In this document: positions 1 to 64,000 of the stretch, in pieces
Layout: every line of letters begins with the position of its first letter
How positions within the stretch are numbered: position 1 is the first letter of the stretch
Assembly: GCA_031361295.1 (NCBI GenBank)
Contig: JANMCN010000133.1
Span: forward strand, 8,443-72,442
Source of the DNA: Acidobacteriota bacterium
GTDB lineage: Bacteria > Acidobacteriota > Vicinamibacteria > Vicinamibacterales > 2-12-FULL-66-21
DNA length: 64,000 nucleotides
Direction of reading: 5' to 3'
Made by a program: the position numbers and the translations under genes
The notes under the pieces: generated by a model
Database searches by the model: none
The model's input: only the letters and a program-made list of their open reading frames with translations
Told to the model about the DNA's origin: nothing

Positions 1-76
1 AGCCGCGTCGCAGAGGGAGTCAACCAGGACGGACCCCGATCCACGGGACACGCGGAGCGTCCCGCGGACTCCGCCG

Positions 77-1405
77 CTATGTCGCGGGCGCGTGGTCTCC
101 GATCTGCTCGGATGCCGGATCGTAGTACAACCGCTTTCCCTGCCGGTACGACTGGGCGGCCATGATGCACGCCACCGAGTGAAGAAAGCCGTTGTCCACG
201 GTCGCATTCGTCCGCGTGTTTCGGCTGCGCAGGCATTCGAGCCAGTTGGTCATGTGGGACAGGTCCTCGTCGCCGATGTTGATCGGGCCGGGCTTGTCCT
301 CCCCGGGGAGCGTGACCCAGCGCTCGGCGCGGAGGACGGTGGGATTGTCCTCGTGGTTCCCCTTCTCATCGACGACCTTCCATCGCGGGCTGCCCTCCCC
401 GCCGATGTTCACCATGGTCGCCTTTTTCCCCATGATCCGGGAGAAGCTGTCCGAGTCGTTGCCAAAGCTCGTCGAGAAACTTGCCAGGAACGACGGGTAC
501 TCGACGAGCGCCTGGAACGTGTCGGGATTCTCACGGCCGTCCTGCCACGCATAGACGCCCCCGTGCGCCATGATTGAACGGGGCGGCTGTTCATTCATGA
601 AGAAGTGCACGAGATCGATGCCGTGGCTCATCCACTGATCCGCGATGCCGCTCGAAAAATCACGGTAGAGGCGAAATTCGAAGTACAGCCGCGGGTCGAA
701 GGGGCGGGCCGGCTTCGTCATCAGCCACTTCTGCCAGTCGGTGTCCTGCTCGCGGATCAGCTTGACCTCGGGCCGCCCGCGCCAGCGCGGACCGTTGTAG
801 TTCCACACGATCTCGTACTTGCTCACGTCTCCGAGGGCGCCGCTGCGAACGACCTCGCGCGCGGCGAGCTGGTACGGTTCGCTGCGGTGCTGCGTGCCGA
901 CCTGGACGACGAGCTTGCGCTGCTTGACGGCGTCCCGCGCCGCTTTGACCTCCTGGAGCACGTTGCCCATCGGCTTCTCGCAGTACGCATCCTTTCCCGC
1001 TTCTGCCGTGGCCTTCAAGACCAGCGAATGGGAGTGTTCGGGAGTCGCGATGATTACCGCGTCCACATCCTTGAGGGCCAGCAGGTCTTCGAAGTGCTGA
1101 AAAGCTCGCGGGGCGCGGCCGTAGGCGCGGGCCGTGCTGGCCGCGGCGCGTTCGCGATTGGTCGTCCAGAGGTCGCAGACGGCGACGGTTTCGACGTTGT
1201 GCGTGCCTTTCAGACGGGAAACCATCATGTGCAGTTCGCTGCCGCGGTTGCCGATCCCCACGTGGCCCAGGGCAATGCGGTCGTTCGCGCCGATGATGCG
1301 GTCGTACGAGCGTGCGCTCGAGGCGAACGCCGAGCCCGCCACCACTCCCGCGGCGGTACCGAGAAACGATCGCCGATCGACCTTCGTGTCGCGTGAATTG
1401 TCCAT
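77..1405 (-). CDS. Gfo/Idh/MocA family oxidoreductase, Tat-exported
   Basis: Twin-arginine signal DRRSFL; GIGNRG Rossmann motif; CEKP motif; WMSHGID. Confidence 0.9.
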   Translation of the reverse strand: MDNSRDTKVDRRSFLGTAAGVVAGSAFASSARSYDRIIGANDRIALGHVGIGNRGSELHMMVSRLKGTHNVETVAVCDLWTTNRERAAASTARAYGRAPRAFQHFEDLLALKDVDAVIIATPEHSHSLVLKATAEAGKDAYCEKPMGNVLQEVKAARDAVKQRKLVVQVGTQHRSEPYQLAAREVVRSGALGDVSKYEIVWNYNGPRWRGRPEVKLIREQDTDWQKWLMTKPARPFDPRLYFEFRLYRDFSSGIADQWMSHGIDLVHFFMNEQPPRSIMAHGGVYAWQDGRENPDTFQALVEYPSFLASFSTSFGNDSDSFSRIMGKKATMVNIGGEGSPRWKVVDEKGNHEDNPTVLRAERWVTLPGEDKPGPINIGDEDLSHMTNWLECLRSRNTRTNATVDNGFLHSVACIMAAQSYRQGKRLYYDPASEQIGDHAPAT

Positions 1406-1598
1406 GCGCCCTCCAATTGGCGTGAATCATACACCCGCGCTCTCGACCCGGAATCACTCCGGTGGGGTCGCGAATAGCGGATGGCTGCGGAACCGATCGA
1501 GGAGACGCTGACCGCTCGCGACGTCAGCAGGAGGGACAGGCGGCGTCGATCGCCCTCGCGCCGCGTCCCTGGCGAGTCGGGGGGCCGCCGACCGGGGT

Positions 1599-1886
1599 CT
1601 AGCCGATTGGAAAGATCGTCTCGAGACCGTCCGCCGGGCGGGCAATGACGTGGACACCGACGAGTTCGCCCACACGGCGCGCAGCGGCGGCGCCGGCGTC
1701 AGTGGCGGCCTTGACGGAGGCGACGTCCCCGCGCACCATCGCGGTAACGAGGCCGGCATCGACCTTCTGCCACCCGACGAACACGACGTTGGCCGCCTTC
1801 ACCATCGCGTCCGCGGCCTCGATCATCCCGACGAGGCCTCGGGTCTCCACCAATCCAAGCGCGTCGCCCGGCAGTTCGTTGGACAT
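1599..1886 (-). CDS. Bacterial microcompartment hexameric shell protein (BMC-H, EutM/PduA-like)
   Basis: ALGLVETRG...[12 protein letters not shown]...[10 protein letters not shown]...HVIARP signature. Confidence 0.95.
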
Positions 1887-1891
1887 AAGCT

Positions 1892-1966
1892 GGTTCCGGG
1901 TTCGGGGTTCCGGGCTCGGGGTTCCAGGTTCCAGGTTCCGATCGACTGGGAACTGAGAACCGGGAA
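1892..1966. repeat. Heptamer-periodic imperfect inverted repeat (GGTTCCR / GGAAC arms)
   Basis: ggttccg ggttcgg ggttccg ggctcgg ggttcca ggttcca ggttccg ... gggaact gagaacc gggaa. Confidence 0.75.
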
Positions 1967-1987
1967 ATCAAGTACGCGCTCAGTCTA

Positions 1988-3109
1988 CTACGCAATCCGG
2001 CCGCGGGCGGAGACATCCAGCCGCTCGAGGACGTCGTCCCCGTCGATCAGCCAGAGCTCGTTGACCAGATTGGCCACCACGCACGAGTGGTTCGGCACAA
2101 CCCGCACAAGGTGACCCGGTGCAAGCGCAGTGGTCCCGGATGATCGGACGACGGCGTGCTCTTCAGACAGGCGTTCGATGAGGAGCGACTGGTCCGGGCT
2201 CGACGAATGGAGCGAGTCGAAGACGACGCCGTGGCCGGGGTGTGGCCCCGGGCCGCGTACGAGATCGCTCGAGAGGGTCTTGCTGCCGCAGTCGAGGATG
2301 AGGCGATCCGTCCCGTGACTCGTCACGACGCGTGCCAGGACGGTGAGGGCGCAATCGTCCCACGATGCGGAGCCGAGCGCGACCTGCATGCGATCGTAGT
2401 AGACGTAGTTGCCTGGCCGAAGCTCGGTGAGCCCCTCGATCCCCGCGCTGAAGCGGGCGGTCGGCGTGGCCCCCACGCTGATCTCGTCCACCGCGACGCC
2501 GAATGTACGGACCCGATCGGCAAGTGACGTCAGGACGGCGGCCTCGTTTTGCGCGATCGCTTCTGCCTCTGCGGGGGACGCGGCGCCGTACGCGTGCCCC
2601 GCGTGGCTCAGCAACCCACGAAACTGCAGCCCGGGCAGGCCGGCCACCCGAGCCACGAACTCCGCGGCGCCGGCGGCGTCAGGATCGATGCCGCAGCGAT
2701 GCAGGCCGACGTCCACCTTGACGAGCACGCCGACGGCGCCGCCGGCGGCATGCAGGGCGTCCGACCATTCGCGCGCAACGGCTGGGTGGTCGACGATGAA
2801 GGAGAGCCTGGTACTCTCTGCGAGGGCGAGCACGCGCCCGATGTTCACGGGATTCAGCGGGTACGCGACTCGGATGTCGTCGAACCCGGCCGCCGCGAAG
2901 ATCTCGGCTTCTCCCAGCTTCGCGCAGCAGATCCCGCGCGCGCCCCGCTCCCGCTGCTGCCTGGCGATCGCGATGCTCTTGTGCGTCTTGGTGTGAGGCC
3001 GCAGCGCGCGCCGGCCTGCGTCGACCGCAGCCTGCATGCGGGCGATGTTCCGGTCGAGACGCGGCTTGTCAATCAGCACGCACGGGGTCGGCAGGTCCGT
3101 CAGGCGCAC
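1988..3109 (-). CDS. PLP-dependent alanine-racemase-fold enzyme (D-threonine aldolase / DSD1 family)
   Basis: LRPHTKTHK PLP-lysine motif, HRCG, ELRPGNY, SEEH, PNHSC; GTG start inferred at 3109 (VRLTDLPTP). Confidence 0.88.
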   Translation of the reverse strand: MRLTDLPTPCVLIDKPRLDRNIARMQAAVDAGRRALRPHTKTHKSIAIARQQRERGARGICCAKLGEAEIFAAAGFDDIRVAYPLNPVNIGRVLALAESTRLSFIVDHPAVAREWSDALHAAGGAVGVLVKVDVGLHRCGIDPDAAGAAEFVARVAGLPGLQFRGLLSHAGHAYGAASPAEAEAIAQNEAAVLTSLADRVRTFGVAVDEISVGATPTARFSAGIEGLTELRPGNYVYYDRMQVALGSASWDDCALTVLARVVTSHGTDRLILDCGSKTLSSDLVRGPGPHPGHGVVFDSLHSSSPDQSLLIERLSEEHAVVRSSGTTALAPGHLVRVVPNHSCVVANLVNELWLIDGDDVLERLDVSARGRIA

Positions 3110-3184
3110 GGCAGCCAGTCTAGCGCGCAGAAACCGGCGGCGTCCAACACGCAGGCGCAAGGCGGGGGGCTAACCGGTAAACAC

Positions 3185-3263
3185 TTTCCAAGTTCCAGTT
3201 TCCAGTTTCCAGTTTCCAGTTCTGGCGTAGTTGAAGAGTCGCTGGCGACTGGCATCTGGCGAC
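3185..3263. repeat. Heptamer tandem / inverted repeat (TTCCAGT x4, CTGGCRW arm)
   Basis: ttccaag ttccagt ttccagt ttccagt ttccagt ... ctggcga ctggcat ctggcga. Confidence 0.75.
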
Positions 3264-3266
3264 GGG

Positions 3267-4499
3267 TCAGAACAGTCCCAGGGGGCGTCCCGCGGTGAAG
3301 CCTGGGAACACGGTGCTCGTGTCGGTCAGTCCGAGGTGGCCGCGCAGCACCTCCGCGAAGACGCTCCGGAAGTCGGTGGTGACCGCCAGGTCCCGTCCTT
3401 CGTAGCGCTGTTCGGGGGCCAGCCCCGGCCAGCGCCCGTACACGTGCCCGCCGCGCACGCCGCCCCCGAGCACCATCATCGCGTTCCCGTGCCCGTGGTC
3501 CGTGCCTTGGCTGCCGTTCTCCACGACGGCGCGGCCGAACTCCGACATCGTGAGGATGACGACATCGTGCATGCGATCGCCCAGATCCCTGACGAGGGCC
3601 GCCATGCCTCGCGCGAGGTCGTCGAGCCGGCCGGCGAGCTGCCCCGTGGCCGCGCCCTGGTTGGCGTGGTGATCCCAGTTCCCCGACTCCGCGAAGGCCA
3701 CCTCCAGGCCCACATCCGACTTCACGAGCTGCGCGATCTGGCGCAGCGCTGCTCCAAAGGCGGACCTCGGATACTCCGCGCCGTGTGCCGGCATGTATTG
3801 CTGCGGGTTGGCCGTCTTGAGCATCCGAACGGCTTCGAACGCCTCCTGGCCGGTCGTGTGGAGGACGCTGCCGGCCGCGGCGGCGTATTGGTCCTCGAAG
3901 GCAGATTGAGCCGTCACGCTCCCGCCGCTTGACCGGATGCCGAAGTCGCTGATCTGTCCGATCGCGAGCGCCGGCTCGGTGCCCTGAAGCGCGCGCGGAA
4001 GCTGGGGAGCGAGTGCCACGGCGCGGAAAGGGGTCGCCTCCCGGTGTTCCCGTGCGTGCAGGTACCGGTTGAGCCAGCCGTCCGACGTGCTCTTGACCCC
4101 CGGCGTCGCGGTTTCCATGTAGTCCTGTGCATCGAAGTGGGATCGCGTGCCCTCAGGCGACCCGCAGGCGTGCACGATGGCCAGGTGGCCCGACGCGAAG
4201 TGCGGAGCCAGGGGCGCCAGGCGCGGGTGGAAGCCGAAGAATCCGTCCAGGTCGACCGCGGAGTCGGCGCCGGCTCCGGGCCGCGCAATCGCCAGGGTCG
4301 GCCGCGCCGCATGGTACTCGCGTTCACCAAACGGTACGATCATGTTCAAGCCGTCGACCGCTCCACGCTGAAAAATCGTGATGAGCGTCTGACCTCGGGC
4401 GCTCGCCGAGGCCACGGCCCGCGCGACGAATGCAGGGGCGAAGCCGAGGCTCACGAGCGCCAGCCCGCCGTTCTTGAGGACGATGCGGCGTGGAATCAT
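3267..4499 (-). CDS. DUF1501 domain protein
   Basis: Tat-like PRR N-terminus; FQRGAVDGLN, RSHFDAQ, WDHHANQ, SEFGR, GTDHG motifs. Confidence 0.9.
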   Translation of the reverse strand: MIPRRIVLKNGGLALVSLGFAPAFVARAVASASARGQTLITIFQRGAVDGLNMIVPFGEREYHAARPTLAIARPGAGADSAVDLDGFFGFHPRLAPLAPHFASGHLAIVHACGSPEGTRSHFDAQDYMETATPGVKSTSDGWLNRYLHAREHREATPFRAVALAPQLPRALQGTEPALAIGQISDFGIRSSGGSVTAQSAFEDQYAAAAGSVLHTTGQEAFEAVRMLKTANPQQYMPAHGAEYPRSAFGAALRQIAQLVKSDVGLEVAFAESGNWDHHANQGAATGQLAGRLDDLARGMAALVRDLGDRMHDVVILTMSEFGRAVVENGSQGTDHGHGNAMMVLGGGVRGGHVYGRWPGLAPEQRYEGRDLAVTTDFRSVFAEVLRGHLGLTDTSTVFPGFTAGRPLGLF

Positions 4500-4505
4500 G
4501 GGCGT

Positions 4506-6110
4506 CTACTTTCTCTGAAATTCTGGGGAGCCGAGCAGCAACGCGACGGCCTGCGCCGGTTCGGGGGCTCTTGCAACGGTGGATCTGGTGACTTCCGACA
4601 CGTCGTTGGCGAGCACATCGCGCGTGACCGCGTCGGCGCCGGCCCGCGCACTGCCGGTCGAGGGCTCGCTCCCACGCAGATCGCCCCGCGTCAGCGCGAT
4701 GGCGAAGTTCATCCTGTTGAGGAGTGCGCCGGTATTCACCCACGCGTCGGCGCGATCCGCATACCCGGTCGGCGGCTGGCAGAAATAAAGCGGCATCCCG
4801 AGGTCGCGGGTCGCGCGCACGAGCGGCCGCGCGTTTGGTGCATCGTAGGCCGTCGCCCGGATCGCGCTCGCGACGAATTCGAAAGGCGTCTTCACCTTCG
4901 CGCGGTACGCCTCCGGCGCGAAGAACTCGGGAGACGTGACGATTGCGCGGACCACTTCGCGGATGTCTCCTCCGGTGTCGCGGTAGACGGCCGCCGCGCG
5001 CTCGACGAGCGCCGGCGGCGGCACGTCAGAAACGAACCGCCGGACGAGCTTCGTGGCGATGAACCGCGCCGTCGCCGGATGCGCCGCGAGGATATCGAGC
5101 ACCTGCTCGCCGTCGGTCTGTCCCCCGCCTGCGCGGATGCGATGCCCGAGCACGGCCTTCGCGCCGTCGTCGTGCATCCGCGGGTCGAATCGAAAGCCGC
5201 CCCCCTGCCTCGGCGCTGCGATCGTCCACCCGCTGAAGGCCCGCGCGACCTCCTGCACGTCGCGCTGCGTGTAGCCGCCGTCCACTCCTAGCGTGTGCAG
5301 CTCCATCAGCTCTCGAGCGTAGTTCTCGTTGAGGCCGCGCACCCTCCGGGCGGCCTCCGACGCACGTGCTGGCTGCCGACTGCGACGCGCGCGGCTGTCG
5401 ATGCGGCTGGTCGCAGGCGCCGCGCTCTCCCAGTTGTCGAGGTAGAACAGCATCGCGGGGCTCTCCGCCGTCGCGCCCAGAAGCCGGCGGAACGTGCCGA
5501 GCGCATTGGGCCGGATCGTGTCGCGTTCGTACCCCGTCAGGTACACACGCGTGGCCCCCTTGCCCGCGAACACGTTGAAGTGGTTGAACCAGAAGTCAAC
5601 CATCACCTCCTGCAGCTGTCGCTCGCTGTAGGCGGCGCGCAGGATCTTCTGCTCAGCCAGCTCCCAGAGCACGTCTCGTTCCTGCATCATCGCCGCCCGC
5701 TGCACTGGTGCGCGCCGCCTCCCGTCCATTGGCGCGTCAGCCGTGGACGAGGGATCGGCCTGCGACTTCGCTTGCCGCCGCTCCATCATCGCTGGAACGA
5801 AATAGCGGTCGGCAAGGTCCCTCGTGCTCAGTTGAAGGGTGTGGAACGTCGCCAGGCGGGCCGCCACCCCGCTGTCGGAGATGTTCTGTGGCTCCAGTTG
5901 CGCATCGAGGTACTGCGCCAGGCCCGTGCGGCGGATGCGATCGACGTCCCCCGGCACTGGCCCAAACCCGATCCGGTTGAGCGCGTGCACGATGGTCCTG
6001 TCGTCGGCGCGAGCCGGGACGGCGGATCCCATCGAGGCCGCCGGCGGCCCGGCATGGCCGATCGCGCCGGCGAACACGACCACAAAGAGCCAGGCACCAC
6101 GTGTGAGCAT
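4506..6110 (-). CDS. DUF1800 domain protein
   Basis: FWFNHFNV, MLFYLDN, NENYARELMELHTLG motifs; usual partner upstream of DUF1501. Confidence 0.9.
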   Translation of the reverse strand: MLTRGAWLFVVVFAGAIGHAGPPAASMGSAVPARADDRTIVHALNRIGFGPVPGDVDRIRRTGLAQYLDAQLEPQNISDSGVAARLATFHTLQLSTRDLADRYFVPAMMERRQAKSQADPSSTADAPMDGRRRAPVQRAAMMQERDVLWELAEQKILRAAYSERQLQEVMVDFWFNHFNVFAGKGATRVYLTGYERDTIRPNALGTFRRLLGATAESPAMLFYLDNWESAAPATSRIDSRARRSRQPARASEAARRVRGLNENYARELMELHTLGVDGGYTQRDVQEVARAFSGWTIAAPRQGGGFRFDPRMHDDGAKAVLGHRIRAGGGQTDGEQVLDILAAHPATARFIATKLVRRFVSDVPPPALVERAAAVYRDTGGDIREVVRAIVTSPEFFAPEAYRAKVKTPFEFVASAIRATAYDAPNARPLVRATRDLGMPLYFCQPPTGYADRADAWVNTGALLNRMNFAIALTRGDLRGSEPSTGSARAGADAVTRDVLANDVSEVTRSTVARAPEPAQAVALLLGSPEFQRK

Positions 6111-6228
6111 GTGTGACCTCCCGCAGGGACCGCGAGGCGAAATGCTGCCGCGATGGATCGCGTCGCGCGTCGACGCAAGCGCATGTGTCCAAGAGACTTC
6201 GACGCCAGTGGCTGTAGGTCTCTTGGAG

Positions 6229-6258
6229 TTAGACCCGTGGAGTGCCGCCAGGGTTGAA
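6229..6258 (-). promoter_or_regulatory. Possible ECF-sigma-type promoter for the DUF1800/DUF1501 operon
   Basis: Minus strand TTCAACC-N17-GTCTAA, followed by the hairpin CCAAGAGAC/GTCTCTTGG (6189-6226). Confidence 0.35.
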
Positions 6259-6613
6259 GAGCCTGCCAGTCCGATTGGGCAGCCTACTCGAGGGCGTGGG
6301 CCGCCCGCTCGATGGCCGAGGCGAGACGACGTGTCTGGACGATGACTCGCGTGGAGTTCCGCACCTCGAGTGTTGACCGATCACTTCGCGCCACGTTCTC
6401 GTCCACGCCGGCGTGCGAAGTCAGAGGCCCCACGCCGCATGCGCGCGCCCGCACGGCTCAACTCGTCGAGCGTCGGGGCGGTAAGCCTGGACGAAACGCA
6501 GCGCGTGATCCCGCCGCCTGTCCGAGGCGGCTTCCGTCGGCTCGACTACGTGTGCAGGGAGAGGCGGTCGTTCTTCGATCGTGGATCCCGCGATCGGAGA
6601 GTTCTGCCGCGGG

Positions 6614-7375
6614 TCATTCAGGGCTGATGGCCAGCACGTTGAATTTCCACACCGCCGCTGCGAAGGCCAGCGGCGTCAACAGCCCCAGCCCCCATATGAC
6701 CAGCGTCAACAAGGACTGGATTCCGCTGTTCGGCGCGACGGCCGCGAGGACGGGCGCGAAGACAGCCGCGAGCGTGCCGCCGGCAATCTGGCTGAGCAGA
6801 ATCAGCTCGAGCGGGCGCTTGAGATCCGCAGGTCCATGCTGCTGCAGCTCGCGATGACTGCGCGCGAGAGACACGATGGCGGTCACGGGCAGCACGATGC
6901 CGAGCAGGACCCCCAGGGGGAATCCAAACACGATGAGCGCCAGCGTGTACGGGGTCTTCAGTCCATCGATGCTGGACGGCGCGAACCAGAGCAGGCCTGC
7001 AATCGTCAGCGGCGCGAGGCAATAGGCGACCGCCATCTGCATCCCTGACGTCTTGATCCAGGGACGCCGTCGGGGGAACACCTGTGTGAAGTGGAAGAGG
7101 AGCAGCGCCCCGACGCCCATCGCGGACGTGATGGCGGTCATGGCCTCCACGGGCAGCTTCACATGATCTGACGCGCCTCGGAGCCACCATACCGTCGGCA
7201 CGCTGAACACCACGAAATTGGCGATCGAAAACGCGAGGAAGACCCGCGTGCGGATGTCCCCGGTGGCGCGCATCCACGCAGCGGCCCCTATGGCGACATA
7301 AAAGATCGCGGCGACCGCCTGCGTGATGCCGTCGAGCGGCGTGAACTCCGGAGCGGGCATCGTCGTCAGGTCCAT
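6614..7375 (-). CDS. Multi-pass (about 7 TM) membrane protein of unknown function
   Basis: Alternating hydrophobic segments; LFHFTQVFP resembles 7TM sensor input domains. Confidence 0.75.
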   Translation of the reverse strand: MDLTTMPAPEFTPLDGITQAVAAIFYVAIGAAAWMRATGDIRTRVFLAFSIANFVVFSVPTVWWLRGASDHVKLPVEAMTAITSAMGVGALLLFHFTQVFPRRRPWIKTSGMQMAVAYCLAPLTIAGLLWFAPSSIDGLKTPYTLALIVFGFPLGVLLGIVLPVTAIVSLARSHRELQQHGPADLKRPLELILLSQIAGGTLAAVFAPVLAAVAPNSGIQSLLTLVIWGLGLLTPLAFAAAVWKFNVLAISPE

Positions 7376-7434
7376 GGGTCAGGACATTGTCGGCGCGAAC
7401 GGTCGGGACCGCAACCAGGGAGCGGAGAGCCCCG

Positions 7435-9171
7435 TCAGTTGGTCGAGGTGCCGGTCCGCCGGTAGACGATCTTGCCGTCGAAGATCGTGGCGGCGACCGT
7501 CGCGGAAGAGAGTCGGGATGGGGGCGCAGCGAAAATGTCTGTCGAGAGCACGACGAGATCGGCGAGCATCCCGCGCTTCAGAGACCCCTTCCGTTGCTCG
7601 TCGAACGAGGCGTAGGCCGGCGCGGACGTGAAGGCGTCGATGGCGCGCTTGAGCGGGAGGCTTTCGCCGCCGTTCCACGGGTCTTCGGCCCCTGCGTCGC
7701 CGGATCGGTTCACCGCGGCGTGGATGGCGGCGAGTGGATTCTGTGGGGCGTCCGGCCATCCGGTGGCGAAGGCGAGCCGGGTGTGCGCAGCGGCAAGGCC
7801 GGCGGCGGGCCATGCGCGGGCCGTGCGTTCGTCCCCCACGGCGCGCGTCCACGCGTCCACGCGGCCCGGGGAGGGCGTTGCTTCGTAAGGCCGGAGCAGC
7901 GCGATCACCCCGAGCTGCGCCAGCCTGGGGAGGTCGTCCGGATGCAGGAGCGCCAGATGTCCGATGCGGTGGCGGCGTCCACGCGCCGGTGTGGGATTCG
8001 ATCGTTCCGCGTGCTCATACGCGTTGAGCGCCATGCGGACTGCGCGATCGCCAAACGCGTCGAGGGTGACCTGCCAGCCACGTCCGTCGAGCATCCGTAC
8101 GAGCCGGTTCAACTCGTCCGGACCGATCGACGTTTCGCCGGCGCCCGTCCCGGGCCGCGCGGAATAAGGCTCGAGCAATGCCGCCTCGAAGGAATCCACG
8201 GGCCCGTCGATCACGATCCTGGCGCCTCCGACCTTGAACAGCGGATCATCAGGATATTTGCTGGAGAGCGCTTCCAGCGTGTTGAAATCCGCTGTCGTGG
8301 TCTTGTCGCTCACGCCGATCGACGAATAGACGCGCAGGTTCAGCTCCCCGGCCTGCCGCGCCTCTTCGTAGAGCGCGAAGGCGTCGGGCCCGACGGCGGC
8401 GTCCTGCACGCTCGTGACGCCGTTCTCATGCGCCGCCGCAATCGCCGTGTGGAGCGCCCGTGCGCGCTGCTCGTGGGTCGGTTTCGGGACGAGTCGTCCG
8501 GCGAGATCGGCCGCCGCCGCCGACAGCAGGCCGATCGGCTCGCCCGTCCGCTGGTCCTTCTCGATGACGCCGGCCTCCGGGTTCGGCGTGCGGCGTGTCA
8601 CACCCGCGAGCCGGAGCGCCCGCGTGTTCACCCAGGCCGTGCGTCCGTCGGCCGACAGCATATAGGCCGGACGGTCCGGGACGGCGGCATCGAGCCGTTG
8701 TCGTGTCGGAGGGCCCGTCGCCGACATCCGGCCGGACCACCCCCGCCCCACCACCCATGGGCGGAGCGGATTCGCCTCCGCCCACGCACTGATGCGCGCC
8801 TGCGCCTCATCCACGCTGTCGGCTCCGAGCAGGTCCACGCCGTCGAGTGTGAGCGCACCATCCGTGAAGTGGACGTCCGCGTCGTTGAAGCCGGGCAGGA
8901 CGGCCCCCCCGCGCGCATCGACGACGACCGTCTGCGGGCGCCGAAGGCGCTGGATCTCGCGGTCGCTGCCCACGCGCAGAATCTGGTTGCCGCGAATGGC
9001 GACGGCGTCCGCCATCTTTCCGGAACCGTCGGCCGTATAGACTTTCGCGTTGAAAACGATCAGATCGACGGGGCCGTCGCTGTCGTCGAGCTGCGCTCCG
9101 ACGATGAGGCCCGCGATGAGGGTCGCAGCGACAATCGCGACGACGACATAGGTGGTCAGGCGGGCGGCCAT
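7435..9171 (-). CDS. Amidohydrolase 3 family protein (YtcJ-like) with N-terminal membrane anchor
   Basis: VLPGFNDADVH, HRIGHL, GSLKRGMLADLVVLS; several metal-ligand positions altered. Confidence 0.85.
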   Translation of the reverse strand: MAARLTTYVVVAIVAATLIAGLIVGAQLDDSDGPVDLIVFNAKVYTADGSGKMADAVAIRGNQILRVGSDREIQRLRRPQTVVVDARGGAVLPGFNDADVHFTDGALTLDGVDLLGADSVDEAQARISAWAEANPLRPWVVGRGWSGRMSATGPPTRQRLDAAVPDRPAYMLSADGRTAWVNTRALRLAGVTRRTPNPEAGVIEKDQRTGEPIGLLSAAAADLAGRLVPKPTHEQRARALHTAIAAAHENGVTSVQDAAVGPDAFALYEEARQAGELNLRVYSSIGVSDKTTTADFNTLEALSSKYPDDPLFKVGGARIVIDGPVDSFEAALLEPYSARPGTGAGETSIGPDELNRLVRMLDGRGWQVTLDAFGDRAVRMALNAYEHAERSNPTPARGRRHRIGHLALLHPDDLPRLAQLGVIALLRPYEATPSPGRVDAWTRAVGDERTARAWPAAGLAAAHTRLAFATGWPDAPQNPLAAIHAAVNRSGDAGAEDPWNGGESLPLKRAIDAFTSAPAYASFDEQRKGSLKRGMLADLVVLSTDIFAAPPSRLSSATVAATIFDGKIVYRRTGTSTN

Positions 9172-9368
9172 GGAATGTTCCGGGCGCGACGGTCCGACCC
9201 GCCCGGCGTCCGGCCTAGGGGTCGCATTCTAACACGCGTGCCGGCATCGCACGGGGCCGCGCGCCCGCACCACGCCGCGGTCCCGACCTGCCCGGAAGGC
9301 GCTGATCGCAGGGGCCGGGATCGCCTCGCTCGTCTCGCGGCATGGTACAGTCCGCGGCGGTCACGCGC

Positions 9369-10307
9369 GTGAAATTTTCAATCCTCGGATCGGGCGCCGT
9401 CGGCGGGTATTACGGTGCGAAGCTGTCGCGCGCCGGCCATGACGTCACCTTCATCGCCCGGGGCCCCCATCTCGACGCCATCCGCGACCACGGGCTCGAA
9501 GTCCGGAGTCCAGTGCTGGGCGATTTCAGCGTCCGGGCCCGGGCCGAATCGGACACCACGAGAGTCGGACATGTTGACGTGGTGCTTGTCGCGGTCAAGG
9601 CATACGACAACGCCACGGCTCTCCCGTTGATCGCGCCGATGCTCGGCCCGCGGACCGCCGTCCTCACCGTGCAGAACGGTGTCGACAGCCCGCAGGAGGT
9701 CGCACGCGTCGTCGGCGAGGACCGTGTCATCGGCGGGACGACCTACATCGCGACTGCACTGGCCGCGCCCGGCGTGATCGAGCAGACCGGCGCGCACCGG
9801 CGTATCGTGTTCGGGGAAGTGTTTGATCCGCTGCCGCGCGTGACCGCGCGCGTCCGCGCGCTGCAGGACGCGCTGGCCGGAGCCGACATCCAGGCGGAGG
9901 GTGTCGCCGACGGGCGCGTGCCCATCTGGGAGAAATTCATCTTCCTCGCCGCGCTCGCCGGTTTCACCGGCGCCTCGCGGCTGCCGATCGGGCCGCTCTG
10001 GGCCGACCCGCAGATTCGCGCGCAGTTCCTCGCGGCCTGCAGGGAAGTGGAACGCGTTGCCCGCGCGGAAGGCATCGTCGTCGCGGACGACGTGATCCAG
10101 CGGATCGAGACCTACGTCGCCGGCATTCCCGGATCGATGAGGTCTTCGCTGCTCATCGATCTCGCGTCAGGGAAACGGATCGAAGTTGAGGCGCTGCAGG
10201 GCGCGTTGGTCAGGCGGGCGCACGCGGCCGGCGTGCCGGTCCCGATTATGTCGACGTTGTATGCGCTGCTGAAGCCGTTTGCCGAAGGGGCACACCGATC
10301 CGCTTGA
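9369..10307 (+). CDS. panE: 2-dehydropantoate 2-reductase (ketopantoate reductase)
   Basis: GSGAVGGYYG, VKAY, QNGV, WEKF, SSLLID, IEVE motifs; GTG start at 9369. Confidence 0.88.
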   Translation: MKFSILGSGAVGGYYGAKLSRAGHDVTFIARGPHLDAIRDHGLEVRSPVLGDFSVRARAESDTTRVGHVDVVLVAVKAYDNATALPLIAPMLGPRTAVLTVQNGVDSPQEVARVVGEDRVIGGTTYIATALAAPGVIEQTGAHRRIVFGEVFDPLPRVTARVRALQDALAGADIQAEGVADGRVPIWEKFIFLAALAGFTGASRLPIGPLWADPQIRAQFLAACREVERVARAEGIVVADDVIQRIETYVAGIPGSMRSSLLIDLASGKRIEVEALQGALVRRAHAAGVPVPIMSTLYALLKPFAEGAHRSA

Positions 10308-12549
10308 GTGCGGCCTCGAACCGGGGCCGTCCGTGCAGTGAGCGAAGCCCCGGGTCCACGCCAAGGAACACGCAGCCGCCGATGTGGAGTTCGACCATCC
10401 GTTCGACATGGTCGATCGCTTCGTCGATACGGCCGACGTTGTGCAGGACGATCGCGAAGGCGAAATTGATCATGGGCGCCGGCGCCGCCGTCGTCACGGT
10501 CTCCATCATCTCGAGGCGCTTGCGCCAGTAGCCCTGGGGGCCGCCTTGACGGAAGGCCTCGAGCAGCGCCCGGCCGTCGAACGTCACTCCCCAGTACCGC
10601 TGGTGGGAAATCAGCTCGGCGGCTTTCTCGTACTCCCCGAGCGCTTCGTACGACGAGATCAGCACGTTGCCCGCTTCCTCGAACCCGGGAACGATCTCGC
10701 GCGTCTTCAGGGCTTCCCGCGCCGCATCCGCGGGACGCCCGGCGAAGTGGTGCATCCACGACACCCCGGCATTGATGAAGAGCGACAGCGGATCCAGGTC
10801 GCGCGCATGGAGCGCGTGCTCCCTGGCCTCGTCGTGCCGTCCGCAGGTGCCGAGCACGAGGCCGTAGACCGAATGCGCGAGCGCGAGGTTGGGATTGAGC
10901 TTGATCGCCGCCTGGAGCTCCCGCTCGGCGCCGGCCCAGTCCCACCCCCAGAACAGCCGCTCGATCCCGAGCGTCACGTGCGCATCGGCCAGGTTCGGAT
11001 CGAGCTCCACCGCGCGGCGCGCGGCCGCGCCAGCCCGAGGAAAGCCCTCCCCCGGCGGCACGACGCCGTAGTACGCCATCGCGCCGAATGCGTCGCCGAG
11101 CCCGGCGTACGCGAGCGCGTACGAGGGATCGAACTCGATCGCGCGCTCGAAGTGGTCCCGCGCCCGCCTCAGGCTGTCCTGTGAGAAGTTGTTCCAGTGA
11201 TACCGCCCGCGCAGGTACTCCTGATACGCGTCGGGGTTCACGGTCGCGCGCGCGCGCAGCTTCTTCTTCTGCTCGCCGGTGAGCTTCAAGCGCAGCGATT
11301 CGGAGATCTGCCACGCGATTTCTTCCTGGACGACGATGAGGTCTGCGCTCTTCTGCCGAAACTGCTCGCCCCAGAGTTGCGACTCGGTGTTCGTGTCGAC
11401 GAGCTCGGCCTGGATATTGAGCACGTCACCCTGGCGGAGAATACGGCCGGTGAGGATCGTGCGTGCGTTGAGCGCCAGGCCGACGGTCGCGGGATCCGCC
11501 TGCAGCCCTTTGTACCGAAACGCCACGCTCCGCGGGATCACCCGGATGCCGGACAGCTGCGACAGGCTGTTGATCACGCTCTCGGTGATCCCGTCGGCGA
11601 TGTATTCGATCTGCGGATCGCCGGCAGGATTGAGGAACGGCAGAACGGCCAGAGACTTGCCACGCAGCCGGGGCCTGCGGCCGGCCGATCCGCCCGTCGA
11701 TCCACTGAGCAGGGAGCGGAGCGCCAGCGCGAGATCCTGGCCCGACGCGAACCGCCGCTCCCGATCGCGCTCGACGCAGCGCGAGAGCACCGATCGCAGT
11801 TCCTGCGGCGCGAGGGGGTCGAACGCCGACAGCACCGGCAGGCTGTCGTGCATCAGGCTCGCCACGATCTCCTGCGGCGTGGCGCCGTCGAAGAGCCGGC
11901 GTCCGCTGAGCATCTCGTAGATCAGGCACCCGGTCGCGAAGATGTCGCTTCGGCCATCGACACGCTCCCCGAGCACCTGCTCGGGCGACATGTAGCCGAA
12001 CGTACCCAGCACGACACCCAGCGCCGTACGGGCCATCGTCCCCGCCTCGGTCGCGCCGTCGGTCAGCCGCAGGCGCTGCAGCGCGAGGCCGAAATCCAGG
12101 ATCTTCACGCCGTCGCCGGCCGTCAGAAAAATATTTTCCGGCTTCAAATCGCGGTGGACGACCCCCTTGGCGTGTGCCGCCGACAGCCCATCCGCGATTG
12201 CGCTGCCGATGCGCACGGCCTCGCGCCAGCCGAGGGCCCCCTTCCGCAGGCGGCTCCGGAGTGTTTCACCTTCGAGCAGCTCCATCACGGCCACCGGAAA
12301 GCCATCGAAGAAGGCCAGTTCGTAAATGGAGAGGATATTGGGGTGCGAGAGCGACGCGATTGACCTGGCTTCGGTCTCGAAGCGCTGCCGCATCTCCGGA
12401 TCCGAAGCCACGTGATCCGCCATGACCTTGATGGCCACGTCGCGCTCGAGCCGGGTATCCCGCGCTCGATACACCTCGCCCATGCCCCCCGACCCGAGTG
12501 GGGCGAGGATTTCGTACTGGGCGAGGCGGAGCCCGGGAGTCAACAGCAT
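10246..12549 (-). CDS. Ser/Thr protein kinase with TolB-like and TPR domains
   Basis: GSGGMGEVY, AIK, HRDLKPEN, DFG, SPE; SLAVLPF domain; C-terminal TPR repeats. Confidence 0.92.
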   Translation of the reverse strand: MLLTPGLRLAQYEILAPLGSGGMGEVYRARDTRLERDVAIKVMADHVASDPEMRQRFETEARSIASLSHPNILSIYELAFFDGFPVAVMELLEGETLRSRLRKGALGWREAVRIGSAIADGLSAAHAKGVVHRDLKPENIFLTAGDGVKILDFGLALQRLRLTDGATEAGTMARTALGVVLGTFGYMSPEQVLGERVDGRSDIFATGCLIYEMLSGRRLFDGATPQEIVASLMHDSLPVLSAFDPLAPQELRSVLSRCVERDRERRFASGQDLALALRSLLSGSTGGSAGRRPRLRGKSLAVLPFLNPAGDPQIEYIADGITESVINSLSQLSGIRVIPRSVAFRYKGLQADPATVGLALNARTILTGRILRQGDVLNIQAELVDTNTESQLWGEQFRQKSADLIVVQEEIAWQISESLRLKLTGEQKKKLRARATVNPDAYQEYLRGRYHWNNFSQDSLRRARDHFERAIEFDPSYALAYAGLGDAFGAMAYYGVVPPGEGFPRAGAAARRAVELDPNLADAHVTLGIERLFWGWDWAGAERELQAAIKLNPNLALAHSVYGLVLGTCGRHDEAREHALHARDLDPLSLFINAGVSWMHHFAGRPADAAREALKTREIVPGFEEAGNVLISSYEALGEYEKAAELISHQRYWGVTFDGRALLEAFRQGGPQGYWRKRLEMMETVTTAAPAPMINFAFAIVLHNVGRIDEAIDHVERMVELHIGGCVFLGVDPGLRSLHGRPRFEAALKRIGVPLRQTASAAHTTST

Positions 12550-12741
12550 CGAGACCTGGAATGCCCCATTGTACGCGGAAGAGACGTGCCAATGACGCAG
12601 GGTCGGTTCGCTCAGACCCGGGAAACTCGGCTCAGCACACGGCGCACGCGGATGCCTGGACTCGTCGTTCGCGACCAAAGACCGTGCCGCCTTCGGCTTC
12701 CGCCTTCGAACGATTCGCCGCCGCCGATCGGTACTGAGTCA

Positions 12742-14127
12742 TCAGGCGCCGAGTTGGCGGAACGCCGCCATGCCGCCACTGACATTGACGGCGGAGCTGA
12801 AGCCCGCGCGCGCCAGGATGCTGGCGGCGAGCGCTGAACGGCTCCCACTCTCGCAGATGGTTGCAACGACGTGGTCCCGCGGCACCTCGCCGATGCGCTC
12901 GACCAGGTGGGCGACGGGCACGTTCAGCGAGCCGGCGATGTGGCCGGCCCGCCATTCCACGTCGGTCCGCACGTCGAGAACGGTTATTCGGGCGCCGCGT
13001 CTGATGCGCGCGTCCAGATCTCTGGGGGGCAGCCTCGTGATCCGCGCCGAGGGGAGTTCGGCCGCCTTCCAGGCCGGCGCACCTCCGTCCACATACCCGA
13101 TGACCGCATCGAGCCCTACGCGCAGCAGCTGGCGGCTCGCGTCCGCCGCGGCGCTCGCGTCCGGCGCGAGGAGAACGATACGCGCACCCGCCGGAATCAC
13201 CCATCCGGCCCAGTACCCCACCTTCGGTCCGAATGCAATGTTGAGGGCGCCCGCAGGGTGAAACGCCGCGAACGCGTCCGCGCTGCGCAGGTCCACCAGG
13301 ATGGCTCCGTCGTCCACCGCGCTCTGGGCGGTGGCCGGATCGACAGCGCCGAGGCCGGCCCAGGACTCCGCCAGACCCAGCAGCGTCGGGCCGTCCCGGT
13401 TGATCGTTTTCATGCGGGCGAAGTAGGGCGGGGTCTCGGGGAGATCCGCCAGGACCGCTGCGACGAAACCGTCGCGCGTCGTCGGGCGCAGCATCGGGTT
13501 GGTCGTGCGCTCGCGTCCGATGGTCGATGAGGGTTCTGCGCTGATGTGCGCGCCGCACAGCGAGCCGGCGCCGTGCCCGGGATGGACTTCGACCGATTCG
13601 TCCAGCGCCAGAATCTTATCCATGAGCGAGTCGTAGAGCTCTCCCGCAAGGGTGCGCATCTGGTCGGGACCGAGCAGGTCTGGGCGCCCGACGGCACCGA
13701 CGAACAGCGTATCGCCTGTAAAGAGGCGGGCGGCCTCGCTGTCTCCGGAGGCCAGCAGGCACAGATGTTCAGGCGTGTGTCCCGGCGTGTGAAGGAACTC
13801 GAGCGCGAGATCGCCGAAGGGCATCCGCTCGCCGTGGCGGATTTCGTGAGCCGGGAACCCGAGATCCGAGCCAGGCCCGGCGAAGATCCGGGCTCCCGTC
13901 GCGGCGAGCTCGCGGGCGCCAGATACGAAGTCCGCATGGATGTGCGTCTCGATCGCGGCGACGATCTCGATGCCCCGCTGCCGCGCGGCTGTGACATAGA
14001 TGTCAACGTCGCGCCTCGGATCGATGATCACCCCCGTCCGCGCACGGTCGCACGCGAGGAGGTAGGACGCCTGTGCGAGCCCTTCATCGAAAAAGCGGAG
14101 AAACATTACGGAACCAGAGTCGATCAT
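12742..14127 (-). CDS. MBL-fold persulfide dioxygenase-like protein fused to two rhodanese domains
   Basis: THIHADF, HTPGHT, GDTLF, PGHGAGSLCG; C-terminal rhodanese loop CESGSRS. Confidence 0.9.
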   Translation of the reverse strand: MIDSGSVMFLRFFDEGLAQASYLLACDRARTGVIIDPRRDVDIYVTAARQRGIEIVAAIETHIHADFVSGARELAATGARIFAGPGSDLGFPAHEIRHGERMPFGDLALEFLHTPGHTPEHLCLLASGDSEAARLFTGDTLFVGAVGRPDLLGPDQMRTLAGELYDSLMDKILALDESVEVHPGHGAGSLCGAHISAEPSSTIGRERTTNPMLRPTTRDGFVAAVLADLPETPPYFARMKTINRDGPTLLGLAESWAGLGAVDPATAQSAVDDGAILVDLRSADAFAAFHPAGALNIAFGPKVGYWAGWVIPAGARIVLLAPDASAAADASRQLLRVGLDAVIGYVDGGAPAWKAAELPSARITRLPPRDLDARIRRGARITVLDVRTDVEWRAGHIAGSLNVPVAHLVERIGEVPRDHVVATICESGSRSALAASILARAGFSSAVNVSGGMAAFRQLGA

Positions 14128-14199
14128 AACGCCTCCGCGGAGGGCGCTGGACCATATCGGGATAGAATGCCGCCCGAGGGATCGCTCTCAGTCCTACCA

Positions 14200-15030
14200 G
14201 TGCCTGCCGTCACTCCGGCCATCGTCGCCACCGTGATGGCCGCCGGGGCCGTCGCCGGCGGCCTGGGCTCGCTCCTGGGAATCGGCGGCGGCGTGTTCCT
14301 GGTGCCGTTCCTCAACGCCGCCCTGGGGATCGACTTCAAGGTCGCCGCCGCCATCAGCCTGATCACGGTCATCGCCACGTCGAGCGCAGTCTCCGCCGGC
14401 ACCGCCGGACGCAATCTGATCAACCTGCGCCTCGGCATGATCCTCGAAGTCGCCTCGGCGGCCGGAGGCCTTGCCGCCGCGACGACGATGGCGTACGTGT
14501 CGGATGTCGCGCTCGAGCGCGGGTTCGCCGTCGTCGCCGCGCTCGTCTCGGTGCTGATGCTGTCTCGACTCGGGCGGCGCAACGTGATCCTCGACGCGCA
14601 TTTGGATCCCGGCACACTGGGAGGCCGGTACTACGACGATGAAAGCGGCGCCGAGGTGATCTACCGTGTGAGGCGGCTGCCGGCCGCGCTGGCGATTTCG
14701 TTCGCCGCGGGGAACGTCTCGGCCGCTTTCGGGATCGGCGGCGGCATTCTGAAAGTGCCGGCGCTGAACGCCTGGTGCGGCGTTCCCATGCGCGCGGCGG
14801 CGGCCACGAGCTCGCTCATGATCGGCGTCACCGCGGCCGCGTCCGTCCCAATCCAATACGCCCACGGCTATGTCAACCCGCCGCTGGCCGCCGGTGCGGT
14901 CCTTGGCGTCCTGGTGGGCTCGAGGGCCGGCTTGTGGGTCGGGGCCCGTGCCCCTTCGAAATGGCTGAAGATCCTGATGGCGGCCGTCCTCGCCGCCGTG
15001 GCGGTGATCTACCTCCGGAGAACATTGTGA
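14200..15030 (+). CDS. Sulfite exporter TauE/SafE family protein
   Basis: Two GIGGG repeats and multiple TM helices; start approximate (14167 or 14200). Confidence 0.88.
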   Translation: MPAVTPAIVATVMAAGAVAGGLGSLLGIGGGVFLVPFLNAALGIDFKVAAAISLITVIATSSAVSAGTAGRNLINLRLGMILEVASAAGGLAAATTMAYVSDVALERGFAVVAALVSVLMLSRLGRRNVILDAHLDPGTLGGRYYDDESGAEVIYRVRRLPAALAISFAAGNVSAAFGIGGGILKVPALNAWCGVPMRAAAATSSLMIGVTAAASVPIQYAHGYVNPPLAAGAVLGVLVGSRAGLWVGARAPSKWLKILMAAVLAAVAVIYLRRTL

Positions 15031-15335
15031 CGCCAGGGTCCGGGTCGCTGGGGGAGCTCGAACGACACCTCGGGCGGCTTCTCGTCGTCGGCGTCGTCGT
15101 GAGCGCGGTGCTGCTCGCGGGAGGCCTGGCGCTGTGGCTCGTGGATCCGCGGGGGCCTGTCGCGCTCGGGCTCCTGGATGCGGGGCTGCTCGCGCTGATG
15201 GCCACGCCGATCCTGCGGGTCGTGGTCTCGTTCGCGGAATATGTCCGGATGCGGGACTGGTTCTTCGCGGCGATGACGATCGCCGTCCTGGCCGAGCTGA
15301 CGCTGACGGTCGTGGTGGCCTTCCGCAGGCGATGA
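15027..15335 (+). CDS. DUF1634 family small membrane protein
   Basis: GLLALMATPILRV motif; GTGA overlap with the TauE gene. Confidence 0.8.
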   Translation: MTPGSGSLGELERHLGRLLVVGVVVSAVLLAGGLALWLVDPRGPVALGLLDAGLLALMATPILRVVVSFAEYVRMRDWFFAAMTIAVLAELTLTVVVAFRRR

Positions 15336-15336
15336 T

Positions 15337-16395
15337 CTACGTCGCTTCCTTCTCTCCGAAGGCCTCGGGACTCGTCGGGATGCCCCCCTGGCTCACCGTT
15401 TCGGCGACCTCGTGCAGCCGGGCCTGCGCCGCGGCCCGCATCCGGTCGAGCAGCTCCGAAATACGCTGCGCCTGGTGGACGACCGTGGCGAGGTCCTGCT
15501 GCAGGTGGGGATCCGGGTAGCCGCGTTCCAGCAGATCGCAATGGCCGATGATGGTCTGCAGCGCGCTGTTCATCTCGGCGGCCATCGACAGGGTCAGCTC
15601 GGACATCACTTCCATCGACCGGTATTTTCCCACGGCAATCTGCAGCTGCTGGGCGACGTGGGCGACCGCAAAGATTTCCGCGATGGGCTGCAGGATCTCG
15701 ATGTGCTGCGGCTCGAAGGCTGACGGCTGGCGCGAGACCAGGTTGAGGGTGCCAACCGCTCGGCCCCTGGTCAGGAGCGGCAGCAAGAGGGCGGACCGGA
15801 GCCCGGCGCTGTGCAGCACGTTCACGTCGAGGAAGTCCGGCGCGCCAGCGCTCGTGTCGTTGAGCACGAGCGGCTCGCGCGACCTCACCACGGAGCCGAT
15901 GGCGGTCCGTTCCGTCTTGAAGATCATGTCCGGCCTCGGCCGCGACCGCCGCTCATCGTGGTTCACGCGCGCCGTGTACGTCTGGAACTCTTGCCCGTCT
16001 TCCGAGAGCAGCGCCAGCCCCACGCGGTCGCACGCGACGAGCCGGACGATACGCTCCGCCAGCGCCTGGAACGCGAGCGGCACGTCGATGGACCGGGCGA
16101 CGACCTGCAGCACCGCGTTCGACAACTCGAGCTGCACCACCTGGTCCAGCGTCCGGATGTGCGCCTGCTCGTGCTCATCGATCGCGCGCGTGTAGCGGAG
16201 GATGCGGCGGGTCGAAACCGTGGCGAGCGTCAGAATCACCGCCCACGCGGCCACGGCCTGGACCATCGCGCCGCGTGAGTACGGGACCCCGCCGGGTGTG
16301 CCGTGCGGCGACCACGCCATGGCCTGGATCACAGCAAATGCGCCGACCACGCCCCAGGTGGCCCAGATCGCTCCGCGCGGCCGGTTGAAGGTCAT
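15337..16395 (-). CDS. Membrane-anchored GAF domain protein with degenerate HisKA-like helix (pseudo-histidine kinase)
   Basis: 2 TM, GAF (SALLLPL..RGRAVGTLNL), AAEMNSALQTIIGHCDLL at the H-box position, no HATPase domain. Confidence 0.8.
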   Translation of the reverse strand: MTFNRPRGAIWATWGVVGAFAVIQAMAWSPHGTPGGVPYSRGAMVQAVAAWAVILTLATVSTRRILRYTRAIDEHEQAHIRTLDQVVQLELSNAVLQVVARSIDVPLAFQALAERIVRLVACDRVGLALLSEDGQEFQTYTARVNHDERRSRPRPDMIFKTERTAIGSVVRSREPLVLNDTSAGAPDFLDVNVLHSAGLRSALLLPLLTRGRAVGTLNLVSRQPSAFEPQHIEILQPIAEIFAVAHVAQQLQIAVGKYRSMEVMSELTLSMAAEMNSALQTIIGHCDLLERGYPDPHLQQDLATVVHQAQRISELLDRMRAAAQARLHEVAETVSQGGIPTSPEAFGEKEAT

Positions 16396-16571
16396 CCCCT
16401 GAGCCACTCTATTACGATTACGTCCTCCTCGGCTGGATACACGCCGTGATCCCGACGCGGCTACGTCTCGGATTGTGAGACGAACGTGCGACGACGGCGC
16501 AGCGCCGCGGCCTCGGTCGGGAGTACCGTCGGCGTGGAGCAATATACCGCAACGACCTCGCCTGACGGCCA

Positions 16572-19500
16572 TCAGTCTTCCGCGTCGAACGCTGTCAGCG
16601 CCGACTGGCGTTCCTCGTGGGGAATCAGGGGAAACGTCCCGAGAATGTGCGTGAGCTCGGTTCGGCTGAGGGCATAGAGCCGGGCCACGCGTGCCTGCAG
16701 GACCGCCGCGCTCCGGAGGTCGGCCGGATGTTTCGCAAGCCGCTCCGAGAGCGCCACGATCCGGTTGAAGGCGCGGCTGCCGGGCGCCACGACCGGCACG
16801 GCAAGGCGTTCGACAATCGAGACCGTCACGTGCGTGCCGACACGGAGCCGCACCAGATAGTTGGCGACGAAGCTGTTGAAGACTCCGCAGAGGAACTGCT
16901 GTACGTCTGCCGGCACGTTGCCCTTGAGGCAGAAGAGCGTGTGCGTCGTGATCGCATAGGCCGGGATGATTGCGGCGATCAGTGTCAAACGGTTCGTGGG
17001 AGACGCCACGTCGCGATAGGCGAGCCGCGGGTGCGAATACGTCCGGGTCGCATCCAGCAGCTTGCGGGCGACCCGCGCCGGCACCAGGAAGCGCGCCGCT
17101 CCAACATCGACGCTGAACGGCCCGATCTGCTTTCCTTCGAGAACCGGATGGTGAGCGGTGCGCGTGGGCCTGGCGGCGGCGCCGCCCCTCTGGCGCTCGA
17201 CGAAGTGCCGGCGGTCGTCGGTCGCATTCAGCTCCCTCCCGAACGCGACGCCCCATCCGGACGGGTCGCCGAGTGGGGGGACGGAGAAGGCGATGCCCGA
17301 GACTATTGCGACGTCCGCCGCTGTGCGCAGCTCGGGTACGGCGTATTGGTCGTCCGACAGCCGCGCCATCAGGGTCTGGGGGACCGGCACGGCCCCGGGA
17401 TCGTCTCCAACGTCCGGTAATTCGTCGAGTACGTCCGGCGAGCGCACGCCGAACCTGCAGGAGACTACGGGGCTCGAGCCGCCAGCCGTCGCGGTAATCA
17501 GGAGGAATTTGAGCGCCCGGTGAATCGGGAACAGGCCGGCGCGGTTCTCGATCGAGACGAACGTATCGACGTGCGTGCGCTGCAGCAGGTGCCGCCGAAG
17601 CGCCGCGCAGCCATGGTCGGAGGCGAATCCGGAGGGGAGCACGATCCCGATGCGGCCGCCGTCGCGCACGAGCGTCAGTCCCCGCTCGAGAAACAACTGA
17701 AAGAGGTTGACGTGGCCCTCTCCCTGCAGGCGGTAGATGCCCGACGCACGGGCAAAGTCCGTGAGTCCGGCTCCTTCATGCGCCGTCCCGCGGCCGCGCA
17801 GCATCTCCCACGGAGGATTCCCCACGACGGCATCGAAACCGGGAGAGGAGAGCGGCAGGCCGTCCGCCTCCTGGAACACTTCCGGGAACTCGAGCGGCCA
17901 GTGAAAGAACCGCTCTCGCTCGGCGACCCTGCGCGCCCGCTGGAGCAGGGGCGACGAGACGTGGGGTGGAAGGGCCGCGCCCCGCCCGAGGACCTCGTCG
18001 AGCAGCGCCCCGAAGATCGCGTTCCGCGGACCTGCGGCCGTGGGGGCTGTCTCGTCGAACCACCCGGCGCACCAGAGGTCAGCCGCGCGCCGGAACCGCG
18101 CCAGCGGCGCATCGTCGCGCATCAGAGAGGCCATCAGGCGCTCCTTCGCTCGCACTCGCTCCAGCGTGTCACCCGGGTCGGATGCCAGGGACTCACGGGC
18201 GAGAACCGCGGCCCCGAGCGCATTCGCCGCGGCGTCCGTGTCGAACAGCGGGAGCGGCGCCGCGCGCGTGCGGGCCCGCCGCCAGAACGGCGGCAGGCGC
18301 GCGACATCGGCGAGCGAGGCACCCGACAGGCTGTTGCCGGTGCGAAGATGGTGATCGAGAAATGTGAGCGGCCGATCCGCCGAGAGCGTCGCGAGCCAGA
18401 GCGACAATCTCCCGAGCTGCACTGCCATCGGGTTGATGTCCACCCCGAACAGGCACCGCTGCGCGACCATGCGACGGAACTCTGCGCGTTCCGACTCCGA
18501 GACATCGCCGGCCGCAACCACGCCGTCTCGGATGAGGGCCGCTTCGTAGGCCCCGGCGAGGTACCGGCAGGCCGCAACGAGAAACGCCCCGCTGCCCATC
18601 GCGGGATCCAACACCCGCAACGAGAGGATGTGGTCCGGCGAGCCCGCACGCACGAGAGGCGCGAGCGTCCGGCGAACGACATACTCCGTGAGCGCTCGCG
18701 GAGTGTAGAACGCACCCGACGCCTTGCGGCGCCCGGTCCGGACCAGCGTCAGGGCGCCGCGCTTGCCGTCGACCCAGGCGGGTTCAAAGTCGAGAATCCG
18801 TTCGTACACGCCTCCGAGCTGCTCGACGCCGAGGTCCCCGTACGCGATGCGCTTGCGGCCATCTCGACCCGCGTGCGTCGTCAGCGACAGCAGCACCTCC
18901 CTCACCGCGCCGTCGTCCAGAGCCACCGAGGAGGCGAGCGGAGCGTCCGCGGGCGAGAACAGCCGTCCGTTGAAGGGAGCGACGCGCAGCGTACCGGCAC
19001 GACACCCGCGGTGTGCGAGCCGCGACATGGCCTGGAGTGTCTCCCATATCCCCGTCGACCGGGCCTGCCGCTCAATCGGATCCCTGAGCGATTCAAGCGA
19101 GTAACTGTTGCGATAGGTCGGGTGCCACTTCGGCACGAGCCCGCGGGCCTCGGCAAACAGCAGGAACAGCAGTCGGTACAGGACGATCAGCGACTCATCG
19201 AAGAGAACGGCGATTGGCGGTAGCGGCCGATGCGTGCGGGCCTGTGCGAATGCCGCCACGAGACGGCTGAGCGCATCCTGGACCCCGCGCTGAAGCGAGT
19301 CGCGCACCGCAGTCCGATGTTGTTCTGAGATCGTGATTGCCGTATCGAAGAGGGGAGGCGCCTGGGCCGTGAACGCGGGCGCCCCCAGCAGCCGCCAGAA
19401 CACGCTGAACGCCTGCGGATGTCCGATCGTCGCGTCGAGGTCGAATTCCACGAACCGGCGTGAGTACGTCCGTCGGGCGTCGAACACGCGCACGGCAGGC

Positions 19501-19886
19501 CCGTTGACGCACAGGCACCACCGGAGGCCTCGGCCGATGCCCAGCAGTACGGCTTCGCGCCATGCAGCGCCGGGGTCCTGTCCCCATCCGGTGGCCAGCA
19601 CAACGGCCGCCCGGGCACCGCCGGCGTGCAGCACGGCGCGAAGGACTCCGCCGCCTTCGCCGGGTGTGAGGATCAGGCGGAATCCCAGCTCGGAGAACAG
19701 CGGGACGGCGACACGGTCGAAAACGTCGCGTGCACTGGAGGCGGGGCCCATGTCGCGCATCACCGTGGTGCGCCACGCCTGGAGGCGCCGGCGCGTCGGG
19801 GCGCTCTCGCTCTCGGATGCGGTCAAGTGAGGGTGATCCGCCAGCGCCTCCTGCGAGAGCAAGGAGCCCGAAAAGCCGACGATCAT
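16572..19886 (-). CDS. Large N6-adenine DNA methyltransferase (Eco57I/Type IIG-like, DISARM DrmMI-like)
   Basis: LYRLLFLLFAEAR, FNGRLF, LGGVYE, GAFYTP, VLDPAMGSGAFL (motif I), NPPW (motif IV); ATGA overlap with the helicase. Confidence 0.88.
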   Translation of the reverse strand: MIVGFSGSLLSQEALADHPHLTASESESAPTRRRLQAWRTTVMRDMGPASSARDVFDRVAVPLFSELGFRLILTPGEGGGVLRAVLHAGGARAAVVLATGWGQDPGAAWREAVLLGIGRGLRWCLCVNGPAVRVFDARRTYSRRFVEFDLDATIGHPQAFSVFWRLLGAPAFTAQAPPLFDTAITISEQHRTAVRDSLQRGVQDALSRLVAAFAQARTHRPLPPIAVLFDESLIVLYRLLFLLFAEARGLVPKWHPTYRNSYSLESLRDPIERQARSTGIWETLQAMSRLAHRGCRAGTLRVAPFNGRLFSPADAPLASSVALDDGAVREVLLSLTTHAGRDGRKRIAYGDLGVEQLGGVYERILDFEPAWVDGKRGALTLVRTGRRKASGAFYTPRALTEYVVRRTLAPLVRAGSPDHILSLRVLDPAMGSGAFLVAACRYLAGAYEAALIRDGVVAAGDVSESERAEFRRMVAQRCLFGVDINPMAVQLGRLSLWLATLSADRPLTFLDHHLRTGNSLSGASLADVARLPPFWRRARTRAAPLPLFDTDAAANALGAAVLARESLASDPGDTLERVRAKERLMASLMRDDAPLARFRRAADLWCAGWFDETAPTAAGPRNAIFGALLDEVLGRGAALPPHVSSPLLQRARRVAERERFFHWPLEFPEVFQEADGLPLSSPGFDAVVGNPPWEMLRGRGTAHEGAGLTDFARASGIYRLQGEGHVNLFQLFLERGLTLVRDGGRIGIVLPSGFASDHGCAALRRHLLQRTHVDTFVSIENRAGLFPIHRALKFLLITATAGGSSPVVSCRFGVRSPDVLDELPDVGDDPGAVPVPQTLMARLSDDQYAVPELRTAADVAIVSGIAFSVPPLGDPSGWGVAFGRELNATDDRRHFVERQRGGAAARPTRTAHHPVLEGKQIGPFSVDVGAARFLVPARVARKLLDATRTYSHPRLAYRDVASPTNRLTLIAAIIPAYAITTHTLFCLKGNVPADVQQFLCGVFNSFVANYLVRLRVGTHVTVSIVERLAVPVVAPGSRAFNRIVALSERLAKHPADLRSAAVLQARVARLYALSRTELTHILGTFPLIPHEERQSALTAFDAED

Positions 19887-22375
19887 CGGATGCGCCGGCG
19901 GGCGGCAAGGACGGCCGTCAGCTCGATGTTGGCCTCGAGAGCCATGTCGTGACCAATCGCGGAGAGGCGCTCTTCCGAATTCTCCAGCAGGGCCGCCGCG
20001 AACCGGCGCCGGGTTTCCAGCGCCTTGAGAGCCCGTCCGTCGAACAAGCCCACCTGGACCAGTTCTCTCGCTGCCGACGCGAGTTGGATGCGGATGGTGG
20101 AGTCCCGGCTCGCGAGCGGCTGCAGGGCGTTCCGATGCGCGGTCGTGGCTGTCTCGAGTACCCCTGCCTGCGCGGCCAGGACAGCCGCGCGCACCGAGGG
20201 TTCGCTTTCCGCCAGGAAATTCCGAACCGTGCAACGCACGTCAGTCGAGGATCGTCCAGTCGGGTTCCCGGATGTGTTCACGCGAACGCAGACCAGTTGA
20301 CGATAGACGGTGGCGCCGGCTGGCGTACACAGCGTGACGGTGTAGACGCAGACCAGCCCGGGCGATATCTGAGGATCACCGACATGCACGATGGTGGCGA
20401 CGACCCCGCGCGCCCGCCCCGGCGTTCGCGCCACCGAGCGCCAGGCGCGCTGCTGCGCGGCTCTCGCGGCTTCGGCCTGCGCGTCGAGGTGAAGTTCGGG
20501 CGGTGCAGTGACCGCCCGCTGGAGTTCGGGTGAAGGCACGGAGGGCGCGTCCGGGCGATCGAACGGCTGCCCCGCCATCACGGCCGAGGCCACCCTCGAC
20601 TCGTTGAGTGCATCCAGCAGCGCAGGGCCGAACGTCGAGGCTGCCGCCGCCCTCGCAACCCGGCTCGCCAGCGGCGCTAGCACGAGCCGCTCCGCGGTGT
20701 CGTCGGCAACGAGGAGGATTTCATGCACCCTCCGACGCTGGCCGAGCCGGTCGACTCTGCCCGTACGCTGCTCGAGCCTTGCAGGACTCCAGGGCAGCTC
20801 ATAGTGGATGACCGCCCGGCAGCCCGGGTGCCCCTCCCCGTGATGCAGGTTCAGACCCTCCGATGCGGCATCGGTCGCCAGCAGCAGACCGCCGGCCCGG
20901 GTGAACCCACGGATGGCCGACAACCGGTCGCGCGGCGAGAGGCCGCCGTGCAGGCGCAGCACGTCGTGGTGCGCCGCGGCCGCAGCCAGGTGCAGGTCCT
21001 CGAGGGTGTCGCGAAACTCCGTGAAGACCACGACAGGCTCATGGACGCGCCTCAGAAACCGCAGGAGGCAGCGTGTCTTCGATTCCCCGCGCGACGCATT
21101 TTCCGCGATGCCGATGATTGCCGAGAGCCATCTGCGCTCCCGCGCCAGATCGTCCAGCCCGGGAACCGCGAGGACACCGTCCGGCGGCGCGTCCTCGGCG
21201 CCGTCGGCGCCTTCCGGCAGCAGGGGGAGGGTCAACTGGTATTCGGCCTTTGCGGCGGACGTGTCAGCCAGCAGCGCGAGCCGTCGCCGTGCCGAAGTGG
21301 CGAGGGACCCGGCGCTCGACAGGGCGCGCTTCTTCAGCACAATCGCGGCGAGCCGAGCGTGCGCGTCCCGGCGCGTGGCGGCTTCGCGACAGACCGCCGC
21401 CGTATAGTCGTCCAGCACTCGATGCATGCGGCGCTCGGCCAGGGTGGGCGTCACCGGGAGCAGGATGGTCCGTCGGGCCGTCGCGAGCCCCGCGGCTGCG
21501 CGCGATCGCTGGAAGACGACCAACGGGGGGCCGCCGGCGCCGACGGCGCCGAGTCGACAAAGGGCGGCGAACTGCTCGGCGTCGCCGGCATGCGGTGTGG
21601 CGGTCAGCAGGACGACGCGGCTGGCGCGCGAGGCGAGGGCGTGGGCGGCGGTCCGGCGCGCGGTGCCGAGCGACGCGCCATGCGCCTCGTCGATGACCAC
21701 GACGTCCCAGTGCACGTGCTCGAGTGCCTGGAGGACTTCCGGTCGCTTGACGAAGTCGAACGACGAGAGATAGAGCCCAGGGAGCGTCCACGGGTTGACC
21801 TCCCCAGGAAGATCGCGGCTCGCGCGATCGAGCCAGTCGGCATCAGCGAGGCGCGTATCGATCTCGAACCTGGCCGCGAGCTCGTTCGACCACTGCTCCC
21901 GGAGGCCTGCCGGCACGACGATCAGCCCTCGGAAACCGTCGCGGCGAGCCAGTTCGGCCACGACCAGTCCGGCCTGGATCGTCTTGCCGAGTCCCACCGC
22001 GTCGGCGATCATCATCCGCGCAACGCCTCCGCGGATCATGGCCAGCGCCGGCTCCAGCTGGTAGGGCAGGAGATCGATCGCCCCCGTCGCCGCCGCCTGC
22101 AATCCGCCCACAGGTTGCGTCTGCGAGGCCATTTCGCGAAGGACGTGCAGCCAACGTCTTGGACGGAGCACAGCGATCGCCTGCGAGCGACGGATGCGCT
22201 GCGGGCGATCGAACGGTGTCAGGAGGGTCTGCTGCGGCTGCCTCGTCGCCGCGTCACGCGGCTGCAGCCGTAAGGCCTCGCACTCCGCGAAGGGCGTCCG
22301 CTCCAGGAGCGTCCACCGCTGTCCGCGCACGAACACGCGATCGCCAGGCCGCCAGGGTTCGTCGGCACCCACCAT
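19883..22375 (-). CDS. SNF2-family helicase (DISARM DrmD-like)
   Basis: ADAVGLGKT, DEAH, TATPH, ATDAASEGLNL, EQRTGRVDRLGQ; N-terminal PGDRVFVRGQRW. Confidence 0.88.
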   Translation of the reverse strand: MVGADEPWRPGDRVFVRGQRWTLLERTPFAECEALRLQPRDAATRQPQQTLLTPFDRPQRIRRSQAIAVLRPRRWLHVLREMASQTQPVGGLQAAATGAIDLLPYQLEPALAMIRGGVARMMIADAVGLGKTIQAGLVVAELARRDGFRGLIVVPAGLREQWSNELAARFEIDTRLADADWLDRASRDLPGEVNPWTLPGLYLSSFDFVKRPEVLQALEHVHWDVVVIDEAHGASLGTARRTAAHALASRASRVVLLTATPHAGDAEQFAALCRLGAVGAGGPPLVVFQRSRAAAGLATARRTILLPVTPTLAERRMHRVLDDYTAAVCREAATRRDAHARLAAIVLKKRALSSAGSLATSARRRLALLADTSAAKAEYQLTLPLLPEGADGAEDAPPDGVLAVPGLDDLARERRWLSAIIGIAENASRGESKTRCLLRFLRRVHEPVVVFTEFRDTLEDLHLAAAAAHHDVLRLHGGLSPRDRLSAIRGFTRAGGLLLATDAASEGLNLHHGEGHPGCRAVIHYELPWSPARLEQRTGRVDRLGQRRRVHEILLVADDTAERLVLAPLASRVARAAAASTFGPALLDALNESRVASAVMAGQPFDRPDAPSVPSPELQRAVTAPPELHLDAQAEAARAAQQRAWRSVARTPGRARGVVATIVHVGDPQISPGLVCVYTVTLCTPAGATVYRQLVCVRVNTSGNPTGRSSTDVRCTVRNFLAESEPSVRAAVLAAQAGVLETATTAHRNALQPLASRDSTIRIQLASAARELVQVGLFDGRALKALETRRRFAAALLENSEERLSAIGHDMALEANIELTAVLAARRRIR

Positions 22376-22597
22376 GCGAGGTGGACTGGCAAAGGCGCGG
22401 CCGGATGAGCAGCGGCGTCACCAGCCGCGGTCCGTTCGGCTGTAACTGGATGCAAAGGGGGGAGATCAGGCCCGCATGACGCGTCGCGCCGTTCGGGCCA
22501 CGCGGTCGCGGAGTCGCAGAAAGGACATCGCTCGCGAGCGTGGGGGTGAGCGGTAAATGCGATAGGGCTTCGCACGCCGGAACCCCGAACCCGGGAT

Positions 22598-24820
22598 CTA
22601 CCCTTCAGCTCTCATCTGATCCAGTGCGCGTTTCGAGAGGATGAGCGGTGGGGTTCCCTGCACCCGCGGGGCGGTGGACGCCGGTACGCGGACGCGGCGG
22701 ATCCGGCACCCGCGGCCGTACGTGACGCCGGCGACCTGCGGGGGGACCGACAGGCCCGCCATCAGTTCGCGGAGTTCGTCGGCCGGTGTCTCGGCCGTCC
22801 GCGCGGACGTTGCGGACCTTGATGCCGGCAGCCCCGGTGTGGCGGGTACGATGTGCCGCGCCCAATACCCGAGGGGCATCAATCGCAGCAGGGACGGCGC
22901 GTTCTGCGGGCCTATCCTGAAGTCCGCGAACGGGTCGGCGGCCCGCGCCGCAGCCGCTGCGGCGGCAGCCAGTTTCGCGCGCGCGGCGCGCGCGCGTTCG
23001 CGCTCGGCCTCGGCCGCTTCCAGACGCAGCCGCTCGCGTTCCGCCGCGGCCTCCGCCTCGAGCCGCAGGCGTTCGCGCTCGGCGGCTTCCCGCTGCAGGC
23101 GCTCCCTCCTGGCTGCGGCCTCGGCTTCGAGGCGGATGCGTTCACGTTCCGCCGCGGCCTCGGCCTCGAGCCGCAGGCGTTCGCGTTCTGCCGCGGCCTC
23201 GGCTTCCAGACGCAGTCGTGCGCGTTTCGCAGCCGCTTCGGCCTCCCGGCGGAGATGCTCTTCACGCGCGGCGGCCTCCGCCGCCATGCGCACGCGTTCG
23301 CGCTCCGCCGCTTCGGCCGCCAGCCGGGCACGCTCCCGCTCCGCCGCCGCAACGGCTTCGAGCCGCTGGCGCTCCCGCTCGGCGGCCGCCTCCGCCTCCA
23401 GGCGCAGCCGTTCGCGTTCCTTGGCGGCCGCCGCCTCACGGCGGCGCTGTTCCTCGACTGCGGCGGCCTCTGCGGCGAGTCGCGCCCGCTCTTGTTCAGC
23501 CACTCTGGCGCGCTCGCGTTCTGCGGCGGCGATCGCCTCGAGTCGCACGCGCTCGGCCGCCGCCTTGGCTTCGGCCCGGACGCGCTCGCGCTCCGCCGCG
23601 GCGATGGCTTCGAGGCGCACGCGCTCTTTTTCAGCCAGGGCCACCGCCTCGAGCCTGGCATGCTCACGCTGCGCCGCCGCCTCGGCTTCGAGGCGCTTCC
23701 GCTCTTCCGCCTCGGCACGCTTCCGCTCCGCGGCCGCGCGCGCCTCGAGGTCCCGCTGCGCCTTTGCCGCGGCCTCCGCCTCGCGCTTGATCCGATCGGC
23801 CTCGGCCGCGGCTGCGGTTTCCAGGCGGCGCCGCTCTTTCTCGGCTGCGGCGACCTCGGCGCGCAGGCGTTCCTTTTCTGCGGCGGCGGCCTGCAGGCGC
23901 CGGCGCTCCGCCTCAGCGGCCGCGGCCGCCTCGGCGCGCGCACGTTCCTTCTGGGCCGCGGCTGCCTCGAGCCGCTGCCGCTCGACCTCCGCGGCGGCGG
24001 CCGCTTCGGCGCGGCGGCGCTCCTTCTGGGCCGCCTTCGTCTCGACGGCCGCGCGCACCGCGTCGTCGGCGTCGACGCGCGCCTTCTGCTGCTGCGCGCG
24101 GGATGCGGCGGCTCGCTGTTCCTCTTCGCGGCGCAGTTCCTCCTGTTCGGCGGCGACGGCAATGGGCATCGCCGACACGAGCGGGGCGTCGTCGCGCGCC
24201 GGCGCCTCCAGGCGCGCCTCGATTGACTCAGCCGCGTTTGATTCAGGCGCGGCGTCGCTGCGTCTCCACTCGAATGGCGACGACCAGGCCGACCCCGACG
24301 AAGCCGGGTCTTCGGACAATTCGACCTGCGGGAGCTCGGACACGGCAGGCTCCTGCTGGAAGGCGCGCGACACGAGCGCAGGCCCGGCCTGCGCCTTGAG
24401 CTCGGCGGCCCGGGCAAGGAACGTGCTCACTTCGTCGGCGAACAGCGCGGGATCGCAGCCGGGCAGGGGTTCGGACTCCTTCTTGCGGCGGAACTTCGAC
24501 AGCAGGCCGCCCGATCCGGACGCCGGAGCCGCTTCGATCTCGCTCGATGCGAGCTGCGGAATCGTGTGCGTCTGCACATGGTCGGCGCCCGGGAGCGTCC
24601 GCAGGTGCGCCACCATCTCGTCTTCGTCCCGCGGCGACAGCAGGGCCGTCAGCAGGATCACGTCGGGCACCCGCGCGCTGAGCGCCGCGATCGCGGCGTC
24701 GCGCGAGTCGACGACGATCAGTTCGGCGCGGACGCGCTGATGGATCACGCGCGTGAGCAGGGCAGCCTGCCGCTGATCCGGCTCGACGGCGAGTACGAGT
24801 GCCACGTGTGTGTCTCTCAA
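22598..24820 (-). CDS. Receiver-like N-terminal domain fused to a very long Glu/Arg/Ala-rich helix
   Basis: LVLAVEPD...PDVILLT atypical receiver; about 400 aa of repeats such as LRLEAEAAAERER. Confidence 0.75.
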   Translation of the reverse strand: MRDTHVALVLAVEPDQRQAALLTRVIHQRVRAELIVVDSRDAAIAALSARVPDVILLTALLSPRDEDEMVAHLRTLPGADHVQTHTIPQLASSEIEAAPASGSGGLLSKFRRKKESEPLPGCDPALFADEVSTFLARAAELKAQAGPALVSRAFQQEPAVSELPQVELSEDPASSGSAWSSPFEWRRSDAAPESNAAESIEARLEAPARDDAPLVSAMPIAVAAEQEELRREEEQRAAASRAQQQKARVDADDAVRAAVETKAAQKERRRAEAAAAAEVERQRLEAAAAQKERARAEAAAAAEAERRRLQAAAAEKERLRAEVAAAEKERRRLETAAAAEADRIKREAEAAAKAQRDLEARAAAERKRAEAEERKRLEAEAAAQREHARLEAVALAEKERVRLEAIAAAERERVRAEAKAAAERVRLEAIAAAERERARVAEQERARLAAEAAAVEEQRRREAAAAKERERLRLEAEAAAERERQRLEAVAAAERERARLAAEAAERERVRMAAEAAAREEHLRREAEAAAKRARLRLEAEAAAERERLRLEAEAAAERERIRLEAEAAARRERLQREAAERERLRLEAEAAAERERLRLEAAEAERERARAARAKLAAAAAAAARAADPFADFRIGPQNAPSLLRLMPLGYWARHIVPATPGLPASRSATSARTAETPADELRELMAGLSVPPQVAGVTYGRGCRIRRVRVPASTAPRVQGTPPLILSKRALDQMRAEG
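22980..24010 (-). repeat. Intragenic degenerate 39-bp (13-aa) tandem repeat
   Basis: Recurrent LRLEAEAAAERER / VRLEAIAAAERER units; boundaries approximate. Confidence 0.75.
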
Positions 24821-24879
24821 CGATGGAGTGCCTTGCTGTGTGCCGCCCGGGTGCAGCGGACCGTGGTGTAGTGTGGCCC

Positions 24880-25143
24880 CTACGTCTTCACCATGAAGAC
24901 AACGAGCACGGCGCCCCCGACCGCGAAGATGAGCAGCGGCGCATTTTCGATGCTCTGCTGCCTGGCGGCGGTCATCAGCGCTCCGCTGAGATCGCTTGCC
25001 CGGTGCGAGAGCGACGAACGCCCGCTCCCCGACGCCAGGTCGCTGAACCGGTCACGAACCCGATCGTCCACGGACACGAGCATCAGCAGGACTCCGACGA
25101 AGACGGCCAGCGAGGCGAGGCTTTGCCGGACTGCGAGTTTCAT
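24880..25143 (-). CDS. Small 2-TM membrane protein
   Basis: MKLAVRQSLASLAVFVGVLLMLVSVD...APLLIFAVGGAVLVVFMVKT. Confidence 0.7.
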   Translation of the reverse strand: MKLAVRQSLASLAVFVGVLLMLVSVDDRVRDRFSDLASGSGRSSLSHRASDLSGALMTAARQQSIENAPLLIFAVGGAVLVVFMVKT

Positions 25144-25456
25144 AGGGCTGACTCTGTTGCGACGCCGGCGCCAGCGCCGGTGCGTCGATCGCGCAGTCGC
25201 AAATCGTGTGCCGCCGCGCGCAGGAGTCCGCGCCCTGTTAAATGCCCGCGAATACTGGCCGTGCGCCGCCGTCGTCCCTTCCCGTCCGGCGCCCCGTGCC
25301 CCTGACCGCACGAAAATCGCGGCGCCGCTTACGAAAGTGACGACCGGCCCCTCGCGCGATGGGGGGCGGGTCCGCCCGTTCGGCGGGGATCGCCTCCGGC
25401 CGGAACTGTTGCGAATGAACGACTTGGCGGGTGATGCCGATCGCTCTCTTCGCACC

Positions 25457-25473
25457 GTGGCACAGCCGTTGCG
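25457..25473 (+). promoter_or_regulatory. Sigma-54 (-24/-12) promoter of the flp/tad operon
   Basis: TGGCACAGCCGTTGC: TGGCAC and TTGC with exact GG-N10-GC spacing, about 105 bp before flp1. Confidence 0.8.
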
Positions 25474-25578
25474 ATTGGGACTCCCGTGGCGCGGTAAGTC
25501 ACCGCGCAATCGGACCAACATTGCGGCCGCGCCGCAAGATCGCACCGTAAACGCGGTGCACATCCCCGGGAGGATTCA

Positions 25579-25761
25579 ATGTCTCAGCTTGTTGCTTTCG
25601 TCAACTCGTTCCGCCGCAACGAAGAAGGCCAGGACCTGCTCGAGTACGCGCTGCTCGTGGCGCTCATCGCGCTCATCGCGATCGGCGCAGTGGGCCTTGC
25701 CGGTGGTGCGGTCAACACGATCTTCTCGAACATCGCGACGAAGCTCTCGGCCGCCGCGTAA
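25579..25761 (+). CDS. flp: Flp family type IVb pilin 1
   Basis: G|QDLLEY motif then hydrophobic helix; RBS GGAGG. Confidence 0.93.
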   Translation: MSQLVAFVNSFRRNEEGQDLLEYALLVALIALIAIGAVGLAGGAVNTIFSNIATKLSAAA

Positions 25762-25805
25762 CTGGGAGGCGGCGCGACTGACATCGCGCCGCCGGAGATC
25801 ACTAC

Positions 25806-25982
25806 ATGTTGATCAGTCATCTGAAGTCGTTCGGCAAACGGGAAGACGGGCAGGACCTGCTCGAGTACGCGCTCCTCGTCGCGCTCATCGCGCTCATCGC
25901 GATTGGCGCGGTGGGGCTTGCCGGCGGCGCGGTGAACACGATCTTCACCAACGTCGCGAACGCGCTGAGCGCTGCGGCGTAG
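25806..25982 (+). CDS. flp: Flp family type IVb pilin 2 (58 aa, absent from ORF track)
   Basis: MLISHLKSFGKREDGQDLLEYALLVALIALIAIGAVGLAGGAVNTIFTNVANALSAAA; RBS GGAG. Confidence 0.92.
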   Translation: MLISHLKSFGKREDGQDLLEYALLVALIALIAIGAVGLAGGAVNTIFTNVANALSAAA

Positions 25983-26063
25983 TCGTTGTCAGGGGGCGGT
26001 GGGCGGCTGACCGCCGCGCGCCGTCCCCGCCTGTCACTGAGGACCAGGGAGGAGCAGTCGCCG

Positions 26064-26255
26064 ATGCAGTCGCAAGTCGCCGTGGCCATGCTGAAGAAAG
26101 TCGCCGGTGTGCACCGGTCGGAAGACGGGCAGGACCTGCTGGAATACGGGCTGCTCGCCGCGCTGATTGCCATCATCGCGCTCGGCGCCGTGACGGCCGT
26201 GGGTAACACGATCTCGGTCGTGTTCTGGAACGCGATTGCTGCAGCCAGTATCTAG
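26064..26255 (+). CDS. flp: Flp family type IVb pilin 3 (divergent)
   Basis: EDGQDLLEYGLLAALIAIIALGAV; RBS GGAGG before ATG 26064. Confidence 0.88.
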   Translation: MQSQVAVAMLKKVAGVHRSEDGQDLLEYGLLAALIAIIALGAVTAVGNTISVVFWNAIAAASI

Positions 26256-26748
26256 CGCAGCGTTTGTCGCCCTGGCCGCCGGGGCGCTCGTCGCAACGAT
26301 TATCGATATTCGAACCCGGCGCATCCCCAATGCCCTGACCGCCGCGATGGCGGGGGTGGGCATCGGCCTCGCAGTCACCGGCATGAGCGGCGTGACCATG
26401 GGTTCGTCACTCGCGGGGCTGGTGGTCGGTCTGATGCTGATGATGCCGGGACACGTGATGGGCGCCACCGGCGCCGGTGACGTGAAACTGATGGGCGGCG
26501 TCGGCGCCATTCTCGGAGTGAAGCTGGTCGTCACCGCCTTTCTCTTTACCGCAATCGCCGGCGGCGTGCTCGCGGTGGCCGTCGCGCTCAGGCGGCGCAG
26601 GCTCGCCGCGACGCTCGCGGGAACCGGGCGGCTAATCGCCGCGCCGACGGGGCTGCCGGGCGAGTTGCGCAAGTCTTCTCCGGTGAGCCGGTTCGCGTAC
26701 GGACCGGCGATCGCGATCGGCAGTGTGATCGCCGCGATTGTCGGATGA
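26236..26748 (+). CDS. cpaA: Prepilin peptidase, A24 family (CpaA/TadV)
   Basis: DIRTRRIPN, GAGDVKL, FAYGPAI. Confidence 0.9.
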   Translation: MLQPVSSAAFVALAAGALVATIIDIRTRRIPNALTAAMAGVGIGLAVTGMSGVTMGSSLAGLVVGLMLMMPGHVMGATGAGDVKLMGGVGAILGVKLVVTAFLFTAIAGGVLAVAVALRRRRLAATLAGTGRLIAAPTGLPGELRKSSPVSRFAYGPAIAIGSVIAAIVG

Positions 26749-26778
26749 ACCCATGACGGCAGGGAAACAGAGAACGCC

Positions 26779-27195
26779 ATGACCAGAAGGCTTCGGAATC
26801 AACGCGGAGCGGCGCTGCTCGAAACGGCGATCACGCTCCCGCTCATCCTGCTGATCTCGGTCGCGATCTTCGAGTTCGGCCGCGCCTACCAGGTGCAGCA
26901 GGTGCTCACGAACGCCGCGCGCGAAGGCGCCCGCGTCGCCGTGCTGCCCGACTACACCGACGCCCAGGTCGTCACCATCGTCCGCACGTACCTGACGGAC
27001 GGCGGACTCACCGCCGTGGACCCGACGATTACCCGCAACATCGCCGTACCCCCGGGCACGGCCTCGCGCGTCACGATCAGCTACCCGTTCAATTTCATGG
27101 TGCTCAACCCGGTGGCGCGACTCGTGACGCCCTCCTCCACCCTCGGCAGCGGGGCCCTGCTGATGCAGGCCTCTGCGTTGATGCGGAACGAATAA
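26779..27195 (+). CDS. tadE: TadE-like pseudopilin
   Basis: RGAALLETA and NAAREGAR motifs. Confidence 0.9.
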   Translation: MTRRLRNQRGAALLETAITLPLILLISVAIFEFGRAYQVQQVLTNAAREGARVAVLPDYTDAQVVTIVRTYLTDGGLTAVDPTITRNIAVPPGTASRVTISYPFNFMVLNPVARLVTPSSTLGSGALLMQASALMRNE

Positions 27196-27208
27196 CAAAG
27201 GAATCCCA

Positions 27209-28075
27209 ATGCGCAGTCGAATCTTTGCCGTCCTCGCCATCGCCGTCCTCGCCGGAGGAGGGCTCGCGTATGGCACGTACAACTTCATCTCGACCCAGCC
27301 CGCCGCGACGGTGGCCGCACCCACGCAGCCGATCGTGGTGGCCGCGGCGAACCTCCAGCTCGGCGCCGAGCTGAAGAAAGAGGATCTGGCCGTGATTGCG
27401 TTCCCCGCCGGGAAGGCGCCGGAGGGCACCTTCTCGAAGGTCTCCGACGTGCTCGGCCGCGGGCTGATCGTGCCGATGGTGAAGAACGAGCCGGTCCTCG
27501 CCGCCAAGCTGGCCTCGAAGGAAGCGGGATCGGGCCTGCCGCCGGTCATCCCCGAAGGGATGCGGGCGGTATCGGTGCGCGTGAACGAAGTCGTCGGCGT
27601 TGCCGGCTACGTGCTGCCCGGCAATCGCGTCGACGTCGTCGCCACGGCGAGCCCGAACGACACCCGCGCGGATACGACCTCGCGCGTGATCCTGTCGAAC
27701 GTGCAGGTGCTCACCGCCGGCACGCGCATGGAACAGGACCAGGAAAAAGGCAAGCCGATGCAGGTGACCGTCGTGACGCTGCTCGTCAATCCCGAGCAGT
27801 CGGAGCGGCTGTCGCTCGCGAGCACGGAAGGCAAGATTCAGCTCGCGCTGCGCAACCCGATGGACCAGGGAGCCCCCGCCACGCCCGGCATCAAGACCGC
27901 CGGGTTGATGGGCGCCGTGACGGGACGGCCGGCGCAGTCGGCGTCGGTCTCCACACGGCCCCGGACCCCGGCGTCGGCCGGACAGCCCGTGACGCAGACC
28001 GCGCCCGCACCGGCGCCGCTGCCCACGGTCGAGATGATTCGCGGCGACAAGCGTTCGTCGGAAGTGATTCGGTAA
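27209..28075 (+). CDS. cpaB: Flp pilus assembly protein CpaB/RcpC
   Basis: SAF domain; GMRAVSVRV, GYVLPGNRVDV, LALRNP. Confidence 0.93.
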   Translation: MRSRIFAVLAIAVLAGGGLAYGTYNFISTQPAATVAAPTQPIVVAAANLQLGAELKKEDLAVIAFPAGKAPEGTFSKVSDVLGRGLIVPMVKNEPVLAAKLASKEAGSGLPPVIPEGMRAVSVRVNEVVGVAGYVLPGNRVDVVATASPNDTRADTTSRVILSNVQVLTAGTRMEQDQEKGKPMQVTVVTLLVNPEQSERLSLASTEGKIQLALRNPMDQGAPATPGIKTAGLMGAVTGRPAQSASVSTRPRTPASAGQPVTQTAPAPAPLPTVEMIRGDKRSSEVIR

Positions 28076-28080
28076 GTACC

Positions 28081-28172
28081 GGCTTCCAGCCGCCGGCTGC
28101 CAGCTTCCAGCGCGGAGGCCAGGGCGGCTCACAGGGTGCTGGGAGCTGGAAGCGGGAAGCTGGAAGCTGGTT
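28081..28172. repeat. Heptamer-armed inverted-repeat element (GCTTCCA / TGGAAGC)
   Basis: gcttcca gccgccg gctgcca gcttcca ... tgggagc tggaagc gggaagc tggaagc. Confidence 0.8.
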
Positions 28173-28199
28173 CACAACTGATTTATCGAAGGAGATCTC

Positions 28200-30266
28200 A
28201 TGACCCCGCGGGCAACAACGTTCAGGCCGGCGCTGGCCGCCTTCATCATCGTGATACTCGTGGCTGCCCCGCAGGCCCGGCAGGCGCAACAGCCGCCGCA
28301 GTTTGCGCCGGCCGCCGCGGCCGCGCCAGGCGCGGGGTCGCGCATGTCCGCCGCGGGCACGACCGACATCGACCTGCTGGTCGGCCGCTCCACGGTCGTC
28401 AACGTGGGGTCCCCGATCGCGCGGGTGTCGCTGACCGTGCCGGACATCGCCGACGCGATGGTCACGGCGCCCGGGCAGCTGCTCATCCACGGCAAGGCGC
28501 CAGGGACCATTTCACTCTTCGTGTGGGATCGCGGCGGGGCAATCACCACGTACGAAGTGAAGGTACGGCGCGACCTGAGCGCGCTCGTCGAGCAGGTCAA
28601 GCAGCTGTTCCCCGGTGAGCCCATCAGCATCATCGGCAGCGGCAAGGACGTCGTGATCTCCGGCACGGTCTCGAGCCAGTACGTCGTGGACAAGGCGGCG
28701 AACGTCGCGGCCGGCTACGTCGACAAGGCCGACAACGTCGTCAACCTGCTGAAGCAGCAGGAGGGCGTCGCCTCGAACCAGGTCATGCTGCGCGTGCGCT
28801 TTGCAGAGGTCAGCCGGACCGCGATGACGGAACTGGGCGCATCGGTGTTCACGGGCCCCGGGGGCTTCCATGATTACGTCGCACGCTCGACCACGCAGCA
28901 GTTCGGCGCCCCCGACTTTGAAATGACCCGCGGATCGGTGCAGGGCGCGAACAAGTTCGGCGGGGGCCGGGACACGGTCGAGACCACGGGCGGCAAGCAG
29001 ACCTTCAGCGACTTCCTGAACCTGTTCGTCTTCAACAACAAGTACAACGTCGGCACGGTCGTCAAGGCGCTTCAGGACAAGGGGCTGTTCCAGAGCCTGG
29101 CGGAGCCGAATCTCATTGCCACCAACGGCAAGGAAGCGAGCTTCCTGGCCGGCGGAGAGTTTCCGATTCCGGTCGTGCAGGGCGGCGCCGGCGGCGGCAA
29201 CTCCGTGACGGTGCAGTTCAAGGAATTCGGCGTTCGCCTGAGCTTCACGCCGACCGTACTCGGCGGCGACCTCATCAACCTCAAGGTGAAGCCCGAGGTA
29301 AGCGCCCTCGATTTCGGGAACGCCGTCACGGTCAACGGATTCCGCATTCCGGCGTTGACGACGCGCCGTACTGACACCGAGGTGGAGCTGCGGGACGGGC
29401 AGACGTTTGCGATCGCCGGCCTGCTGAACAACACCGTCACCGACTCGATGCGCAAGATCCCCGGCATCGGCGACATTCCGGTTCTCGGCTGGCTGTTCAA
29501 GAGCAAGTCGCTCCAGAAGAACCAGACCGAGCTGGTGGTCATGATCACGCCGGTCATCATCAGGCGCGGGCAGATGGGGGTGTCGGAAGGGCTGCCGTCG
29601 CTCGTCGAGCCGTATCTCGGCGCGCCGGCCAAGACCTATCCCAATACCCAGCCGTACGTCGGATCGCCGCGGAACCCCACGACCGCGCCGGCTCCGAAGA
29701 GCGGGGCGGCGAGCGGATCCTCCGACAAGGCTCCCGCTCCGACGCCGGCCGCGAAGGCGGCGCCCGTGCAGGCGGCGAAGCCTGTGACGCGTCCGATCGA
29801 ATCATCGAAGCCGCTGCCGCTGGCGTCTGTGCCCTCGGGTGCTGCGAGCGCGCCTGCGGCGACGGCGCCCGCGCCGGTCAAGCACGCGGCGGCACCCGCG
29901 GCGAAGCCCGCGGCCGTCCCGGCTCCGAAGGTGGACACCAAGGCCCTGGCGCAGAAACGCGAAGCCGACAAGAAGGCCGCCGAAGCTGTCGCCAAGCTGA
30001 AAGCTGCCGACGACCTGCGCAAGGCCGAGGAGGAGCGCGTCGCCAGGAAGAAAACGGACGAGGACAAGCGCGCCGCCGAGAAACTCGCCAAGGAGCGCGC
30101 GCTCCGCGAGGCGGACGTGGCGAAGCGGAACGCCGAAGTGGCCCGCCGCAAGGCCGAAGAAGACCAGCGCCGCGATCGCTCGCTCGCCGACGCGGCGGCC
30201 CGCCTGAAGGCGGCGCAGGATGCCTACCAGGCCGAGGTCGACAAGACGAAGGGCTCCGAGAAATGA
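28200..30266 (+). CDS. cpaC: Tad secretin CpaC/RcpA with long Pro/Ala- and Lys/Glu-rich tail
   Basis: QVMLRVRFAEV, LAEPNL, ASFLAGGEFP, IPGIGDIPVLGWLF, ELVVMITP. Confidence 0.92.
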   Translation: MTPRATTFRPALAAFIIVILVAAPQARQAQQPPQFAPAAAAAPGAGSRMSAAGTTDIDLLVGRSTVVNVGSPIARVSLTVPDIADAMVTAPGQLLIHGKAPGTISLFVWDRGGAITTYEVKVRRDLSALVEQVKQLFPGEPISIIGSGKDVVISGTVSSQYVVDKAANVAAGYVDKADNVVNLLKQQEGVASNQVMLRVRFAEVSRTAMTELGASVFTGPGGFHDYVARSTTQQFGAPDFEMTRGSVQGANKFGGGRDTVETTGGKQTFSDFLNLFVFNNKYNVGTVVKALQDKGLFQSLAEPNLIATNGKEASFLAGGEFPIPVVQGGAGGGNSVTVQFKEFGVRLSFTPTVLGGDLINLKVKPEVSALDFGNAVTVNGFRIPALTTRRTDTEVELRDGQTFAIAGLLNNTVTDSMRKIPGIGDIPVLGWLFKSKSLQKNQTELVVMITPVIIRRGQMGVSEGLPSLVEPYLGAPAKTYPNTQPYVGSPRNPTTAPAPKSGAASGSSDKAPAPTPAAKAAPVQAAKPVTRPIESSKPLPLASVPSGAASAPAATAPAPVKHAAAPAAKPAAVPAPKVDTKALAQKREADKKAAEAVAKLKAADDLRKAEEERVARKKTDEDKRAAEKLAKERALREADVAKRNAEVARRKAEEDQRRDRSLADAAARLKAAQDAYQAEVDKTKGSEK

Positions 30267-30318
30267 AGAAGCTGACCTGGGGCGGCTAATTGACGTTCAA
30301 CCCGAACCGGAGAGCGCA

Positions 30319-31491
30319 ATGAAGAGACTCACACGGCTCCGTCGAGACGAATCGGGGATGACCTACGTGTTCGTGGGGCTGAGCCTGATGGCGCTCATGA
30401 GCGCGAGCATGCTCGCCATCGACGTCGGCATGTTGATGACGGCGCGCACCCAGGCGCAGAACGCCGCTGACGCGGGCGCGCTCGCGGGCGCGACGGCGCT
30501 GGTGTACGACAACTGGGACGACCGCACGGCCACCGGGCCAGCGGTCACCAGCGCCCTGTCGGCGGCGACGTCGAACAACGTGATGGGCGCGCAGGTCTCG
30601 GTGAACAGCGGGGACGTGCAGTTCTCGAACGACCCGAATACGGGCAGCCCCGACCGCGTGAAAGTGACGGTCTGGCGGGCGGCACAGCGGGGCAATCCCG
30701 TCTCGACGCTCATCGCGCGCTATTTCGGCACCGACACCGCGAACATCGGCGCGTCCGCGATGGCTGAGGCTGCGCCGGCGAACGCGATGACCTGCGTGAA
30801 GCCGTTCACGATTCCCGACAAGTGGATCGAAAAGCAGACGCCCCCATACGACGCGACCGACACGTACGACGCCTACAACAACAAGGGCGTTCCCCTGGCG
30901 AATCCCGACATCTACATTCCTGCGTATGACGCGAACGGGACCCCCGATCCCAGCTACACCGGGTACAACAACGAGCGCGAACGCGGCACGCGGCTGACGA
31001 TCCGGGCGAGCACGGGCAGCAACATCGCACCCAGCATGTACTTCTCGCTCGCGATGCTCGACAACACCGGGGGCGACGACTACCGGTGGAACATCGCGAA
31101 CTGCAACACACACGTCTACAAATGGGGCGACGGGCTGGTCCAGGAGCCTGGCGACATGACCGGTCCGACCGCCCAGGGCGTCGCGGACCTCATCGCGAGA
31201 GACCCGAACGCGTACTGGAATGCCTCGACCAACGGCGTGTCCAACAGCGCCTTCGGGAACCACAGCCCCAGAATTTTTCCGATTCCGCTGTATGACCCGA
31301 TTTACTACGACTCCGGAAAGCGGAACGGCCGGACCGCAACGCTGAAGACGGCGAACTGGATCGGGTTCTTCATCGAAGACGTCGCGGGCAAGGACGTCAT
31401 CGGCCGCATCATTCCCGTCGCCGGCATTCGTGACAAGAACGGTCCTGCACCGAATGCGGCGCTTCCGAAGACGATCCGGCTGATTCAGTAA
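30319..31491 (+). CDS. tadG: TadG-like pilus-associated protein
   Basis: ESG leader; AIDVG...AQNAADAGALAGA Tad N-terminal motif; RBS GGAGAG. Confidence 0.85.
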   Translation: MKRLTRLRRDESGMTYVFVGLSLMALMSASMLAIDVGMLMTARTQAQNAADAGALAGATALVYDNWDDRTATGPAVTSALSAATSNNVMGAQVSVNSGDVQFSNDPNTGSPDRVKVTVWRAAQRGNPVSTLIARYFGTDTANIGASAMAEAAPANAMTCVKPFTIPDKWIEKQTPPYDATDTYDAYNNKGVPLANPDIYIPAYDANGTPDPSYTGYNNERERGTRLTIRASTGSNIAPSMYFSLAMLDNTGGDDYRWNIANCNTHVYKWGDGLVQEPGDMTGPTAQGVADLIARDPNAYWNASTNGVSNSAFGNHSPRIFPIPLYDPIYYDSGKRNGRTATLKTANWIGFFIEDVAGKDVIGRIIPVAGIRDKNGPAPNAALPKTIRLIQ

Positions 31492-31500
31492 CCGATACCC

Positions 31501-32691
31501 ATGGCACAGCTCGCAGCATCCATCATCAGTCACGACGACGAGTTCAAACGGCAGCTGGCGGCGATGCTGCGGGCGTGCGGGGTTCCGGTCGGGATCGTCG
31601 AGGAGCGTCGAAGCGGCGCGGAGTCGGCCGGCCCTGACCTCGTCGTCGTCGACATCCGCGGCGACGCCTCGTCCGGCATGGCGGCGATCGAGCGGATGCG
31701 GGCGGGGCACCCCGGTGTCGCGCTCTTCGCTGTCGCGGCGGCGTCCGAGCCCGAGCTGATCCTCCAGGCGATGCGCGCCGGCGCGAACGAGTTCTTCCCG
31801 TGGACGGGGGGCGGCGCGACGCAGGCGTCGCGCGCCATGGAGGAGTCCTTCCACAGCGCCGTCCGGCGGACGGCGGCGCGGCGCGAGGCGGTCACCGCGG
31901 GCGCGCGTCAGCCGTGCGTGACGCACGTGTTCCTGGGCGCCAAGGGCGGCTCGGGCACGACGACCGTCGCGGTGAACTGCGCGGTCGAGCTCGCCAGACT
32001 GACGAAGCGGCCGACGGCGATCCTGGATCTCAAGCCGTGCCTGGGCGAAGTCGCGCTGTTCCTGGGCGTCCGTCCGCGGTTCACGGTGCTCGACGCGATC
32101 GAGAATCTGCACCGGCTGGACCGCGACTTCCTCAGTGAGCTCATGTCGCGCCACAAGTCGGGCCTCGACATCCTCGCCGCGTCCGAACAGTTCGACCGGC
32201 CGAACGCGCAGGACGCCGGCGCGATCGAGGAACTGCTCCGGGTCCTCGCGCGGCTCTACGACTACATCGTGATCGACGCCGGCAACATGATCAATTCGTG
32301 CGCGGTCGCGGCGCTCTATGCCGCGGACACGATCTTCCTGGTCACGAACCCCGACGTGCCGTCGATCCGCAACTCGCAGCGGCTCGTCGATCGCGTCCGG
32401 CAGCTCGGCGCGGGCAGCGAGCGCGTCAAGATCCTGCTTAACCGCGTGTCGGATCAGCATCTGATCGCCCCCAAGCAGATCGAGACCGCGCTCGGGTCCG
32501 GCATCCATCACACGTTCTCGAGCGACTACCGCACCGTGTCGACCGCACTCAACTCGGGCGTTCCACTCTCGCTGACGAACAACTCGGAAATCGCGATGCA
32601 GTTCGGCAGCTTCACGCGTCAGCTCCTCGGACTTCAGGAAGACGTGAAGCCAGAGCCTGAGAAACGCAAAGCATTCCTCGGGATCCTCTGA
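31501..32691 (+). CDS. cpaE: CpaE/TadZ (receiver plus MinD-like ATPase)
   Basis: AMRAGANEF receiver; deviant Walker A KGGSGTTT. Confidence 0.9.
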   Translation: MAQLAASIISHDDEFKRQLAAMLRACGVPVGIVEERRSGAESAGPDLVVVDIRGDASSGMAAIERMRAGHPGVALFAVAAASEPELILQAMRAGANEFFPWTGGGATQASRAMEESFHSAVRRTAARREAVTAGARQPCVTHVFLGAKGGSGTTTVAVNCAVELARLTKRPTAILDLKPCLGEVALFLGVRPRFTVLDAIENLHRLDRDFLSELMSRHKSGLDILAASEQFDRPNAQDAGAIEELLRVLARLYDYIVIDAGNMINSCAVAALYAADTIFLVTNPDVPSIRNSQRLVDRVRQLGAGSERVKILLNRVSDQHLIAPKQIETALGSGIHHTFSSDYRTVSTALNSGVPLSLTNNSEIAMQFGSFTRQLLGLQEDVKPEPEKRKAFLGIL

Positions 32692-32706
32692 TCGGAACCA
32701 ATTACC

Positions 32707-34050
32707 ATGACCCTGTCGATTACTCCTTCACAGGCGCCCGGCGCACCAGCCCGCCCCGCGCGGGTCGAGGCGCCGAGACCGCAGTATCTCGAGCTCAAGG
32801 CCAACGTCCACCGGAAGCTGCTCAACCGGCTGAACCTCGAAGCGCTGGCCTCCGCGGAGCGGCCCAGGGCCGAAGCCGAGATCCGGACGCTGCTCTTCGA
32901 ATTGATTTCCGAAGAAGGCATGCCGCTCACGATGACCGAGCGTGAAGGCATCCTGAGCGACGTCATCGACGAGGTATTCGGCCTGGGACCCCTCGAGCCC
33001 CTGCTGCGCGACCCGGGTGTCAGCGACATCCTGGTGAACACCTACAAGCAGGTGTACGTCGAGCGCGCCGGCAAGCTCGAGCGGCTGCCGACGACGTTCC
33101 AGAGCGACAAGCACCTGATGCGCGTGATCGACCGCATCGTCAGCGGCGTCGGGCGCCGGGTCGACGACAGCTCGCCGATGGTCGACGCGCGCCTCCCCGA
33201 CGGGTCCCGCGTCAACGCCATCATTCCACCGCTCGCCGTCGACGGGCCCCTGCTCTCGATCCGCCGCTTTCCTGCGGAGCGGCTCAAGGCCGAGGATCTC
33301 GTCACGATCAAGTCCATGACACGGCCGATGCTCGAGTTCCTCGAGCACTGCGTGCGTGCGCGGCTGAACATGCTCATCAGCGGCGGCACCGGCGCCGGCA
33401 AGACCACGCTGCTCAACGTGCTCTCGAGCTTCATCTCCGAACGCGAACGCATCGTGACGATCGAAGACGCGGCCGAGCTGCAGCTGCACCAGGAGCACGT
33501 GGCCCGGCTCGAGACGCGTCCGCCGAACGTCGAGGGCAAGGGTGCCGTGCGCCAGCGACAGCTGCTCATCAACGCCCTTCGTATGCGTCCCGACCGCATC
33601 GTCGTCGGTGAGACACGAGGCGAAGAGGCGCTCGACATGCTCCAGGCCATGAACACCGGCCACGACGGCTCGCTCACGACGACCCACGCCAACACGCCGC
33701 GCGACGCCCTGACGCGCATCGAGACGATGATCGCGATGGGGGCGACGAACCTGCCGGAGCGCGCGATGCGGCAGCAGATTGCGGCCGCGATTCAGATCGT
33801 GATCCAGCAGTCGCGCATGAGCGACGGCACGAGGAAGGTGACGAGCATCTCCGAGATCACCGGCATGGAGGGCGACGTCATCACCATGCAGGAGATCTTC
33901 TGCTTCGAGAAGCTCGGGATCACGCAGGACGGCAAGGTGATCGGGCGCTTCCGGGCCACGGGCGTCCGCCCGAAGGTGTGCGAGCGGCTGAAGGCCTCGG
34001 GGATCCATCTGCCGCCCGACATGTTCGAAGGCGTGACGGAGGTGCGGTAA
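32707..34050 (+). CDS. cpaF: Tad secretion ATPase CpaF/TadA
   Basis: [30 protein letters not shown]. Confidence 0.96.
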
Positions 34051-35034
34051 ATGGCCGCCGCGATTCTCGTCCTGCTCGTATTCGGATTCGGCGTCGCGCT
34101 GGTGATGGGCCTGTACTTCGGCGCGACGAAGCTGCCGGGCATGCTCGAGCAGCGCAAGGTGGACGCGCGCCTGCTGGAGGTGTCGCAGCCGCTCGTCGAC
34201 GAGCCGGCTCCGGGCAGCCTCAAGATGCTGGTCAAGGCGCGCCACGAAGGGCCCGTCCCTGGGCTCGATCGCATGGTCGCCGAGTCCGCAAGACTCTCGG
34301 GCATCGGCGCCTGGCTGGAGCAGTCCGGTCTCAAGGTGAGTGTCAGCGGCGTCCTGATCATCGCGCTTGCGAGCGCCGGGCTGGTCGGCCTGGTCGCCGC
34401 GCTGGTGACGCGCGCGCCCGTCGCGCTGCCGCTTGGGGCCGCGGTCGGGTTCGCGGCGCCGTTCCTGTTCCTGAAGGTGAAGCGCTCGCGCCGGCTGCGG
34501 GTGTTCGAGGAGCAGTTCCCGGAAGCGCTCGACATGATCGCCCGGGCGCTCAAGGCCGGCCACGCCTTCGCGACGGGGCTGAAGATGGCCGCCGACGAAC
34601 TGCCCGAACCCGTCGGACCGGAGTTCCGCAAGACCTTCGACGAGCAGAACTTCGGCCTGCCGCTGAAGGACTCGCTCGACAACCTGGCCAAGCGGATTCC
34701 CATTCTCGACGTGCGGTTTTTCGCGACCGCCGTGCTGATCCAGCGGGAGACGGGCGGCAACCTCTCGGAGATCCTGGAAAACCTCGGCCACGTCGTGCGG
34801 GAGCGATTCAAGATTCTCCGGCAGGTGCGCGTCTATACCGCACACGGCCGGTTCACGGGGTACGTCCTGCTGGCCCTGCCGGCATTCCTGGGCATCGCCC
34901 TGTCGTTCATCAACCCGGACCACATGAACATGCTGTTCCGCGAACGCATGGGGCAGATGATGCTGCTCGGCGCGCTCGTGATGCAGGCGATCGGGTTCCT
35001 GTGGATCAAGCACGTCATCAAGATCGAGGTGTAG
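34051..35034 (+). CDS. tadB: TadB inner-membrane platform protein
   Basis: QFPEALD, ALKAGH, IQRETGGNL. Confidence 0.92.
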   Translation: MAAAILVLLVFGFGVALVMGLYFGATKLPGMLEQRKVDARLLEVSQPLVDEPAPGSLKMLVKARHEGPVPGLDRMVAESARLSGIGAWLEQSGLKVSVSGVLIIALASAGLVGLVAALVTRAPVALPLGAAVGFAAPFLFLKVKRSRRLRVFEEQFPEALDMIARALKAGHAFATGLKMAADELPEPVGPEFRKTFDEQNFGLPLKDSLDNLAKRIPILDVRFFATAVLIQRETGGNLSEILENLGHVVRERFKILRQVRVYTAHGRFTGYVLLALPAFLGIALSFINPDHMNMLFRERMGQMMLLGALVMQAIGFLWIKHVIKIEV

Positions 35035-35035
35035 T

Positions 35036-35953
35036 GTGGCGATGCTCCTGCCCCTGCTGGCATTCGTGTTCGGATCTCTCATAATCGCCGCCGCGGCCAT
35101 CGCGATGATGCCGAAGCCGGCGACGAGCATCGATCGACGGATCGAGGAGCTCAGCGCCGCGCGCGCCACCGACGCGGACGCGCGGCCGCGATTCGACTCG
35201 ATGGTCGCGTTCTTCAAGCGGGTGGGGGAGAAGGCTCCGCGCTCCGCGAAGGAGCTCGGATCGTTGAAGCTGCGGCTCGTTCAGGCGGGCTACCGCCGGC
35301 ACGAAGCCCTCACGATCTTCTTCGGCGTCCGCGTGGTGTTCGCGCTCGCGCTGTTCTCCCTGTTCTCGACGTCCGTGCTCTCGCGCCCGAACATGACCCT
35401 TGCGCTCGGCGGGCTGGGCTTCGGCTACGTGCTGCCCGGCATGATCCTCGCGCGCATGGCGAAGCGCCGCGCCCACCGGATCCGGCTCTCGCTCGCGGAC
35501 GCGCTCGATTTGCTCGTCGTCAGCGTCGAAGCCGGCCTTGGTCTCGACCAGGCGCTGTCGCGCGTCGGCATGGAGCTCGAATTCGCCTATCCCGAGCTGT
35601 CGGACGAGCTGCGGCTCATCAACCTGGAGCTGCGGGCCGGGAAGCCGCGGGCCGAAGCGCTGCGAAACCTCGCCGACCGCACGGGTGTCGACGACTTGAG
35701 TGCACTCGTGACGATGCTCATCCAGACGGACAAGTTCGGCACGAGCGTCGCGCAGTCGCTGCGCGTGTATTCCGAGACGCTGCGCACCAAGCGGCGCCAG
35801 CGGGCCGAGGAAGCCGCGGCGAAGACCGGCGTGAAGATGGTGTTCCCGCTCGTGTTCTGCATCTTCCCGGCGATCTGGATCGTGACGATTGGCCCCGCGG
35901 CCATCCGCTTCGTCACGGTGCTCTTCCCGCTCGTCGAGAACTCGCGCCGGTAA
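35036..35953 (+). CDS. tadC: TadC inner-membrane platform protein
   Basis: DALDLLVVSVEAGLG, AEEAAAK, KMVFPL. Confidence 0.92.
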   Translation: MAMLLPLLAFVFGSLIIAAAAIAMMPKPATSIDRRIEELSAARATDADARPRFDSMVAFFKRVGEKAPRSAKELGSLKLRLVQAGYRRHEALTIFFGVRVVFALALFSLFSTSVLSRPNMTLALGGLGFGYVLPGMILARMAKRRAHRIRLSLADALDLLVVSVEAGLGLDQALSRVGMELEFAYPELSDELRLINLELRAGKPRAEALRNLADRTGVDDLSALVTMLIQTDKFGTSVAQSLRVYSETLRTKRRQRAEEAAAKTGVKMVFPLVFCIFPAIWIVTIGPAAIRFVTVLFPLVENSRR

Positions 35954-35985
35954 CGGACCGGACCGGATCCCAAGGTGCTATCGCG

Positions 35986-36345
35986 ATGCTGATTGCCAGG
36001 AACCTCAAGAACGGTGTCGTCGTCGCGGATCGCGTCGGCGTCGCCGACACGCGCGCGACGCGCGCGGTCGGCCTGCTCTCCCGGCGGGGGCTCGAGTCCG
36101 GCGAAGCGCTGTGGATCGTGCCGAGCCGGGGCGTGCACACGTGCGGCATGCACTTCTCCATCGACGTGCTGGCGCTCGACGAGCGCGGCACGGTGATCGA
36201 CCGCGTCGTGAACATGAAGCCGTGGCGCATCCGGCTGCCGCGTCGGGGTACCGCCGGCGTTCTCGAGCTGCCCGCGGGCACGCTGGACGCGTCGGGGACG
36301 ACGCTCGGTGATCGTATCGAACTCAGCACCGCCGGCGTCGCGTGA
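35986..36345 (+). CDS. DUF192 family protein
   Basis: VADT..RAVGLL, VHTCGM, VLELPAG. Confidence 0.85.
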   Translation: MLIARNLKNGVVVADRVGVADTRATRAVGLLSRRGLESGEALWIVPSRGVHTCGMHFSIDVLALDERGTVIDRVVNMKPWRIRLPRRGTAGVLELPAGTLDASGTTLGDRIELSTAGVA

Positions 36346-36375
36346 GTGGATCCCAGTTGATCAAGGTTTTGACTG

Positions 36376-37710
36376 ATGAGCACCGCTACTGAAGCACCCC
36401 CGGTCCGCCGCGCCGCCGCCGCCCCGGAGCCGCCCCCGCCGCCCGCCACGCTGGAGGCGACGGGACTCAATCCGGACACGCTGTCGCAGCTGCTCCTGAA
36501 GAGCCTCATCGCGGGAGAAGCGAGCGGCACCGGGCTGGCCGACAAGCTGCGGCTGCCGTACTCGGTGCTCGAAACCCTGGTGGAGCATGCCCGCATCGAA
36601 AAGCTGATCGAGGTGCGCGGCGCGAGCGGCACGGGTACCGCCGCGTATCGCTACGTGCTCACCGATCTCGGGCGCGACCGCGCGAACCAGTTTCTCGACA
36701 TCTGCCGGTACGTCGGGGCTGCCCCGGTCCCGCTCGCACAGTACAACGCGTACGTGCGCGCCTGCATGTCGGCCCGGCCCTACCTGGACCGGGAGCGGCT
36801 GTCGCTCGGGTTCGAACACCTCGTGGTGAACAAGGGCATGTTCGATCAGCTCGGACCGGCCGTGAACTCGGGCAAGGCGCTGTTCCTGTACGGGGCGCCG
36901 GGCAACGGCAAGACCGTCGTCGCGGAGGGAATCGGACGGGCGCTGGGCGGCGAGATGTTCATCCCGTACGCCGTGGACGTGGACGGGCAGCAGATCACGA
37001 TGTTCGATCCCGTGAACCACCAGGTGGTCACGTCGGCCGCCGAGCACCAGAGCGTCATCACGACGGCGGTTCACGATCGCCGGTGGGAGCGGATCCGCCG
37101 CCCGGTCGTCGTCGTCGGCGGCGAGCTGACGCTCGAGATGCTCGATCTCACGTTCAACCCGATCTCGAAGTTCTACGAGGCGCCGATCCAGATGAAGGCC
37201 AACGGCGGCGTCTTCGTCGTGGACGACTTCGGGCGTCAGCGCATTCCGCCCCGGGACCTGCTGAACCGCTGGATCGTGCCGCTCGAGAGCCGCGTGGACT
37301 ACCTGACGCTCCACACCGGGCGGAAGTTCGAGGTGCCCTTCAACGTCTTCATCGTGTTCGCCACGAATCTGAAGCCGGAATCGCTGGCGGACGAGGCCTT
37401 CCTGCGCCGCATCCCGTACAAGATCCTGGCGCAGAACCCCACGATTGACGAGTACTGCCGCATTTTCGAACTCAATTGCCGGCGCCGGAATCTGCCGTTC
37501 GACGCGGTGATGGTCGAGTATCTCGAGCGGACCTACTACAAGCCCCGCGGGCTGCAGATGCGTGCGTGCCATCCGCGTGACCTGCTCGACCAGGTCGTCG
37601 ATATCTGCCGGTACCAGAACCGCGAGCCCGTCATCACGCGCGAGCTGCTGGACGCGGCGTGCGGCAGCTACTTCATCGAGGAAAGCGAGTCGCAGGGAGC
37701 GGGGGCATGA
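36376..37710 (+). CDS. Tad-associated AAA+ ATPase with N-terminal winged-helix-like region
   Basis: GAPGNGKT, VDDFGRQ, LLNRWIVPLE, AFLRRI, CHPRDL. Confidence 0.85.
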   Translation: MSTATEAPPVRRAAAAPEPPPPPATLEATGLNPDTLSQLLLKSLIAGEASGTGLADKLRLPYSVLETLVEHARIEKLIEVRGASGTGTAAYRYVLTDLGRDRANQFLDICRYVGAAPVPLAQYNAYVRACMSARPYLDRERLSLGFEHLVVNKGMFDQLGPAVNSGKALFLYGAPGNGKTVVAEGIGRALGGEMFIPYAVDVDGQQITMFDPVNHQVVTSAAEHQSVITTAVHDRRWERIRRPVVVVGGELTLEMLDLTFNPISKFYEAPIQMKANGGVFVVDDFGRQRIPPRDLLNRWIVPLESRVDYLTLHTGRKFEVPFNVFIVFATNLKPESLADEAFLRRIPYKILAQNPTIDEYCRIFELNCRRRNLPFDAVMVEYLERTYYKPRGLQMRACHPRDLLDQVVDICRYQNREPVITRELLDAACGSYFIEESESQGAGA

Positions 37711-38387
37711 AGCGTGTCGAGCTCACGTTCCCGGCGACGTTTGCCGCGGCGCCGCAGGCCGCCGCCGGGCTCGGCGCCCGTGCGGACCGTCTCGCCGACA
37801 TCACGGCGCGTGCCGGCGTCATCGTGCTGTTCTCGTTCATGGCGATGCGCCTCGGTGCCGACTTCTTCGCGACCGGCCGCGTCACCGGGCTCCTGCTGCT
37901 GCTCAGCGAGCTGCTCGTCGTCGTGATGACGGTCCGGCGCCGATCGGCGGCCGCCGTCGACCGCAGCGTGCAGGCGAGGATGCTCACGCTGGCGTCGATG
38001 CTCGGTCCGCCGCTGCTTCAGCCGGCGCACGTGATGTCCCTGGCGCCGGAGTCCACGACCGTGGCGTTGTCGGTCATCGGGCTTGCGGTCGTCATCACGG
38101 GAAAGATGACGCTCGGCCGCAGTTTCGGCCTCATTCCCGCGAATCGCGGCATCGTCTCGACGGGCCTCTACCGGCTCGTCCGCCACCCGATTTACCTCGG
38201 CTATCTGCTGACGCACTTCGCGTTCCTCGCGGCGAACCCGTCGCTCTGGAACATCGGGATCCTCCTTGCGGCTGACGCCGCGCTGCTCGCCCGCGCCGTG
38301 TGCGAAGAGAAGACGCTCGCCGCCGACCCCATGTATCAGGCGTACCGGGAGTCGGTCCGATGGAGGGTGTGTCCGGGGCTCTTTTGA
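37707..38387 (+). CDS. Isoprenylcysteine carboxyl methyltransferase (ICMT/PEMT) family membrane protein
   Basis: LGRSFG, GLYRLVRHPIY, EEKTL; ATGA overlap with the ATPase gene. Confidence 0.85.
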   Translation: MKRVELTFPATFAAAPQAAAGLGARADRLADITARAGVIVLFSFMAMRLGADFFATGRVTGLLLLLSELLVVVMTVRRRSAAAVDRSVQARMLTLASMLGPPLLQPAHVMSLAPESTTVALSVIGLAVVITGKMTLGRSFGLIPANRGIVSTGLYRLVRHPIYLGYLLTHFAFLAANPSLWNIGILLAADAALLARAVCEEKTLAADPMYQAYRESVRWRVCPGLF

Positions 38388-38451
38388 GCTGACTCGCTGT
38401 GGCCAACGGAGGCAGCGGCAGAGGCCACCGCCCACCCGCCGGCGCGCCGTG

Positions 38452-38742
38452 CTATCGGCCCCGCTCCGGATCGGGCGTGTGAAGGGTGGCGACCGTCGCC
38501 CCGAGATGAGACGCGGCATCGTCATGGAACGACGCGACGAGGGGATGCCGATCGAGAGCCGCCTGGACCCTGCCACGCTGGACGCCCGTGCCGCGTCCGT
38601 GAATCAACCGGACTTCCCGCAGACCCGCCGAGTGGGCCGCGTGAATGTACTCCTCGACGACCGACGTGATGTCCCGCGGATGGAACGCGTGGAGGTCGAG
38701 CGAGTCGTCGATGGGCACGCGGTGCGGAGGCTCGTCGGTCAC
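38452..38742 (-). CDS. Stand-alone Smr/MutS2 domain protein
   Basis: [15 protein letters not shown] motifs. Confidence 0.88.
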
Positions 38743-39131
38743 ACTGTCGGGCCCGGCTCGATTCGCGGTCGGGGTGACGTGGCAGGCGGCTTCTCATATG
38801 AGGCGGTGACCACCGTCGTGATTCCGCCGCGCACCGAGAAGTCGCCGATGACCGTCATCCTCCTGGGTTTGCACGCCTCGGCGAGATCGTCCAGGATGCG
38901 GTTCGTGACCGCCTCATAGAAGATCCCCTGGTTGCGGAACTCGATCATGTAGTACTTCAGCGCGCGCAGTTCCAGGCAGAGTTCGTCCGGGATGTAGGTG
39001 ATGAGGATCTCACCGAAATCCGGGAGGCCGGTCTTGGGGCAGACGGACGTGAACTCGGGGCACCGAATCTCGATTTCGTAGTCGCGTTCCGGCTTCGGGT
39101 TCGGGAAAGTCTCCAGTGTCGTGCTCGGCAT
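38739..39131 (-). CDS. queF: preQ1 synthase (7-cyano-7-deazaguanine reductase)
   Basis: [18 protein letters not shown]. Confidence 0.93.
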
Positions 39132-39186
39132 GTCACAAAATTGTAGCATTTACGGCCTTTTTTTCACGTCCGCGTGCGTACCGTGA

Positions 39187-39216
39187 TTGACACCGTAAAA
39201 GACCGCGGGCTAGGAT
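39187..39216 (+). promoter_or_regulatory. Sigma-70-type promoter for HU
   Basis: TTGACA-N18-TAGGAT. Confidence 0.6.
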
Positions 39217-39380
39217 GTGGCTCGATTCCACCAGCCGGCTCGAGTGTTCCCCGTTCCGCGACTGCGAACGAACGGGTGTTGCACGGAGGACGGCCGGCCC
39301 TGATTTCTCCGCTGCCGCCGCACGCGCGCACGGCCGTTATGCGGGTCTTACAGAGCGCGCCCAAGCAAGGGGAATAGCCG

Positions 39381-39680
39381 ATGGCAGAGGCCCGCAGGAT
39401 GGGCAAGTCCGAACTCTTTTCGCATTTCGCGGATCGCTTCGAAGTGAAGCGGACGCAGGCGCGGGAGTTCTTCGACGAATTGAACACGCTGGCGGAGAAG
39501 GAGCTGAAACGGTCCGGGGAGTTCGTGCTGCCCGGGATGGTGAAGCTGGTGGTCCAGAAGCGCAAGGCCCGGATGGGGCGCAATCCCGCGACGGGAGAGG
39601 CCATCAAGATTCCGGCCAAGACCGTCGTCAAGGCGCGGATCGCCAAACAGCTGAAAGACACCGTTCTGCCCAAGAAGTAG
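39381..39680 (+). CDS. hup: HU family DNA-binding protein
   Basis: RKARMGRNPATGEAIKIPAK. Confidence 0.93.
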   Translation: MAEARRMGKSELFSHFADRFEVKRTQAREFFDELNTLAEKELKRSGEFVLPGMVKLVVQKRKARMGRNPATGEAIKIPAKTVVKARIAKQLKDTVLPKK

Positions 39681-39699
39681 GGCTCGAACGATTGCTGCC

Positions 39700-39749
39700 T
39701 CGGCCCCTGGCGCCGCGTCACGCGCGCTGCCAGAGGGCCGTTGTTTTGT
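39700..39749 (+). terminator. Probable intrinsic terminator after hup
   Basis: CGGCCCCTGGC...GCCAGAGGGCCG stem followed by TTGTTTTGT. Confidence 0.5.
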
Positions 39750-39783
39750 ACGTGGATGCGGGCCGGCGACACGCGCGGGCGGG

Positions 39784-41532
39784 TCACCCCGCCACGAGCA
39801 TCGGGCGCGCCGTCGTGCGCGGGAACTCCAGCACGAACGTGGTGCCCTTGCCGACTTCACTGGCGACGGTGATGGTCCCGCCGAGCTGCTCGACGATTTT
39901 CTTCGAGATGGCGAGCCCGAGCCCGAGGCCTCGCCGCTTCGTCGTGACGAAGTCCTCGAAGACTTGTGAGAGCCGCTCCGCCGGGATGCCGCAGCCGGTG
40001 TCGTAAATGCGGACCTGCACGCGGTCGGCGCGCGCCTCGGTCGCCACGACGATCAGCCCCCCGGGCGCCGTCGCCTGGATCGCGTTCAGGATCAGGTTTC
40101 GATAGACCCTCCCGAGCGCGAAGACGTCGCCTTCGATGAAGACTATCTCCGGCGTCAGCTCCGTCCGGAGCGTCAGCCCGGCGGTCTCGGCGTGCTGTTC
40201 CATGGCCTCGGCGGCATCGGCGACGGTCCGGTTCAAGTCGACCGCGAAGCGCTCGAGCGGAATCGGGCGCGCGATGTTCCGCAGGTCATCGAGCACGCGC
40301 TTGACGATGACGAGCTCGCGCTCGACTGTTTTCCTGAAGGTCTCGCGGTATTCGATATCCTCGTACATCTTCTGGATCAGCTTGCAGCTGTTGCCGATGT
40401 TCTGGATCGGATGCGAGAGATCGTGCACGAGGCCGGCGGCAATGCGCCCGAACATCGCCTGCCGTTCCTGCTTCCGGACGTTCTCCTGCAGCTCGACGAG
40501 CCGATCGGCCATGGAGTTGAACGCGTCGCCGAGCTGGCGGATCTCGTCGTGGCCGGACGGGGCGACCCGCTCGTCCATGTGGCCGTCGGCAATCGCGCGC
40601 GTCACGCGCGTGAGCGCGAAGATCCGCTGGATGAACGATCGTCCCCAGACCCACCCGAGCACCACCGTGCCGAGGATTGCCAGGGCGATGGCGGCCAGGA
40701 GCTGGCGTTCCAGGGAGTGCGCCACAGCAAAGGCATCGGTCGTCGGCTGCTCGATGAGGATCGTCCACTGGGGGTTGTCCACTGCCGCGGCGACGGCGAG
40801 GAGCGGTTCGTTCCGACGATTGGAAAACGTGGCGGAATCGGTCGAAGAGGCATGCACCCGGACCGACTCCGCAAGCTTCCGTTCGTCGGGCGCGGCGCTG
40901 GCGCCGGTCGCGATTAGTTCCTTGTCATTCGGGTTTCCGTGCGCGATGAATTTCCCCTGCTGGTCGACGAGCAGCGCATACCCCGCGGTGCCGACCCTGA
41001 TCCTGTCAACCGTGCGCCACAGCTCCTCCAGGGAGATCTCGGCGACGATCCACCCGGCATCGTCGAGGGGCACGGCAATCGTCGTGGTCGGCAGTGCGTC
41101 TGCGTCCATGTGCGGCGTGGCCACGTAGAATGCGTCTTCCTTCGCATTCCGGCTGCGCCAGCCCTCGGGCACGGACAATGAGGTCTGGCCGACGCGGCTG
41201 GTCACCCGAACACGCCCGGAACCGTCGAACACAGAAATTTCGCGGAACTCTCTGAAATCGAGTACGTGGTTGCGAAGAATGCGCTCCTGCTGCCACAGTC
41301 CGAGTTGCGTGTTCTGGAGCTCGGCGCCAATCGAGGTCAGCACGCGGACGTTGTTATCGAAGTAGAGCTTCACCCTGCCGGCGACCTGCTCCGCCACCGC
41401 CTGGTTCCCGAGCGTGACGGACTTTTCAGTTCCCGTCCTCAACGATTCGACGGACCAGATGCCATACCCGATCAGCGGCAGAACCGCGGCCGTGGCGATG
41501 AGCAGGACGAAGCGGGAGGTGATCCCCCTCAT
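39784..41532 (-). CDS. Sensor histidine kinase (TM, Cache-like periplasmic domain, TM, HAMP, HisKA, HATPase)
   Basis: H-box VHDLSHPI, N-box NLILNAIQA, DTGCGI, FVTTK, GLGLGL; ATGA overlap with the upstream SBP gene. Confidence 0.93.
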   Translation of the reverse strand: MRGITSRFVLLIATAAVLPLIGYGIWSVESLRTGTEKSVTLGNQAVAEQVAGRVKLYFDNNVRVLTSIGAELQNTQLGLWQQERILRNHVLDFREFREISVFDGSGRVRVTSRVGQTSLSVPEGWRSRNAKEDAFYVATPHMDADALPTTTIAVPLDDAGWIVAEISLEELWRTVDRIRVGTAGYALLVDQQGKFIAHGNPNDKELIATGASAAPDERKLAESVRVHASSTDSATFSNRRNEPLLAVAAAVDNPQWTILIEQPTTDAFAVAHSLERQLLAAIALAILGTVVLGWVWGRSFIQRIFALTRVTRAIADGHMDERVAPSGHDEIRQLGDAFNSMADRLVELQENVRKQERQAMFGRIAAGLVHDLSHPIQNIGNSCKLIQKMYEDIEYRETFRKTVERELVIVKRVLDDLRNIARPIPLERFAVDLNRTVADAAEAMEQHAETAGLTLRTELTPEIVFIEGDVFALGRVYRNLILNAIQATAPGGLIVVATEARADRVQVRIYDTGCGIPAERLSQVFEDFVTTKRRGLGLGLAISKKIVEQLGGTITVASEVGKGTTFVLEFPRTTARPMLVAG

Positions 41533-43070
41533 CGGCGAGCGACCTGGGCCACAGCCCGCCAGCGCCACAGGTTGGTAAACACCTCGGGATCCGAGCGATC
41601 GCCGACGTCAAAGCGGGAATCGACCGCGCGGCTGTTCTGAATCCACGCGAGGAAGACCGCGGGCGCGTCCTCGTAGAACTGGCCGCGCAGATCCCCCACG
41701 GCCGCCCTCATCTCGGGCTCCGCTCGTGCGTGGCGCAGCTGCTCGAGCGCACGATCCACTCCTGAGTAGCCGGAATCCAGTAACTCGGGGCGTTGACCCC
41801 GCGCCGGCGAATGCCAGAACCGGTACACCCAGTCGAAGGACCGGCCGCTCGTCATCTGGTAGACGTAGGTGTCGAAGTCTCCGGCGGAGGCCCGTGCCTG
41901 CAGCTCTGTTTCGCGGGCGCCAGTCAGCGCCAGATCCACCCCGACTGCCGCGAGCTGACGCTGCAGCAGCAGCGCGATCCGCTCGAACTGTGGATCCTCA
42001 TCCCAGAACAGGCACCTGATTCGGAACCGGCTGGCCATGTCGCCCGGATTCCTCCCCGCGCGCACTGGGAGACCAGCCGCCTCGAGTCTCAGACGCGCCG
42101 CACCCGGGTTGTAGCTGTGGCGCCGCGCGGCGGCGTTGTAGGCCCAGTGCGACGGCCATACGGGATCGTCCGCGACCTGTCCTTTGCCGCCCATGGCCTG
42201 GCTCACGATTTCGTCTCGGTTGATCGCTTCGGACAGCGCACGTCGGACTTCGATCTGCCTCAGAATCGGATGACGCAGGTTGAAGACGAGCGGGATGTAG
42301 AAGGGCCGAAGAGAGGAGTAGACGGAGATCCGCGTGGCGCCTTCGAGGAATTCAACAGAGTCCCTGTTGGCCTCCTGCACCATGTCGACTTCACCGCGCA
42401 TCAAGGCCGCCCAGGCGACGCGCTGCGTTTCGAACGTTCGCACCTCCACGCGGCCGATCCCGGGGCTGCCCCGGTAGTAGCTGGGGAACCTGACCGCTTC
42501 GAGAACAGGCTTCTGTTTGAGGATCCTGAAGGGGCCGGTGCCCACATTCGGCTTGCGCTGGTCGACAATCAGCGTACCCGCGATGATTTCGATCAGGAAG
42601 GCGTCAGGCCTCGTCAGATGAAACACGACGGACTGATCGTCGGGAGACTCGACGTGGTCGACTGCTTCGAAGCCGCTCGTCCGCAGTTGCTGCCCGATGA
42701 TTGCCGCGGCTACCGCGCCCGTGAGCGGGGTGCCGTCGTGAAACATCACGCCGCGACGAAGCGTGAGGCGCAAGGTGAGGCCGTCCGCATCCCAGGCCCA
42801 CGACGTCGCGAGGCGCTCGACGGCTCTGCCCTGAGGATCGAGGGCAATCAACGGCTCCGCGAACAGCGACTCACGAAGTACCTTCGGGGTTTCACCAGTG
42901 CCGCGTGCCCCTATCCGCAGACTGTTGGCCAGTGCTGGTGCGGTCGCACCGCGCCTGCATCCGGCCGCGCTCGAGAGAATGATCAGGACGGCGAGCACGC
43001 AGATACCCAACGGCGGGCATCCTGACTGCCGAGTCACCCGCGACCGACGTGCCGCTGCCGCTCTGTGCAT
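41529..43070 (-). CDS. Family 5 (OppA/DppA-like) solute-binding lipoprotein, no adjacent permease
   Basis: Lipobox-like AAGC; LRRGVMFHDGTPLT, GTGPF, FNLRHP...VRRALSEAINR; start uncertain. Confidence 0.9.
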   Translation of the reverse strand: MHRAAAARRSRVTRQSGCPPLGICVLAVLIILSSAAGCRRGATAPALANSLRIGARGTGETPKVLRESLFAEPLIALDPQGRAVERLATSWAWDADGLTLRLTLRRGVMFHDGTPLTGAVAAAIIGQQLRTSGFEAVDHVESPDDQSVVFHLTRPDAFLIEIIAGTLIVDQRKPNVGTGPFRILKQKPVLEAVRFPSYYRGSPGIGRVEVRTFETQRVAWAALMRGEVDMVQEANRDSVEFLEGATRISVYSSLRPFYIPLVFNLRHPILRQIEVRRALSEAINRDEIVSQAMGGKGQVADDPVWPSHWAYNAAARRHSYNPGAARLRLEAAGLPVRAGRNPGDMASRFRIRCLFWDEDPQFERIALLLQRQLAAVGVDLALTGARETELQARASAGDFDTYVYQMTSGRSFDWVYRFWHSPARGQRPELLDSGYSGVDRALEQLRHARAEPEMRAAVGDLRGQFYEDAPAVFLAWIQNSRAVDSRFDVGDRSDPEVFTNLWRWRAVAQVARR

Positions 43071-43190
43071 GGAGTGGGGGGCCGCCGGGACCCCGCAAGG
43101 CGGGTAGCCTTGCCAGTCCCCTGATCTGCGACGTCCCCTATAGTATCGGCCTTCTCATGCCAAAGAGAGAGACCGATCCGAGAGACCCGG

Positions 43191-43286
43191 CTACTTGCGC
43201 GGCTCGGGCATCTGTTCGACGACCCACGCGCAGCCGCTGTGGGGCAGGGGCTTCTTGTCGGCCTTCTTCACGATCTGGATTTTCAT
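43191..43286 (-). CDS. Putative RiPP precursor peptide C (31 aa) MKIQIVKKADKKPLPHSGCAWVVEQMPEPRK
   Basis: RBS AAAGGA; 29/31 aa identical to peptide B; downstream of the rSAM/SPASM gene. Confidence 0.88.
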   Translation of the reverse strand: MKIQIVKKADKKPLPHSGCAWVVEQMPEPRK

Positions 43287-43326
43287 GGTGCTTATCCTTT
43301 GATTTCAGGGTTGTTCGAGTGAGTCG

Positions 43327-43422
43327 CTACGCCCGGGGCTCGGGCATCTGCTCGACGACCCATGCGCAACCGCTGTTGGGCAGGGGCTTCTTGTCGGCTT
43401 TCTTGACGATCTGGATTTTCAT
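43327..43422 (-). CDS. Putative RiPP precursor peptide B (31 aa) MKIQIVKKADKKPLPNSGCAWVVEQMPEPRA
   Basis: RBS AGAGGA; paralog of peptide C; true start lies inside the track ORF 43327..43539. Confidence 0.88.
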   Translation of the reverse strand: MKIQIVKKADKKPLPNSGCAWVVEQMPEPRA

Positions 43423-43468
43423 GCTGGGGTCCTCTAAAGAAAATTGACGTTGCCGCGCCGTGACGCTG

Positions 43469-43555
43469 TTACCGCAGGTGCTCGACGGCCACATCGATGA
43501 GCCAGGGCCGCAGCGGGACTTTCTTCTTGTCCGTTTCATTCCTGTCGTTTTTCAT
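43469..43555 (-). CDS. Putative divergent peptide A (28 aa) MKNDRNETDKKKVPLRPWLIDVAVEHLR
   Basis: Strong RBS AAAAGGAGAG; starts 31 bp after the rSAM stop; shares DKK..P..W-hydrophobic-hydrophobic-acid pattern with B/C. Confidence 0.7.
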   Translation of the reverse strand: MKNDRNETDKKKVPLRPWLIDVAVEHLR

Positions 43556-43586
43556 GACCGCTCTCCTTTTGCCTTTCACCAAAGCG

Positions 43587-45020
43587 CTAGTTGACCGAGC
43601 CGACGCCGATCCCCGCGGCATCGCGCGCGAGTGAGACGACGCCGGCCTCGAAGCTGCTCTTGTGGCAGTTCGGCCGGCTCATGTTCCCGAGCTCCGTGTG
43701 GGCCGCGACGGAGCAGCCGCCCGCGCAGACCGGGATGAAGGCGCAGTCGTCGCACTCCTTCCACGCAGCCAGCTGGTCGAATCGGGACGCGGCGCGCTGG
43801 CGCCACTCGTCCTGCCGACCGTCGATGTGCCCCGTGGACTGCGAGGCGTCCCCCGTGAAGCCCGGGCAGGCGTACATCGCGCCGTCCGGACCGATGGTGT
43901 GGGCGTGCGCCCGGTGAATCTCGCAGGGCCCCATGTGCACGCCGTCCATCGTCGCGAATCCACGCTTCTTCGTCTCTTCGCGCAGGTATGACATCTTCTC
44001 GTCGAGGAAGTTGCAGGTATCGCAGACGCTCGAGCCGCTCGTGCCGCTTCCCGCGGACGTCATGCACGTGCCGTTCAGCGGCTTGGTCCCCGCCCCGACC
44101 AGCGTCAGCGGAATCAGCCCCTTCCGCTGCTCCGGCTTGGGCTCGCGGATCACCGGCTTGAAGGCGACGCGCGCGATCTTGTCCGAAAACTCCTGTTCCT
44201 TGAGGAAGTCGAGCAGCGCCGGGTAGCTGTCGACCGAGCTCTCGTCGAAATTGCCCCCAATCGAGATGCGGCACTTGCCCGCCACGGCCCGCACGTTCTG
44301 GATGATCTTGTCGAACGTGCCCTGGCCTCCGCGGAGCGGGCGCATGCGGTTGTGCGTGTCGTGATCGCCGTCGAGCGTGATTTTCACCGCGTTCAGGCCG
44401 CACGGCGCGAGCCGATCGACCACCTCCGGCGTGAGCAGCAAGCCGTTCGTGATGACGTTGAGCTGCATCCGGACCCCCCTCGCCTGCGAGGCCGCCCACA
44501 GCCGCTCCGAGAGGTAGTACGCGACCGGCAGGTTCAGGAGCGGCTCGCCGCCGAACAGCGTGAGCACGAAGCTCCCTGGCTTGAGCGTGTCGAGCTGTCC
44601 CTCGGTGAACGCCGCCACGCGGTCCGCGGTCTCCATCGTCATCTTCGCGGCGAACTTGTTGTAGTCGCCGTGGTCACCCTGGAAGCAGTAGTCGCACGCG
44701 AAATTGCACTGCAGGGTCGTGAGGACCGTGACGCGGAGCTGGTCGGCGCTCTGCCGCAGGTCGCGGAACCATTGCTCGATGTGCAGGCGCTCGGCCTCGC
44801 GGTTGTCGACGATGAACCCGTGGTCTGACAGGGTGGAGAGCGCCGTCCGTTCGGCCGGGTTGAGCGCCCCGGTGTCAGCCGTCCCTACGCGGTCGAGCAG
44901 CGCCGCGACGTCACGCGACACGATCAGCTGGGCATCCGTGAACGTGTTCATCAGGAACACGTCGTCGTGCCGGCCAGCCGTGTCGAGCGGGACGCGGACG
45001 TTGAACATCGAGGGCTGCAT
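43587..45020 (-). CDS. Radical SAM/SPASM peptide maturase with N-terminal RRE-like domain
   Basis: CNFACDYC; FGGEPLL; SPASM cysteines GPC...YAC...CDDC-x5-C-x3-C...C; N-terminal VFLMNTFT...LSDHGFIV; RBS GGGAGAG before ATG 45020. Confidence 0.93.
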   Translation of the reverse strand: MQPSMFNVRVPLDTAGRHDDVFLMNTFTDAQLIVSRDVAALLDRVGTADTGALNPAERTALSTLSDHGFIVDNREAERLHIEQWFRDLRQSADQLRVTVLTTLQCNFACDYCFQGDHGDYNKFAAKMTMETADRVAAFTEGQLDTLKPGSFVLTLFGGEPLLNLPVAYYLSERLWAASQARGVRMQLNVITNGLLLTPEVVDRLAPCGLNAVKITLDGDHDTHNRMRPLRGGQGTFDKIIQNVRAVAGKCRISIGGNFDESSVDSYPALLDFLKEQEFSDKIARVAFKPVIREPKPEQRKGLIPLTLVGAGTKPLNGTCMTSAGSGTSGSSVCDTCNFLDEKMSYLREETKKRGFATMDGVHMGPCEIHRAHAHTIGPDGAMYACPGFTGDASQSTGHIDGRQDEWRQRAASRFDQLAAWKECDDCAFIPVCAGGCSVAAHTELGNMSRPNCHKSSFEAGVVSLARDAAGIGVGSVN

Positions 45021-45112
45021 TCGCTCTCCCTGGTCCCGAACAGAAAATCTGGAACCGATGTGGGAGTGGCGCCTCCGGCGCGCTCGAGCCGCCACTCCAG
45101 AAGTGGTAAAAG

Positions 45113-45129
45113 TGCAACGCATATTCCGG
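45113..45129 (-). promoter_or_regulatory. Sigma-54 (-24/-12) promoter for the rSAM-peptide operon
   Basis: Minus strand CCGGAATATGCGTTGCA: GG-N10-GC with TTGCA; adjacent to a sigma-54 activator gene. Confidence 0.68.
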
Positions 45130-45272
45130 CAGACCGCTGGTGTCCAAAGAGTCGCTTCGCCAGGAGAGTCATGGCCACGACACCCATAAATACAGATGTG
45201 TTCACCTGACTCTATATGACGTCGGATGGTGCGCGGATACGGCGCACGATGCCGGGTAGAACTGACTCGATC

Positions 45273-45288
45273 GGCCAATCCATTGGCC
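45273..45288. promoter_or_regulatory. Palindrome, candidate upstream activator site
   Basis: GGCCAAT-CC-ATTGGCC about 145-160 bp upstream of the -24 element. Confidence 0.45.
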
Positions 45289-45409
45289 TGTGGGGACAAA
45301 CGGTTGCCCGACGTTTTCGTTTGGGACGCGCGGCGGGTCTACGGACGGAGGGAGCCAGGATGGACGGTCGCGTCGGGATGGGGAGTGATGAGCAGTCGGG
45401 CCGGGAGAC

Positions 45410-46795
45410 TCAGGCTCCGCGCAGCTTCCGGGCGATGTCCCGCAGATCGAGGCGGGCCATCTTGAATTTGAGGGTGCTGAGGGGGATCCCGAGATACCGC
45501 GCGGTGGCGGTGACGTTCCAGTCGGACTTCTCGAGCGCCCGCAGGATGAAATTGCGTTCGAAGGTATCGCAGGCCTCCTGGAACAGGGCTTCGCCGGTGG
45601 TCGACCCGGAGTCGAGCTTGGCGAAGTGGTACTCGAGCGGCAGATCCTCGTCGGTGATCCACTCCTTGTCGGTGACCGCGACGAGTCGCTCGATGAGATT
45701 TTCGAGCTCGCGGATGTTGCCGGGCCACCAGTATGAGGCGAGAATCTTGAGAGCGGTGCCGGAGATGCCCCGCACCGGCTTGCGGAATTTCGTCTTGTAC
45801 CGATCGAGGAAGAGGCGCGCCAGCTCGGGAAGATCCTCGATGCGCTCGCGCAGCGGCGGCATCCGGATCGGGATGACGTTGATGCGATAGAACAGGTCCT
45901 CCCGGAACCGCCCCTCCTTCACGGCCTTCTCCAGGTCCACGTTCGTCGCGACGACGAGCCGGAAACTCGTCCGGATCGGCTTCGTCCCTCCGACCCGTTC
46001 GATCTCCCCTTCCTGGATCGCGCGCAGCAGCTTGGCCTGGAGGTCGAAACGGAGGTCGCCGATTTCGTCGAGGAAGAGCGTGCCTCCCGAGGCGAGCTCG
46101 AATTTGCCGAGCTGCTGTTTGTGCGCGCCCGTGAACGAACCCCGTTCGTGCCCGAAGAGCGTGCTCTCCACCAGTTCGTGCGGAATGGCGGACAGGTTGA
46201 CGGCGATGAACGGGGTCGATCCCCGGCCCGAGGTCCGGTGGAGGAGGCGCGCGAGCAGTTCCTTGCCGGTCCCGCTCTCGCCCAGGATGAGGACCGTGGC
46301 GGAGAGCTTGGCCACCTTCTGGACGAGCTCGACGATGTCGCGGATCTGCCGGCTCGGGCCGATCAGGAACTCCCGCTCGCTCTGCTCCGCCACCTGCGCG
46401 CTGAGCGTGATGACCTGGCGGTTCAGGTCCTGGCGTTCGCAGGCGTTCCGGACCATCGAGCGCAGCTCGTCGTACTCGAAATTCTTGGTGATGTAGTGGT
46501 AGGCGCCGTGCTTCATCGCCTGGACCGCGGTCTCGACCTCGTTGATCGCCGAGATCATGATGCACTCGATGAGGCTGTAGTTCTCCTTGACGATCCGCAG
46601 CACGTCGAAGCCGCTGATCCCGGGCAGCCGGACGTCCAGCAGGATGAGATCCACGTCCTCCTGCTTCAGCAGCATCAGGGCGGCTTCGCCGCTCGCCACC
46701 ATGAGGACGCGGTAGTCCCGCTTGAGGATGGCGCCGATGGTGTCGCGCATCCCCTGATCGTCGTCGCAAATCAGGATGGTCTTGGAGCTCGCCAT
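45410..46795 (-). CDS. Sigma-54-dependent response regulator (NtrC/AtoC family)
   Basis: Receiver (CDDD, LLDVRLP), GESGTGKE, GSFTGA, FLDEIG, WPGNIREL, Fis-type HTH. Confidence 0.95.
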   Translation of the reverse strand: MASSKTILICDDDQGMRDTIGAILKRDYRVLMVASGEAALMLLKQEDVDLILLDVRLPGISGFDVLRIVKENYSLIECIMISAINEVETAVQAMKHGAYHYITKNFEYDELRSMVRNACERQDLNRQVITLSAQVAEQSEREFLIGPSRQIRDIVELVQKVAKLSATVLILGESGTGKELLARLLHRTSGRGSTPFIAVNLSAIPHELVESTLFGHERGSFTGAHKQQLGKFELASGGTLFLDEIGDLRFDLQAKLLRAIQEGEIERVGGTKPIRTSFRLVVATNVDLEKAVKEGRFREDLFYRINVIPIRMPPLRERIEDLPELARLFLDRYKTKFRKPVRGISGTALKILASYWWPGNIRELENLIERLVAVTDKEWITDEDLPLEYHFAKLDSGSTTGEALFQEACDTFERNFILRALEKSDWNVTATARYLGIPLSTLKFKMARLDLRDIARKLRGA

Positions 46796-46874
46796 GGACC
46801 GGCCCGATTGTAGCGCGGTTTGGGAAACGGGCGCCTCGCGCTTGTCCCTTTTCCCGATTGTTTAGTAAGGTAAG

Positions 46875-47165
46875 TTGGTTGTGGTCTCGTGGGTCGTCTC
46901 AGGCGCCGCCCTGCTCCTGGCGATCGTCGCGCTGGCGATGGTCCGCCGCCAGGCGAACCAGTTTCGCACGCTGACCAAATCCTACTGGGAACTGCGATAC
47001 GACTACACGCGTCTGAGGTCGCGGCTGGCGCGCCTCGATCCCGATGAGGGGCCCGCCGGCGATCCGGCGCAGGACCCCGGCCACGGTGCCGCCGGAGCGG
47101 CTGCCCCCGCCGCCGCCACCGTGTCGTACGTCCCGCTGTCGACAATCAGGAAGAAAGACAAATAA
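46875..47165 (+). CDS. Small membrane-anchored hypothetical protein
   Basis: N-terminal TM, coiled segment YWELRY; 1-bp TAATG overlap with lpdA. Confidence 0.7.
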   Translation: MVVVSWVVSGAALLLAIVALAMVRRQANQFRTLTKSYWELRYDYTRLRSRLARLDPDEGPAGDPAQDPGHGAAGAAAPAAATVSYVPLSTIRKKDK

Positions 47166-48583
47166 TGGCGAACGACTACGACCTCGTCGTGATCGGTTCG
47201 GGGACAGGCGGTTACGTCGCCGCGATCCGCGCCGCGCAGCTCGGCCTCTCGACCGCTGTCGTGGAGCGTGCCCCGACGCTCGGGGGCACCTGTCTCAACT
47301 GGGGATGCATCCCGACCAAGGCCCTGCTCGAGCACGCGCATGCGCTGAAGGTCGCGCAGGAGTGGAAGGAGTGGGGCCTCACGCTCGGGCAGGCAGCCGT
47401 CGGGATCGACATGACCCAGGTGCACGCGCGCAAGGACAAGATCGTGAAGGGCCTCACCGGCGGCGTCGAGTTCCTGTTCAAGAAGCACAAGATCGCCTGG
47501 ATCAAAGGGAGCGGCCGGCTGGCGGGCAACGGGAAGGTCGACGTCACGGACGGGCAGGCCGGCACGGTCACCGCGCGACGCGAAATCATCGTCGCGACCG
47601 GGTCGCAGGCCAGGAGCGTGCCCGGCATCGAGATCGATCGCAAGCGCATCATCACGAGCGATGAGGCGATCGGGCTGAAGGCGATTCCCGCGTCTCTCGT
47701 GATCATGGGCAGCGGCGCCGTCGGCGTGGAGTTCGCGTCCATCTTCCGCCGCTTCGGCTCAGAGGTCACTATCATCGAGCTCCTGCCGCGCCTCGTGCCC
47801 GTCGAGGACGACGCGGTGTCGATCGAGCTCGAACGATCGTTCAAGAAGCAGGGGATCAAAGTGCTGACCGGGACCAGGGTGACGAGCGCCAGGGCCGGTG
47901 CCGACACCGTGGAAATCGAGGCCCAGACACCCGAGGGGAAGTCTCTGACGCTCAAGGCCGAGTACCTGCTGGTCGCGACGGGACGTGGCCCCGTGACGTC
48001 GGGTCTCGGGGCGGAAGACGCCGGTCTGCGCATGGAGCGTGGGTACATCCACGTCGACCGGGAGTTCCGCACGAGCGTACCCGGGATCTCGGCGATCGGG
48101 GACGTCATCACGTTCGACACCCCCGGGCACCCGCAGCTGGCGCATCTGTCGTCGGCCGAAGGGGTGGCGCTGGCCGAGCGAATCGCCGGCCGGGCATTCA
48201 ACCCGATCAATTACGACCAGGTGCCAGGCTGCACGTACTGCGACCCCGAGATCGGCAGCGTCGGGCTCACCGAGAAAGAGGCGCAACAGCGCGGGTACGA
48301 TGTGAAGACCGGCACGTTCAAGTTCGGCATCCTGGCGCGCGCCCGGATCGCGGGCGAGACCGAGGGCTTCGCCAAGATCGTCTTCGACAACAAGTACGAC
48401 GAGATCCTGGGCGTGCACCTGATCGGGCCGCGCTCGACCGAGCTCGTCGCGGAAGCCACCTTGGCGCTCCGGCTCGAGTGCACCGTCGAGGAGTTGATTC
48501 GGACCATACACGCGCACCCGACCATGTCGGAAGCCATCGGCGAAGCGGCCCACGCCGCCCACGGCGGGGCGATACATGCGTAA
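47165..48583 (+). CDS. lpdA: Dihydrolipoyl dehydrogenase (E3)
   Basis: GGTCLNWGCIPTK, HAHPTMSE. Confidence 0.96.
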   Translation: MANDYDLVVIGSGTGGYVAAIRAAQLGLSTAVVERAPTLGGTCLNWGCIPTKALLEHAHALKVAQEWKEWGLTLGQAAVGIDMTQVHARKDKIVKGLTGGVEFLFKKHKIAWIKGSGRLAGNGKVDVTDGQAGTVTARREIIVATGSQARSVPGIEIDRKRIITSDEAIGLKAIPASLVIMGSGAVGVEFASIFRRFGSEVTIIELLPRLVPVEDDAVSIELERSFKKQGIKVLTGTRVTSARAGADTVEIEAQTPEGKSLTLKAEYLLVATGRGPVTSGLGAEDAGLRMERGYIHVDREFRTSVPGISAIGDVITFDTPGHPQLAHLSSAEGVALAERIAGRAFNPINYDQVPGCTYCDPEIGSVGLTEKEAQQRGYDVKTGTFKFGILARARIAGETEGFAKIVFDNKYDEILGVHLIGPRSTELVAEATLALRLECTVEELIRTIHAHPTMSEAIGEAAHAAHGGAIHA

Positions 48584-48586
48584 AGG

Positions 48587-48751
48587 GCTTCCAGCGCCCA
48601 GCTCCCAGCTTCCAGCTCCCAGCTTCGAGCTTCCAGCTTCGAGCAGGGAATGACAGCGTGGTGAGCGAGGCCAGAGCGCCTCGCTCTCTGTTCACCGCGG
48701 AGGCGGGGTCACAAGCAAGGGCTGGAAGCGGGAAGCCGGACGCTGGAAGCG
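48587..48751. repeat. Heptamer-armed inverted-repeat element (GCTTCCA / TGGAAGC)
   Basis: gcttcca gcgccca gctccca gcttcca gctccca gcttcga gcttcca gcttcga ... tggaagc gggaagc cggacgc tggaagc. Confidence 0.82.
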
Positions 48752-48761
48752 AGCAAGCGAT

Positions 48762-50063
48762 ATGACCGACATCATGATGCCCCAGATGGGGGAGTCGATC
48801 GCGGAAGGCACGATCGTCCGCTGGATCAAGAAAGTCGGCGACGCGATCGATCGCGATGAGCCGCTGTTCGAGATTTCCACGGACAAGGTCGATGCCGAGA
48901 TCCCCTCGCCCGTCGCGGGTGTCCTCACCGAAATCAAGGTCAAGGAAGGCGAAACGGTCGCCGTCAACAGCGTGGTGGCGACGATCGGCGCGGCAGGTGA
49001 CACCCCAGCCGCAGGAGCCAGGCCCGGTCCCGAAGCTGCCGGCGGACTGCCGGAGGCGGCTGTCGGGCAGCCGGAGATCCCGACGATGGCCGGGGGCGCT
49101 GCGGCGAACGTGCCCGCGGCCCGGGTGCCGGATGCGGCGCCCACCCGATCGGGCGGGAGCACCAGAGAGGAGCTCAGACGGCAGAAGTCCTCGCCGCTGG
49201 TGAGACGCATCGCCCGGGATCACAACATCGATATCGGGCGGATTACGGGCAGCGGGCTGAGCGGCCGGGTCACCAAGCAGGACATCCTCGGGTTCATCGA
49301 ATCAGGGCGGTCCCTCGCCGCGCCGCGCGAGCCGCGCACGGGTGCGGCGGCCGGCCCGGTCTTCCAGCCGGGCGAGCACGTCCACATCGTGCCGATGAGC
49401 GTCATGCGGCGGAAGATTGCCGAGCACATGGTCCTCAGCTCGCACACGTCACCGCACGTGTACTCGGTGTACGAGGTGAATTTCTCACGGGTTGCCGGGC
49501 TCCGCGAACGGAAGAAAGCCGCGTACGAGGCGGCCGGCGCCAGGCTGACCTTCACCGCCTTCATCGCGAAGATTGCCGTCGAGGCTCTCCGGGAGTTCCC
49601 CCTCGTCAATGCGTCGGTCGACGGCGCCAACATCGTCTACAAGAAGGACATCAACCTCGGTATCGCGGTGGCCCTCGAGAACGGCCTGATCGTCCCGGTG
49701 ATTCGCAACGCCGACGAAAAGAATCTCCTCGGCCTGAGCCGGGCGATTGATGACCTCGCAACGCGTGCCCGCGCGAAAAAGCTCAACCCCGACGAGGTGC
49801 AGGGGGGGACGTTCACGATCACCAACCCCGGGATCTTCGGCGCACTCTACGGACTTCCGCTCATCAACCAGCCGCAGGTCGCCATCATGGGCGTCGGGAC
49901 CATCGAGAAACGGGCGGTCGTCATCGACGATGCGATTGCGATCAGGCCGATGTGCCACATCACGCTCGGCTACGACCACCGCCTCGTGGACGGCGCCGAC
50001 GCGGGCCGGTTCCTGACCTTCTTCAAGGAACGGCTCGAGAACTTCGAGGAGGCCTGGGTTTAG
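48762..50063 (+). CDS. 2-oxoacid dehydrogenase E2 (dihydrolipoamide acyltransferase)
   Basis: Lipoyl STDKV, E3-binding SPLVRRIA, catalytic DHRLVDG. Confidence 0.93.
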   Translation: MTDIMMPQMGESIAEGTIVRWIKKVGDAIDRDEPLFEISTDKVDAEIPSPVAGVLTEIKVKEGETVAVNSVVATIGAAGDTPAAGARPGPEAAGGLPEAAVGQPEIPTMAGGAAANVPAARVPDAAPTRSGGSTREELRRQKSSPLVRRIARDHNIDIGRITGSGLSGRVTKQDILGFIESGRSLAAPREPRTGAAAGPVFQPGEHVHIVPMSVMRRKIAEHMVLSSHTSPHVYSVYEVNFSRVAGLRERKKAAYEAAGARLTFTAFIAKIAVEALREFPLVNASVDGANIVYKKDINLGIAVALENGLIVPVIRNADEKNLLGLSRAIDDLATRARAKKLNPDEVQGGTFTITNPGIFGALYGLPLINQPQVAIMGVGTIEKRAVVIDDAIAIRPMCHITLGYDHRLVDGADAGRFLTFFKERLENFEEAWV

Positions 50064-50067
50064 CGAC

Positions 50068-50751
50068 GTGCCCGTGACCCCTCCACCAGTGCGGCCACTG
50101 CGTGTCCGGCGCCTGGGGGTCGTCCCGTACGGCGACGCGCTGCAGCTGCAGCGCCAGCTCGTCGAGGAGCGCAAGGCAAACCTGATCCCCGATCAGCTGC
50201 TCCTCCTCGAACACCCGCCCGTGATCACCCTTGGCGTGAAGGCCCGCGGCGTTCGGTCGCATGTGCTCGAGACTCCGGCGCGCCTCTTGGCGCGAGGCAT
50301 CGACGTCGTCGAGACCGGCCGGGGCGGCGACGTGACGTACCACGGTCCGGGCCAGCTGGTCGGCTACCCGATTATCGACCTCTCCCCCGATCGCCGCGAC
50401 GTTCACCAGTACGTGCGCGACCTCGAGGAAGTCCTGATAAGGGCTGTGGCGGAGTTCGGGGTCACCGCCGGCCGCGCCCCCGGGTTGACAGGCGTGTGGG
50501 TCGGAGACACGAAACTGGCGGCCATCGGTGTGCGGATCGCGCGCTGGGTCACCAGCCACGGGTTTGCCCTGAATGTCGGCACCAATCTCGAGCCCTTCGG
50601 CCTGATCGTTCCGTGCGGGATTACCGGCAAAGGGATCACCTCGCTGGAGACATTGACCGGCCGTCCCGTTCCGATGAGCGATGTGGAAGCCGCCACTGCC
50701 AGCGCCTTCGCCGCCATCTTCGGCCGCTTCGTCTGTGCCCCCTCCTCCTGA
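50068..50751 (+). CDS. lipB: Lipoyl(octanoyl) transferase
   Basis: LEHPPVITLG, RGGDVTYHGPGQ, KLAAIG, HGFALN, PCG. Confidence 0.95.
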   Translation: MPVTPPPVRPLRVRRLGVVPYGDALQLQRQLVEERKANLIPDQLLLLEHPPVITLGVKARGVRSHVLETPARLLARGIDVVETGRGGDVTYHGPGQLVGYPIIDLSPDRRDVHQYVRDLEEVLIRAVAEFGVTAGRAPGLTGVWVGDTKLAAIGVRIARWVTSHGFALNVGTNLEPFGLIVPCGITGKGITSLETLTGRPVPMSDVEAATASAFAAIFGRFVCAPSS

Positions 50752-50857
50752 TGCGCATCTCGACGGTAAGTCGTTGATTCAACGGCACTATCCATCGGGG
50801 TTGGGCGTGCAGGAATAAGGTATCGCGGTCTGGTGTTTTCCCTCTCGGAGGCCCCAG

Positions 50858-51478
50858 ATGCGTCAGCCGGAAGAGCAGGAATTGATTGGCAGGATGCAGG
50901 CGGGGGACAGCACGGCCGTGACCGACCTCGCGTCGACTTACGGACCGCGAATCCACCAGCTTGCGTTCCGATATTTGAAGAACTGGGAAGATGCCGAAGA
51001 GGTGACCCAGGACGTGTTGATGAAAGTACACAGGAAGATCGATGCGTTCCGCGGCGATGCGGCGCTCTCTTCCTGGATTTACCGGATCACGTTCAACACG
51101 GCCATGTCGCGGCTTCGTAATGGCCGCTTCAGCCGCCCGCACGAGGTCTCACGGCAGGAGGTCCTTTCGACCGACGGGTCAGATCGGCCGCAGCCGCAGG
51201 AACCGGCGGACTGGTCATCCCTGGCCGACGACCGCGTGCTGCGTGGCGAGATGCGCGAACGGTTGATCTCGGCTCTGACCCACTTGCCCGAGGTATATCG
51301 CGTTCCGGTGATCCTGCGCGACATCAACGGGCTGTCGACGGAAGAGGCGAGTGCCGTGCTCCGTGTGAAGCCGCAGACGCTGAAGTCGCGTCTCCACCGC
51401 GGCCGTCTCATTCTTCGTGAGCATCTCGGCGCGTTCGCCGGAGGGCTCGCGCTCCACTCACGGGAAGCGGCGCACTAG
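50858..51478 (+). CDS. ECF RNA polymerase sigma factor
   Basis: DAEEVTQD, SWIYRI, KSRLHRGR. Confidence 0.92.
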   Translation: MRQPEEQELIGRMQAGDSTAVTDLASTYGPRIHQLAFRYLKNWEDAEEVTQDVLMKVHRKIDAFRGDAALSSWIYRITFNTAMSRLRNGRFSRPHEVSRQEVLSTDGSDRPQPQEPADWSSLADDRVLRGEMRERLISALTHLPEVYRVPVILRDINGLSTEEASAVLRVKPQTLKSRLHRGRLILREHLGAFAGGLALHSREAAH

Positions 51479-52315
51479 TCATCGGTTCCTCTCGAGCGCG
51501 TTGTCGAGCAGCGTTCGTTCCTGCGGGGTGAGCGCGGGTTCGACGACGCGCAGGACGCCGTCCTCGTCGAGCTCGACGGGCATTGCGGCCGCGCGACCGC
51601 GCCCGAGCGCGACAAAACAGGAAAATCGGCGCCGAGAGCCGTCGACGATGGCCTCGACGATACGGGCAGCCGCCGAGGCGAGCGCATACGGCCCGGGAGG
51701 CCAGAGCCCCGGGATGCGCGAGGCGAGCCCCGCGATCTCGTGTGCGGCAATCTGACTCGACAGGGGCTGCCCGAAGGCCGTCGCCTCCTCCCACGCCACG
51801 ACCGCCGAGTCGGGCGGCGCCCCGAGCACCCGCAGCGAGATTTCCACGCCCGATCCGTCCACCACGAGCCCGGCAAGTGCGCGCAAGGCTGACTCCAGTG
51901 CGAAGGGAGCGGACCCGATCAGCCGGGCGGGATTCATGCGCAGCTCGAACGCCGCCTGTCGCAGCAGTTCCTGGTGCGTCGCGCCCGCGAATACGATGGG
52001 GGTGGCTTTCTCGAACCGCGCGACCTCTCTGAGGACCGCGAGACCGGTGTCGCCGGAGTACTCTGCGCCGCCCGCCGCCTGATCCGCCAGAACGATCGCC
52101 GCCGCGCCTGCCGCGGCCAGGATCGAGGTCCCTCCGCTCAGTCGGGTGCTGAACCCTTCGATCGGAGCGGACTGCACGATGTCGAGGGCCTTTCCTGCCG
52201 CGACGCTTCCGTCCCCGTCTATCAGACGGACCTCGCGGATGCGGTCGCGGGCCGCAATCTTGTGCGCAATCGCACCGCCCAGGGGGCCGGCGCCAAGGAT
52301 GGCGATGAAAGACAT
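51479..52315 (-). CDS. Malate/lactate dehydrogenase-fold protein, catalytically degenerate
   Basis: GAGPLG, AAGKALDI, PGPYALA retained; catalytic H/D/R motifs replaced. Confidence 0.78.
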   Translation of the reverse strand: MSFIAILGAGPLGGAIAHKIAARDRIREVRLIDGDGSVAAGKALDIVQSAPIEGFSTRLSGGTSILAAAGAAAIVLADQAAGGAEYSGDTGLAVLREVARFEKATPIVFAGATHQELLRQAAFELRMNPARLIGSAPFALESALRALAGLVVDGSGVEISLRVLGAPPDSAVVAWEEATAFGQPLSSQIAAHEIAGLASRIPGLWPPGPYALASAAARIVEAIVDGSRRRFSCFVALGRGRAAAMPVELDEDGVLRVVEPALTPQERTLLDNALERNR

Positions 52316-52339
52316 CAGAAGGACTTGTATTCTAGTGGC

Positions 52340-53086
52340 ATGATTCCAGACTCTCCAACGCTGTCGGGCCGTGTGGCCCTCGTCACGGGCGGATCGAGGG
52401 GGATCGGGCTTGCGATCGCGAAATCGCTGCTCGACGCCGGCGCGAGCGTCGTCATCACCGGGCGCGACCGGGCCAAGCTCGAGCAGGCGATGCAGCAACT
52501 GGCGTCGAGCGTGCGCGGCGACCGGATACACTCAGCAACGGCCGATGTGGGCAACGCGCTGGAAGCCGCGGCGGCCGTCGCGGCGTGCGTGGACAGGTTC
52601 GGCGGACTCGATATCCTCATCAACAACGCCGGCCTCGGCACGTTCGCTGCGGTGGCCGACATGGCGATCGAGGACTGGCAGCAGGTCATTGACACGAACC
52701 TCAGCGGCGTGTTTTTCTGCTGTCACGCCGCCATCCCACGCCTGCGTGCGCGGGGCGGCGGCTGGATCATCAGCATCAGCAGCCTTGCCGGCAGGAACCC
52801 TTTCACCGGTGGTGCCGCGTATTGCGCGTCGAAGGCGGGCCTCAACGCCTTCAGCGAAGCCCTCATGCAGGAGGTGCGTCACGACGATATCCGGGTCAGC
52901 TGCGTGATGCCCGGATCGGTCGCCACAGGCTTCGGGCGCGGGAGCGCTCCTGCGGCGGCGCAGCCGGAATGGAAGCTGGCGCCGGAGGACGTGGCGGAAG
53001 TCGTCCTGGATCTCCTCCGACACCCCGCACGAAGTCTCCCGAGCCTGGTGGAGCTCAGGCCGTCGAAGCCCCCGAAGAAAGGTTGA
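52340..53086 (+). CDS. SDR family oxidoreductase
   Basis: TGGSRGIG, NNAG, YCASK. Confidence 0.93.
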   Translation: MIPDSPTLSGRVALVTGGSRGIGLAIAKSLLDAGASVVITGRDRAKLEQAMQQLASSVRGDRIHSATADVGNALEAAAAVAACVDRFGGLDILINNAGLGTFAAVADMAIEDWQQVIDTNLSGVFFCCHAAIPRLRARGGGWIISISSLAGRNPFTGGAAYCASKAGLNAFSEALMQEVRHDDIRVSCVMPGSVATGFGRGSAPAAAQPEWKLAPEDVAEVVLDLLRHPARSLPSLVELRPSKPPKKG

Positions 53087-53171
53087 AGGTCGAACGCTGA
53101 AGGCTGAACCCGTCACGAGTCCCGACCCCCGACCGGCGCGAGCGATCGCCCATTACAACCTCCTCCAACGG

Positions 53172-54101
53172 ATGGGTGAGGGCGCGCTGGGCGAAGTCTA
53201 TCGTGCCCGGGATACGAAGTTCGGGCGCACGGTGGCCATCAAGCTCGTACCGGATTCCTTGTTCGCCGATGCGACGTCGCTCGGATATTTCGAGCAGGAC
53301 GCCCGCGCCGCGGCCACGCTTTCCCATCCCAACATCGCGACGCTGTTCGACGTCGGGCAGTACGACGGCGGGTGGTATCTCGCGTATGAATTCGCCGCCG
53401 GTGTGACGCTTCGCGAGGAGACGGCCGGAGGGGCGGTCAGTCCGCGCCGCGCGCTCGAACTGGCGGTGCAGATCGCGGACGCACTCGCCGACGCGCATGC
53501 GCGCGGGGTTCTGCACGGCGACCTTCGGCCGGACAGCATCTTCGTCACGAAGAAAGGCAGCGCCAAGGTCCTCGAATTCGGCATGGGACATTGGACCCGC
53601 GGCGGCCAGACGCGGATCCGGGCCGCGGCGCAGCCCGAGTCGATCGCCGAGAATACTTCGACGACGGTGAGTTACATGTCGCCGGAACAGGCCGGCGGCG
53701 GCACGGTGGACGCGCGCACCGACGTCTTCTCGCTGGGCGTCATCCTCTACGAGATGCTCAGCGGCCGAAACCCGCTTGCCGCCCCCACGGCGGCCGAGAC
53801 ATTGTCGAGAGTCGTGGACAGCACCCCTCTTCCCCTGCTGCCGGAGACCCCGCTTACGGGGGATCTTCCCGCCGTGGTTGCCCGAGGGGTTGCCAAGTCA
53901 GCGGACGTTCGGTATCAGAGTGCTGCGGCGTTTTCGGCGGAGTTGCGGCGCGTGGAAGCGTTCATGGACGTGCGATCGGGCGACCGTCCCGCGCAGGCAT
54001 CGCTGCACATCGACGAGGAGCCGAGCCGCGCCGGCATGTGGTGGACGATCGCCGCCGGAGCCGCAGCGCTCGGCGCGCTGCTGTTCTGGGCGTTCAAATA
54101 G
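53172..54101 (+). CDS. Ser/Thr kinase-like protein with C-terminal TM (probable pseudokinase)
   Basis: GEGALGEVY, AIK, HGDLRPDS, EFG, SPE; true start may be upstream. Confidence 0.82.
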   Translation: MGEGALGEVYRARDTKFGRTVAIKLVPDSLFADATSLGYFEQDARAAATLSHPNIATLFDVGQYDGGWYLAYEFAAGVTLREETAGGAVSPRRALELAVQIADALADAHARGVLHGDLRPDSIFVTKKGSAKVLEFGMGHWTRGGQTRIRAAAQPESIAENTSTTVSYMSPEQAGGGTVDARTDVFSLGVILYEMLSGRNPLAAPTAAETLSRVVDSTPLPLLPETPLTGDLPAVVARGVAKSADVRYQSAAAFSAELRRVEAFMDVRSGDRPAQASLHIDEEPSRAGMWWTIAAGAAALGALLFWAFK

Positions 54102-54198
54102 GATCGGTCGGACGTATCAGTCGCCATTTTCTCAGGGCGGCGCCTTCCGTCCGAAGGCTGAAGCCAGAAGACGAATCCCGAGCCCCGAATCCCGGTGG

Positions 54199-54576
54199 TT
54201 ATTGAGTGGTGCCGCCGTCGCGTGAGCCGGCGGAGAGCAGGATGTCCGCGAGCCGCGTCGAGAATGCCGAGCGCGCCAGGACCTCGTCTATTCCGGCGGC
54301 GCGCGCCGCCTGGATGACGTCAGTATGGACGTGCGAGACGAAGCCGAGCGTACGCACCGACGCGAGCGCGGCATCGCGCTTCATCGCCGACACGGTCTCG
54401 ATGGGTTGTGTCTTGGAGCTGTTCAAATCGAAGATGACGAGTGCCGGCTTGAGCGCCCGCACCTGGCTGATCATTTCTTCCGGCGTCCGCGCAAACACCA
54501 GGTCGACTCCCGCGAGCCTGGCCGTGGTCCTGATTTTCGACCGGAACAGCATGTCGTCAACGGCCGCGAGAATCAT
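54199..54576 (-). CDS. Single-domain response regulator (atypical receiver)
   Basis: VDD, IFDLN, FVSHV, AGIDEVLARS (conserved Lys absent). Confidence 0.8.
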   Translation of the reverse strand: MILAAVDDMLFRSKIRTTARLAGVDLVFARTPEEMISQVRALKPALVIFDLNSSKTQPIETVSAMKRDAALASVRTLGFVSHVHTDVIQAARAAGIDEVLARSAFSTRLADILLSAGSRDGGTTQ

Positions 54577-54591
54577 CGGGGGAATACGCTA

Positions 54592-54643
54592 TCAGACTTC
54601 AGCCTTCAGGCTTCAGCTTTCAGAACAGCCTTCGGCTTTCAGC
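54592..54643. repeat. Heptamer tandem array (NCTTCAG)
   Basis: acttcag ccttcag gcttcag ctttcag ... ccttcgg ctttcag. Confidence 0.75.
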
Positions 54644-54681
54644 CCAAGGAATGCGGAAATTCGCGTCAGACAGGCTCGCCC

Positions 54682-55317
54682 ATGATTCTCGAGATCCGCT
54701 CGGCCCCACCCTTTTTCAAGAATGGCTTCGTCCTGGGATGCGAGGACACCCGCGAGGGAATCATCATCGATCCGGGAGACGACGTCGAGGAGCTCATCGC
54801 ATCGGTCGGGCAGCATGCCTTGACGATTCGCTACATCCTGCTCACCCACGCGCACCTGGATCACATCACGGGCGTGGCCGCGGCGAAGCGGGCGTTTGCC
54901 GCGCCGGTCGGGCTCCACCGGAGCGACAACTTCCTGTACGAGGCCGTCGTGCAACAGGGACAGATGTTCGGGCTGCGCGTCGAGGCGCAGCCGTCGGTGG
55001 ACTTCTTCTACGACGGCCCTGGCCCCTACCGGTTCGGGAACTTCGGGGCCTGGATCCTTCACACGCCGGGTCATTGCCCTGGCGGCGTGTGTCTGGCGGT
55101 TGGCCGGGAAGGGGAGGCGGAGCGGCGGCTGTTCGTCGGCGACACCCTGTTCGCGGGTTCGATCGGCAGAACCGACCTTCCCGGTGCGGATCATGAGACG
55201 CTGCTTCGATCGATCCGCGACGTGCTGTTCAAATTCCCGGACGAGACGGCCGTGTATCCCGGGCATGGAAACCCGACGACGATCGGGGTCGAGAGGCGCA
55301 CCAACCCGTTCCTCTGA
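54682..55317 (+). CDS. MBL-fold metallo-hydrolase (glyoxalase II/YcbL-like)
   Basis: THAHLDH, HTPGH, GDTLFAGSIGRTD, PGHG. Confidence 0.92.
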   Translation: MILEIRSAPPFFKNGFVLGCEDTREGIIIDPGDDVEELIASVGQHALTIRYILLTHAHLDHITGVAAAKRAFAAPVGLHRSDNFLYEAVVQQGQMFGLRVEAQPSVDFFYDGPGPYRFGNFGAWILHTPGHCPGGVCLAVGREGEAERRLFVGDTLFAGSIGRTDLPGADHETLLRSIRDVLFKFPDETAVYPGHGNPTTIGVERRTNPFL

Positions 55318-55319
55318 GT

Positions 55320-55607
55320 TCACCGGGAGACGACGAGCTCGACGCGCCCGACGCCGAGCCTGTCGCCCTCTTTCAGGAGGGCCTTCGTCACCCGTTGTCC
55401 GTTGACGAAGGTTCCGTTCGTGCTTTCGAGGTCCACCACTTCGAGCTCCGCGGCCCCGGCCGCCAGCTGACAATGGAGCCTGGAGACCATGGCGGCGTCG
55501 ACGATGAACTCGGCGCCCGGGGAGCGGCCGATCGTCTTGATGCTGCCCGGCAGGATGCGGAAGGTGAGCGACGGCTCAGCCAGGTCGGCGGTTTTCAGCA
55601 CCCACAT
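55320..55607 (-). CDS. FHA domain protein
   Basis: IGRS, VSRLH, STNGTFVNG. Confidence 0.92.
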   Translation of the reverse strand: MWVLKTADLAEPSLTFRILPGSIKTIGRSPGAEFIVDAAMVSRLHCQLAAGAAELEVVDLESTNGTFVNGQRVTKALLKEGDRLGVGRVELVVSR

Positions 55608-55610
55608 GCG

Positions 55611-56744
55611 CTACAGCTCACGAAGGCGTGCATGGACGACCTGGCCCCCGCGCGTCAGCAACGTTTCGCGCGTAATTTCGTCCTCGAGGTTCAGCGTGAG
55701 CTCGCGCTGCTGCGCGCCGTCCTTGCCGAGCAGGTGTGCCAGGAACGTGGTGATGTTCTTCGAGTACATCTGGCTTGCGTGGTACGGCACGAGCGCGGGC
55801 GGGTTGGAAGGACCGAGAACCGTGACGCCCCGGTGGACCACGACCTCGTCAGGCCGGGTCAGCTCGCAGTTCCCGCCACGCTCGGCTGCGAGATCGACGA
55901 TGACCGACCCGGGCGGCATCGCTTCCACCATCTCGGCGGTGAGCAAAATCGGGGCCCTCTGCCCGGGAATCAGCGCGGTGGTGATGACGACGTCGCTCGC
56001 GGCGACGACCTTCAACATCATCTCGCGCTGCCGCCGGTAGAACCCTTCATCCTGCGCCTTCGCGTATCCGCCACTGTCTTCCGCGTCTCCGGATTCCAGC
56101 GGCAGTTCGACGAAACGGGCGCCGAGGCTCTGCACCTGTTCCTTGACGGCGGGCCGGACGTCGTACGCCTCGACCTTGGCGCCGAGGCGTCGTGCGGTTG
56201 AAATCGCCTGCAGCCCCGCGACGCCGGCGCCCATGATGAAGACGCGCGCCGGCGACACCGTGCCGGCAGCCGTCATGAGCATCGGGAACATGCGAGGAAG
56301 CGTGTTGGCTGCGAGCAGCACGGCCTTGTATCCGGCGACAGTCGCCATCGACGAAAGCGCGTCCATGCTCTGCGCGCGCGTGATCCGCGGCATGAGCTCC
56401 ATCGAGAGGAGCGTGGCGCCGGTCGCCGCCAGCGCGCGGACCGCGTCCGGCGCGCCCAGCGGGTCGGCGAAGCCGATGACGGCCTGGCCTGTGCGGAGCA
56501 GTGCCGGCTGGCCGGGTGTGGCGCGCACCTGCAGGAGGACGTCCGCGCTCCCGAACACCTCGGCCCGGCTGACGACGGCCGCGCCCTGCCCGCGATACGC
56601 CTCGTCTGTGAAGCCCGCGGCCGTTCCGGCGTCCTGCTCGACCGCGACCTCGAGACCCGCCTTGCTGAGTGTGGCCACGGCGGCCGGCACGACCGCCACG
56701 CGTGTTTCTCCAGGCCACGTCTCTTTCGGAATGCCGACCTTCAT
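55611..56744 (-). CDS. pntA: NAD(P) transhydrogenase subunit alpha, soluble dI part
   Basis: PRITRAQSMD, GAGVAGLQA, GGYAK, DLAAERGGNC; no TM tail. Confidence 0.92.
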   Translation of the reverse strand: MKVGIPKETWPGETRVAVVPAAVATLSKAGLEVAVEQDAGTAAGFTDEAYRGQGAAVVSRAEVFGSADVLLQVRATPGQPALLRTGQAVIGFADPLGAPDAVRALAATGATLLSMELMPRITRAQSMDALSSMATVAGYKAVLLAANTLPRMFPMLMTAAGTVSPARVFIMGAGVAGLQAISTARRLGAKVEAYDVRPAVKEQVQSLGARFVELPLESGDAEDSGGYAKAQDEGFYRRQREMMLKVVAASDVVITTALIPGQRAPILLTAEMVEAMPPGSVIVDLAAERGGNCELTRPDEVVVHRGVTVLGPSNPPALVPYHASQMYSKNITTFLAHLLGKDGAQQRELTLNLEDEITRETLLTRGGQVVHARLREL

Positions 56745-56776
56745 GCGTGAGATTTTATGCGATTTGCCCGGCCGGA

Positions 56777-58486
56777 TTATTTCTTCAGCCAATCAGCTAT
56801 TGCGGCGGCGACGGCAGGCACGACGGTCTTCTCGGTGAGGCTGGAGTACTCCGATACCTCTCCCGTCGCGGCTGGCACGAGCAGATGGTTCACGCCGGGG
56901 AGGTGCACCAGTTCGACTGGGGCCGCTTGTTTCCTAGCGCGCGCGAGCTGCGCGAGCGCATCGGCATTGGCGGGAGGCACCTGGGTGTCGAGGTCCCCCT
57001 GGATGATGAGAATGGGCTGTTTCACCCTCGGCATCACTTTCGCCGGGTCGAACAGCAGGAGGCTTCGGAACCAGGGCGAATCCGCCTGATCGCGGAGCGG
57101 CTGGGGCACGCCCTCCCATCCCTTTTCCGCGATCACGGCAGCCTGAATCTTCTGCTGCAGCTCGATCTTGGACTGGCGCTCGGCATCAGGCGTCTTCATC
57201 AGGTCGAGCATGTGTCGCTGCTGTTCGAGAATGAGCTCCGTGCCGGGACGCCCCGGCGCCGACATGAGCACGAGGCGGGCAATCTTGTGTTCGTGCGCAG
57301 CGGCAAGCATCGCGACGGCCCCGCCTTCGCTGTGCCCGGCGACCGCGATGCGCCTCGGGTCGACGTCCGGGCGCGCAGCCATCCACTTCGCGGCCAGCAC
57401 CAGGTCGTCCGCATAATCCTGCAGCGTCACGCGCTCGCTTCTGCCGCCGCTCTGGCCGACGCCCCGCTTGTCGTACCGAAGAACGATGAACCCCTGCGCG
57501 GCCAGCGATCCGGCGAGCTGCGCGAAAATCGGGATGCCGGCCACCAGTTCGTCGCGCTCGACCTGCCCGGACCCGGCGACCAGCACCACCGCGGGGCTGC
57601 GCAGCCGCCCGACGCCGGCCGGCATCGTCAGCGTGCCGGCGAGATTGAAGCCCGCCGCTGGGATGATGACGTCGGCGTCCGTCGGATTTCGAATGGGCTG
57701 CGAACGTGTGGAGACCGCCGCCAGATCGGAACGAATCAACCTCACTCCTGCGGCCGGTATCTCGAGACGCAGCAGGCGACCGCGCGGGTCGATGGCCGCC
57801 GTCGCATCGAGGGCGCCGCCGGGGTTTTGAATCGTGAGGCTGTAAACCCTGGTCGCAATCGCGCCGGCAGGGCTGCCAAGCGCCTCGTCCACCACGGATT
57901 TCACGTTGACCTTCACCTCGGCGGCCGGGGCCACGTATACCGGCACGTCGGTGCCCGGGGCCGTGTCGAGCAGCCGCGCGGCCAGCACCACGTACCCCGC
58001 GTAGAAATTGTTGGGGAGCACGATGGTTCGCGCAGAGATCTGGTCGGTCTTCGAGCTGCTGACGCCGTTCTGGGTGATGACGCTGGTTGCCGTGGTGACG
58101 CCGAAGGAGGTCGTGAGCGCAAACGTCCGGCCAGGTTGCGTGGCTTCGATGTGCAGATCAGTCGGCTGCCAGTCGGCCGTGTATTTGAGCTCGAAACGAT
58201 TCAACGTCACATTGACGGGGGGCCCGAACTGCCCTGTCGACGAGATGATCCGCGCCGAGCCCGCGCGGGCCACACGGACCTGCTCGGTCCCGACATGCCT
58301 GCCGCCCAGAAAGAGCGTGAACTCGGATTCCCCCTCGATCGAGGCGCCGGCACCCGGCGCCGCTGGAGCGCTTCCCGGGGCCGGCGGCCGGGCCGCGGTG
58401 TCCTGTGCGGCGTCCGCGCGGACGGCCGGGGCGCCGCTGATTAGGATGGCCAGCGACGCAACGGTACAATATCGGGACAGCTGCAT
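56777..58486 (-). CDS. Exported alpha/beta hydrolase with N-terminal beta-rich domain
   Basis: Signal peptide; RYDKRG, GHSEG, GDLD, NHLL. Confidence 0.88.
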   Translation of the reverse strand: MQLSRYCTVASLAILISGAPAVRADAAQDTAARPPAPGSAPAAPGAGASIEGESEFTLFLGGRHVGTEQVRVARAGSARIISSTGQFGPPVNVTLNRFELKYTADWQPTDLHIEATQPGRTFALTTSFGVTTATSVITQNGVSSSKTDQISARTIVLPNNFYAGYVVLAARLLDTAPGTDVPVYVAPAAEVKVNVKSVVDEALGSPAGAIATRVYSLTIQNPGGALDATAAIDPRGRLLRLEIPAAGVRLIRSDLAAVSTRSQPIRNPTDADVIIPAAGFNLAGTLTMPAGVGRLRSPAVVLVAGSGQVERDELVAGIPIFAQLAGSLAAQGFIVLRYDKRGVGQSGGRSERVTLQDYADDLVLAAKWMAARPDVDPRRIAVAGHSEGGAVAMLAAAHEHKIARLVLMSAPGRPGTELILEQQRHMLDLMKTPDAERQSKIELQQKIQAAVIAEKGWEGVPQPLRDQADSPWFRSLLLFDPAKVMPRVKQPILIIQGDLDTQVPPANADALAQLARARKQAAPVELVHLPGVNHLLVPAATGEVSEYSSLTEKTVVPAVAAAIADWLKK

Positions 58487-58512
58487 CCTGTCAGGATACC
58501 AGTAACCTCTCC

Positions 58513-59523
58513 ATGTCTTCAGCCGACGAGTACCGGGCGATCCGCCAGGGAGCCGCCATCATCGACGTCACGGCGTCGCGCGGGCGCCTCCTTCTCACCG
58601 GTGCCGACCGCCGCAGTTACCTGCAGGGGCTTCTCACCAACGACATTGTCGCGCTGACGCCGGGAACCGGGTGCTACTCCGCTTACCTGACGGCGCAGGG
58701 CCGGATGATCGCCGACATGCGCGTTTTCGAGCTTGGCGACGCACTGCTGGTCGATCTCGATGCATCAGTCGCCGCGCCGGTCCTCGGCAAGTGGGACATG
58801 TTCATCTTCAGTGAAGACGTCCGGATCGAGGATCGCTCCGGTGCCACGAGTCAGCTGGGGATCTACGGTCCGTGCGCCGCGCAGGTGCTGTCGGCCGCGC
58901 TCCCCGAAACAGATGTGTCCCGCGAGGCAACGTCCCGGCAGGTTGACGCCATGCCGCTGTACGCCAGCGCACGCCGTCCGTTCGGCCAGGATGCCATCAT
59001 CATCCTTCGCAGCGACGAGCCCGGCGTACCGGGATTCGATCTGGTGATTCCCCAGGCGGCCGCAGGTGCGCTGATGACGGCGCTCGTTGCGGCTGGCGGA
59101 GTCGGCGTGAGCGCTGACACGATCGATGTCTGCCGCGTCGAGTCGGGGCGCCCGCGCTTCGGTGTCGACATGACGGAGGACACGATCCCGCTCGAAGCCG
59201 GCATCGAGGACCGGGCAATCAGCCTGACGAAGGGGTGCTATGTCGGTCAGGAGATCATCATCCGCGTGCTGCATCGCGGCCACGGGCGGGTTGCACGGCG
59301 GCTGGTCGGCCTCGCGATCGCAGGCTCGGAAGCGGTTCCCCCGCGCGGTGCGGCGGTACACGCGGTCGATCGCGAGATCGGGTCCGTCACGAGTGCCGTT
59401 CTGTCTCCTGGGCGTGGCCACGTGATCGCGCTGGCGTACGTCCACCGGGACTTCACGGCGCCCGGAACGCCGGTGCGCGTCAACCAGGCGGCCGCCACAG
59501 TGTCGGCAGTGCCGTTCGTCTGA
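58513..59523 (+). CDS. ygfZ: YgfZ/GcvT family folate-binding protein
   Basis: KGCYVGQE motif. Confidence 0.88.
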   Translation: MSSADEYRAIRQGAAIIDVTASRGRLLLTGADRRSYLQGLLTNDIVALTPGTGCYSAYLTAQGRMIADMRVFELGDALLVDLDASVAAPVLGKWDMFIFSEDVRIEDRSGATSQLGIYGPCAAQVLSAALPETDVSREATSRQVDAMPLYASARRPFGQDAIIILRSDEPGVPGFDLVIPQAAAGALMTALVAAGGVGVSADTIDVCRVESGRPRFGVDMTEDTIPLEAGIEDRAISLTKGCYVGQEIIIRVLHRGHGRVARRLVGLAIAGSEAVPPRGAAVHAVDREIGSVTSAVLSPGRGHVIALAYVHRDFTAPGTPVRVNQAAATVSAVPFV

Positions 59524-59529
59524 CGCGCG

Positions 59530-60792
59530 GTGGCTCCGGGACCCTCTCCCGTCGTCATCCTGCTGCTGCAGCTTCTCGTCATCCTGGCGGCGGGACGCGC
59601 CATCGGATGGTTGTTTCGACGGGCCGGCCAGACGGCTGTGATCGGCGAGATGCTCGCGGGAGTACTGCTGGGGCCGTCGCTGCTCGGCCGCGCCCTGCCG
59701 AACGCCGAAGGATTTCTCTTCCCCGCCTCGTCGATGGCTGCCCTTCATCTCGTCAGCCAGCTCGGCGTCGTCCTCTTCATGTTCGTGGTGGGGATGGAGC
59801 TCGATCTCCCCGGGCTGCGACACCGGGCGCGAGCGACGGTGATCATCAGCAACGTCGGGATCGTGGTGCCGTTCTGCCTCGGCGCGCTCCTGGCGGTGCG
59901 TCTGTACGAGGCCTATGCGCCCGCCGGGGTCAGTCTCGCGACGTTTGCACTCTTCTGCGGCGTGGCCATGAGCATCACCGCGTTTCCCGTGCTGGCGCGC
60001 ATCATTTCCGAACGCGGGCTTTCGGGAACGCCGCTTGGCACGACCGGTCTCGGATGCGCCGCCATGGCAGACGTCACCGCGTGGTGCCTCCTCGCGATCG
60101 TGCTCGCCGTCGGACGGGGATCGGGCGTGGGCGCGCCGATTGTCGCGGGTCTCTGCGCAGCCCTCATCGCGCTCGTCGTGCTGCGGGGAGTCCGCCCGCA
60201 CGCCGTCCGTCTCTTCGGATCGACGCGGGAGATTGTCGCGCCTCCGGCGCTGCTCTCCCTGATTCTGGTGTTCCTGTTCGTCATGGCGCTCCTCACGGAG
60301 CTCATCGGGATTCACGCGATTTTCGGCGCCTTCCTCGCCGGGATGGCCGTCGGGGGCGCCGCCGATCTCCGGGATCCCGTTCGCCGCGCGGTCGAACCGC
60401 TCGCGGCGGCGGTCCTGGTGCCGGTGTTCTTTGCCTATTCAGGCCTTCGCACGGAAATCGGCCTGGTCCACGGGCCGGCGGACTGGATTGTCTGCGGGGC
60501 CGTGATCGCCACAGCGGTCACTGGGAAGCTCGGCGGCACGGCGCTGGCCGCGCGGTGGACCGGCATGCCGTGGCGCGACGGGCTCGCGCTCGGCGCGCTG
60601 ATGAACACGCGAGGTCTGATGGAATTGATCGTCCTGAACGTCGGGTACGACCTGGACATCCTGTCGCCAGCGCTCTACACGATGATGGTCGTGATGGCGC
60701 TGGCGACGACGTGCATGACGGGGCCGCTGCTGGGAATCCTCTCGCCCCGTACCGTGACTCACCGGAGGTCGTCGGCTGATTTCGCGCCGTAG
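59530..60792 (+). CDS. Cation:proton antiporter (CPA2)
   Basis: SITAFPVLARI, LMNTRGL. Confidence 0.9.
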   Translation: MAPGPSPVVILLLQLLVILAAGRAIGWLFRRAGQTAVIGEMLAGVLLGPSLLGRALPNAEGFLFPASSMAALHLVSQLGVVLFMFVVGMELDLPGLRHRARATVIISNVGIVVPFCLGALLAVRLYEAYAPAGVSLATFALFCGVAMSITAFPVLARIISERGLSGTPLGTTGLGCAAMADVTAWCLLAIVLAVGRGSGVGAPIVAGLCAALIALVVLRGVRPHAVRLFGSTREIVAPPALLSLILVFLFVMALLTELIGIHAIFGAFLAGMAVGGAADLRDPVRRAVEPLAAAVLVPVFFAYSGLRTEIGLVHGPADWIVCGAVIATAVTGKLGGTALAARWTGMPWRDGLALGALMNTRGLMELIVLNVGYDLDILSPALYTMMVVMALATTCMTGPLLGILSPRTVTHRRSSADFAP

Positions 60793-61760
60793 AACTCGTA
60801 CCAGGGATGCGCGGCCGTCAGCCGTTCGTTGACGTTCTTGATGTTCTTGACACCTTCGTCCTCGAGCCACCGGCGGAACGCGTCTCCACCCTGCTTGCCG
60901 TAGACGGCGACGCCATTGGCCCAGGTCGCGCGTCCGCAGAGCACTCCCGAAAACCGGGTTCCCGCTTCGGCCGCGAGCTCGAGCGTCTCGCTGAATTCGG
61001 GATTGCTGACCCCGGCCGAGAGGTAGATGAACGGTTTGGTCGAAACGTCAGCGGAACGCCGGAAGTGGTCCATCGCTTCCTTCCGGGAATAGGCCGTCTG
61101 GCCGCCTGTCGACTTCGCTCCCTCGACGTACTTCATGTTGATGGGCACTTCGACCTTCATCACGTCCACCCCGTAGCGATCCTTCGTGAACTCCTGCATC
61201 GTCCTGATGACGAGGTCGGGCTTCTTCCTGGCGAACTCGAGGCTCTTCTCGTCGACGCCGTTCTCGTACACGATGAACTCGGCAAAGAACGGGATGTCGT
61301 TCGCGCGGCACTCGTCGCCGATACGCTCGACCCAGGCGTGCTTGCGGACATTGATGTCCTCGGTGTCAGTCGGCGCGTAGTAGAGCAGGATCTTGAGGCA
61401 GTCCGCTCCCGCTTCCTTGAGCCGCCGCACCGACCAGTTGTCGAGCAGGTCAGGCAGTCGGCCCGGCGTGCTGGCGTCGTAGCCGGTCTTTTCGTAGGCG
61501 AGCAGCAGCCCGGACCCTTTTGCGCGGCGCTTGCTGGCGGGAATGCCCCACTCGGGATCCAGCAGGATCGCGCTCGCGTACTGCGTCAGGACTTCGGTGA
61601 CGAGGGTCTTGAATTCCTCCATTTCCCGATCGCCGACGTCGGAGCCCTTTTCCTTGGCGAGCGACTTCTTGAGCGATCCCCGCTGATCCATTGCCGCCGC
61701 AGCGATCACGCCGCGCTCGTTCGAAACCGCCTTCATTCCCTCGAGCTTGCCTGGTGTCAT
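60759..61760 (-). CDS. lacD: Tagatose-1,6-bisphosphate aldolase (LacD family class I aldolase)
   Basis: AAMDQRGSL, LLDPE, YEKTGYD, KVEVP, YLSAGV, GVLCGRATW. Confidence 0.9.
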   Translation of the reverse strand: MTPGKLEGMKAVSNERGVIAAAAMDQRGSLKKSLAKEKGSDVGDREMEEFKTLVTEVLTQYASAILLDPEWGIPASKRRAKGSGLLLAYEKTGYDASTPGRLPDLLDNWSVRRLKEAGADCLKILLYYAPTDTEDINVRKHAWVERIGDECRANDIPFFAEFIVYENGVDEKSLEFARKKPDLVIRTMQEFTKDRYGVDVMKVEVPINMKYVEGAKSTGGQTAYSRKEAMDHFRRSADVSTKPFIYLSAGVSNPEFSETLELAAEAGTRFSGVLCGRATWANGVAVYGKQGGDAFRRWLEDEGVKNIKNVNERLTAAHPWYEFYGAKSADDLR

Positions 61761-61867
61761 TTTCACGATCGTCTCTTTTCCTGCCCTGAACTGAAATACC
61801 CGAATGATCGAAACCTGGACCCAAAACCCGAAACGTACACGCGGATCACCGAATGTCGGATAGCCCG

Positions 61868-63037
61868 CTATTTTAATACAGGAAACTCGAAGTCCTCCAC
61901 CTCCGCCGCCGTCACCGCGCCCTGCACGATGTCGTCGATCGGCAGCCCGGCCTCGGCACGCTCCACGTCGACGGCGCGCGCGCGCGTGGCGGGATGCCGC
62001 GGGGTGAAGAGGGTGCAGCAGTCCTGGTCCGGAATGATGGAAATCGTGTACGACCCGAGCCGTTCCGCTTCGGCAACGATTTCCTCCTTGTCCATTCCGA
62101 TGAGCGGGCGGAGCACCGGCATCGAGACCACGCTGTTGATCAGCGTCAGGTTCTCGAGTGTCTGCGAGGCGACCTGGCCGACGACCTCTCCGGTGACGAG
62201 CGCCTGAGCGCGACCGTGGCGGGCGATCTGTTCGGCGATGCGCATCATGAACCGCCGATAAATCACCACACGCAGCGGGGGTGCCACAGCCAGCACAATC
62301 TGCTGCTGAATCTCGCCGAAGGGCACCAGGAAGAGCCTCGAATGGAGCTGAAAGCGCGCCAGCAGCTTCGCGAGCTCGCGGGTCTTTTCGACCGAGGCGC
62401 GCGACAGGATCGGATAGCTGTGGAAGTGCACGAAAATGACCCGGCAGCCGCGCCGCATCAATCGCCACGCCGCGACAGGTGAGTCGATTCCCCCCGACAA
62501 CAGGCAGACGACTCGCCCGCCGACGCCGACGGGCATGCCTCCGGCCCCGTGTTCCCGGCCGAAGGAATAGAACGCCTCGTCGGTCAGGAGCTCGACGTGG
62601 ATGGTGAGCTCCGGGTGATCGAGGTCGACCGCCCATCCGCGGGCCACCTTGATCTGGCCTCCGATCTCCCGCTCGATCGCCGGCGATGTGAGCGGAAAGC
62701 GCTTGTCCGCACGGCGGGCGGACACGCGAAACGTGCGCGGCTCGCGATCGCCGAGATCGTTCAGGATCTGGCTGGCGATGGCATCGAGATCGAGGGGCGC
62801 TCTCCCGGCCTGCGCGAAGTTGGCGATGCCGAAGACGCGCGAGACGCGGTCCCGGACAGCCTCCCAGTCCGAGTCCTCGCCCAGGACGAGCTCAATCCGG
62901 CCGACCAGCGCCCGAATGTCGCGCACCCGCAGGTCGGCGGTCGCCGCCTTCAGGTTCCGCACGAGGCGTGCGACGAACCAGGGGCGGTTCTTCCCCTTGA
63001 GCGCAATTTCCTGGTAGTGCAGGACGATGGACTTCAT
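61868..63037 (-). CDS. thiI: tRNA 4-thiouridine synthase
   Basis: EIALKGKNR, THUMP domain, SGGIDS PP-loop, GQVASQT, DCC. Confidence 0.95.
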   Translation of the reverse strand: MKSIVLHYQEIALKGKNRPWFVARLVRNLKAATADLRVRDIRALVGRIELVLGEDSDWEAVRDRVSRVFGIANFAQAGRAPLDLDAIASQILNDLGDREPRTFRVSARRADKRFPLTSPAIEREIGGQIKVARGWAVDLDHPELTIHVELLTDEAFYSFGREHGAGGMPVGVGGRVVCLLSGGIDSPVAAWRLMRRGCRVIFVHFHSYPILSRASVEKTRELAKLLARFQLHSRLFLVPFGEIQQQIVLAVAPPLRVVIYRRFMMRIAEQIARHGRAQALVTGEVVGQVASQTLENLTLINSVVSMPVLRPLIGMDKEEIVAEAERLGSYTISIIPDQDCCTLFTPRHPATRARAVDVERAEAGLPIDDIVQGAVTAAEVEDFEFPVLK

Positions 63038-63090
63038 GAACGGCTGAACGCTGACGTGTGAAGGCTGAAGTGTAAGTCTGAACGGAACGG
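63036..63090. repeat. Degenerate heptamer array (CTGAAG/CTGAAC)
   Basis: atgaacg gctgaac gctgacg tgtgaag gctgaag tgtaagt ctgaacg. Confidence 0.6.
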
Positions 63091-63098
63091 AGTTTTTT

Positions 63099-64000
63099 TC
63101 AGCCGTGTACCAACTCAGCGGCCAGGTGCCCGCTCACCACGGCACTTTCGATCGTTCCGGGCAGGCCGGTGTCGATCCAGTCGCCAGCCAGATACAGACC
63201 TTGTACGGGCGTTGCGGTGCCCGGCCGGACCGGCTGCCCTGGTGCGAGCGAGAACGTCGCCTGCTTCTCTCGCACGACCGTCGCGCGCACCAGCCTCGCG
63301 TCACGCGCCGCTGGCAGCGCCTGCTCCACCTCCAGGGCGGCCAGAGAGGTGAGCTCGTCGCTCCCGAGCGACGCCAGCCGTGTCGCGCCGCTCGACACGA
63401 GCGACAGATGGGACGCGTCACCGCCGAACGCCAGCCGCTTGTCGAACATCCACTGCATTTCGCGCCCCGGCAGTCCGACGAACAGCTCGTCCATCACGTG
63501 GCGGTCGTACCAGAGGTTGACGGTCACGATCGGCATCGATTCCATGGACGTGGCGAGGGTGATGAGGGGGCCGAGCTCAGGCGGCGGGGATGGACCGAAC
63601 ACGGTCCGGAGCGCGAACCACGGGACCGCGAGCACCACCCGTGGAGCATCAATTCGCTCCCCTCGCACCTCCACCCCGCGCACGCGGCCGTGTTCGACGA
63701 CGACGCGGGCCAGCGCGTTCACCCGGACGTCTCCTTCCCGGGCCCGGATGAAGTCACGCGCCGGCTCGGCATACATCTGGTGCAGCGGCTTCACCGGCAG
63801 CACCAGGGACGCCGCCGTCGGATCGGGTCCGAACATCTCCGCCAGCACGCGCACGAATGGCGCGGCGTCGGCGAGATCCGGCGACTGGTTCAGCGCCGCC
63901 ACCGCCAGGGGATCCCAGAGCCACGCCCGGAGCTTCGGACGCTGTCCATGCGCGATGAGCCACTCTGACACGGTGCCTGGCGGGATCGCCGAGACCCTTC
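63099..64000 (-). CDS. hpnE: Hydroxysqualene dehydroxylase HpnE-like FAD oxidoreductase (5' part outside window)
   Basis: LWDPLAVAALN, EKQATF, LAGDWIDTGLPGTIESAVVSG. Confidence 0.82.
   Translation of the reverse strand, partial: RVSAIPPGTVSEWLIAHGQRPKLRAWLWDPLAVAALNQSPDLADAAPFVRVLAEMFGPDPTAASLVLPVKPLHQMYAEPARDFIRAREGDVRVNALARVVVEHGRVRGVEVRGERIDAPRVVLAVPWFALRTVFGPSPPPELGPLITLATSMESMPIVTVNLWYDRHVMDELFVGLPGREMQWMFDKRLAFGGDASHLSLVSSGATRLASLGSDELTSLAALEVEQALPAARDARLVRATVVREKQATFSLAPGQPVRPGTATPVQGLYLAGDWIDTGLPGTIESAVVSGHLAAELVHG

Follow-up and report, generated by a model that had tools for sequence, protein, structure and literature searches.

A conserved peptide-maturase cassette with its own sensor pair and sigma-54 activator in Vicinamibacterales: wiring and a possible peptide autoinducer

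A 64,000-nucleotide stretch of Acidobacteriota DNA (the window) carries a peptide-modifying enzyme, three very short peptide genes and the parts of a sensory relay, which raises the question of whether the modified peptide is itself the signal that this relay senses. The earlier note had described eight elements here and read them as a self-inducing circuit. All eight were found where that note had placed them and all lie on the minus strand (Table 1); only the start of the kinase gene was revised, to ATG 41532. Along that strand the order is NtrC-type activator, palindrome, -24/-12 promoter, maturase, pepA, pepB1, pepB2, SBP and kinase. The operon comprises, in order, the radical SAM (rSAM)/SPASM maturase, pepA, pepB (1–4 copies per locus), a lipoprotein SBP of family 5 and a Cache kinase.

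Table 1. Positions of the cassette genes and cis-elements in the window
Feature	Coordinates	Strand	Basis or remarks
NtrC-family sigma-54 activator, 461 aa	45410..46795	-	Pfam: Response_reg + Sigma54_activat + AAA_lid_14 + HTH_8
Palindrome GGCCAATGGATTGGCC, candidate enhancer (UAS) for the activator	45273..45288	.	Conservation
Second conserved inverted repeat, ATAGAGTC ... GACTCTTT	45146..45215	.	Conserved blocks, MAFFT consensus of 69 upstream regions
Sigma-54 type -24/-12 promoter element, GG-N10-GC, CCGGAATATGCGTTGCA	45113..45129	-	Read in sequence
Radical SAM/SPASM-type peptide maturase, 477 aa	43587..45020	-	PF04055, 61.5 bits (cut-off 29.5)
pepA, 28 aa	43469..43555	-	Own ribosome site; 51 orthologues
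pepB copy 1 (pepB1), 31 aa precursor	43327..43422	-	MKIQIVKK leader-like start, variable stretch, C19 core
pepB copy 2 (pepB2), 31 aa	43191..43286	-	Near-copy of pepB1
Lipoprotein SBP, family 5 (cluster C fold), 513 aa	41529..43070	-	SBP_bac_5, 192.9 bits
Sensor histidine kinase, about 582 aa from ATG 41532	39784..41532	-	dCache_1, HAMP, HATPase_c; AtoS/ZraS-type transmitter

The claimed element order was conserved in every related locus with sufficient flank. Among loci with enough flanking sequence, the activator lay upstream of the maturase in 74/74, the SBP downstream in 67/67 and the kinase downstream in 65/65 (in 62 of them a single match covered more than 50%), and pepB was present in each of the 75 loci whose downstream sequence sufficed, one of these being frameshifted. 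The survey of gene co-occurrence around maturase homologues that the earlier note had proposed returned activator, SBP, kinase and pepB in all loci with enough flank, and none of these had the sensor pair without maturase and peptides, or the reverse. Across the compared loci, the arrangement exceeds chance. Lpd, HU and QueF around the cassette were collinear as well; since the whole neighbourhood is collinear, synteny within the order alone is weak evidence.

Of 121 genomes sampled from the order Vicinamibacterales, 57 had the maturase and 86 an activator orthologue; among the 64 genomes without the maturase, 30 still held the activator. At 12 activator-positive, maturase-negative loci, Lpd (or E2), the activator and HU always adjoined one another, QueF followed HU in 11 (L120 had no QueF match), and the maturase, peptides, SBP and kinase were all missing (12/12). 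No kinase or SBP orthologue was found elsewhere in the genome in 5/5 activator-positive, cassette-less genomes. By this comparison, the block from rSAM gene to kinase is either there in full or missing as a single unit. On the activator tree, two deletion events suffice for the joint loss of the four genes, which is a limited argument for a shared function because one deletion takes out an entire operon whatever its parts do.

The maturase carried the signatures of the radical SAM superfamily: C105-x3-C109-x2-C112 was invariant in 13/13 aligned relatives, as were all cysteines of a seven-Cys SPASM-type pattern, readable as C366-x13-G380-x4-C385, C423-x2-C426-x5-C432-x3-C436 and C452. The SPASM maturase pattern runs C-x9-15-G-x4-C, gap, C-x2-C-x5-C-x3-C, gap, C. 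No Pfam match at E ≤ 10 was obtained with the C-terminal 171 aa, and structure prediction by AF2 was of low quality (pLDDT 47). For the putative RiPP recognition element (RRE, a PqqD-like winged helix that binds the leader) named in the earlier note, residues 1–95 gave no PqqD match; the CefB model aligned to the maturase from residue 4. Leader and maturase N-terminal domain distances gave a Mantel r of 0.26, but r = -0.03 over independent pairs. A relation to the geopeptide maturases, suggested in the earlier note, holds insofar as TIGR04280 (geopeptide) was the best NCBIfam match (259.7 bits, E 5.1e-77) and the nearest family; by NCBI's rule the enzyme is not a member, the score lying below the curated cut-off of 400. 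No mention of "geopeptide" was found in the literature searched. The nearest solved relative by sequence was 5wgg (3.6e-16), and the best 120 protein relatives, at 72–100% identity, were almost all metagenomic.

The three small ORFs were preceded by AGGAG-, GAGGA- and AAGGA-type ribosome sites. PepA combines a Lys-rich N-terminus with a conserved C-terminal block, LRPWL(V/I)DVxV(D/E)xLR; across the 51 orthologues its entropy by codon position (0.56/0.25/1.15) was of the coding type, and the stop lay at a fixed place in 47. PepB has the core C19-A/P-W/F/Y-x-(V/I)-(D/E), and its M1, K2 and C19 were invariant in 52/52. The two copies in the window differ by 7 synonymous and 2 non-synonymous codons. 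PepA and pepB have a P-W-hydrophobic-hydrophobic-Asp block in common. None of pepA, pepB1 and pepB2 matched an NCBIfam model at E ≤ 1, and pepB-like clusters of 55, 955 and 73 members were all unnamed. Other Acidobacteriota loci of the maturase superfamily also carry precursors beginning MKIV.

The geopeptide family TIGR04280 and its neighbours TIGR04463, CefB, Clo7bot and PapB resemble this system in the radical SAM core, the SPASM-type Cys pattern and an adjoining short precursor, but the C-rich relatives have many Cys in the precursor, whereas pepB has a single one. Likeness to the thioether maturases CteB (PDB 5wgg) and PapB of the SCIFF/ranthipeptide group lies in the nearest solved structure, in a PapB family match of 117 bits and in an invariant Cys followed five positions later by an invariant acidic residue; however, identity is low, all scores fall under the family cut-offs and the pepB spacing is C-x4-D/E. 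PapB joins Cys to Asp or Glu side-chain carbons. The maturase may place one cross-link in pepB at the Cys19-Pro/Ala-aromatic...Asp/Glu core, and a ranthipeptide-kind thioether, in which Cys sulfur is joined to a non-alpha carbon, would be the likeliest product; the sequence features seen are a Cys19 that never varies and an Asp/Glu at +5. PepA has the same motif with Arg in place of Cys, so that an aromatic cross-link, as in WprB, would also be possible; WprB is described as forming an aromatic cross-link on WPR motifs (PMC11851443).

Expression of these genes appears to be controlled from the activator-maturase intergenic region. The sigma-54 promoter claimed there stands: the motif YGGAAY/TGGCAC-N5-GTTGCW was conserved in 69/71 such regions, 27–146 nt before the maturase start (the exceptions, L015 and L083, had other best sites), and rpoN was present in the genome with a score above its cut-off. 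With GG and GC 10 nt apart and a candidate enhancer upstream, the element has the make-up of a sigma-54 promoter, as predicted from sequence. The enhancer candidate is an addition to the earlier description. The palindrome GGCCAA-N4-TTGGCC, with at most two substitutions, was found in 70/71 activator-maturase intergenic regions (49 exact), at 157–217 nt upstream of the -24 element, and 64 of the 70 fell into six narrow bins about 10–12 nt apart, consistent with helical phasing. The exact palindrome occurs only twice in the genome, and it was absent downstream of the activator in 12/12 cassette-less loci. The second inverted repeat sits between palindrome and promoter and overlaps a terminator-like hairpin (45208-45193). 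The activator would bind the palindrome about 160 nt upstream of the -24/-12 promoter and turn on a single operon of maturase, pepA, pepB copies, SBP and Cache kinase.

The activator has the parts of an NtrC-family enhancer-binding regulator, namely a receiver in which an Asp serves as phospho-acceptor, an AAA+ domain for sigma-54 interaction whose loop is of the GAFTGA type (here GSFTGA, together with GESGTGKE) and a Fis-type HTH. Its best NCBIfam match was AtoC, under the cut-off of that family, and the kinase transmitter was closest to AtoS/ZraS. Receiver residues D11, D12, D13, D54, S82 and K104 were invariant in 69/69 cassette-bearing activator orthologues. Among the 12 cassette-less activators, by comparison, D12 was kept in 3, D54 in 9 and S82 in 8; all six residues were retained in just 2, and 10 showed decay. 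Because the six residues never vary where the cassette is present and have mostly decayed where it is absent, the kinase is taken as the cognate partner of the activator. The pairing of kinase and regulator claimed in the earlier note is therefore supported by comparative sequence evidence, and the kinase would act as the activator's own, with the SBP as its periplasmic co-sensor.

The lipobox Cys38 of the SBP was invariant in 52/52 orthologues. Its AF2 model (pLDDT 91) matched cluster C structures with TM 0.64–0.78, in line with family 5, and the closest folds were NikZ, AppA, AgaA, NikA and DppA, at 17–20% identity. The description of this SBP as an orphan holds for the cassette, which has no permease gene, but a paralogous SBP with permeases is encoded on another contig. 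The likely kinase start overlaps the SBP stop as ATGA, and an in-frame A/G/TTGA overlap was kept in 37/40 loci. Over independent pairs, the rates of the SBP and the kinase sensor domain were strongly linked (partial correlation r = 0.83, p = 0.00015, n = 15), whereas the partial correlation with the cytoplasmic part of the kinase was 0.22 and not significant. Conserved translational coupling and rate covariation with the sensor domain, not the cytoplasmic part, support a functional partnership between SBP and kinase sensor, the input role that had been proposed for it.

On another contig, a subtilase gene that adjoins an ABC operon for peptide uptake likewise has the palindrome and a sigma-54 promoter in front of it. 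Eleven genomes contained 17 exact palindromes, of which 4 were those of the cassette and 8 lay in the stretch separating the subtilase gene from SBP2; TGGCAC-N5-(G/T)TGCC-type sites were present in 7/7 subtilase-SBP2 regions with the palindrome, and the palindrome was found in 0/5 genomes without the activator. Since the cis-elements are common to both loci, the relay probably controls extracellular proteolysis too, and would switch on the subtilase/peptide-uptake locus along with its own operon. The predicted output, more peptide, fits the position of the peptide genes behind a regulated-type promoter, but the output appears wider than that. The subtilase locus with its palindrome persists in genomes without the cassette; in these lineages the sensor, too, is gone, and the protease locus and the activator are still there. 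Persistence of the activator without the cassette indicates an activator role independent of the peptide.

The shared cis-elements could also mean that the co-regulated subtilase is the target of the modified peptides, or that these work in the periplasm, for example as an inhibitor, chaperone-like partner or processing substrate, with the SBP holding or presenting them and the kinase reporting the protease-peptide state. The P-W-hydrophobic-hydrophobic-Asp block of pepA and pepB could then be a common recognition element. We consider this very improbable, the palindrome-bearing subtilase locus of cassette-less genomes indicating that the peptides are not needed there.

Operon content, conservation of promoter and palindrome, the kinase-activator link, the rate link between SBP and sensor domain and a cis-element common to two loci are established by the comparison, and the wiring of the circuit is well supported. 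Peptide, maturase and sensor genes all lie behind the predicted regulated promoter, which fits positive feedback. The modified peptide would reach the periplasm or the outside, bind the SBP and switch the kinase, closing a quorum-sensing-like positive loop. Autoinduction by the modified peptide, through SBP, kinase and activator onto its own operon, is plausible, if slightly short of an even call. That the cross-linked peptide is a true autoinducer, with the family-5 SBP gating the Cache kinase and a sigma-54 relay reaching both its own operon and the subtilase/peptide-uptake locus, we propose more tentatively.

The relay might instead sense an outside cue, such as proteolysis-derived oligopeptides or some other small molecule bound by the SBP or by the Cache domain, and induce subtilase, uptake and modified peptide together; the peptide could then have antimicrobial activity, modulate a protease or work inside the cell, and the sensor would merely be autoregulated by its operon position. 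dCache domains are able to bind small ligands unaided. The cassette encodes no exporter and no leader peptidase, and no Peptidase_C39 domain was found in the genome (98.9% complete); this counts against the autoinducer reading, as does the absence of a signal sequence from pepA and pepB, and it would suit such a cue, as would the persistence of the activator without the cassette and the nearest SBP structures, which bind nickel complexes, peptides and opines. A presumed regulon that includes the subtilase and the peptide-uptake operon likewise fits substrate induction as described for Vibrio CBP-ChiS, a known precedent in which a cluster C SBP gates a kinase and thereby controls extracellular-polymer-degrading enzymes and product uptake (PMC8449061; PMC12704726). 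As those accounts describe it, that system differs in its chitin oligosaccharide ligand, in DNA binding by ChiS itself, in a CBP that also feeds the transporter and in having no peptide maturase. The precedent equally bears on the autoinducer reading, in which the SBP would likewise gate a kinase.

Rates of change bear on the same choice. The fastest-evolving parts were the SBP (0.62 mean p-distance), the peptide (0.55) and the kinase sensor domain (0.53), against 0.15–0.28 for cytoplasmic parts, and the cassette SBP was 33–39% identical between genomes in which the transport paralogue SBP2 was 49–55% identical (3/3 genomes). A sensor of a common nutrient should be conserved, yet the SBP is the fastest gene of the locus and more changed than its transport paralogue; faster change is, however, common in periplasmic proteins. 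No robust SBP-peptide co-evolution emerged, which again would fit an outside cue: pepB core and SBP gave a partial Mantel r of 0.39 but r = -0.03 over 25 independent pairs; SBP and the pepB variable stretch gave r = 0.43 (p = 0.03), against r = 0.62 in the negative control of kinase cytoplasmic part and variable stretch; and in a neighbour test pepB went with the SBP neighbour in 11 cases and with the baseline neighbour in 8, while 2 cases were tied. Speaking against an outside cue, the sensor pair was never kept apart from maturase and peptides in loci with enough flank, and where a lineage is without the cassette the sensor has gone as well, yet protease locus and activator are kept. Overall, we regard an outside cue as possible but somewhat doubtful.

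Relays of this layout are known. In LuxP-LuxQ-LuxO and AioX-AioS-AioR, a periplasmic SBP reports a ligand to a membrane kinase and on to an NtrC-family sigma-54 activator. Their ligands are furanosyl borate and arsenite, not ribosomal peptides, their SBPs belong to classes other than family 5, and their signal synthesis genes lie outside the sensor operon, whereas here they lie inside. Nisin NisRK and agr of Gram-positive bacteria are autoinduced modified peptides, encoded like the present peptide with a two-component sensor in a positive loop; together with the quorum-sensing-regulated radical SAM peptides of streptococci, as far as available accounts go, they share a modified ribosomal peptide tied to signalling. 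In those accounts, however, the kinase binds the peptide directly, or Rgg senses another peptide, and dedicated exporters or processing enzymes are present. We know of no Gram-positive modified-peptide system that works through an SBP or a sigma-54 activator, or in a diderm envelope.

Vicinamibacterales occur widely in soil and few of them are in culture, and to our knowledge their signalling is wholly undescribed. New here, on comparative grounds, are the presence or absence of the block as a unit, the decay of the receiver without the cassette, and the palindrome with a sigma-54 promoter at the subtilase. If the peptide is the SBP ligand, this would be a new build of peptide autoinducer system within a diderm phylum: the signal would be made by radical SAM chemistry, the receptor would be an SBP and the output would depend on sigma-54. 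It would also be linked to the breakdown of protein outside the cell, which bears on soil nitrogen turnover. Were the autoinducer reading true, Acidobacteriota would use peptide quorum sensing to govern a protease that serves as a public good; SBP, sensor domain and peptide, all of which change fast, would be "dialects" of individual lineages, and loss of the cassette together with decay of the receiver would correspond to signal-blind variants. Even apart from the ligand step, the locus offers a natural experiment on a response regulator after loss of its kinase, a defined pair of candidate enhancer and promoter and, for radical SAM chemistry, two families of precursors not studied before.

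From 46795 to 39784, the minus strand carries six genes and two cis-elements in head-to-tail order, and the set of elements described in the earlier note, the RRE label of the maturase apart, was borne out there: an NtrC-type activator, a promoter, a radical SAM/SPASM-type maturase, three small ORFs (pepA and two copies of pepB), a family-5 binding protein (SBP) and a kinase. The activator lies upstream of the block formed by maturase, small ORFs, SBP and kinase, here called the cassette. The cysteines of the maturase (radical SAM motif and seven of SPASM type) were invariant among 13 relatives, and the lipobox cysteine of SBP was invariant in 52/52 orthologues. The most likely kinase start and the SBP stop overlap as ATGA, and an in-frame overlap was kept in 37/40 loci. 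Sigma-54 is encoded in the window's genome. A sigma-70 and terminator scan detected nothing significant within the operon, and the 125-nt spacer 3' of pepB2 was unremarkable in RNA folding (z = -1.96). A search for RNA sequencing runs covering 42900-45400 listed none. Outside the cassette, an ATPase-methyltransferase gene pair was kept adjacent in several relatives from the order, including 4/12 cassette-less loci (L116, L119, L121 and L126).

Features of the activator-cassette region and of the second locus carrying the palindrome
Feature	Position	Strand	Description
Activator	45410-46795	-	Receiver, sigma-54 interaction AAA+ domain, lid, Fis-type HTH
Palindrome	45273-45288		GGCCAA-N4-TTGGCC, candidate enhancer
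Inverted repeat	45146-45215		ATAGAGTC ... GACTCTTT, conserved
Promoter	45129-45113	-	CCGGAATATGCGTTGCA, GG-N10-GC element inside the 389-nt activator-maturase spacer
Maturase	43587-45020	-	Radical SAM motif and SPASM-type set of seven cysteines
pepA	43469-43555 (3' of maturase)	-	28 aa, with ribosome site
pepB, two copies	3' of maturase	-	31 aa each, each with ribosome site
SBP	41529-43070	-	Family-5 binding protein, lipoprotein signal
Kinase	Start ATG 41532 most likely	-	dCache_1, HAMP, transmitter
ATPase-methyltransferase pair	36376-38387		AAA-type ATPase gene (444 aa, without Pfam hit), then ICMT/PEMT-like methyltransferase gene
Subtilase-SBP2 locus	Contig C280 of the same genome (G000), 25000-29775 (L127, L143), outside the window		Divergent Peptidase_S8 and SBP_bac_5 genes

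By sequence criteria, the small ORFs pepA and pepB are genes. The two pepB copies differed by seven synonymous and two non-synonymous codons, and pepB was present, in one to four copies, at every related locus with enough sequence 3' of the maturase (80 loci: 72 counted by pattern, three by eye, namely L041, L051 and the frameshifted L045, and five without flank). Its product begins with MKI(Q/T)(I/V)(I/V)KK, followed by about ten variable residues, an invariant Cys19, Pro/Ala, an aromatic residue, two hydrophobic residues, Asp/Glu and a variable tail. pepA was found in 51 loci, window included, where it varied mostly at third codon positions; its C-terminus reads L-R-P-W-L-V-D-V-x-V-(D/E)-x-L-R, with the stop position fixed in 47/51. 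A P-W-hydrophobic-hydrophobic-Asp block is common to both peptides, and pepA carries Arg at the place of the pepB Cys (R-P-W vs C-P-W) and has no MKI start. No NCBIfam model matched either peptide at E<=1, and the language-model look-alikes of pepB were nameless clusters of 55, 955 and 73 members.

Of 121 genomes sampled from the order Vicinamibacterales, 57 had a maturase orthologue, and its distribution by family was nearly all-or-none: six families scored 9/9, 9/9, 9/9, 9/9, 7/7 and 4/4, and five others 0/9 apiece. The cassette is missing from all nine genomes of family f4, at least four of them single-contig assemblies, and cultured strains may therefore lack it. Outside the order, the 401-genome phylum sample yielded no orthologue, only weaker relatives of 28-35% identity (24-29% by tblastn). 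At 15 outside loci with about 1.5 kb of flank, tblastn with the window proteins matched the maturase only, and five outside loci that were scanned encode enzymes of the same broad maturase superfamily. No second lineage with a maturase-sensor association was detected in the Acidobacteriota sample, the phylum to which the scan applied. Across 80 loci, the activator was upstream of the maturase in 74/74 with enough flank, and SBP and the kinase were downstream in 67/67 and 65/65, respectively. Conserved order was dropped as a test within the order. The neighbouring genes Lpd, HU and QueF keep their places just as strictly, collinearity alone therefore says little, and presence/absence was used instead.

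Some cassettes were irregular. A frameshift interrupts pepB in L045, three genomes (G399, at L097/L113; G457; G435) have the maturase in two separate frames, G469 contains one in-frame TAG, and G466, G427 and G461 gave partial matches; these cassettes look either damaged (pseudogenes) or misassembled from long reads. Locus L068 has the record title Bifidobacteriaceae and a full Vicinamibacterales-type cassette with its neighbours, which makes a mislabelled bin probable.

Orthologues of the activator, at 60-70% identity, were more widespread, occurring in 86/121 genomes (56/57 with the maturase, 30/64 without). In all 12 loci examined that have the activator and lack the maturase, Lpd (or E2), activator and HU were adjacent; QueF followed HU in 11/12, L120 giving no QueF match. 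Maturase, peptides, SBP and kinase were absent as one block in 12/12. The best kinase matches in 5/5 cassette-less genomes covered the catalytic core only, at 32-36% identity, and the best SBP matches in them reached 27-32% or were lacking. This block-wise presence and absence indicates that the four cassette functions travel together and that the activator does not. At L121, a cassette-less locus, an unrelated 597-aa gene (6436-8229) lies on the opposite strand between activator and HU, at the cassette's place.

The receiver residues D11, D12, D13, D54, S82 and K104 were invariant in 69/69 cassette-bearing activator orthologues. Among the 12 cassette-less activators, D12 was kept in 3, D54 in 9 (the substitutes being G, N or A), S82 in 8 and K104 in 11, and only 2/12 kept all six, while the remainder of the protein was still 63-70% identical. 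That the phosphorylation pocket has decayed in precisely those orthologues that lack the kinase is strong comparative evidence for pairing the activator with the cassette kinase; the transmitter of the latter is nearest AtoS/ZraS, and the activator is nearest AtoC. The same decay speaks for loss, and against gain, of the cassette. In the activator tree, the cassette-less rows formed two groups, each nested within the cassette-bearing ones, which requires at least two changes; built quickly and rooted at its midpoint, the tree does not by itself prove the direction of change.

The -24/-12 element was kept in 69/71 spacers, 27-146 nt 5' of the maturase start codon, and at more distant loci it nears TGGCAC-N5-TTGC. 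The palindrome was found in 70/71 spacers, 49 of them exact; none of the 12 cassette-less loci had it downstream of the activator. Its distance to the minus-24 element fell, in 64/70, into six narrow bins near 159, 171, 180, 191, 204 and 214 nt. Read from the spacers, this is helical phasing, as would be expected for a looping enhancer; no statistic is attached to it because related loci share distances by descent. The inverted repeat, which lies downstream of the palindrome and upstream of the promoter, overlaps a terminator-like hairpin 3' of the activator gene.

The exact palindrome occurs at only two sites in the window's genome, the second lying on contig C280 between the divergent subtilase gene and the gene for SBP2, a transport paralogue of SBP. 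A sigma-54-like site, TGGCACTACCTGTGCC, is found about 45 nt 5' of the subtilase start codon. The SBP2 gene is followed by one permease gene here and by two in the genome G404; nearby are a further subtilase, a GNAT gene and a DHDPS-family gene in the former and an M1 peptidase in the latter. All seven subtilase loci examined, three from cassette-less and four (G000 included) from cassette-bearing genomes, had one or two palindromes and, pointing towards the subtilase, a site of the TGGCAC-N5-(G/T)TGCC type. Eleven activator-bearing genomes contained 17 exact palindromes (4 at the cassette, 8 at the subtilase-SBP2 locus, 5 elsewhere) and 14 matches to a reversed-pattern control, so that the total was not enriched and the placement was. 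In five genomes of the order that lack the activator, the palindrome occurred 0 times (control 6); one of the five had an SBP2 relative, at 34% identity. The palindrome is inferred to be the binding site of the activator, and both the cassette and the subtilase-SBP2 locus to be under its control; this would also account for retention of the activator where the cassette is missing. A wider regulon was considered and rejected: one-mismatch palindromes lay near sigma-54-like sites in 7/15 cases vs 9/26 in the reversed-genome control, and no regulon is therefore claimed beyond the two exact sites. In G403, the region between the subtilase and SBP2 genes is present twice, as mirror images on contigs C4 and C5 (L129, L132), through either duplication or misassembly.

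Among NCBIfam families, the maturase scored best with TIGR04280, the geopeptide maturase, reaching 259.7 bits where the cut-off is 400. The suggested kinship to the geopeptide family thus holds in that this is the nearest family, but not as membership. CefB, TIGR04463, FlmE/OhkG, Clo7bot and PapB came next, all under their own cut-offs. The nearest solved relative by sequence was 5wgg, which we take to be CteB; an AF2 model of the maturase built with 13 close relatives was too poor for a fold search (pLDDT 47). Judged from NCBIfam names, most named relatives act on Cys-containing peptides, as PapB does. As pepB has a single invariant Cys and, five positions further along, an acidic residue that is also invariant, our best guess for its product, at roughly even odds, is a single thioether ring. 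An aromatic cross-link is possible instead, since the Cys-less pepA has the shared motif and since there is a precedent in the radical SAM enzyme WprB, which makes a Trp-Arg link on WPR motifs according to the available part of PMC11851443. Two of the 15 listed loci outside the order (L101, L111; other Acidobacteriota) have distant TIGR04463-like maturases followed by Cys-rich precursors beginning with or containing MKIV(V/A), and the MKIV leader type may be common across the maturase superfamily.

The earlier note had proposed autoinduction, in which the modified peptide would leave the cytoplasm, bind SBP and signal through kinase and activator to make more peptide; we give this close to an even chance. 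Several observations favour the peptide as ligand. At loci holding both halves, the sensor pair never occurred without maturase and peptides, nor the reverse. The fastest parts by mean p-distance were SBP (0.62), the peptide (0.55) and the sensor domain (0.53), compared with values of 0.15 (activator) and 0.26 (cytoplasmic part of the kinase). The cassette SBP was 33-39% identical between genomes whose transport paralogue was 49-55% identical, and its rate co-varied with that of the sensor domain (r = 0.83, n = 15 independent pairs) and not with that of the cytoplasmic part. Against the peptide as ligand, the cassette contains no exporter or peptidase, the peptides have no signal sequence, the window's genome has no C39 domain, and one deletion removes an operon regardless of links between its parts. 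That the relay senses an outside cue instead is credible if somewhat improbable, and what probability remains falls to roles other than these two.

The model of SBP is a cluster C fold of high confidence. The ligands of its structural neighbours include nickel complexes, peptides and opines and, for one neighbour, a signal molecule; at 17-20% identity, the ligand of SBP is not readable from them. A partial Mantel test of peptide vs SBP was positive over 31 loci. The signal was gone over 25 independent pairs, which control for relatedness, and a negative control was equally high; with a nearest-neighbour test for pepB at 11 vs 8 and 2 ties, peptide-SBP co-evolution was not confirmed, which also counts against the peptide as ligand. 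A predicted complex of mature SBP and pepB (alignments of 52 rows each) scored 0.24 against a mark of 0.32 and counts neither way. Over 11 close pairs, dN/dS was 0.20 for SBP and 0.21 for the sensor domain, the remaining genes lying at 0.05-0.11; as dS is almost saturated, these values do not warrant a claim of positive selection. Median four-fold synonymous differences at conserved residues in 11 close pairs (window 40660-43070 and orthologues) were 0.615 for SBP, 0.55 for the sensor domain and 0.44-0.48 for five other genes or gene parts, an excess that hints at old or exchanged alleles.

LuxPQ-LuxO and AioXSR join a binding protein to a kinase and a sigma-54 activator, and nisin and agr are cases of autoinduction; the cassette relay works like the former and the proposed loop would work like the latter, the cassette being a member of none of them. 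A cluster C binding protein likewise gates a kinase in CBP-ChiS, for a polymer-degradation regulon, according to the available parts of PMC8449061 and PMC12704726, and the cassette is not a member of that system either. Searches of articles, supplementary files apart, returned no paper on this system, none on 'geopeptide', none joining solute-binding protein, histidine kinase, radical SAM and RiPP, and none joining radical SAM, quorum sensing, RiPP and sigma-54. By title or abstract, none of the papers listed for Acidobacteria and ranthipeptides concerned the cassette locus; for Vicinamibacter radical SAM enzymes and biosynthetic gene clusters, the cassette is unmentioned in the available part of PMC8692599; and Acidobacteriota are unmentioned among the best matches on quorum sensing, radical SAM and precursor peptides. 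The wiring of the cassette is well supported, and the proposed SBP ligand step is directly testable.

What the first reader, a model, noticed from the sequence alone, without database searches (positions are those of the whole stretch)
43191..43422. Twin unannotated 31-aa precursor peptides with a C-A-W-V-V-E core and a purifying-selection signature
Seen: MKIQIVKKADKKPLP[N/H]SGCAWVVEQMPEPR[A/K], each copy with its own RBS. The copies differ at 10 nt: 7 synonymous, the rest giving N/H and terminal A/K. Their flanks are unrelated, so both look translated. Inference: the basic KIQIVKK stretch is the RRE-binding leader. The single Cys could form a thioether to the downstream Glu (CX4E, compare QhpD/PapB Cys-Asp/Glu links) or a Cys-Trp/aromatic cross-link. 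The chemistry cannot be read from sequence.
Basis: partly seen in the sequence, partly recalled or inferred. Interest (0 to 1): 0.85.

Follow-up and report, generated by a model that had tools for sequence, protein, structure and literature searches.

The report
Twin precursor peptides for radical-SAM maturase
Two tiny neighbouring genes in a soil or sediment acidobacterium encode near-identical 31-residue peptides that are very probably raw material for an adjacent radical-SAM enzyme, as part of a widely conserved, undescribed peptide-modification and sensing gene module.

Summary
Two 31-aa ORFs lie on the minus strand (43422..43327 and 43286..43191). They differ at 10 nt, 7 of them synonymous, and have unrelated flanks.

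They follow a radical-SAM/SPASM gene (45017..43587).

Complete homologues of the twins sit behind the orthologous maturase in 77 of 81 loci, all but one titled Acidobacteria/Acidobacteriota or Vicinamibacterales. An HMM of them found 377 protein clusters, and 149 of the 150 best carry C-x-[W/F/Y]-x-x-[D/E]. Paralogue pairs give pN/pS of about 0.07.

A modelled complex puts the KIQIVKK leader on a beta-strand of the enzyme's N-terminal RRE-like domain and the core in the catalytic barrel (0.83 against a best control of 0.02).

The operon has a conserved sigma-54 promoter and an upstream palindrome. It is flanked by a sigma-54 response regulator, an orphan peptide-type binding protein and a Cache histidine kinase.

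The chemistry is untested; a Cys19-Glu24 thioether is the best guess. No curated family covers the peptides or the maturase.

The parts
43327..43422 (-). Class A precursor peptide, copy 1 (31 aa, MKIQIVKK leader, core C19-A-W-V-V-E24)
   Evidence: Translation. HMM hit at E 1.0e-14. RBS read. Selection signature.
43191..43286 (-). Class A precursor peptide, copy 2 (31 aa, H16 and K31 instead of N16 and A31)
   Evidence: Translation. HMM hit at E 1.9e-15. Alignment with copy 1.
43469..43555 (-). Class B peptide (28 aa, no Cys, core L-R-P-W-L-I-D-V, C-terminal EHLR). It is a paralogue of class A placed directly after the maturase gene.
   Evidence: Found in 55 of 81 loci, plus one H-P-W variant. 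The residues P, W, L and D are identical in 55 of 55.
43587..45017 (-). Radical-SAM/SPASM peptide maturase (476 aa from ATG 45017) with an N-terminal RRE-like domain
   Evidence: NCBIfam and Pfam hits. Invariant Cys residues. AF2 model. The closest solved structure is CteB, by sequence and by fold. The orthologue alignments start at this ATG.
45113..45128 (-). Sigma-54-type promoter-like element CGGAAT-N5-TTGCA, 111 nt before the maturase ATG
   Evidence: [CT]GG-N8-TTGC is present in the upstream region of 57 of 62 loci, mostly at -85 to -138. rpoN is present in the genome.
45273..45288 (-). Palindrome GGCCAATGGATTGGCC, a candidate enhancer site for the sigma-54 activator
   Evidence: GGCCAA-N4-TTGGCC-like palindromes in 45 of 62 loci, about 160-180 nt upstream of the promoter element.
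45410..46795 (-). Sigma-54-dependent response regulator (receiver, AAA+ sigma-54 activator domain, Fis-type HTH)
   Evidence: It lies upstream of the maturase gene in every locus whose contig reaches that side, at 69-99% identity.
41529..43070 (-). Orphan family-5 solute-binding protein (peptide/nickel type). A lipoprotein-like N-terminus was read from the translation and not tested.
   Evidence: Pfam SBP_bac_5 at 1.2e-56. Downstream of the peptides in every locus long enough to show it, but only 30-61% identical.
39784..41568 (-). Sensor histidine kinase with dCache, HAMP and HATPase domains. Its start overlaps the end of the binding-protein gene.
   Evidence: Synteny.

Best explanation
The twin ORFs are real, translated precursor-peptide genes (here 'class A') of a RiPP system that is widespread in the order Vicinamibacterales. 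Inferred steps follow.

(1) A sigma-54 promoter with an upstream palindrome drives one transcript. It carries the radical-SAM/SPASM maturase gene, a Cys-less class B peptide gene and one to four class A genes.

(2) The N-terminal M-K-I-x-[V/I]-[V/I]-K-K of class A adds a strand to the beta-sheet of the maturase's N-terminal RRE-like domain. A spacer of nearly fixed length then places the core C-[P/A]-[W/F/Y]-x-x-[D/E] in the catalytic barrel beside the SPASM clusters.

(3) The enzyme makes one intramolecular cross-link. The most likely one is a thioether from the sulfur of Cys19 to a side-chain carbon of Glu24 (Asp in many relatives). This would give a six-residue ring and a loss of 2 Da, as PapB and QhpD do with Cys-Xn-Asp/Glu.

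(4) The adjacent binding protein, Cache kinase and sigma-54 regulator control the operon, either in response to the product or to an outside cue.

Shown here: the ORFs, their selection signature, the family-wide motif, the synteny and the promoter elements. Modelled: leader-RRE binding. Inferred: the cross-link, the single transcript and the regulatory logic.
For: The ORFs and their differences are.

Selection. The own pair gives pS 0.372 and pN 0.040. Pooled over 20 within-locus paralogue pairs, pN/pS is 0.069 (8 further pairs of unequal length were skipped). A related-strain contig in run X4 carries 9 substitutions in the two coding parts, 6 of them synonymous plus H16N, E24D and E28A. The 40-nt spacer between the genes carries 14 substitutions and 3 indels.

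Family. An iterated HMM over six-frame translations finds complete class A peptides in 77 of 81 loci, always after the maturase gene. Of 104 hits, 102 carry C-x-[WFY]-x-x-[DE]. A profile of 81 class A peptides found 377 representatives at E <= 0.001 among 1.84 billion proteins, nearly all 29-34 aa. Of the 150 best, 149 carry the core motif, 136 have a single Cys, and the leader-to-Cys distance is 17 in 102 of 145.

Enzyme. The CX3CX2C motif (C104, C108, C111) and the seven SPASM cysteines (C365, C384, C422, C425, C431, C435, C451) are invariant in 36 orthologues. The best NCBIfam hits are maturases named for thioether formation or for Cys-rich target peptides: geopeptide maturase 259 bits, CefB 187, TIGR04463 185, PapB 117, QhpD 93, SCIFF maturase 92. 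The closest solved structure is the thioether synthase CteB, by sequence (E 3.6e-16) and by fold (E 1.4e-15).

Complex model. The score is 0.83 against a best control of 0.02. That mark was reached by 58 of 80 solved complexes and by 2 of 110 mismatched pairs. The runs agree in at least 80% of contacts and the partner's pLDDT is at least 66. Peptide residues 3-9 lie against enzyme residues 28-34. Peptide residues 15-26 lie against residues 361-369, 384-386 and 429-438.

Precedent. PapB cross-links Cys-X3-Asp/Glu and accepts Cys-Xn-Asp with n = 0-6 (PMC9413430, abstract read).

Regulation..
Against: There is no expression evidence. No RNA run holds the stretch, which says nothing either way.

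The maturase is below the curated cut-off of every NCBIfam family (best 259.5 against 400). Pfam reported Radical_SAM and Fer4_12 but no SPASM domain at E <= 0.1. The chemistry therefore cannot be transferred by membership.

The class B peptide keeps P-W-L-[V/I]-D but has Arg where class A has Cys. It is more conserved than class A. A pure Cys-to-Glu thioether does not explain that. It also does not explain the near-invariant aromatic residue two places after the Cys.

The complex model may pass by likeness to solved leader-bound maturases such as CteB or SuiB. It also used my own alignments and rider ligands, which the calibration did not.

No protease or exporter lies in the module; the flanking genes are housekeeping. 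The fate of the product is unknown.

The loci are related genomes and do not count independently.
Confidence: 0.6

Rival explanations
1. Same precursor-maturase pair, but the cross-link centres on the aromatic residue. It could be a C-C bond between Trp/Phe/Tyr21 and the acidic residue three places on (PqqE joins Glu and Tyr, from recall). It could be a cyclophane. It could be a bond between residue 19 (Cys in class A, Arg in class B) and the aromatic ring two places on, as WprB links Trp to Arg. Under this reading class B would also be a substrate.
For: The aromatic residue at +2 is present in 149 of 150 representatives and in 102 of 102 locus copies. Class B keeps R-P-W-L-V-D almost unchanged in 55 loci while lacking Cys, which is easiest to explain if P-W..D is what the enzyme works on. 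Cyclophane-forming and darobactin-type families also match the maturase: DynA 79 bits, YhhB 72, FxsB 55. A Trp-Arg cross-link by an rSAM enzyme is in print (PMC11851443; title and start of abstract seen in the listings).
Against: The Cys is invariant in class A (102 of 102; 150 of 150 have at least one Cys). W, F and Y interchange, which fits a hydrophobic contact as well as it fits a reactive ring. The maturase scores higher against the families named for thioether formation or Cys-rich targets and is closest to CteB. Class B lacks the K-I-x-V-I-K-K leader in most loci, so it may not be recruited by the RRE at all.
Confidence: 0.25
2. The peptides are precursors of a small peptide-derived cofactor or metabolite, in the manner of PQQ or mycofactocin. 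They are not a peptide product in their own right.
For: There is a short invariant triad (Cys, aromatic, acidic) inside an otherwise variable peptide, and precursor genes occur in several copies. No exporter lies in the module.
Against: No peptidase, oxidase or carrier gene accompanies the maturase in the conserved module. The residues around the triad, such as the P-P-E follower and the basic C-terminus, are also patterned. The module instead carries a peptide-type binding protein and a sensor kinase.
Confidence: 0.05
3. The small ORFs are not substrates of the maturase. They are small regulatory proteins or leader-type ORFs that tune expression of the downstream binding-protein and kinase genes. 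The maturase acts on something else.
For: They lie between the maturase gene and the sensor genes. A GC-rich hairpin follows copy 2 (z = -1.96).
Against: Amino-acid sequence, not just translation, is under selection. The copy number varies from 1 to 4. The modelled complex with the maturase passes its controls. The hairpin is weak and no intrinsic terminator was found after the peptide genes.
Confidence: 0.05

Closest known systems
Ranthipeptide systems: PapA/PapB (freyrasin) and QhpC/QhpD
   Same: An rSAM/SPASM enzyme with an N-terminal RRE, and a Cys followed a few residues later by Asp or Glu. PapB handles Cys-Xn-Asp with n = 0-6 and Cys/Glu pairs (PMC9413430, abstract read). Both families match the maturase.
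   Different: Scores are far below the cut-offs (PapB 117 against 340, QhpD 93 against 453). There is one motif per peptide instead of six. The spacing is X4 with a conserved aromatic residue inside the ring. A Cys-less paralogue is present. The regulation and gene neighbours differ. No product is known.
Geopeptide system of NCBIfam (TIGR04229 peptide, TIGR04280 maturase)
   Same: It is the best-scoring curated family for the maturase, aligned over residues 45-461. It also pairs small peptides with an rSAM maturase.
   Different: The maturase scores 259.5 bits against a cut-off of 400. The geopeptide HMM finds nothing at the locus even at E <= 10. A full-text search for 'geopeptide' found no paper, so that family's chemistry is not documented in the library either.
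CteB/CteA (thermocellin), the closest solved structure
   Same: The domain order is the same: RRE, rSAM barrel, SPASM. The leader is modelled as an added beta-strand on the RRE, and the core Cys lies near the auxiliary clusters.
   Different: Identity is only about 17% in the fold alignment. I recall the CteA core and ring pattern to be different; this was not checked here.
RaS-RiPPs of streptococci (streptide and relatives under shp/rgg quorum sensing)
   Same: Short precursor genes beside an rSAM/SPASM enzyme, wired to a peptide-sensing regulator. The topic was seen only in the listings (PMC9389541, PMC13361665).
   Different: Those are in Gram-positive hosts with cytoplasmic Rgg receptors. 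Here the host phylum is Acidobacteriota, and the candidate sensor is a binding protein plus Cache kinase plus sigma-54 activator. This is a functional analogy only.

Membership tests
rSAM/SPASM RiPP maturase with its precursor (general class) | CX3CX2C radical-SAM cluster motif | tested here: met
   C104, C108 and C111 are invariant in 36 orthologues. Pfam Radical_SAM at 1.5e-16.
rSAM/SPASM RiPP maturase with its precursor (general class) | SPASM seven-cysteine motif for two auxiliary clusters | tested here: inconclusive
   C365, G379-X4-C384, C422-X2-C425-X5-C431-X3-C435 and C451 are invariant. NCBIfam SPASM-type families align through this region. However, Pfam did not report a SPASM domain at E <= 0.1. 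Cluster binding cannot be tested here.
rSAM/SPASM RiPP maturase with its precursor (general class) | RiPP recognition element that binds the leader | tested here: met
   The AF2 model has strands at 6-10, 19-24 and 29-34 followed by helices at 35-43, 54-65 and 73-89. The complex model pairs leader residues 3-9 with enzyme residues 28-34, scoring 0.83 against 0.02. This is a model, not a measurement.
rSAM/SPASM RiPP maturase with its precursor (general class) | Precursor gene adjacent to the maturase gene and conserved with it | tested here: met
   77 of 81 loci.
Ranthipeptide (non-alpha-carbon thioether) | Thioether from Cys sulfur to a beta or gamma carbon of the acceptor residue | not testable with these tools
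   Only the sequence prerequisite is met: a single Cys with Asp/Glu at +5 in 149 of 150.
PapB family (NF047865) and QhpD family (TIGR03906) | Score over the curated cut-off | tested here: not met
   117.2 against 340, and 92.7 against 453.
Geopeptide maturase (TIGR04280) and geopeptide (TIGR04229) | Scores over the curated cut-offs for enzyme and peptide | tested here: not met
   The enzyme scores 259.5 against 400. The peptide HMM has no match at the locus at E <= 10, and the only hit in the genome is 11.2 bits elsewhere.
Three-residue cyclophane (triceptide) and other cyclophane maturases (YhhB, FxsB) | Score over the cut-off, and an aromatic-X-X motif cross-linked from residue 1 to residue 3 | tested here: not met
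   YhhB scores 72.4 against 445 and FxsB 55.1 against 370. The conserved partner of the aromatic residue is at +3, not +2. The chemistry was not tested.

The most novel reading that the evidence does not exclude
The module is a self-contained peptide-pheromone circuit in a Gram-negative soil phylum. The rSAM-cyclised class A peptide leaves the cell. The lipoprotein-type family-5 binding protein captures it and hands the signal to the Cache kinase. The kinase activates the sigma-54 regulator. The regulator acts through the GGCCAA-N4-TTGGCC site and the -24/-12 promoter and turns on more maturase and peptide. The Cys-less, nearly invariant class B peptide is a built-in uncyclisable mimic that competes at the maturase or the receptor. 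Rapid co-divergence of peptide and binding protein would then give lineage-specific 'pherotypes'.
Probability: 0.25. Interest if true: 0.85.

Novelty: new variant of a known kind. Interest (0 to 1): 0.62.

Why it matters
Acidobacteriota are among the commonest soil bacteria, and I recall almost nothing being known about their peptide natural products or cell-to-cell signals. This locus offers a compact, testable system: one enzyme, a 31-residue substrate with a single Cys, and a natural Cys-less analogue. It occurs in hundreds of sequence variants.

Solving the product would either add a C-X4-[D/E] single-ring type to the thioether peptides or reveal a different cross-link.

If the adjacent binding protein and kinase sense the product, it would be a rare case of modified-peptide signalling in a Gram-negative phylum. 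Natural receptor-ligand co-variation would be available for study.

Tried and rejected
Curated families. NCBIfam and Pfam scans of the three window peptides (E up to 0.1), and an NCBIfam scan at E up to 10 of P0002 plus four peptides from other loci, found nothing. The geopeptide HMM did not hit the locus.

Literature. Searches were 'geopeptide' (0 papers); Vicinamibacter / radical SAM / RiPP; Cys-Trp / thioether / radical SAM; OhkG / FlmE / CefB / TIGR04280 (only unrelated hits); ranthipeptide + Acidobacteria (genome-mining surveys by title and abstract start, none opened); and Acidobacteriota + SPASM + precursor peptide (0 papers). None described this family in what I saw. Subscription journals and supplementary files were not searched, so this is not proof that it is unpublished. 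In PMC10288494 I only searched for terms; Acidobacteria, Vicinamibacter and geopeptide were not mentioned.

Expression. No RNA holder was listed for window:43100-45100. This is no evidence either way.

Terminators. The scan found none after the peptide genes. The hairpin after copy 2 is only marginal (z = -1.96).

Co-evolution. A Mantel test over 50 loci gave peptide against binding protein r = 0.66, and partial r = 0.39 given the maturase. I treat this as a hint only. The loci are kin, and fast-evolving proteins track the tree anyway.

Considered and set aside. A formylglycine-type oxidation of Cys as by anSME (65.6 bits against 349; the anSME motif, which I recall as C-x-P-x-R, is not present). 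Also a Cys-tryptophylquinone-like cofactor, since the aromatic residue is Phe or Tyr in many relatives.

Unpublished genome. G022 was among the 41 genomes and showed only a weak rSAM match.

The source names of these peptides therefore could not be looked up.

Full report
WHAT IS THERE. On the minus strand, window 43422..43327 and 43286..43191 each encode a 31-residue peptide, MKIQIVKKADKKPLP[N/H]SGCAWVVEQMPEPR[A/K]. The two coding parts differ at 10 of 96 nucleotides. Seven differences are synonymous, one gives N/H and two give A/K. The sequences before the start codons and after the stop codons do not align. Each start has its own Shine-Dalgarno-like stretch. Contigs from runs of a second study bridge both copies, so the tandem is not an artefact of one assembly.

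SURROUNDINGS. Read in the direction of transcription (minus strand), the neighbourhood holds the following:
- a sigma-54-dependent response regulator (46795..45410);
- a 392-nt gap;
- a radical-SAM/SPASM gene (45017..43587);
- a third small ORF (43555..43469, MKNDRNETDKKKVPLRPWLIDVAVEHLR, with a strong RBS);
- the twins;
- a family-5 solute-binding protein (43070..41529);
- overlapping its end, a dCache-HAMP histidine kinase (41568..39784).

The genes beyond these are housekeeping types: an HU-like DNA-binding protein, QueF and Smr on one side, and on the other a gene that I read from its translation as lipoamide dehydrogenase (not scanned). No protease or exporter lies in the module.

THE FAMILY. 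The window belongs to a 4.9-Mb genome, 98.9% complete. Its related loci are titled Acidobacteriota or Vicinamibacterales. Strong maturase orthologues (E below 1e-100) occur in 18 of 24 same-genus genomes and in 8 of 16 other families of the order. In an even draw of 301 genomes of the phylum they occur in 9. All 9 are among the 25 genomes of the same order, and none among the 276 others searched.

A pattern scan of one genome per species found 344 relatives, of which I examined the best 80. I ran an HMM, seeded with five peptides and iterated, over all six-frame stop-to-stop segments of these 80 loci plus the window's own locus. It found two peptide classes, always on the maturase strand and downstream of the maturase gene.

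Class A is the twins' type. It is complete in 77 of 81 loci: 54 loci have one copy, 20 have two, 2 have three and 1 has four. Of the four remaining loci, two copies are cut by the contig end, in one the contig ends before the place, and one locus has lost the peptide.

Class B is the third ORF's type. It is present in 55 of 81 loci, plus one H-P-W variant. It always lies between the maturase gene and class A.

CLASS A DESIGN. The peptide runs M-K-I-x-[V/I]-[V/I]-K-K, then a spacer, then C-[P/A]-[W/F/Y]-x-[V/I/L]-[D/E], then often P-P-E and a basic end. In the locus set the Cys is present in 102 of 102 copies. Position +1 is Pro in 75 and Ala in 24. Position +2 is Trp in 72, Phe in 23 and Tyr in 7. 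Position +5 is Asp in 56 and Glu in 46. These 102 are the HMM hits (of 104) that fit the motif I used to place the core; the other two are a frameshifted copy and the class B variant.

An independent check came from a profile of 81 class A peptides searched against 1.84 billion representative proteins. It returned 377 clusters at E <= 0.001, almost all 29-34 residues long. Of the 150 best, 149 carry C-x-[WFY]-x-x-[DE] and 136 have exactly one Cys. The distance from the leader Lys to the Cys is 17 residues in 102 of 145, with a range of 15-20. The ESM Atlas holds the window's peptide letter for letter, and its nearest clusters of 30-32 residues are called 'hypothetical protein'.

SELECTION. Within-locus paralogue pairs are nearly identical in protein but well diverged at silent sites. 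The own pair gives pS 0.372 and pN 0.040. Twenty pairs pooled give pN/pS of 0.069. The pairs are not independent, and 8 pairs of unequal length were skipped. With silent-site divergence this high, recent gene conversion is an unlikely cause of the protein identity, so selection keeps each copy coding.

Between loci the ratios are as follows:

| Region | pN/pS |
|---|---|
| Leader, 8 codons | 0.22 |
| Core, 6 codons | 0.49 |
| Class B core, 14 codons | 0.25 |

A related-strain contig shows 9 changes in the two coding parts. Six are silent and the others are H16N, E24D and E28A. The 40-nt spacer shows 14 substitutions and 3 indels. H16N and E24D are exactly the kinds of change seen across the family.

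THE ENZYME. It carries CX3CX2C and the seven-cysteine SPASM pattern, all invariant in 36 orthologues. The AF2 model (mean pLDDT 74) shows an N-terminal three-strand, three-helix domain of the RRE type before the barrel. The closest solved protein is the thioether synthase CteB, by sequence and by fold. TigE, SuiB, SkfB and anSME follow.

Among curated families it scores best with the geopeptide maturase (259.5 bits against a cut-off of 400). Next come CefB, TIGR04463, FlmE/OhkG, Clo7bot, PapB, QhpD and the SCIFF maturase. It is below the cut-off of every one of them. Pfam reported no SPASM domain at E <= 0.1.

LEADER BINDING. I modelled a complex of the enzyme (alignment of 36 rows), three 4Fe-4S clusters, SAM and the class A peptide (alignment of 81 rows). 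It scored 0.83, and the best of three controls scored 0.02. That mark was reached by 58 of 80 solved complexes and by 2 of 110 mismatched pairs. The runs agree in at least 80% of contacts and the partner's pLDDT is at least 66.

The tightest contacts are peptide residues 3-9 against enzyme residues 28-34, which form the third strand of the N-terminal domain. Peptide residues 15-26 touch barrel and SPASM residues, including the stretches that hold C365, C384 and C435. Leader-bound structures of related maturases exist, so the pass may partly reflect likeness. It supports binding and does not show it.

CHEMISTRY (INFERRED). The best guess is one thioether from Cys19 to Glu24. It rests on a single Cys, an acidic residue always five places on, and an enzyme whose nearest relatives are named for thioether formation or for Cys-rich target peptides. 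PapB links Cys to Asp or Glu and tolerates 0-6 intervening residues (PMC9413430, abstract; PMC10739248, abstract).

Two facts resist this reading: the almost invariant aromatic residue inside the ring, and class B. Class B reads ...G-T-L-R-P-W-L-V-D-V-x-[V/L/I]-[D/E]-x-L-R. It has P, W, L and D identical in 55 of 55 loci and Arg where class A has Cys. Some class B copies still show a K-x-V-I-K-K remnant (L064 and L067), so class B looks like a derived class A.

Class B may be an uncyclisable mimic. Alternatively, the enzyme's real target may be the aromatic-acidic pair. I therefore keep an aromatic-centred cross-link as a serious rival.

REGULATION. A -24/-12 element (CGGAAT-N5-TTGCA in the window, 45128..45113) lies upstream of the maturase gene in 57 of 62 loci with full flanks, usually 85-138 nt before the ATG. 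A GGCCAA-N4-TTGGCC palindrome (45288..45273) lies 160-180 nt further upstream in 45 of 62 loci. The genome has rpoN.

The order regulator, maturase, peptides, binding protein, kinase is kept wherever the contig allows. Identities to the window's proteins differ sharply:

| Protein | Identity to the window's copy |
|---|---|
| Regulator | 69-99% |
| Maturase | 63-91% |
| Binding protein | 30-61% |
| Kinase N-terminus | 37-72% |

Peptide and binding protein are thus the two fast-evolving parts. Their distances correlate (r = 0.66; partial r = 0.39 given the maturase; 50 loci). This fits a ligand-receptor pair but is weak evidence among kin.

COMPARISON AND NOVELTY. In kind this is an RRE-dependent rSAM/SPASM RiPP system, closest in logic to ranthipeptides. 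It is not a member of any curated family that I could test (see the membership table). Its peptides match no NCBIfam or Pfam model. Six full-text searches found no description of it. Subscription journals and supplements were not covered.

The distinctive points are these:
- a single C-X4-[D/E] ring motif with an embedded aromatic residue;
- a conserved Cys-less paralogue;
- the fixed sigma-54, binding-protein and Cache-kinase wiring;
- restriction, in the genomes searched, to one acidobacterial order.

I rate it a new variant of a known kind. It is of real but not extraordinary interest until the product or the signalling role is shown.

Noticed in passing
window 43469-43555 (-): A Cys-less 28-aa peptide (class B, core LRPWLIDV, C-terminal EHLR) lies between the maturase gene and the twins. 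It is more conserved across loci than the twins and has no known family.
   Followed up: yes
window 25458-25472 (+): A perfect match to the sigma-54 consensus TGGCAC-N5-TTGC. It lies upstream of a run of genes at 28200-35953 that read like a Tad/Flp pilus cluster. Those gene names come from my reading of the translations and were not tested.
   Followed up: no
L031:4100-4590: Four tandem class A copies with identical or nearly identical products but silent-site divergence of 0.12-0.41 between copies.
   Followed up: partly
L108:3900-4060; L070:4105-4230: One locus has lost class A apart from an 'MKIT' remnant running into other sequence. Another has a frameshifted class A copy.
   Followed up: partly
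G003:C2:256835-258254, G004:C14:424114-425508, G013:C6:110402-111802, G039:C3:1858624-1860052, G010:C1:339951-341376: Maturase orthologues with in-frame TGA codons or split into pieces. They could be decaying copies or assembly or frameshift errors; this was not resolved.
   Followed up: no
L098: The record is titled 'uncultured Bifidobacteriaceae' but carries the full Vicinamibacterales-type module with 65% maturase identity. It is probably a mislabelled bin.
   Followed up: no
window 43071-43195 (-): A GC-rich stem-loop lies between copy 2 and the binding-protein gene (-57.6 kcal/mol, z = -1.96). There is no T-run, so it is not a canonical terminator.
   Followed up: partly
window 41529-41568: The kinase ORF overlaps the end of the binding-protein gene. 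An internal ATG at about 41532 would overlap the stop codon as ATGA, which suggests translational coupling (read from the coordinates, not tested).
   Followed up: no
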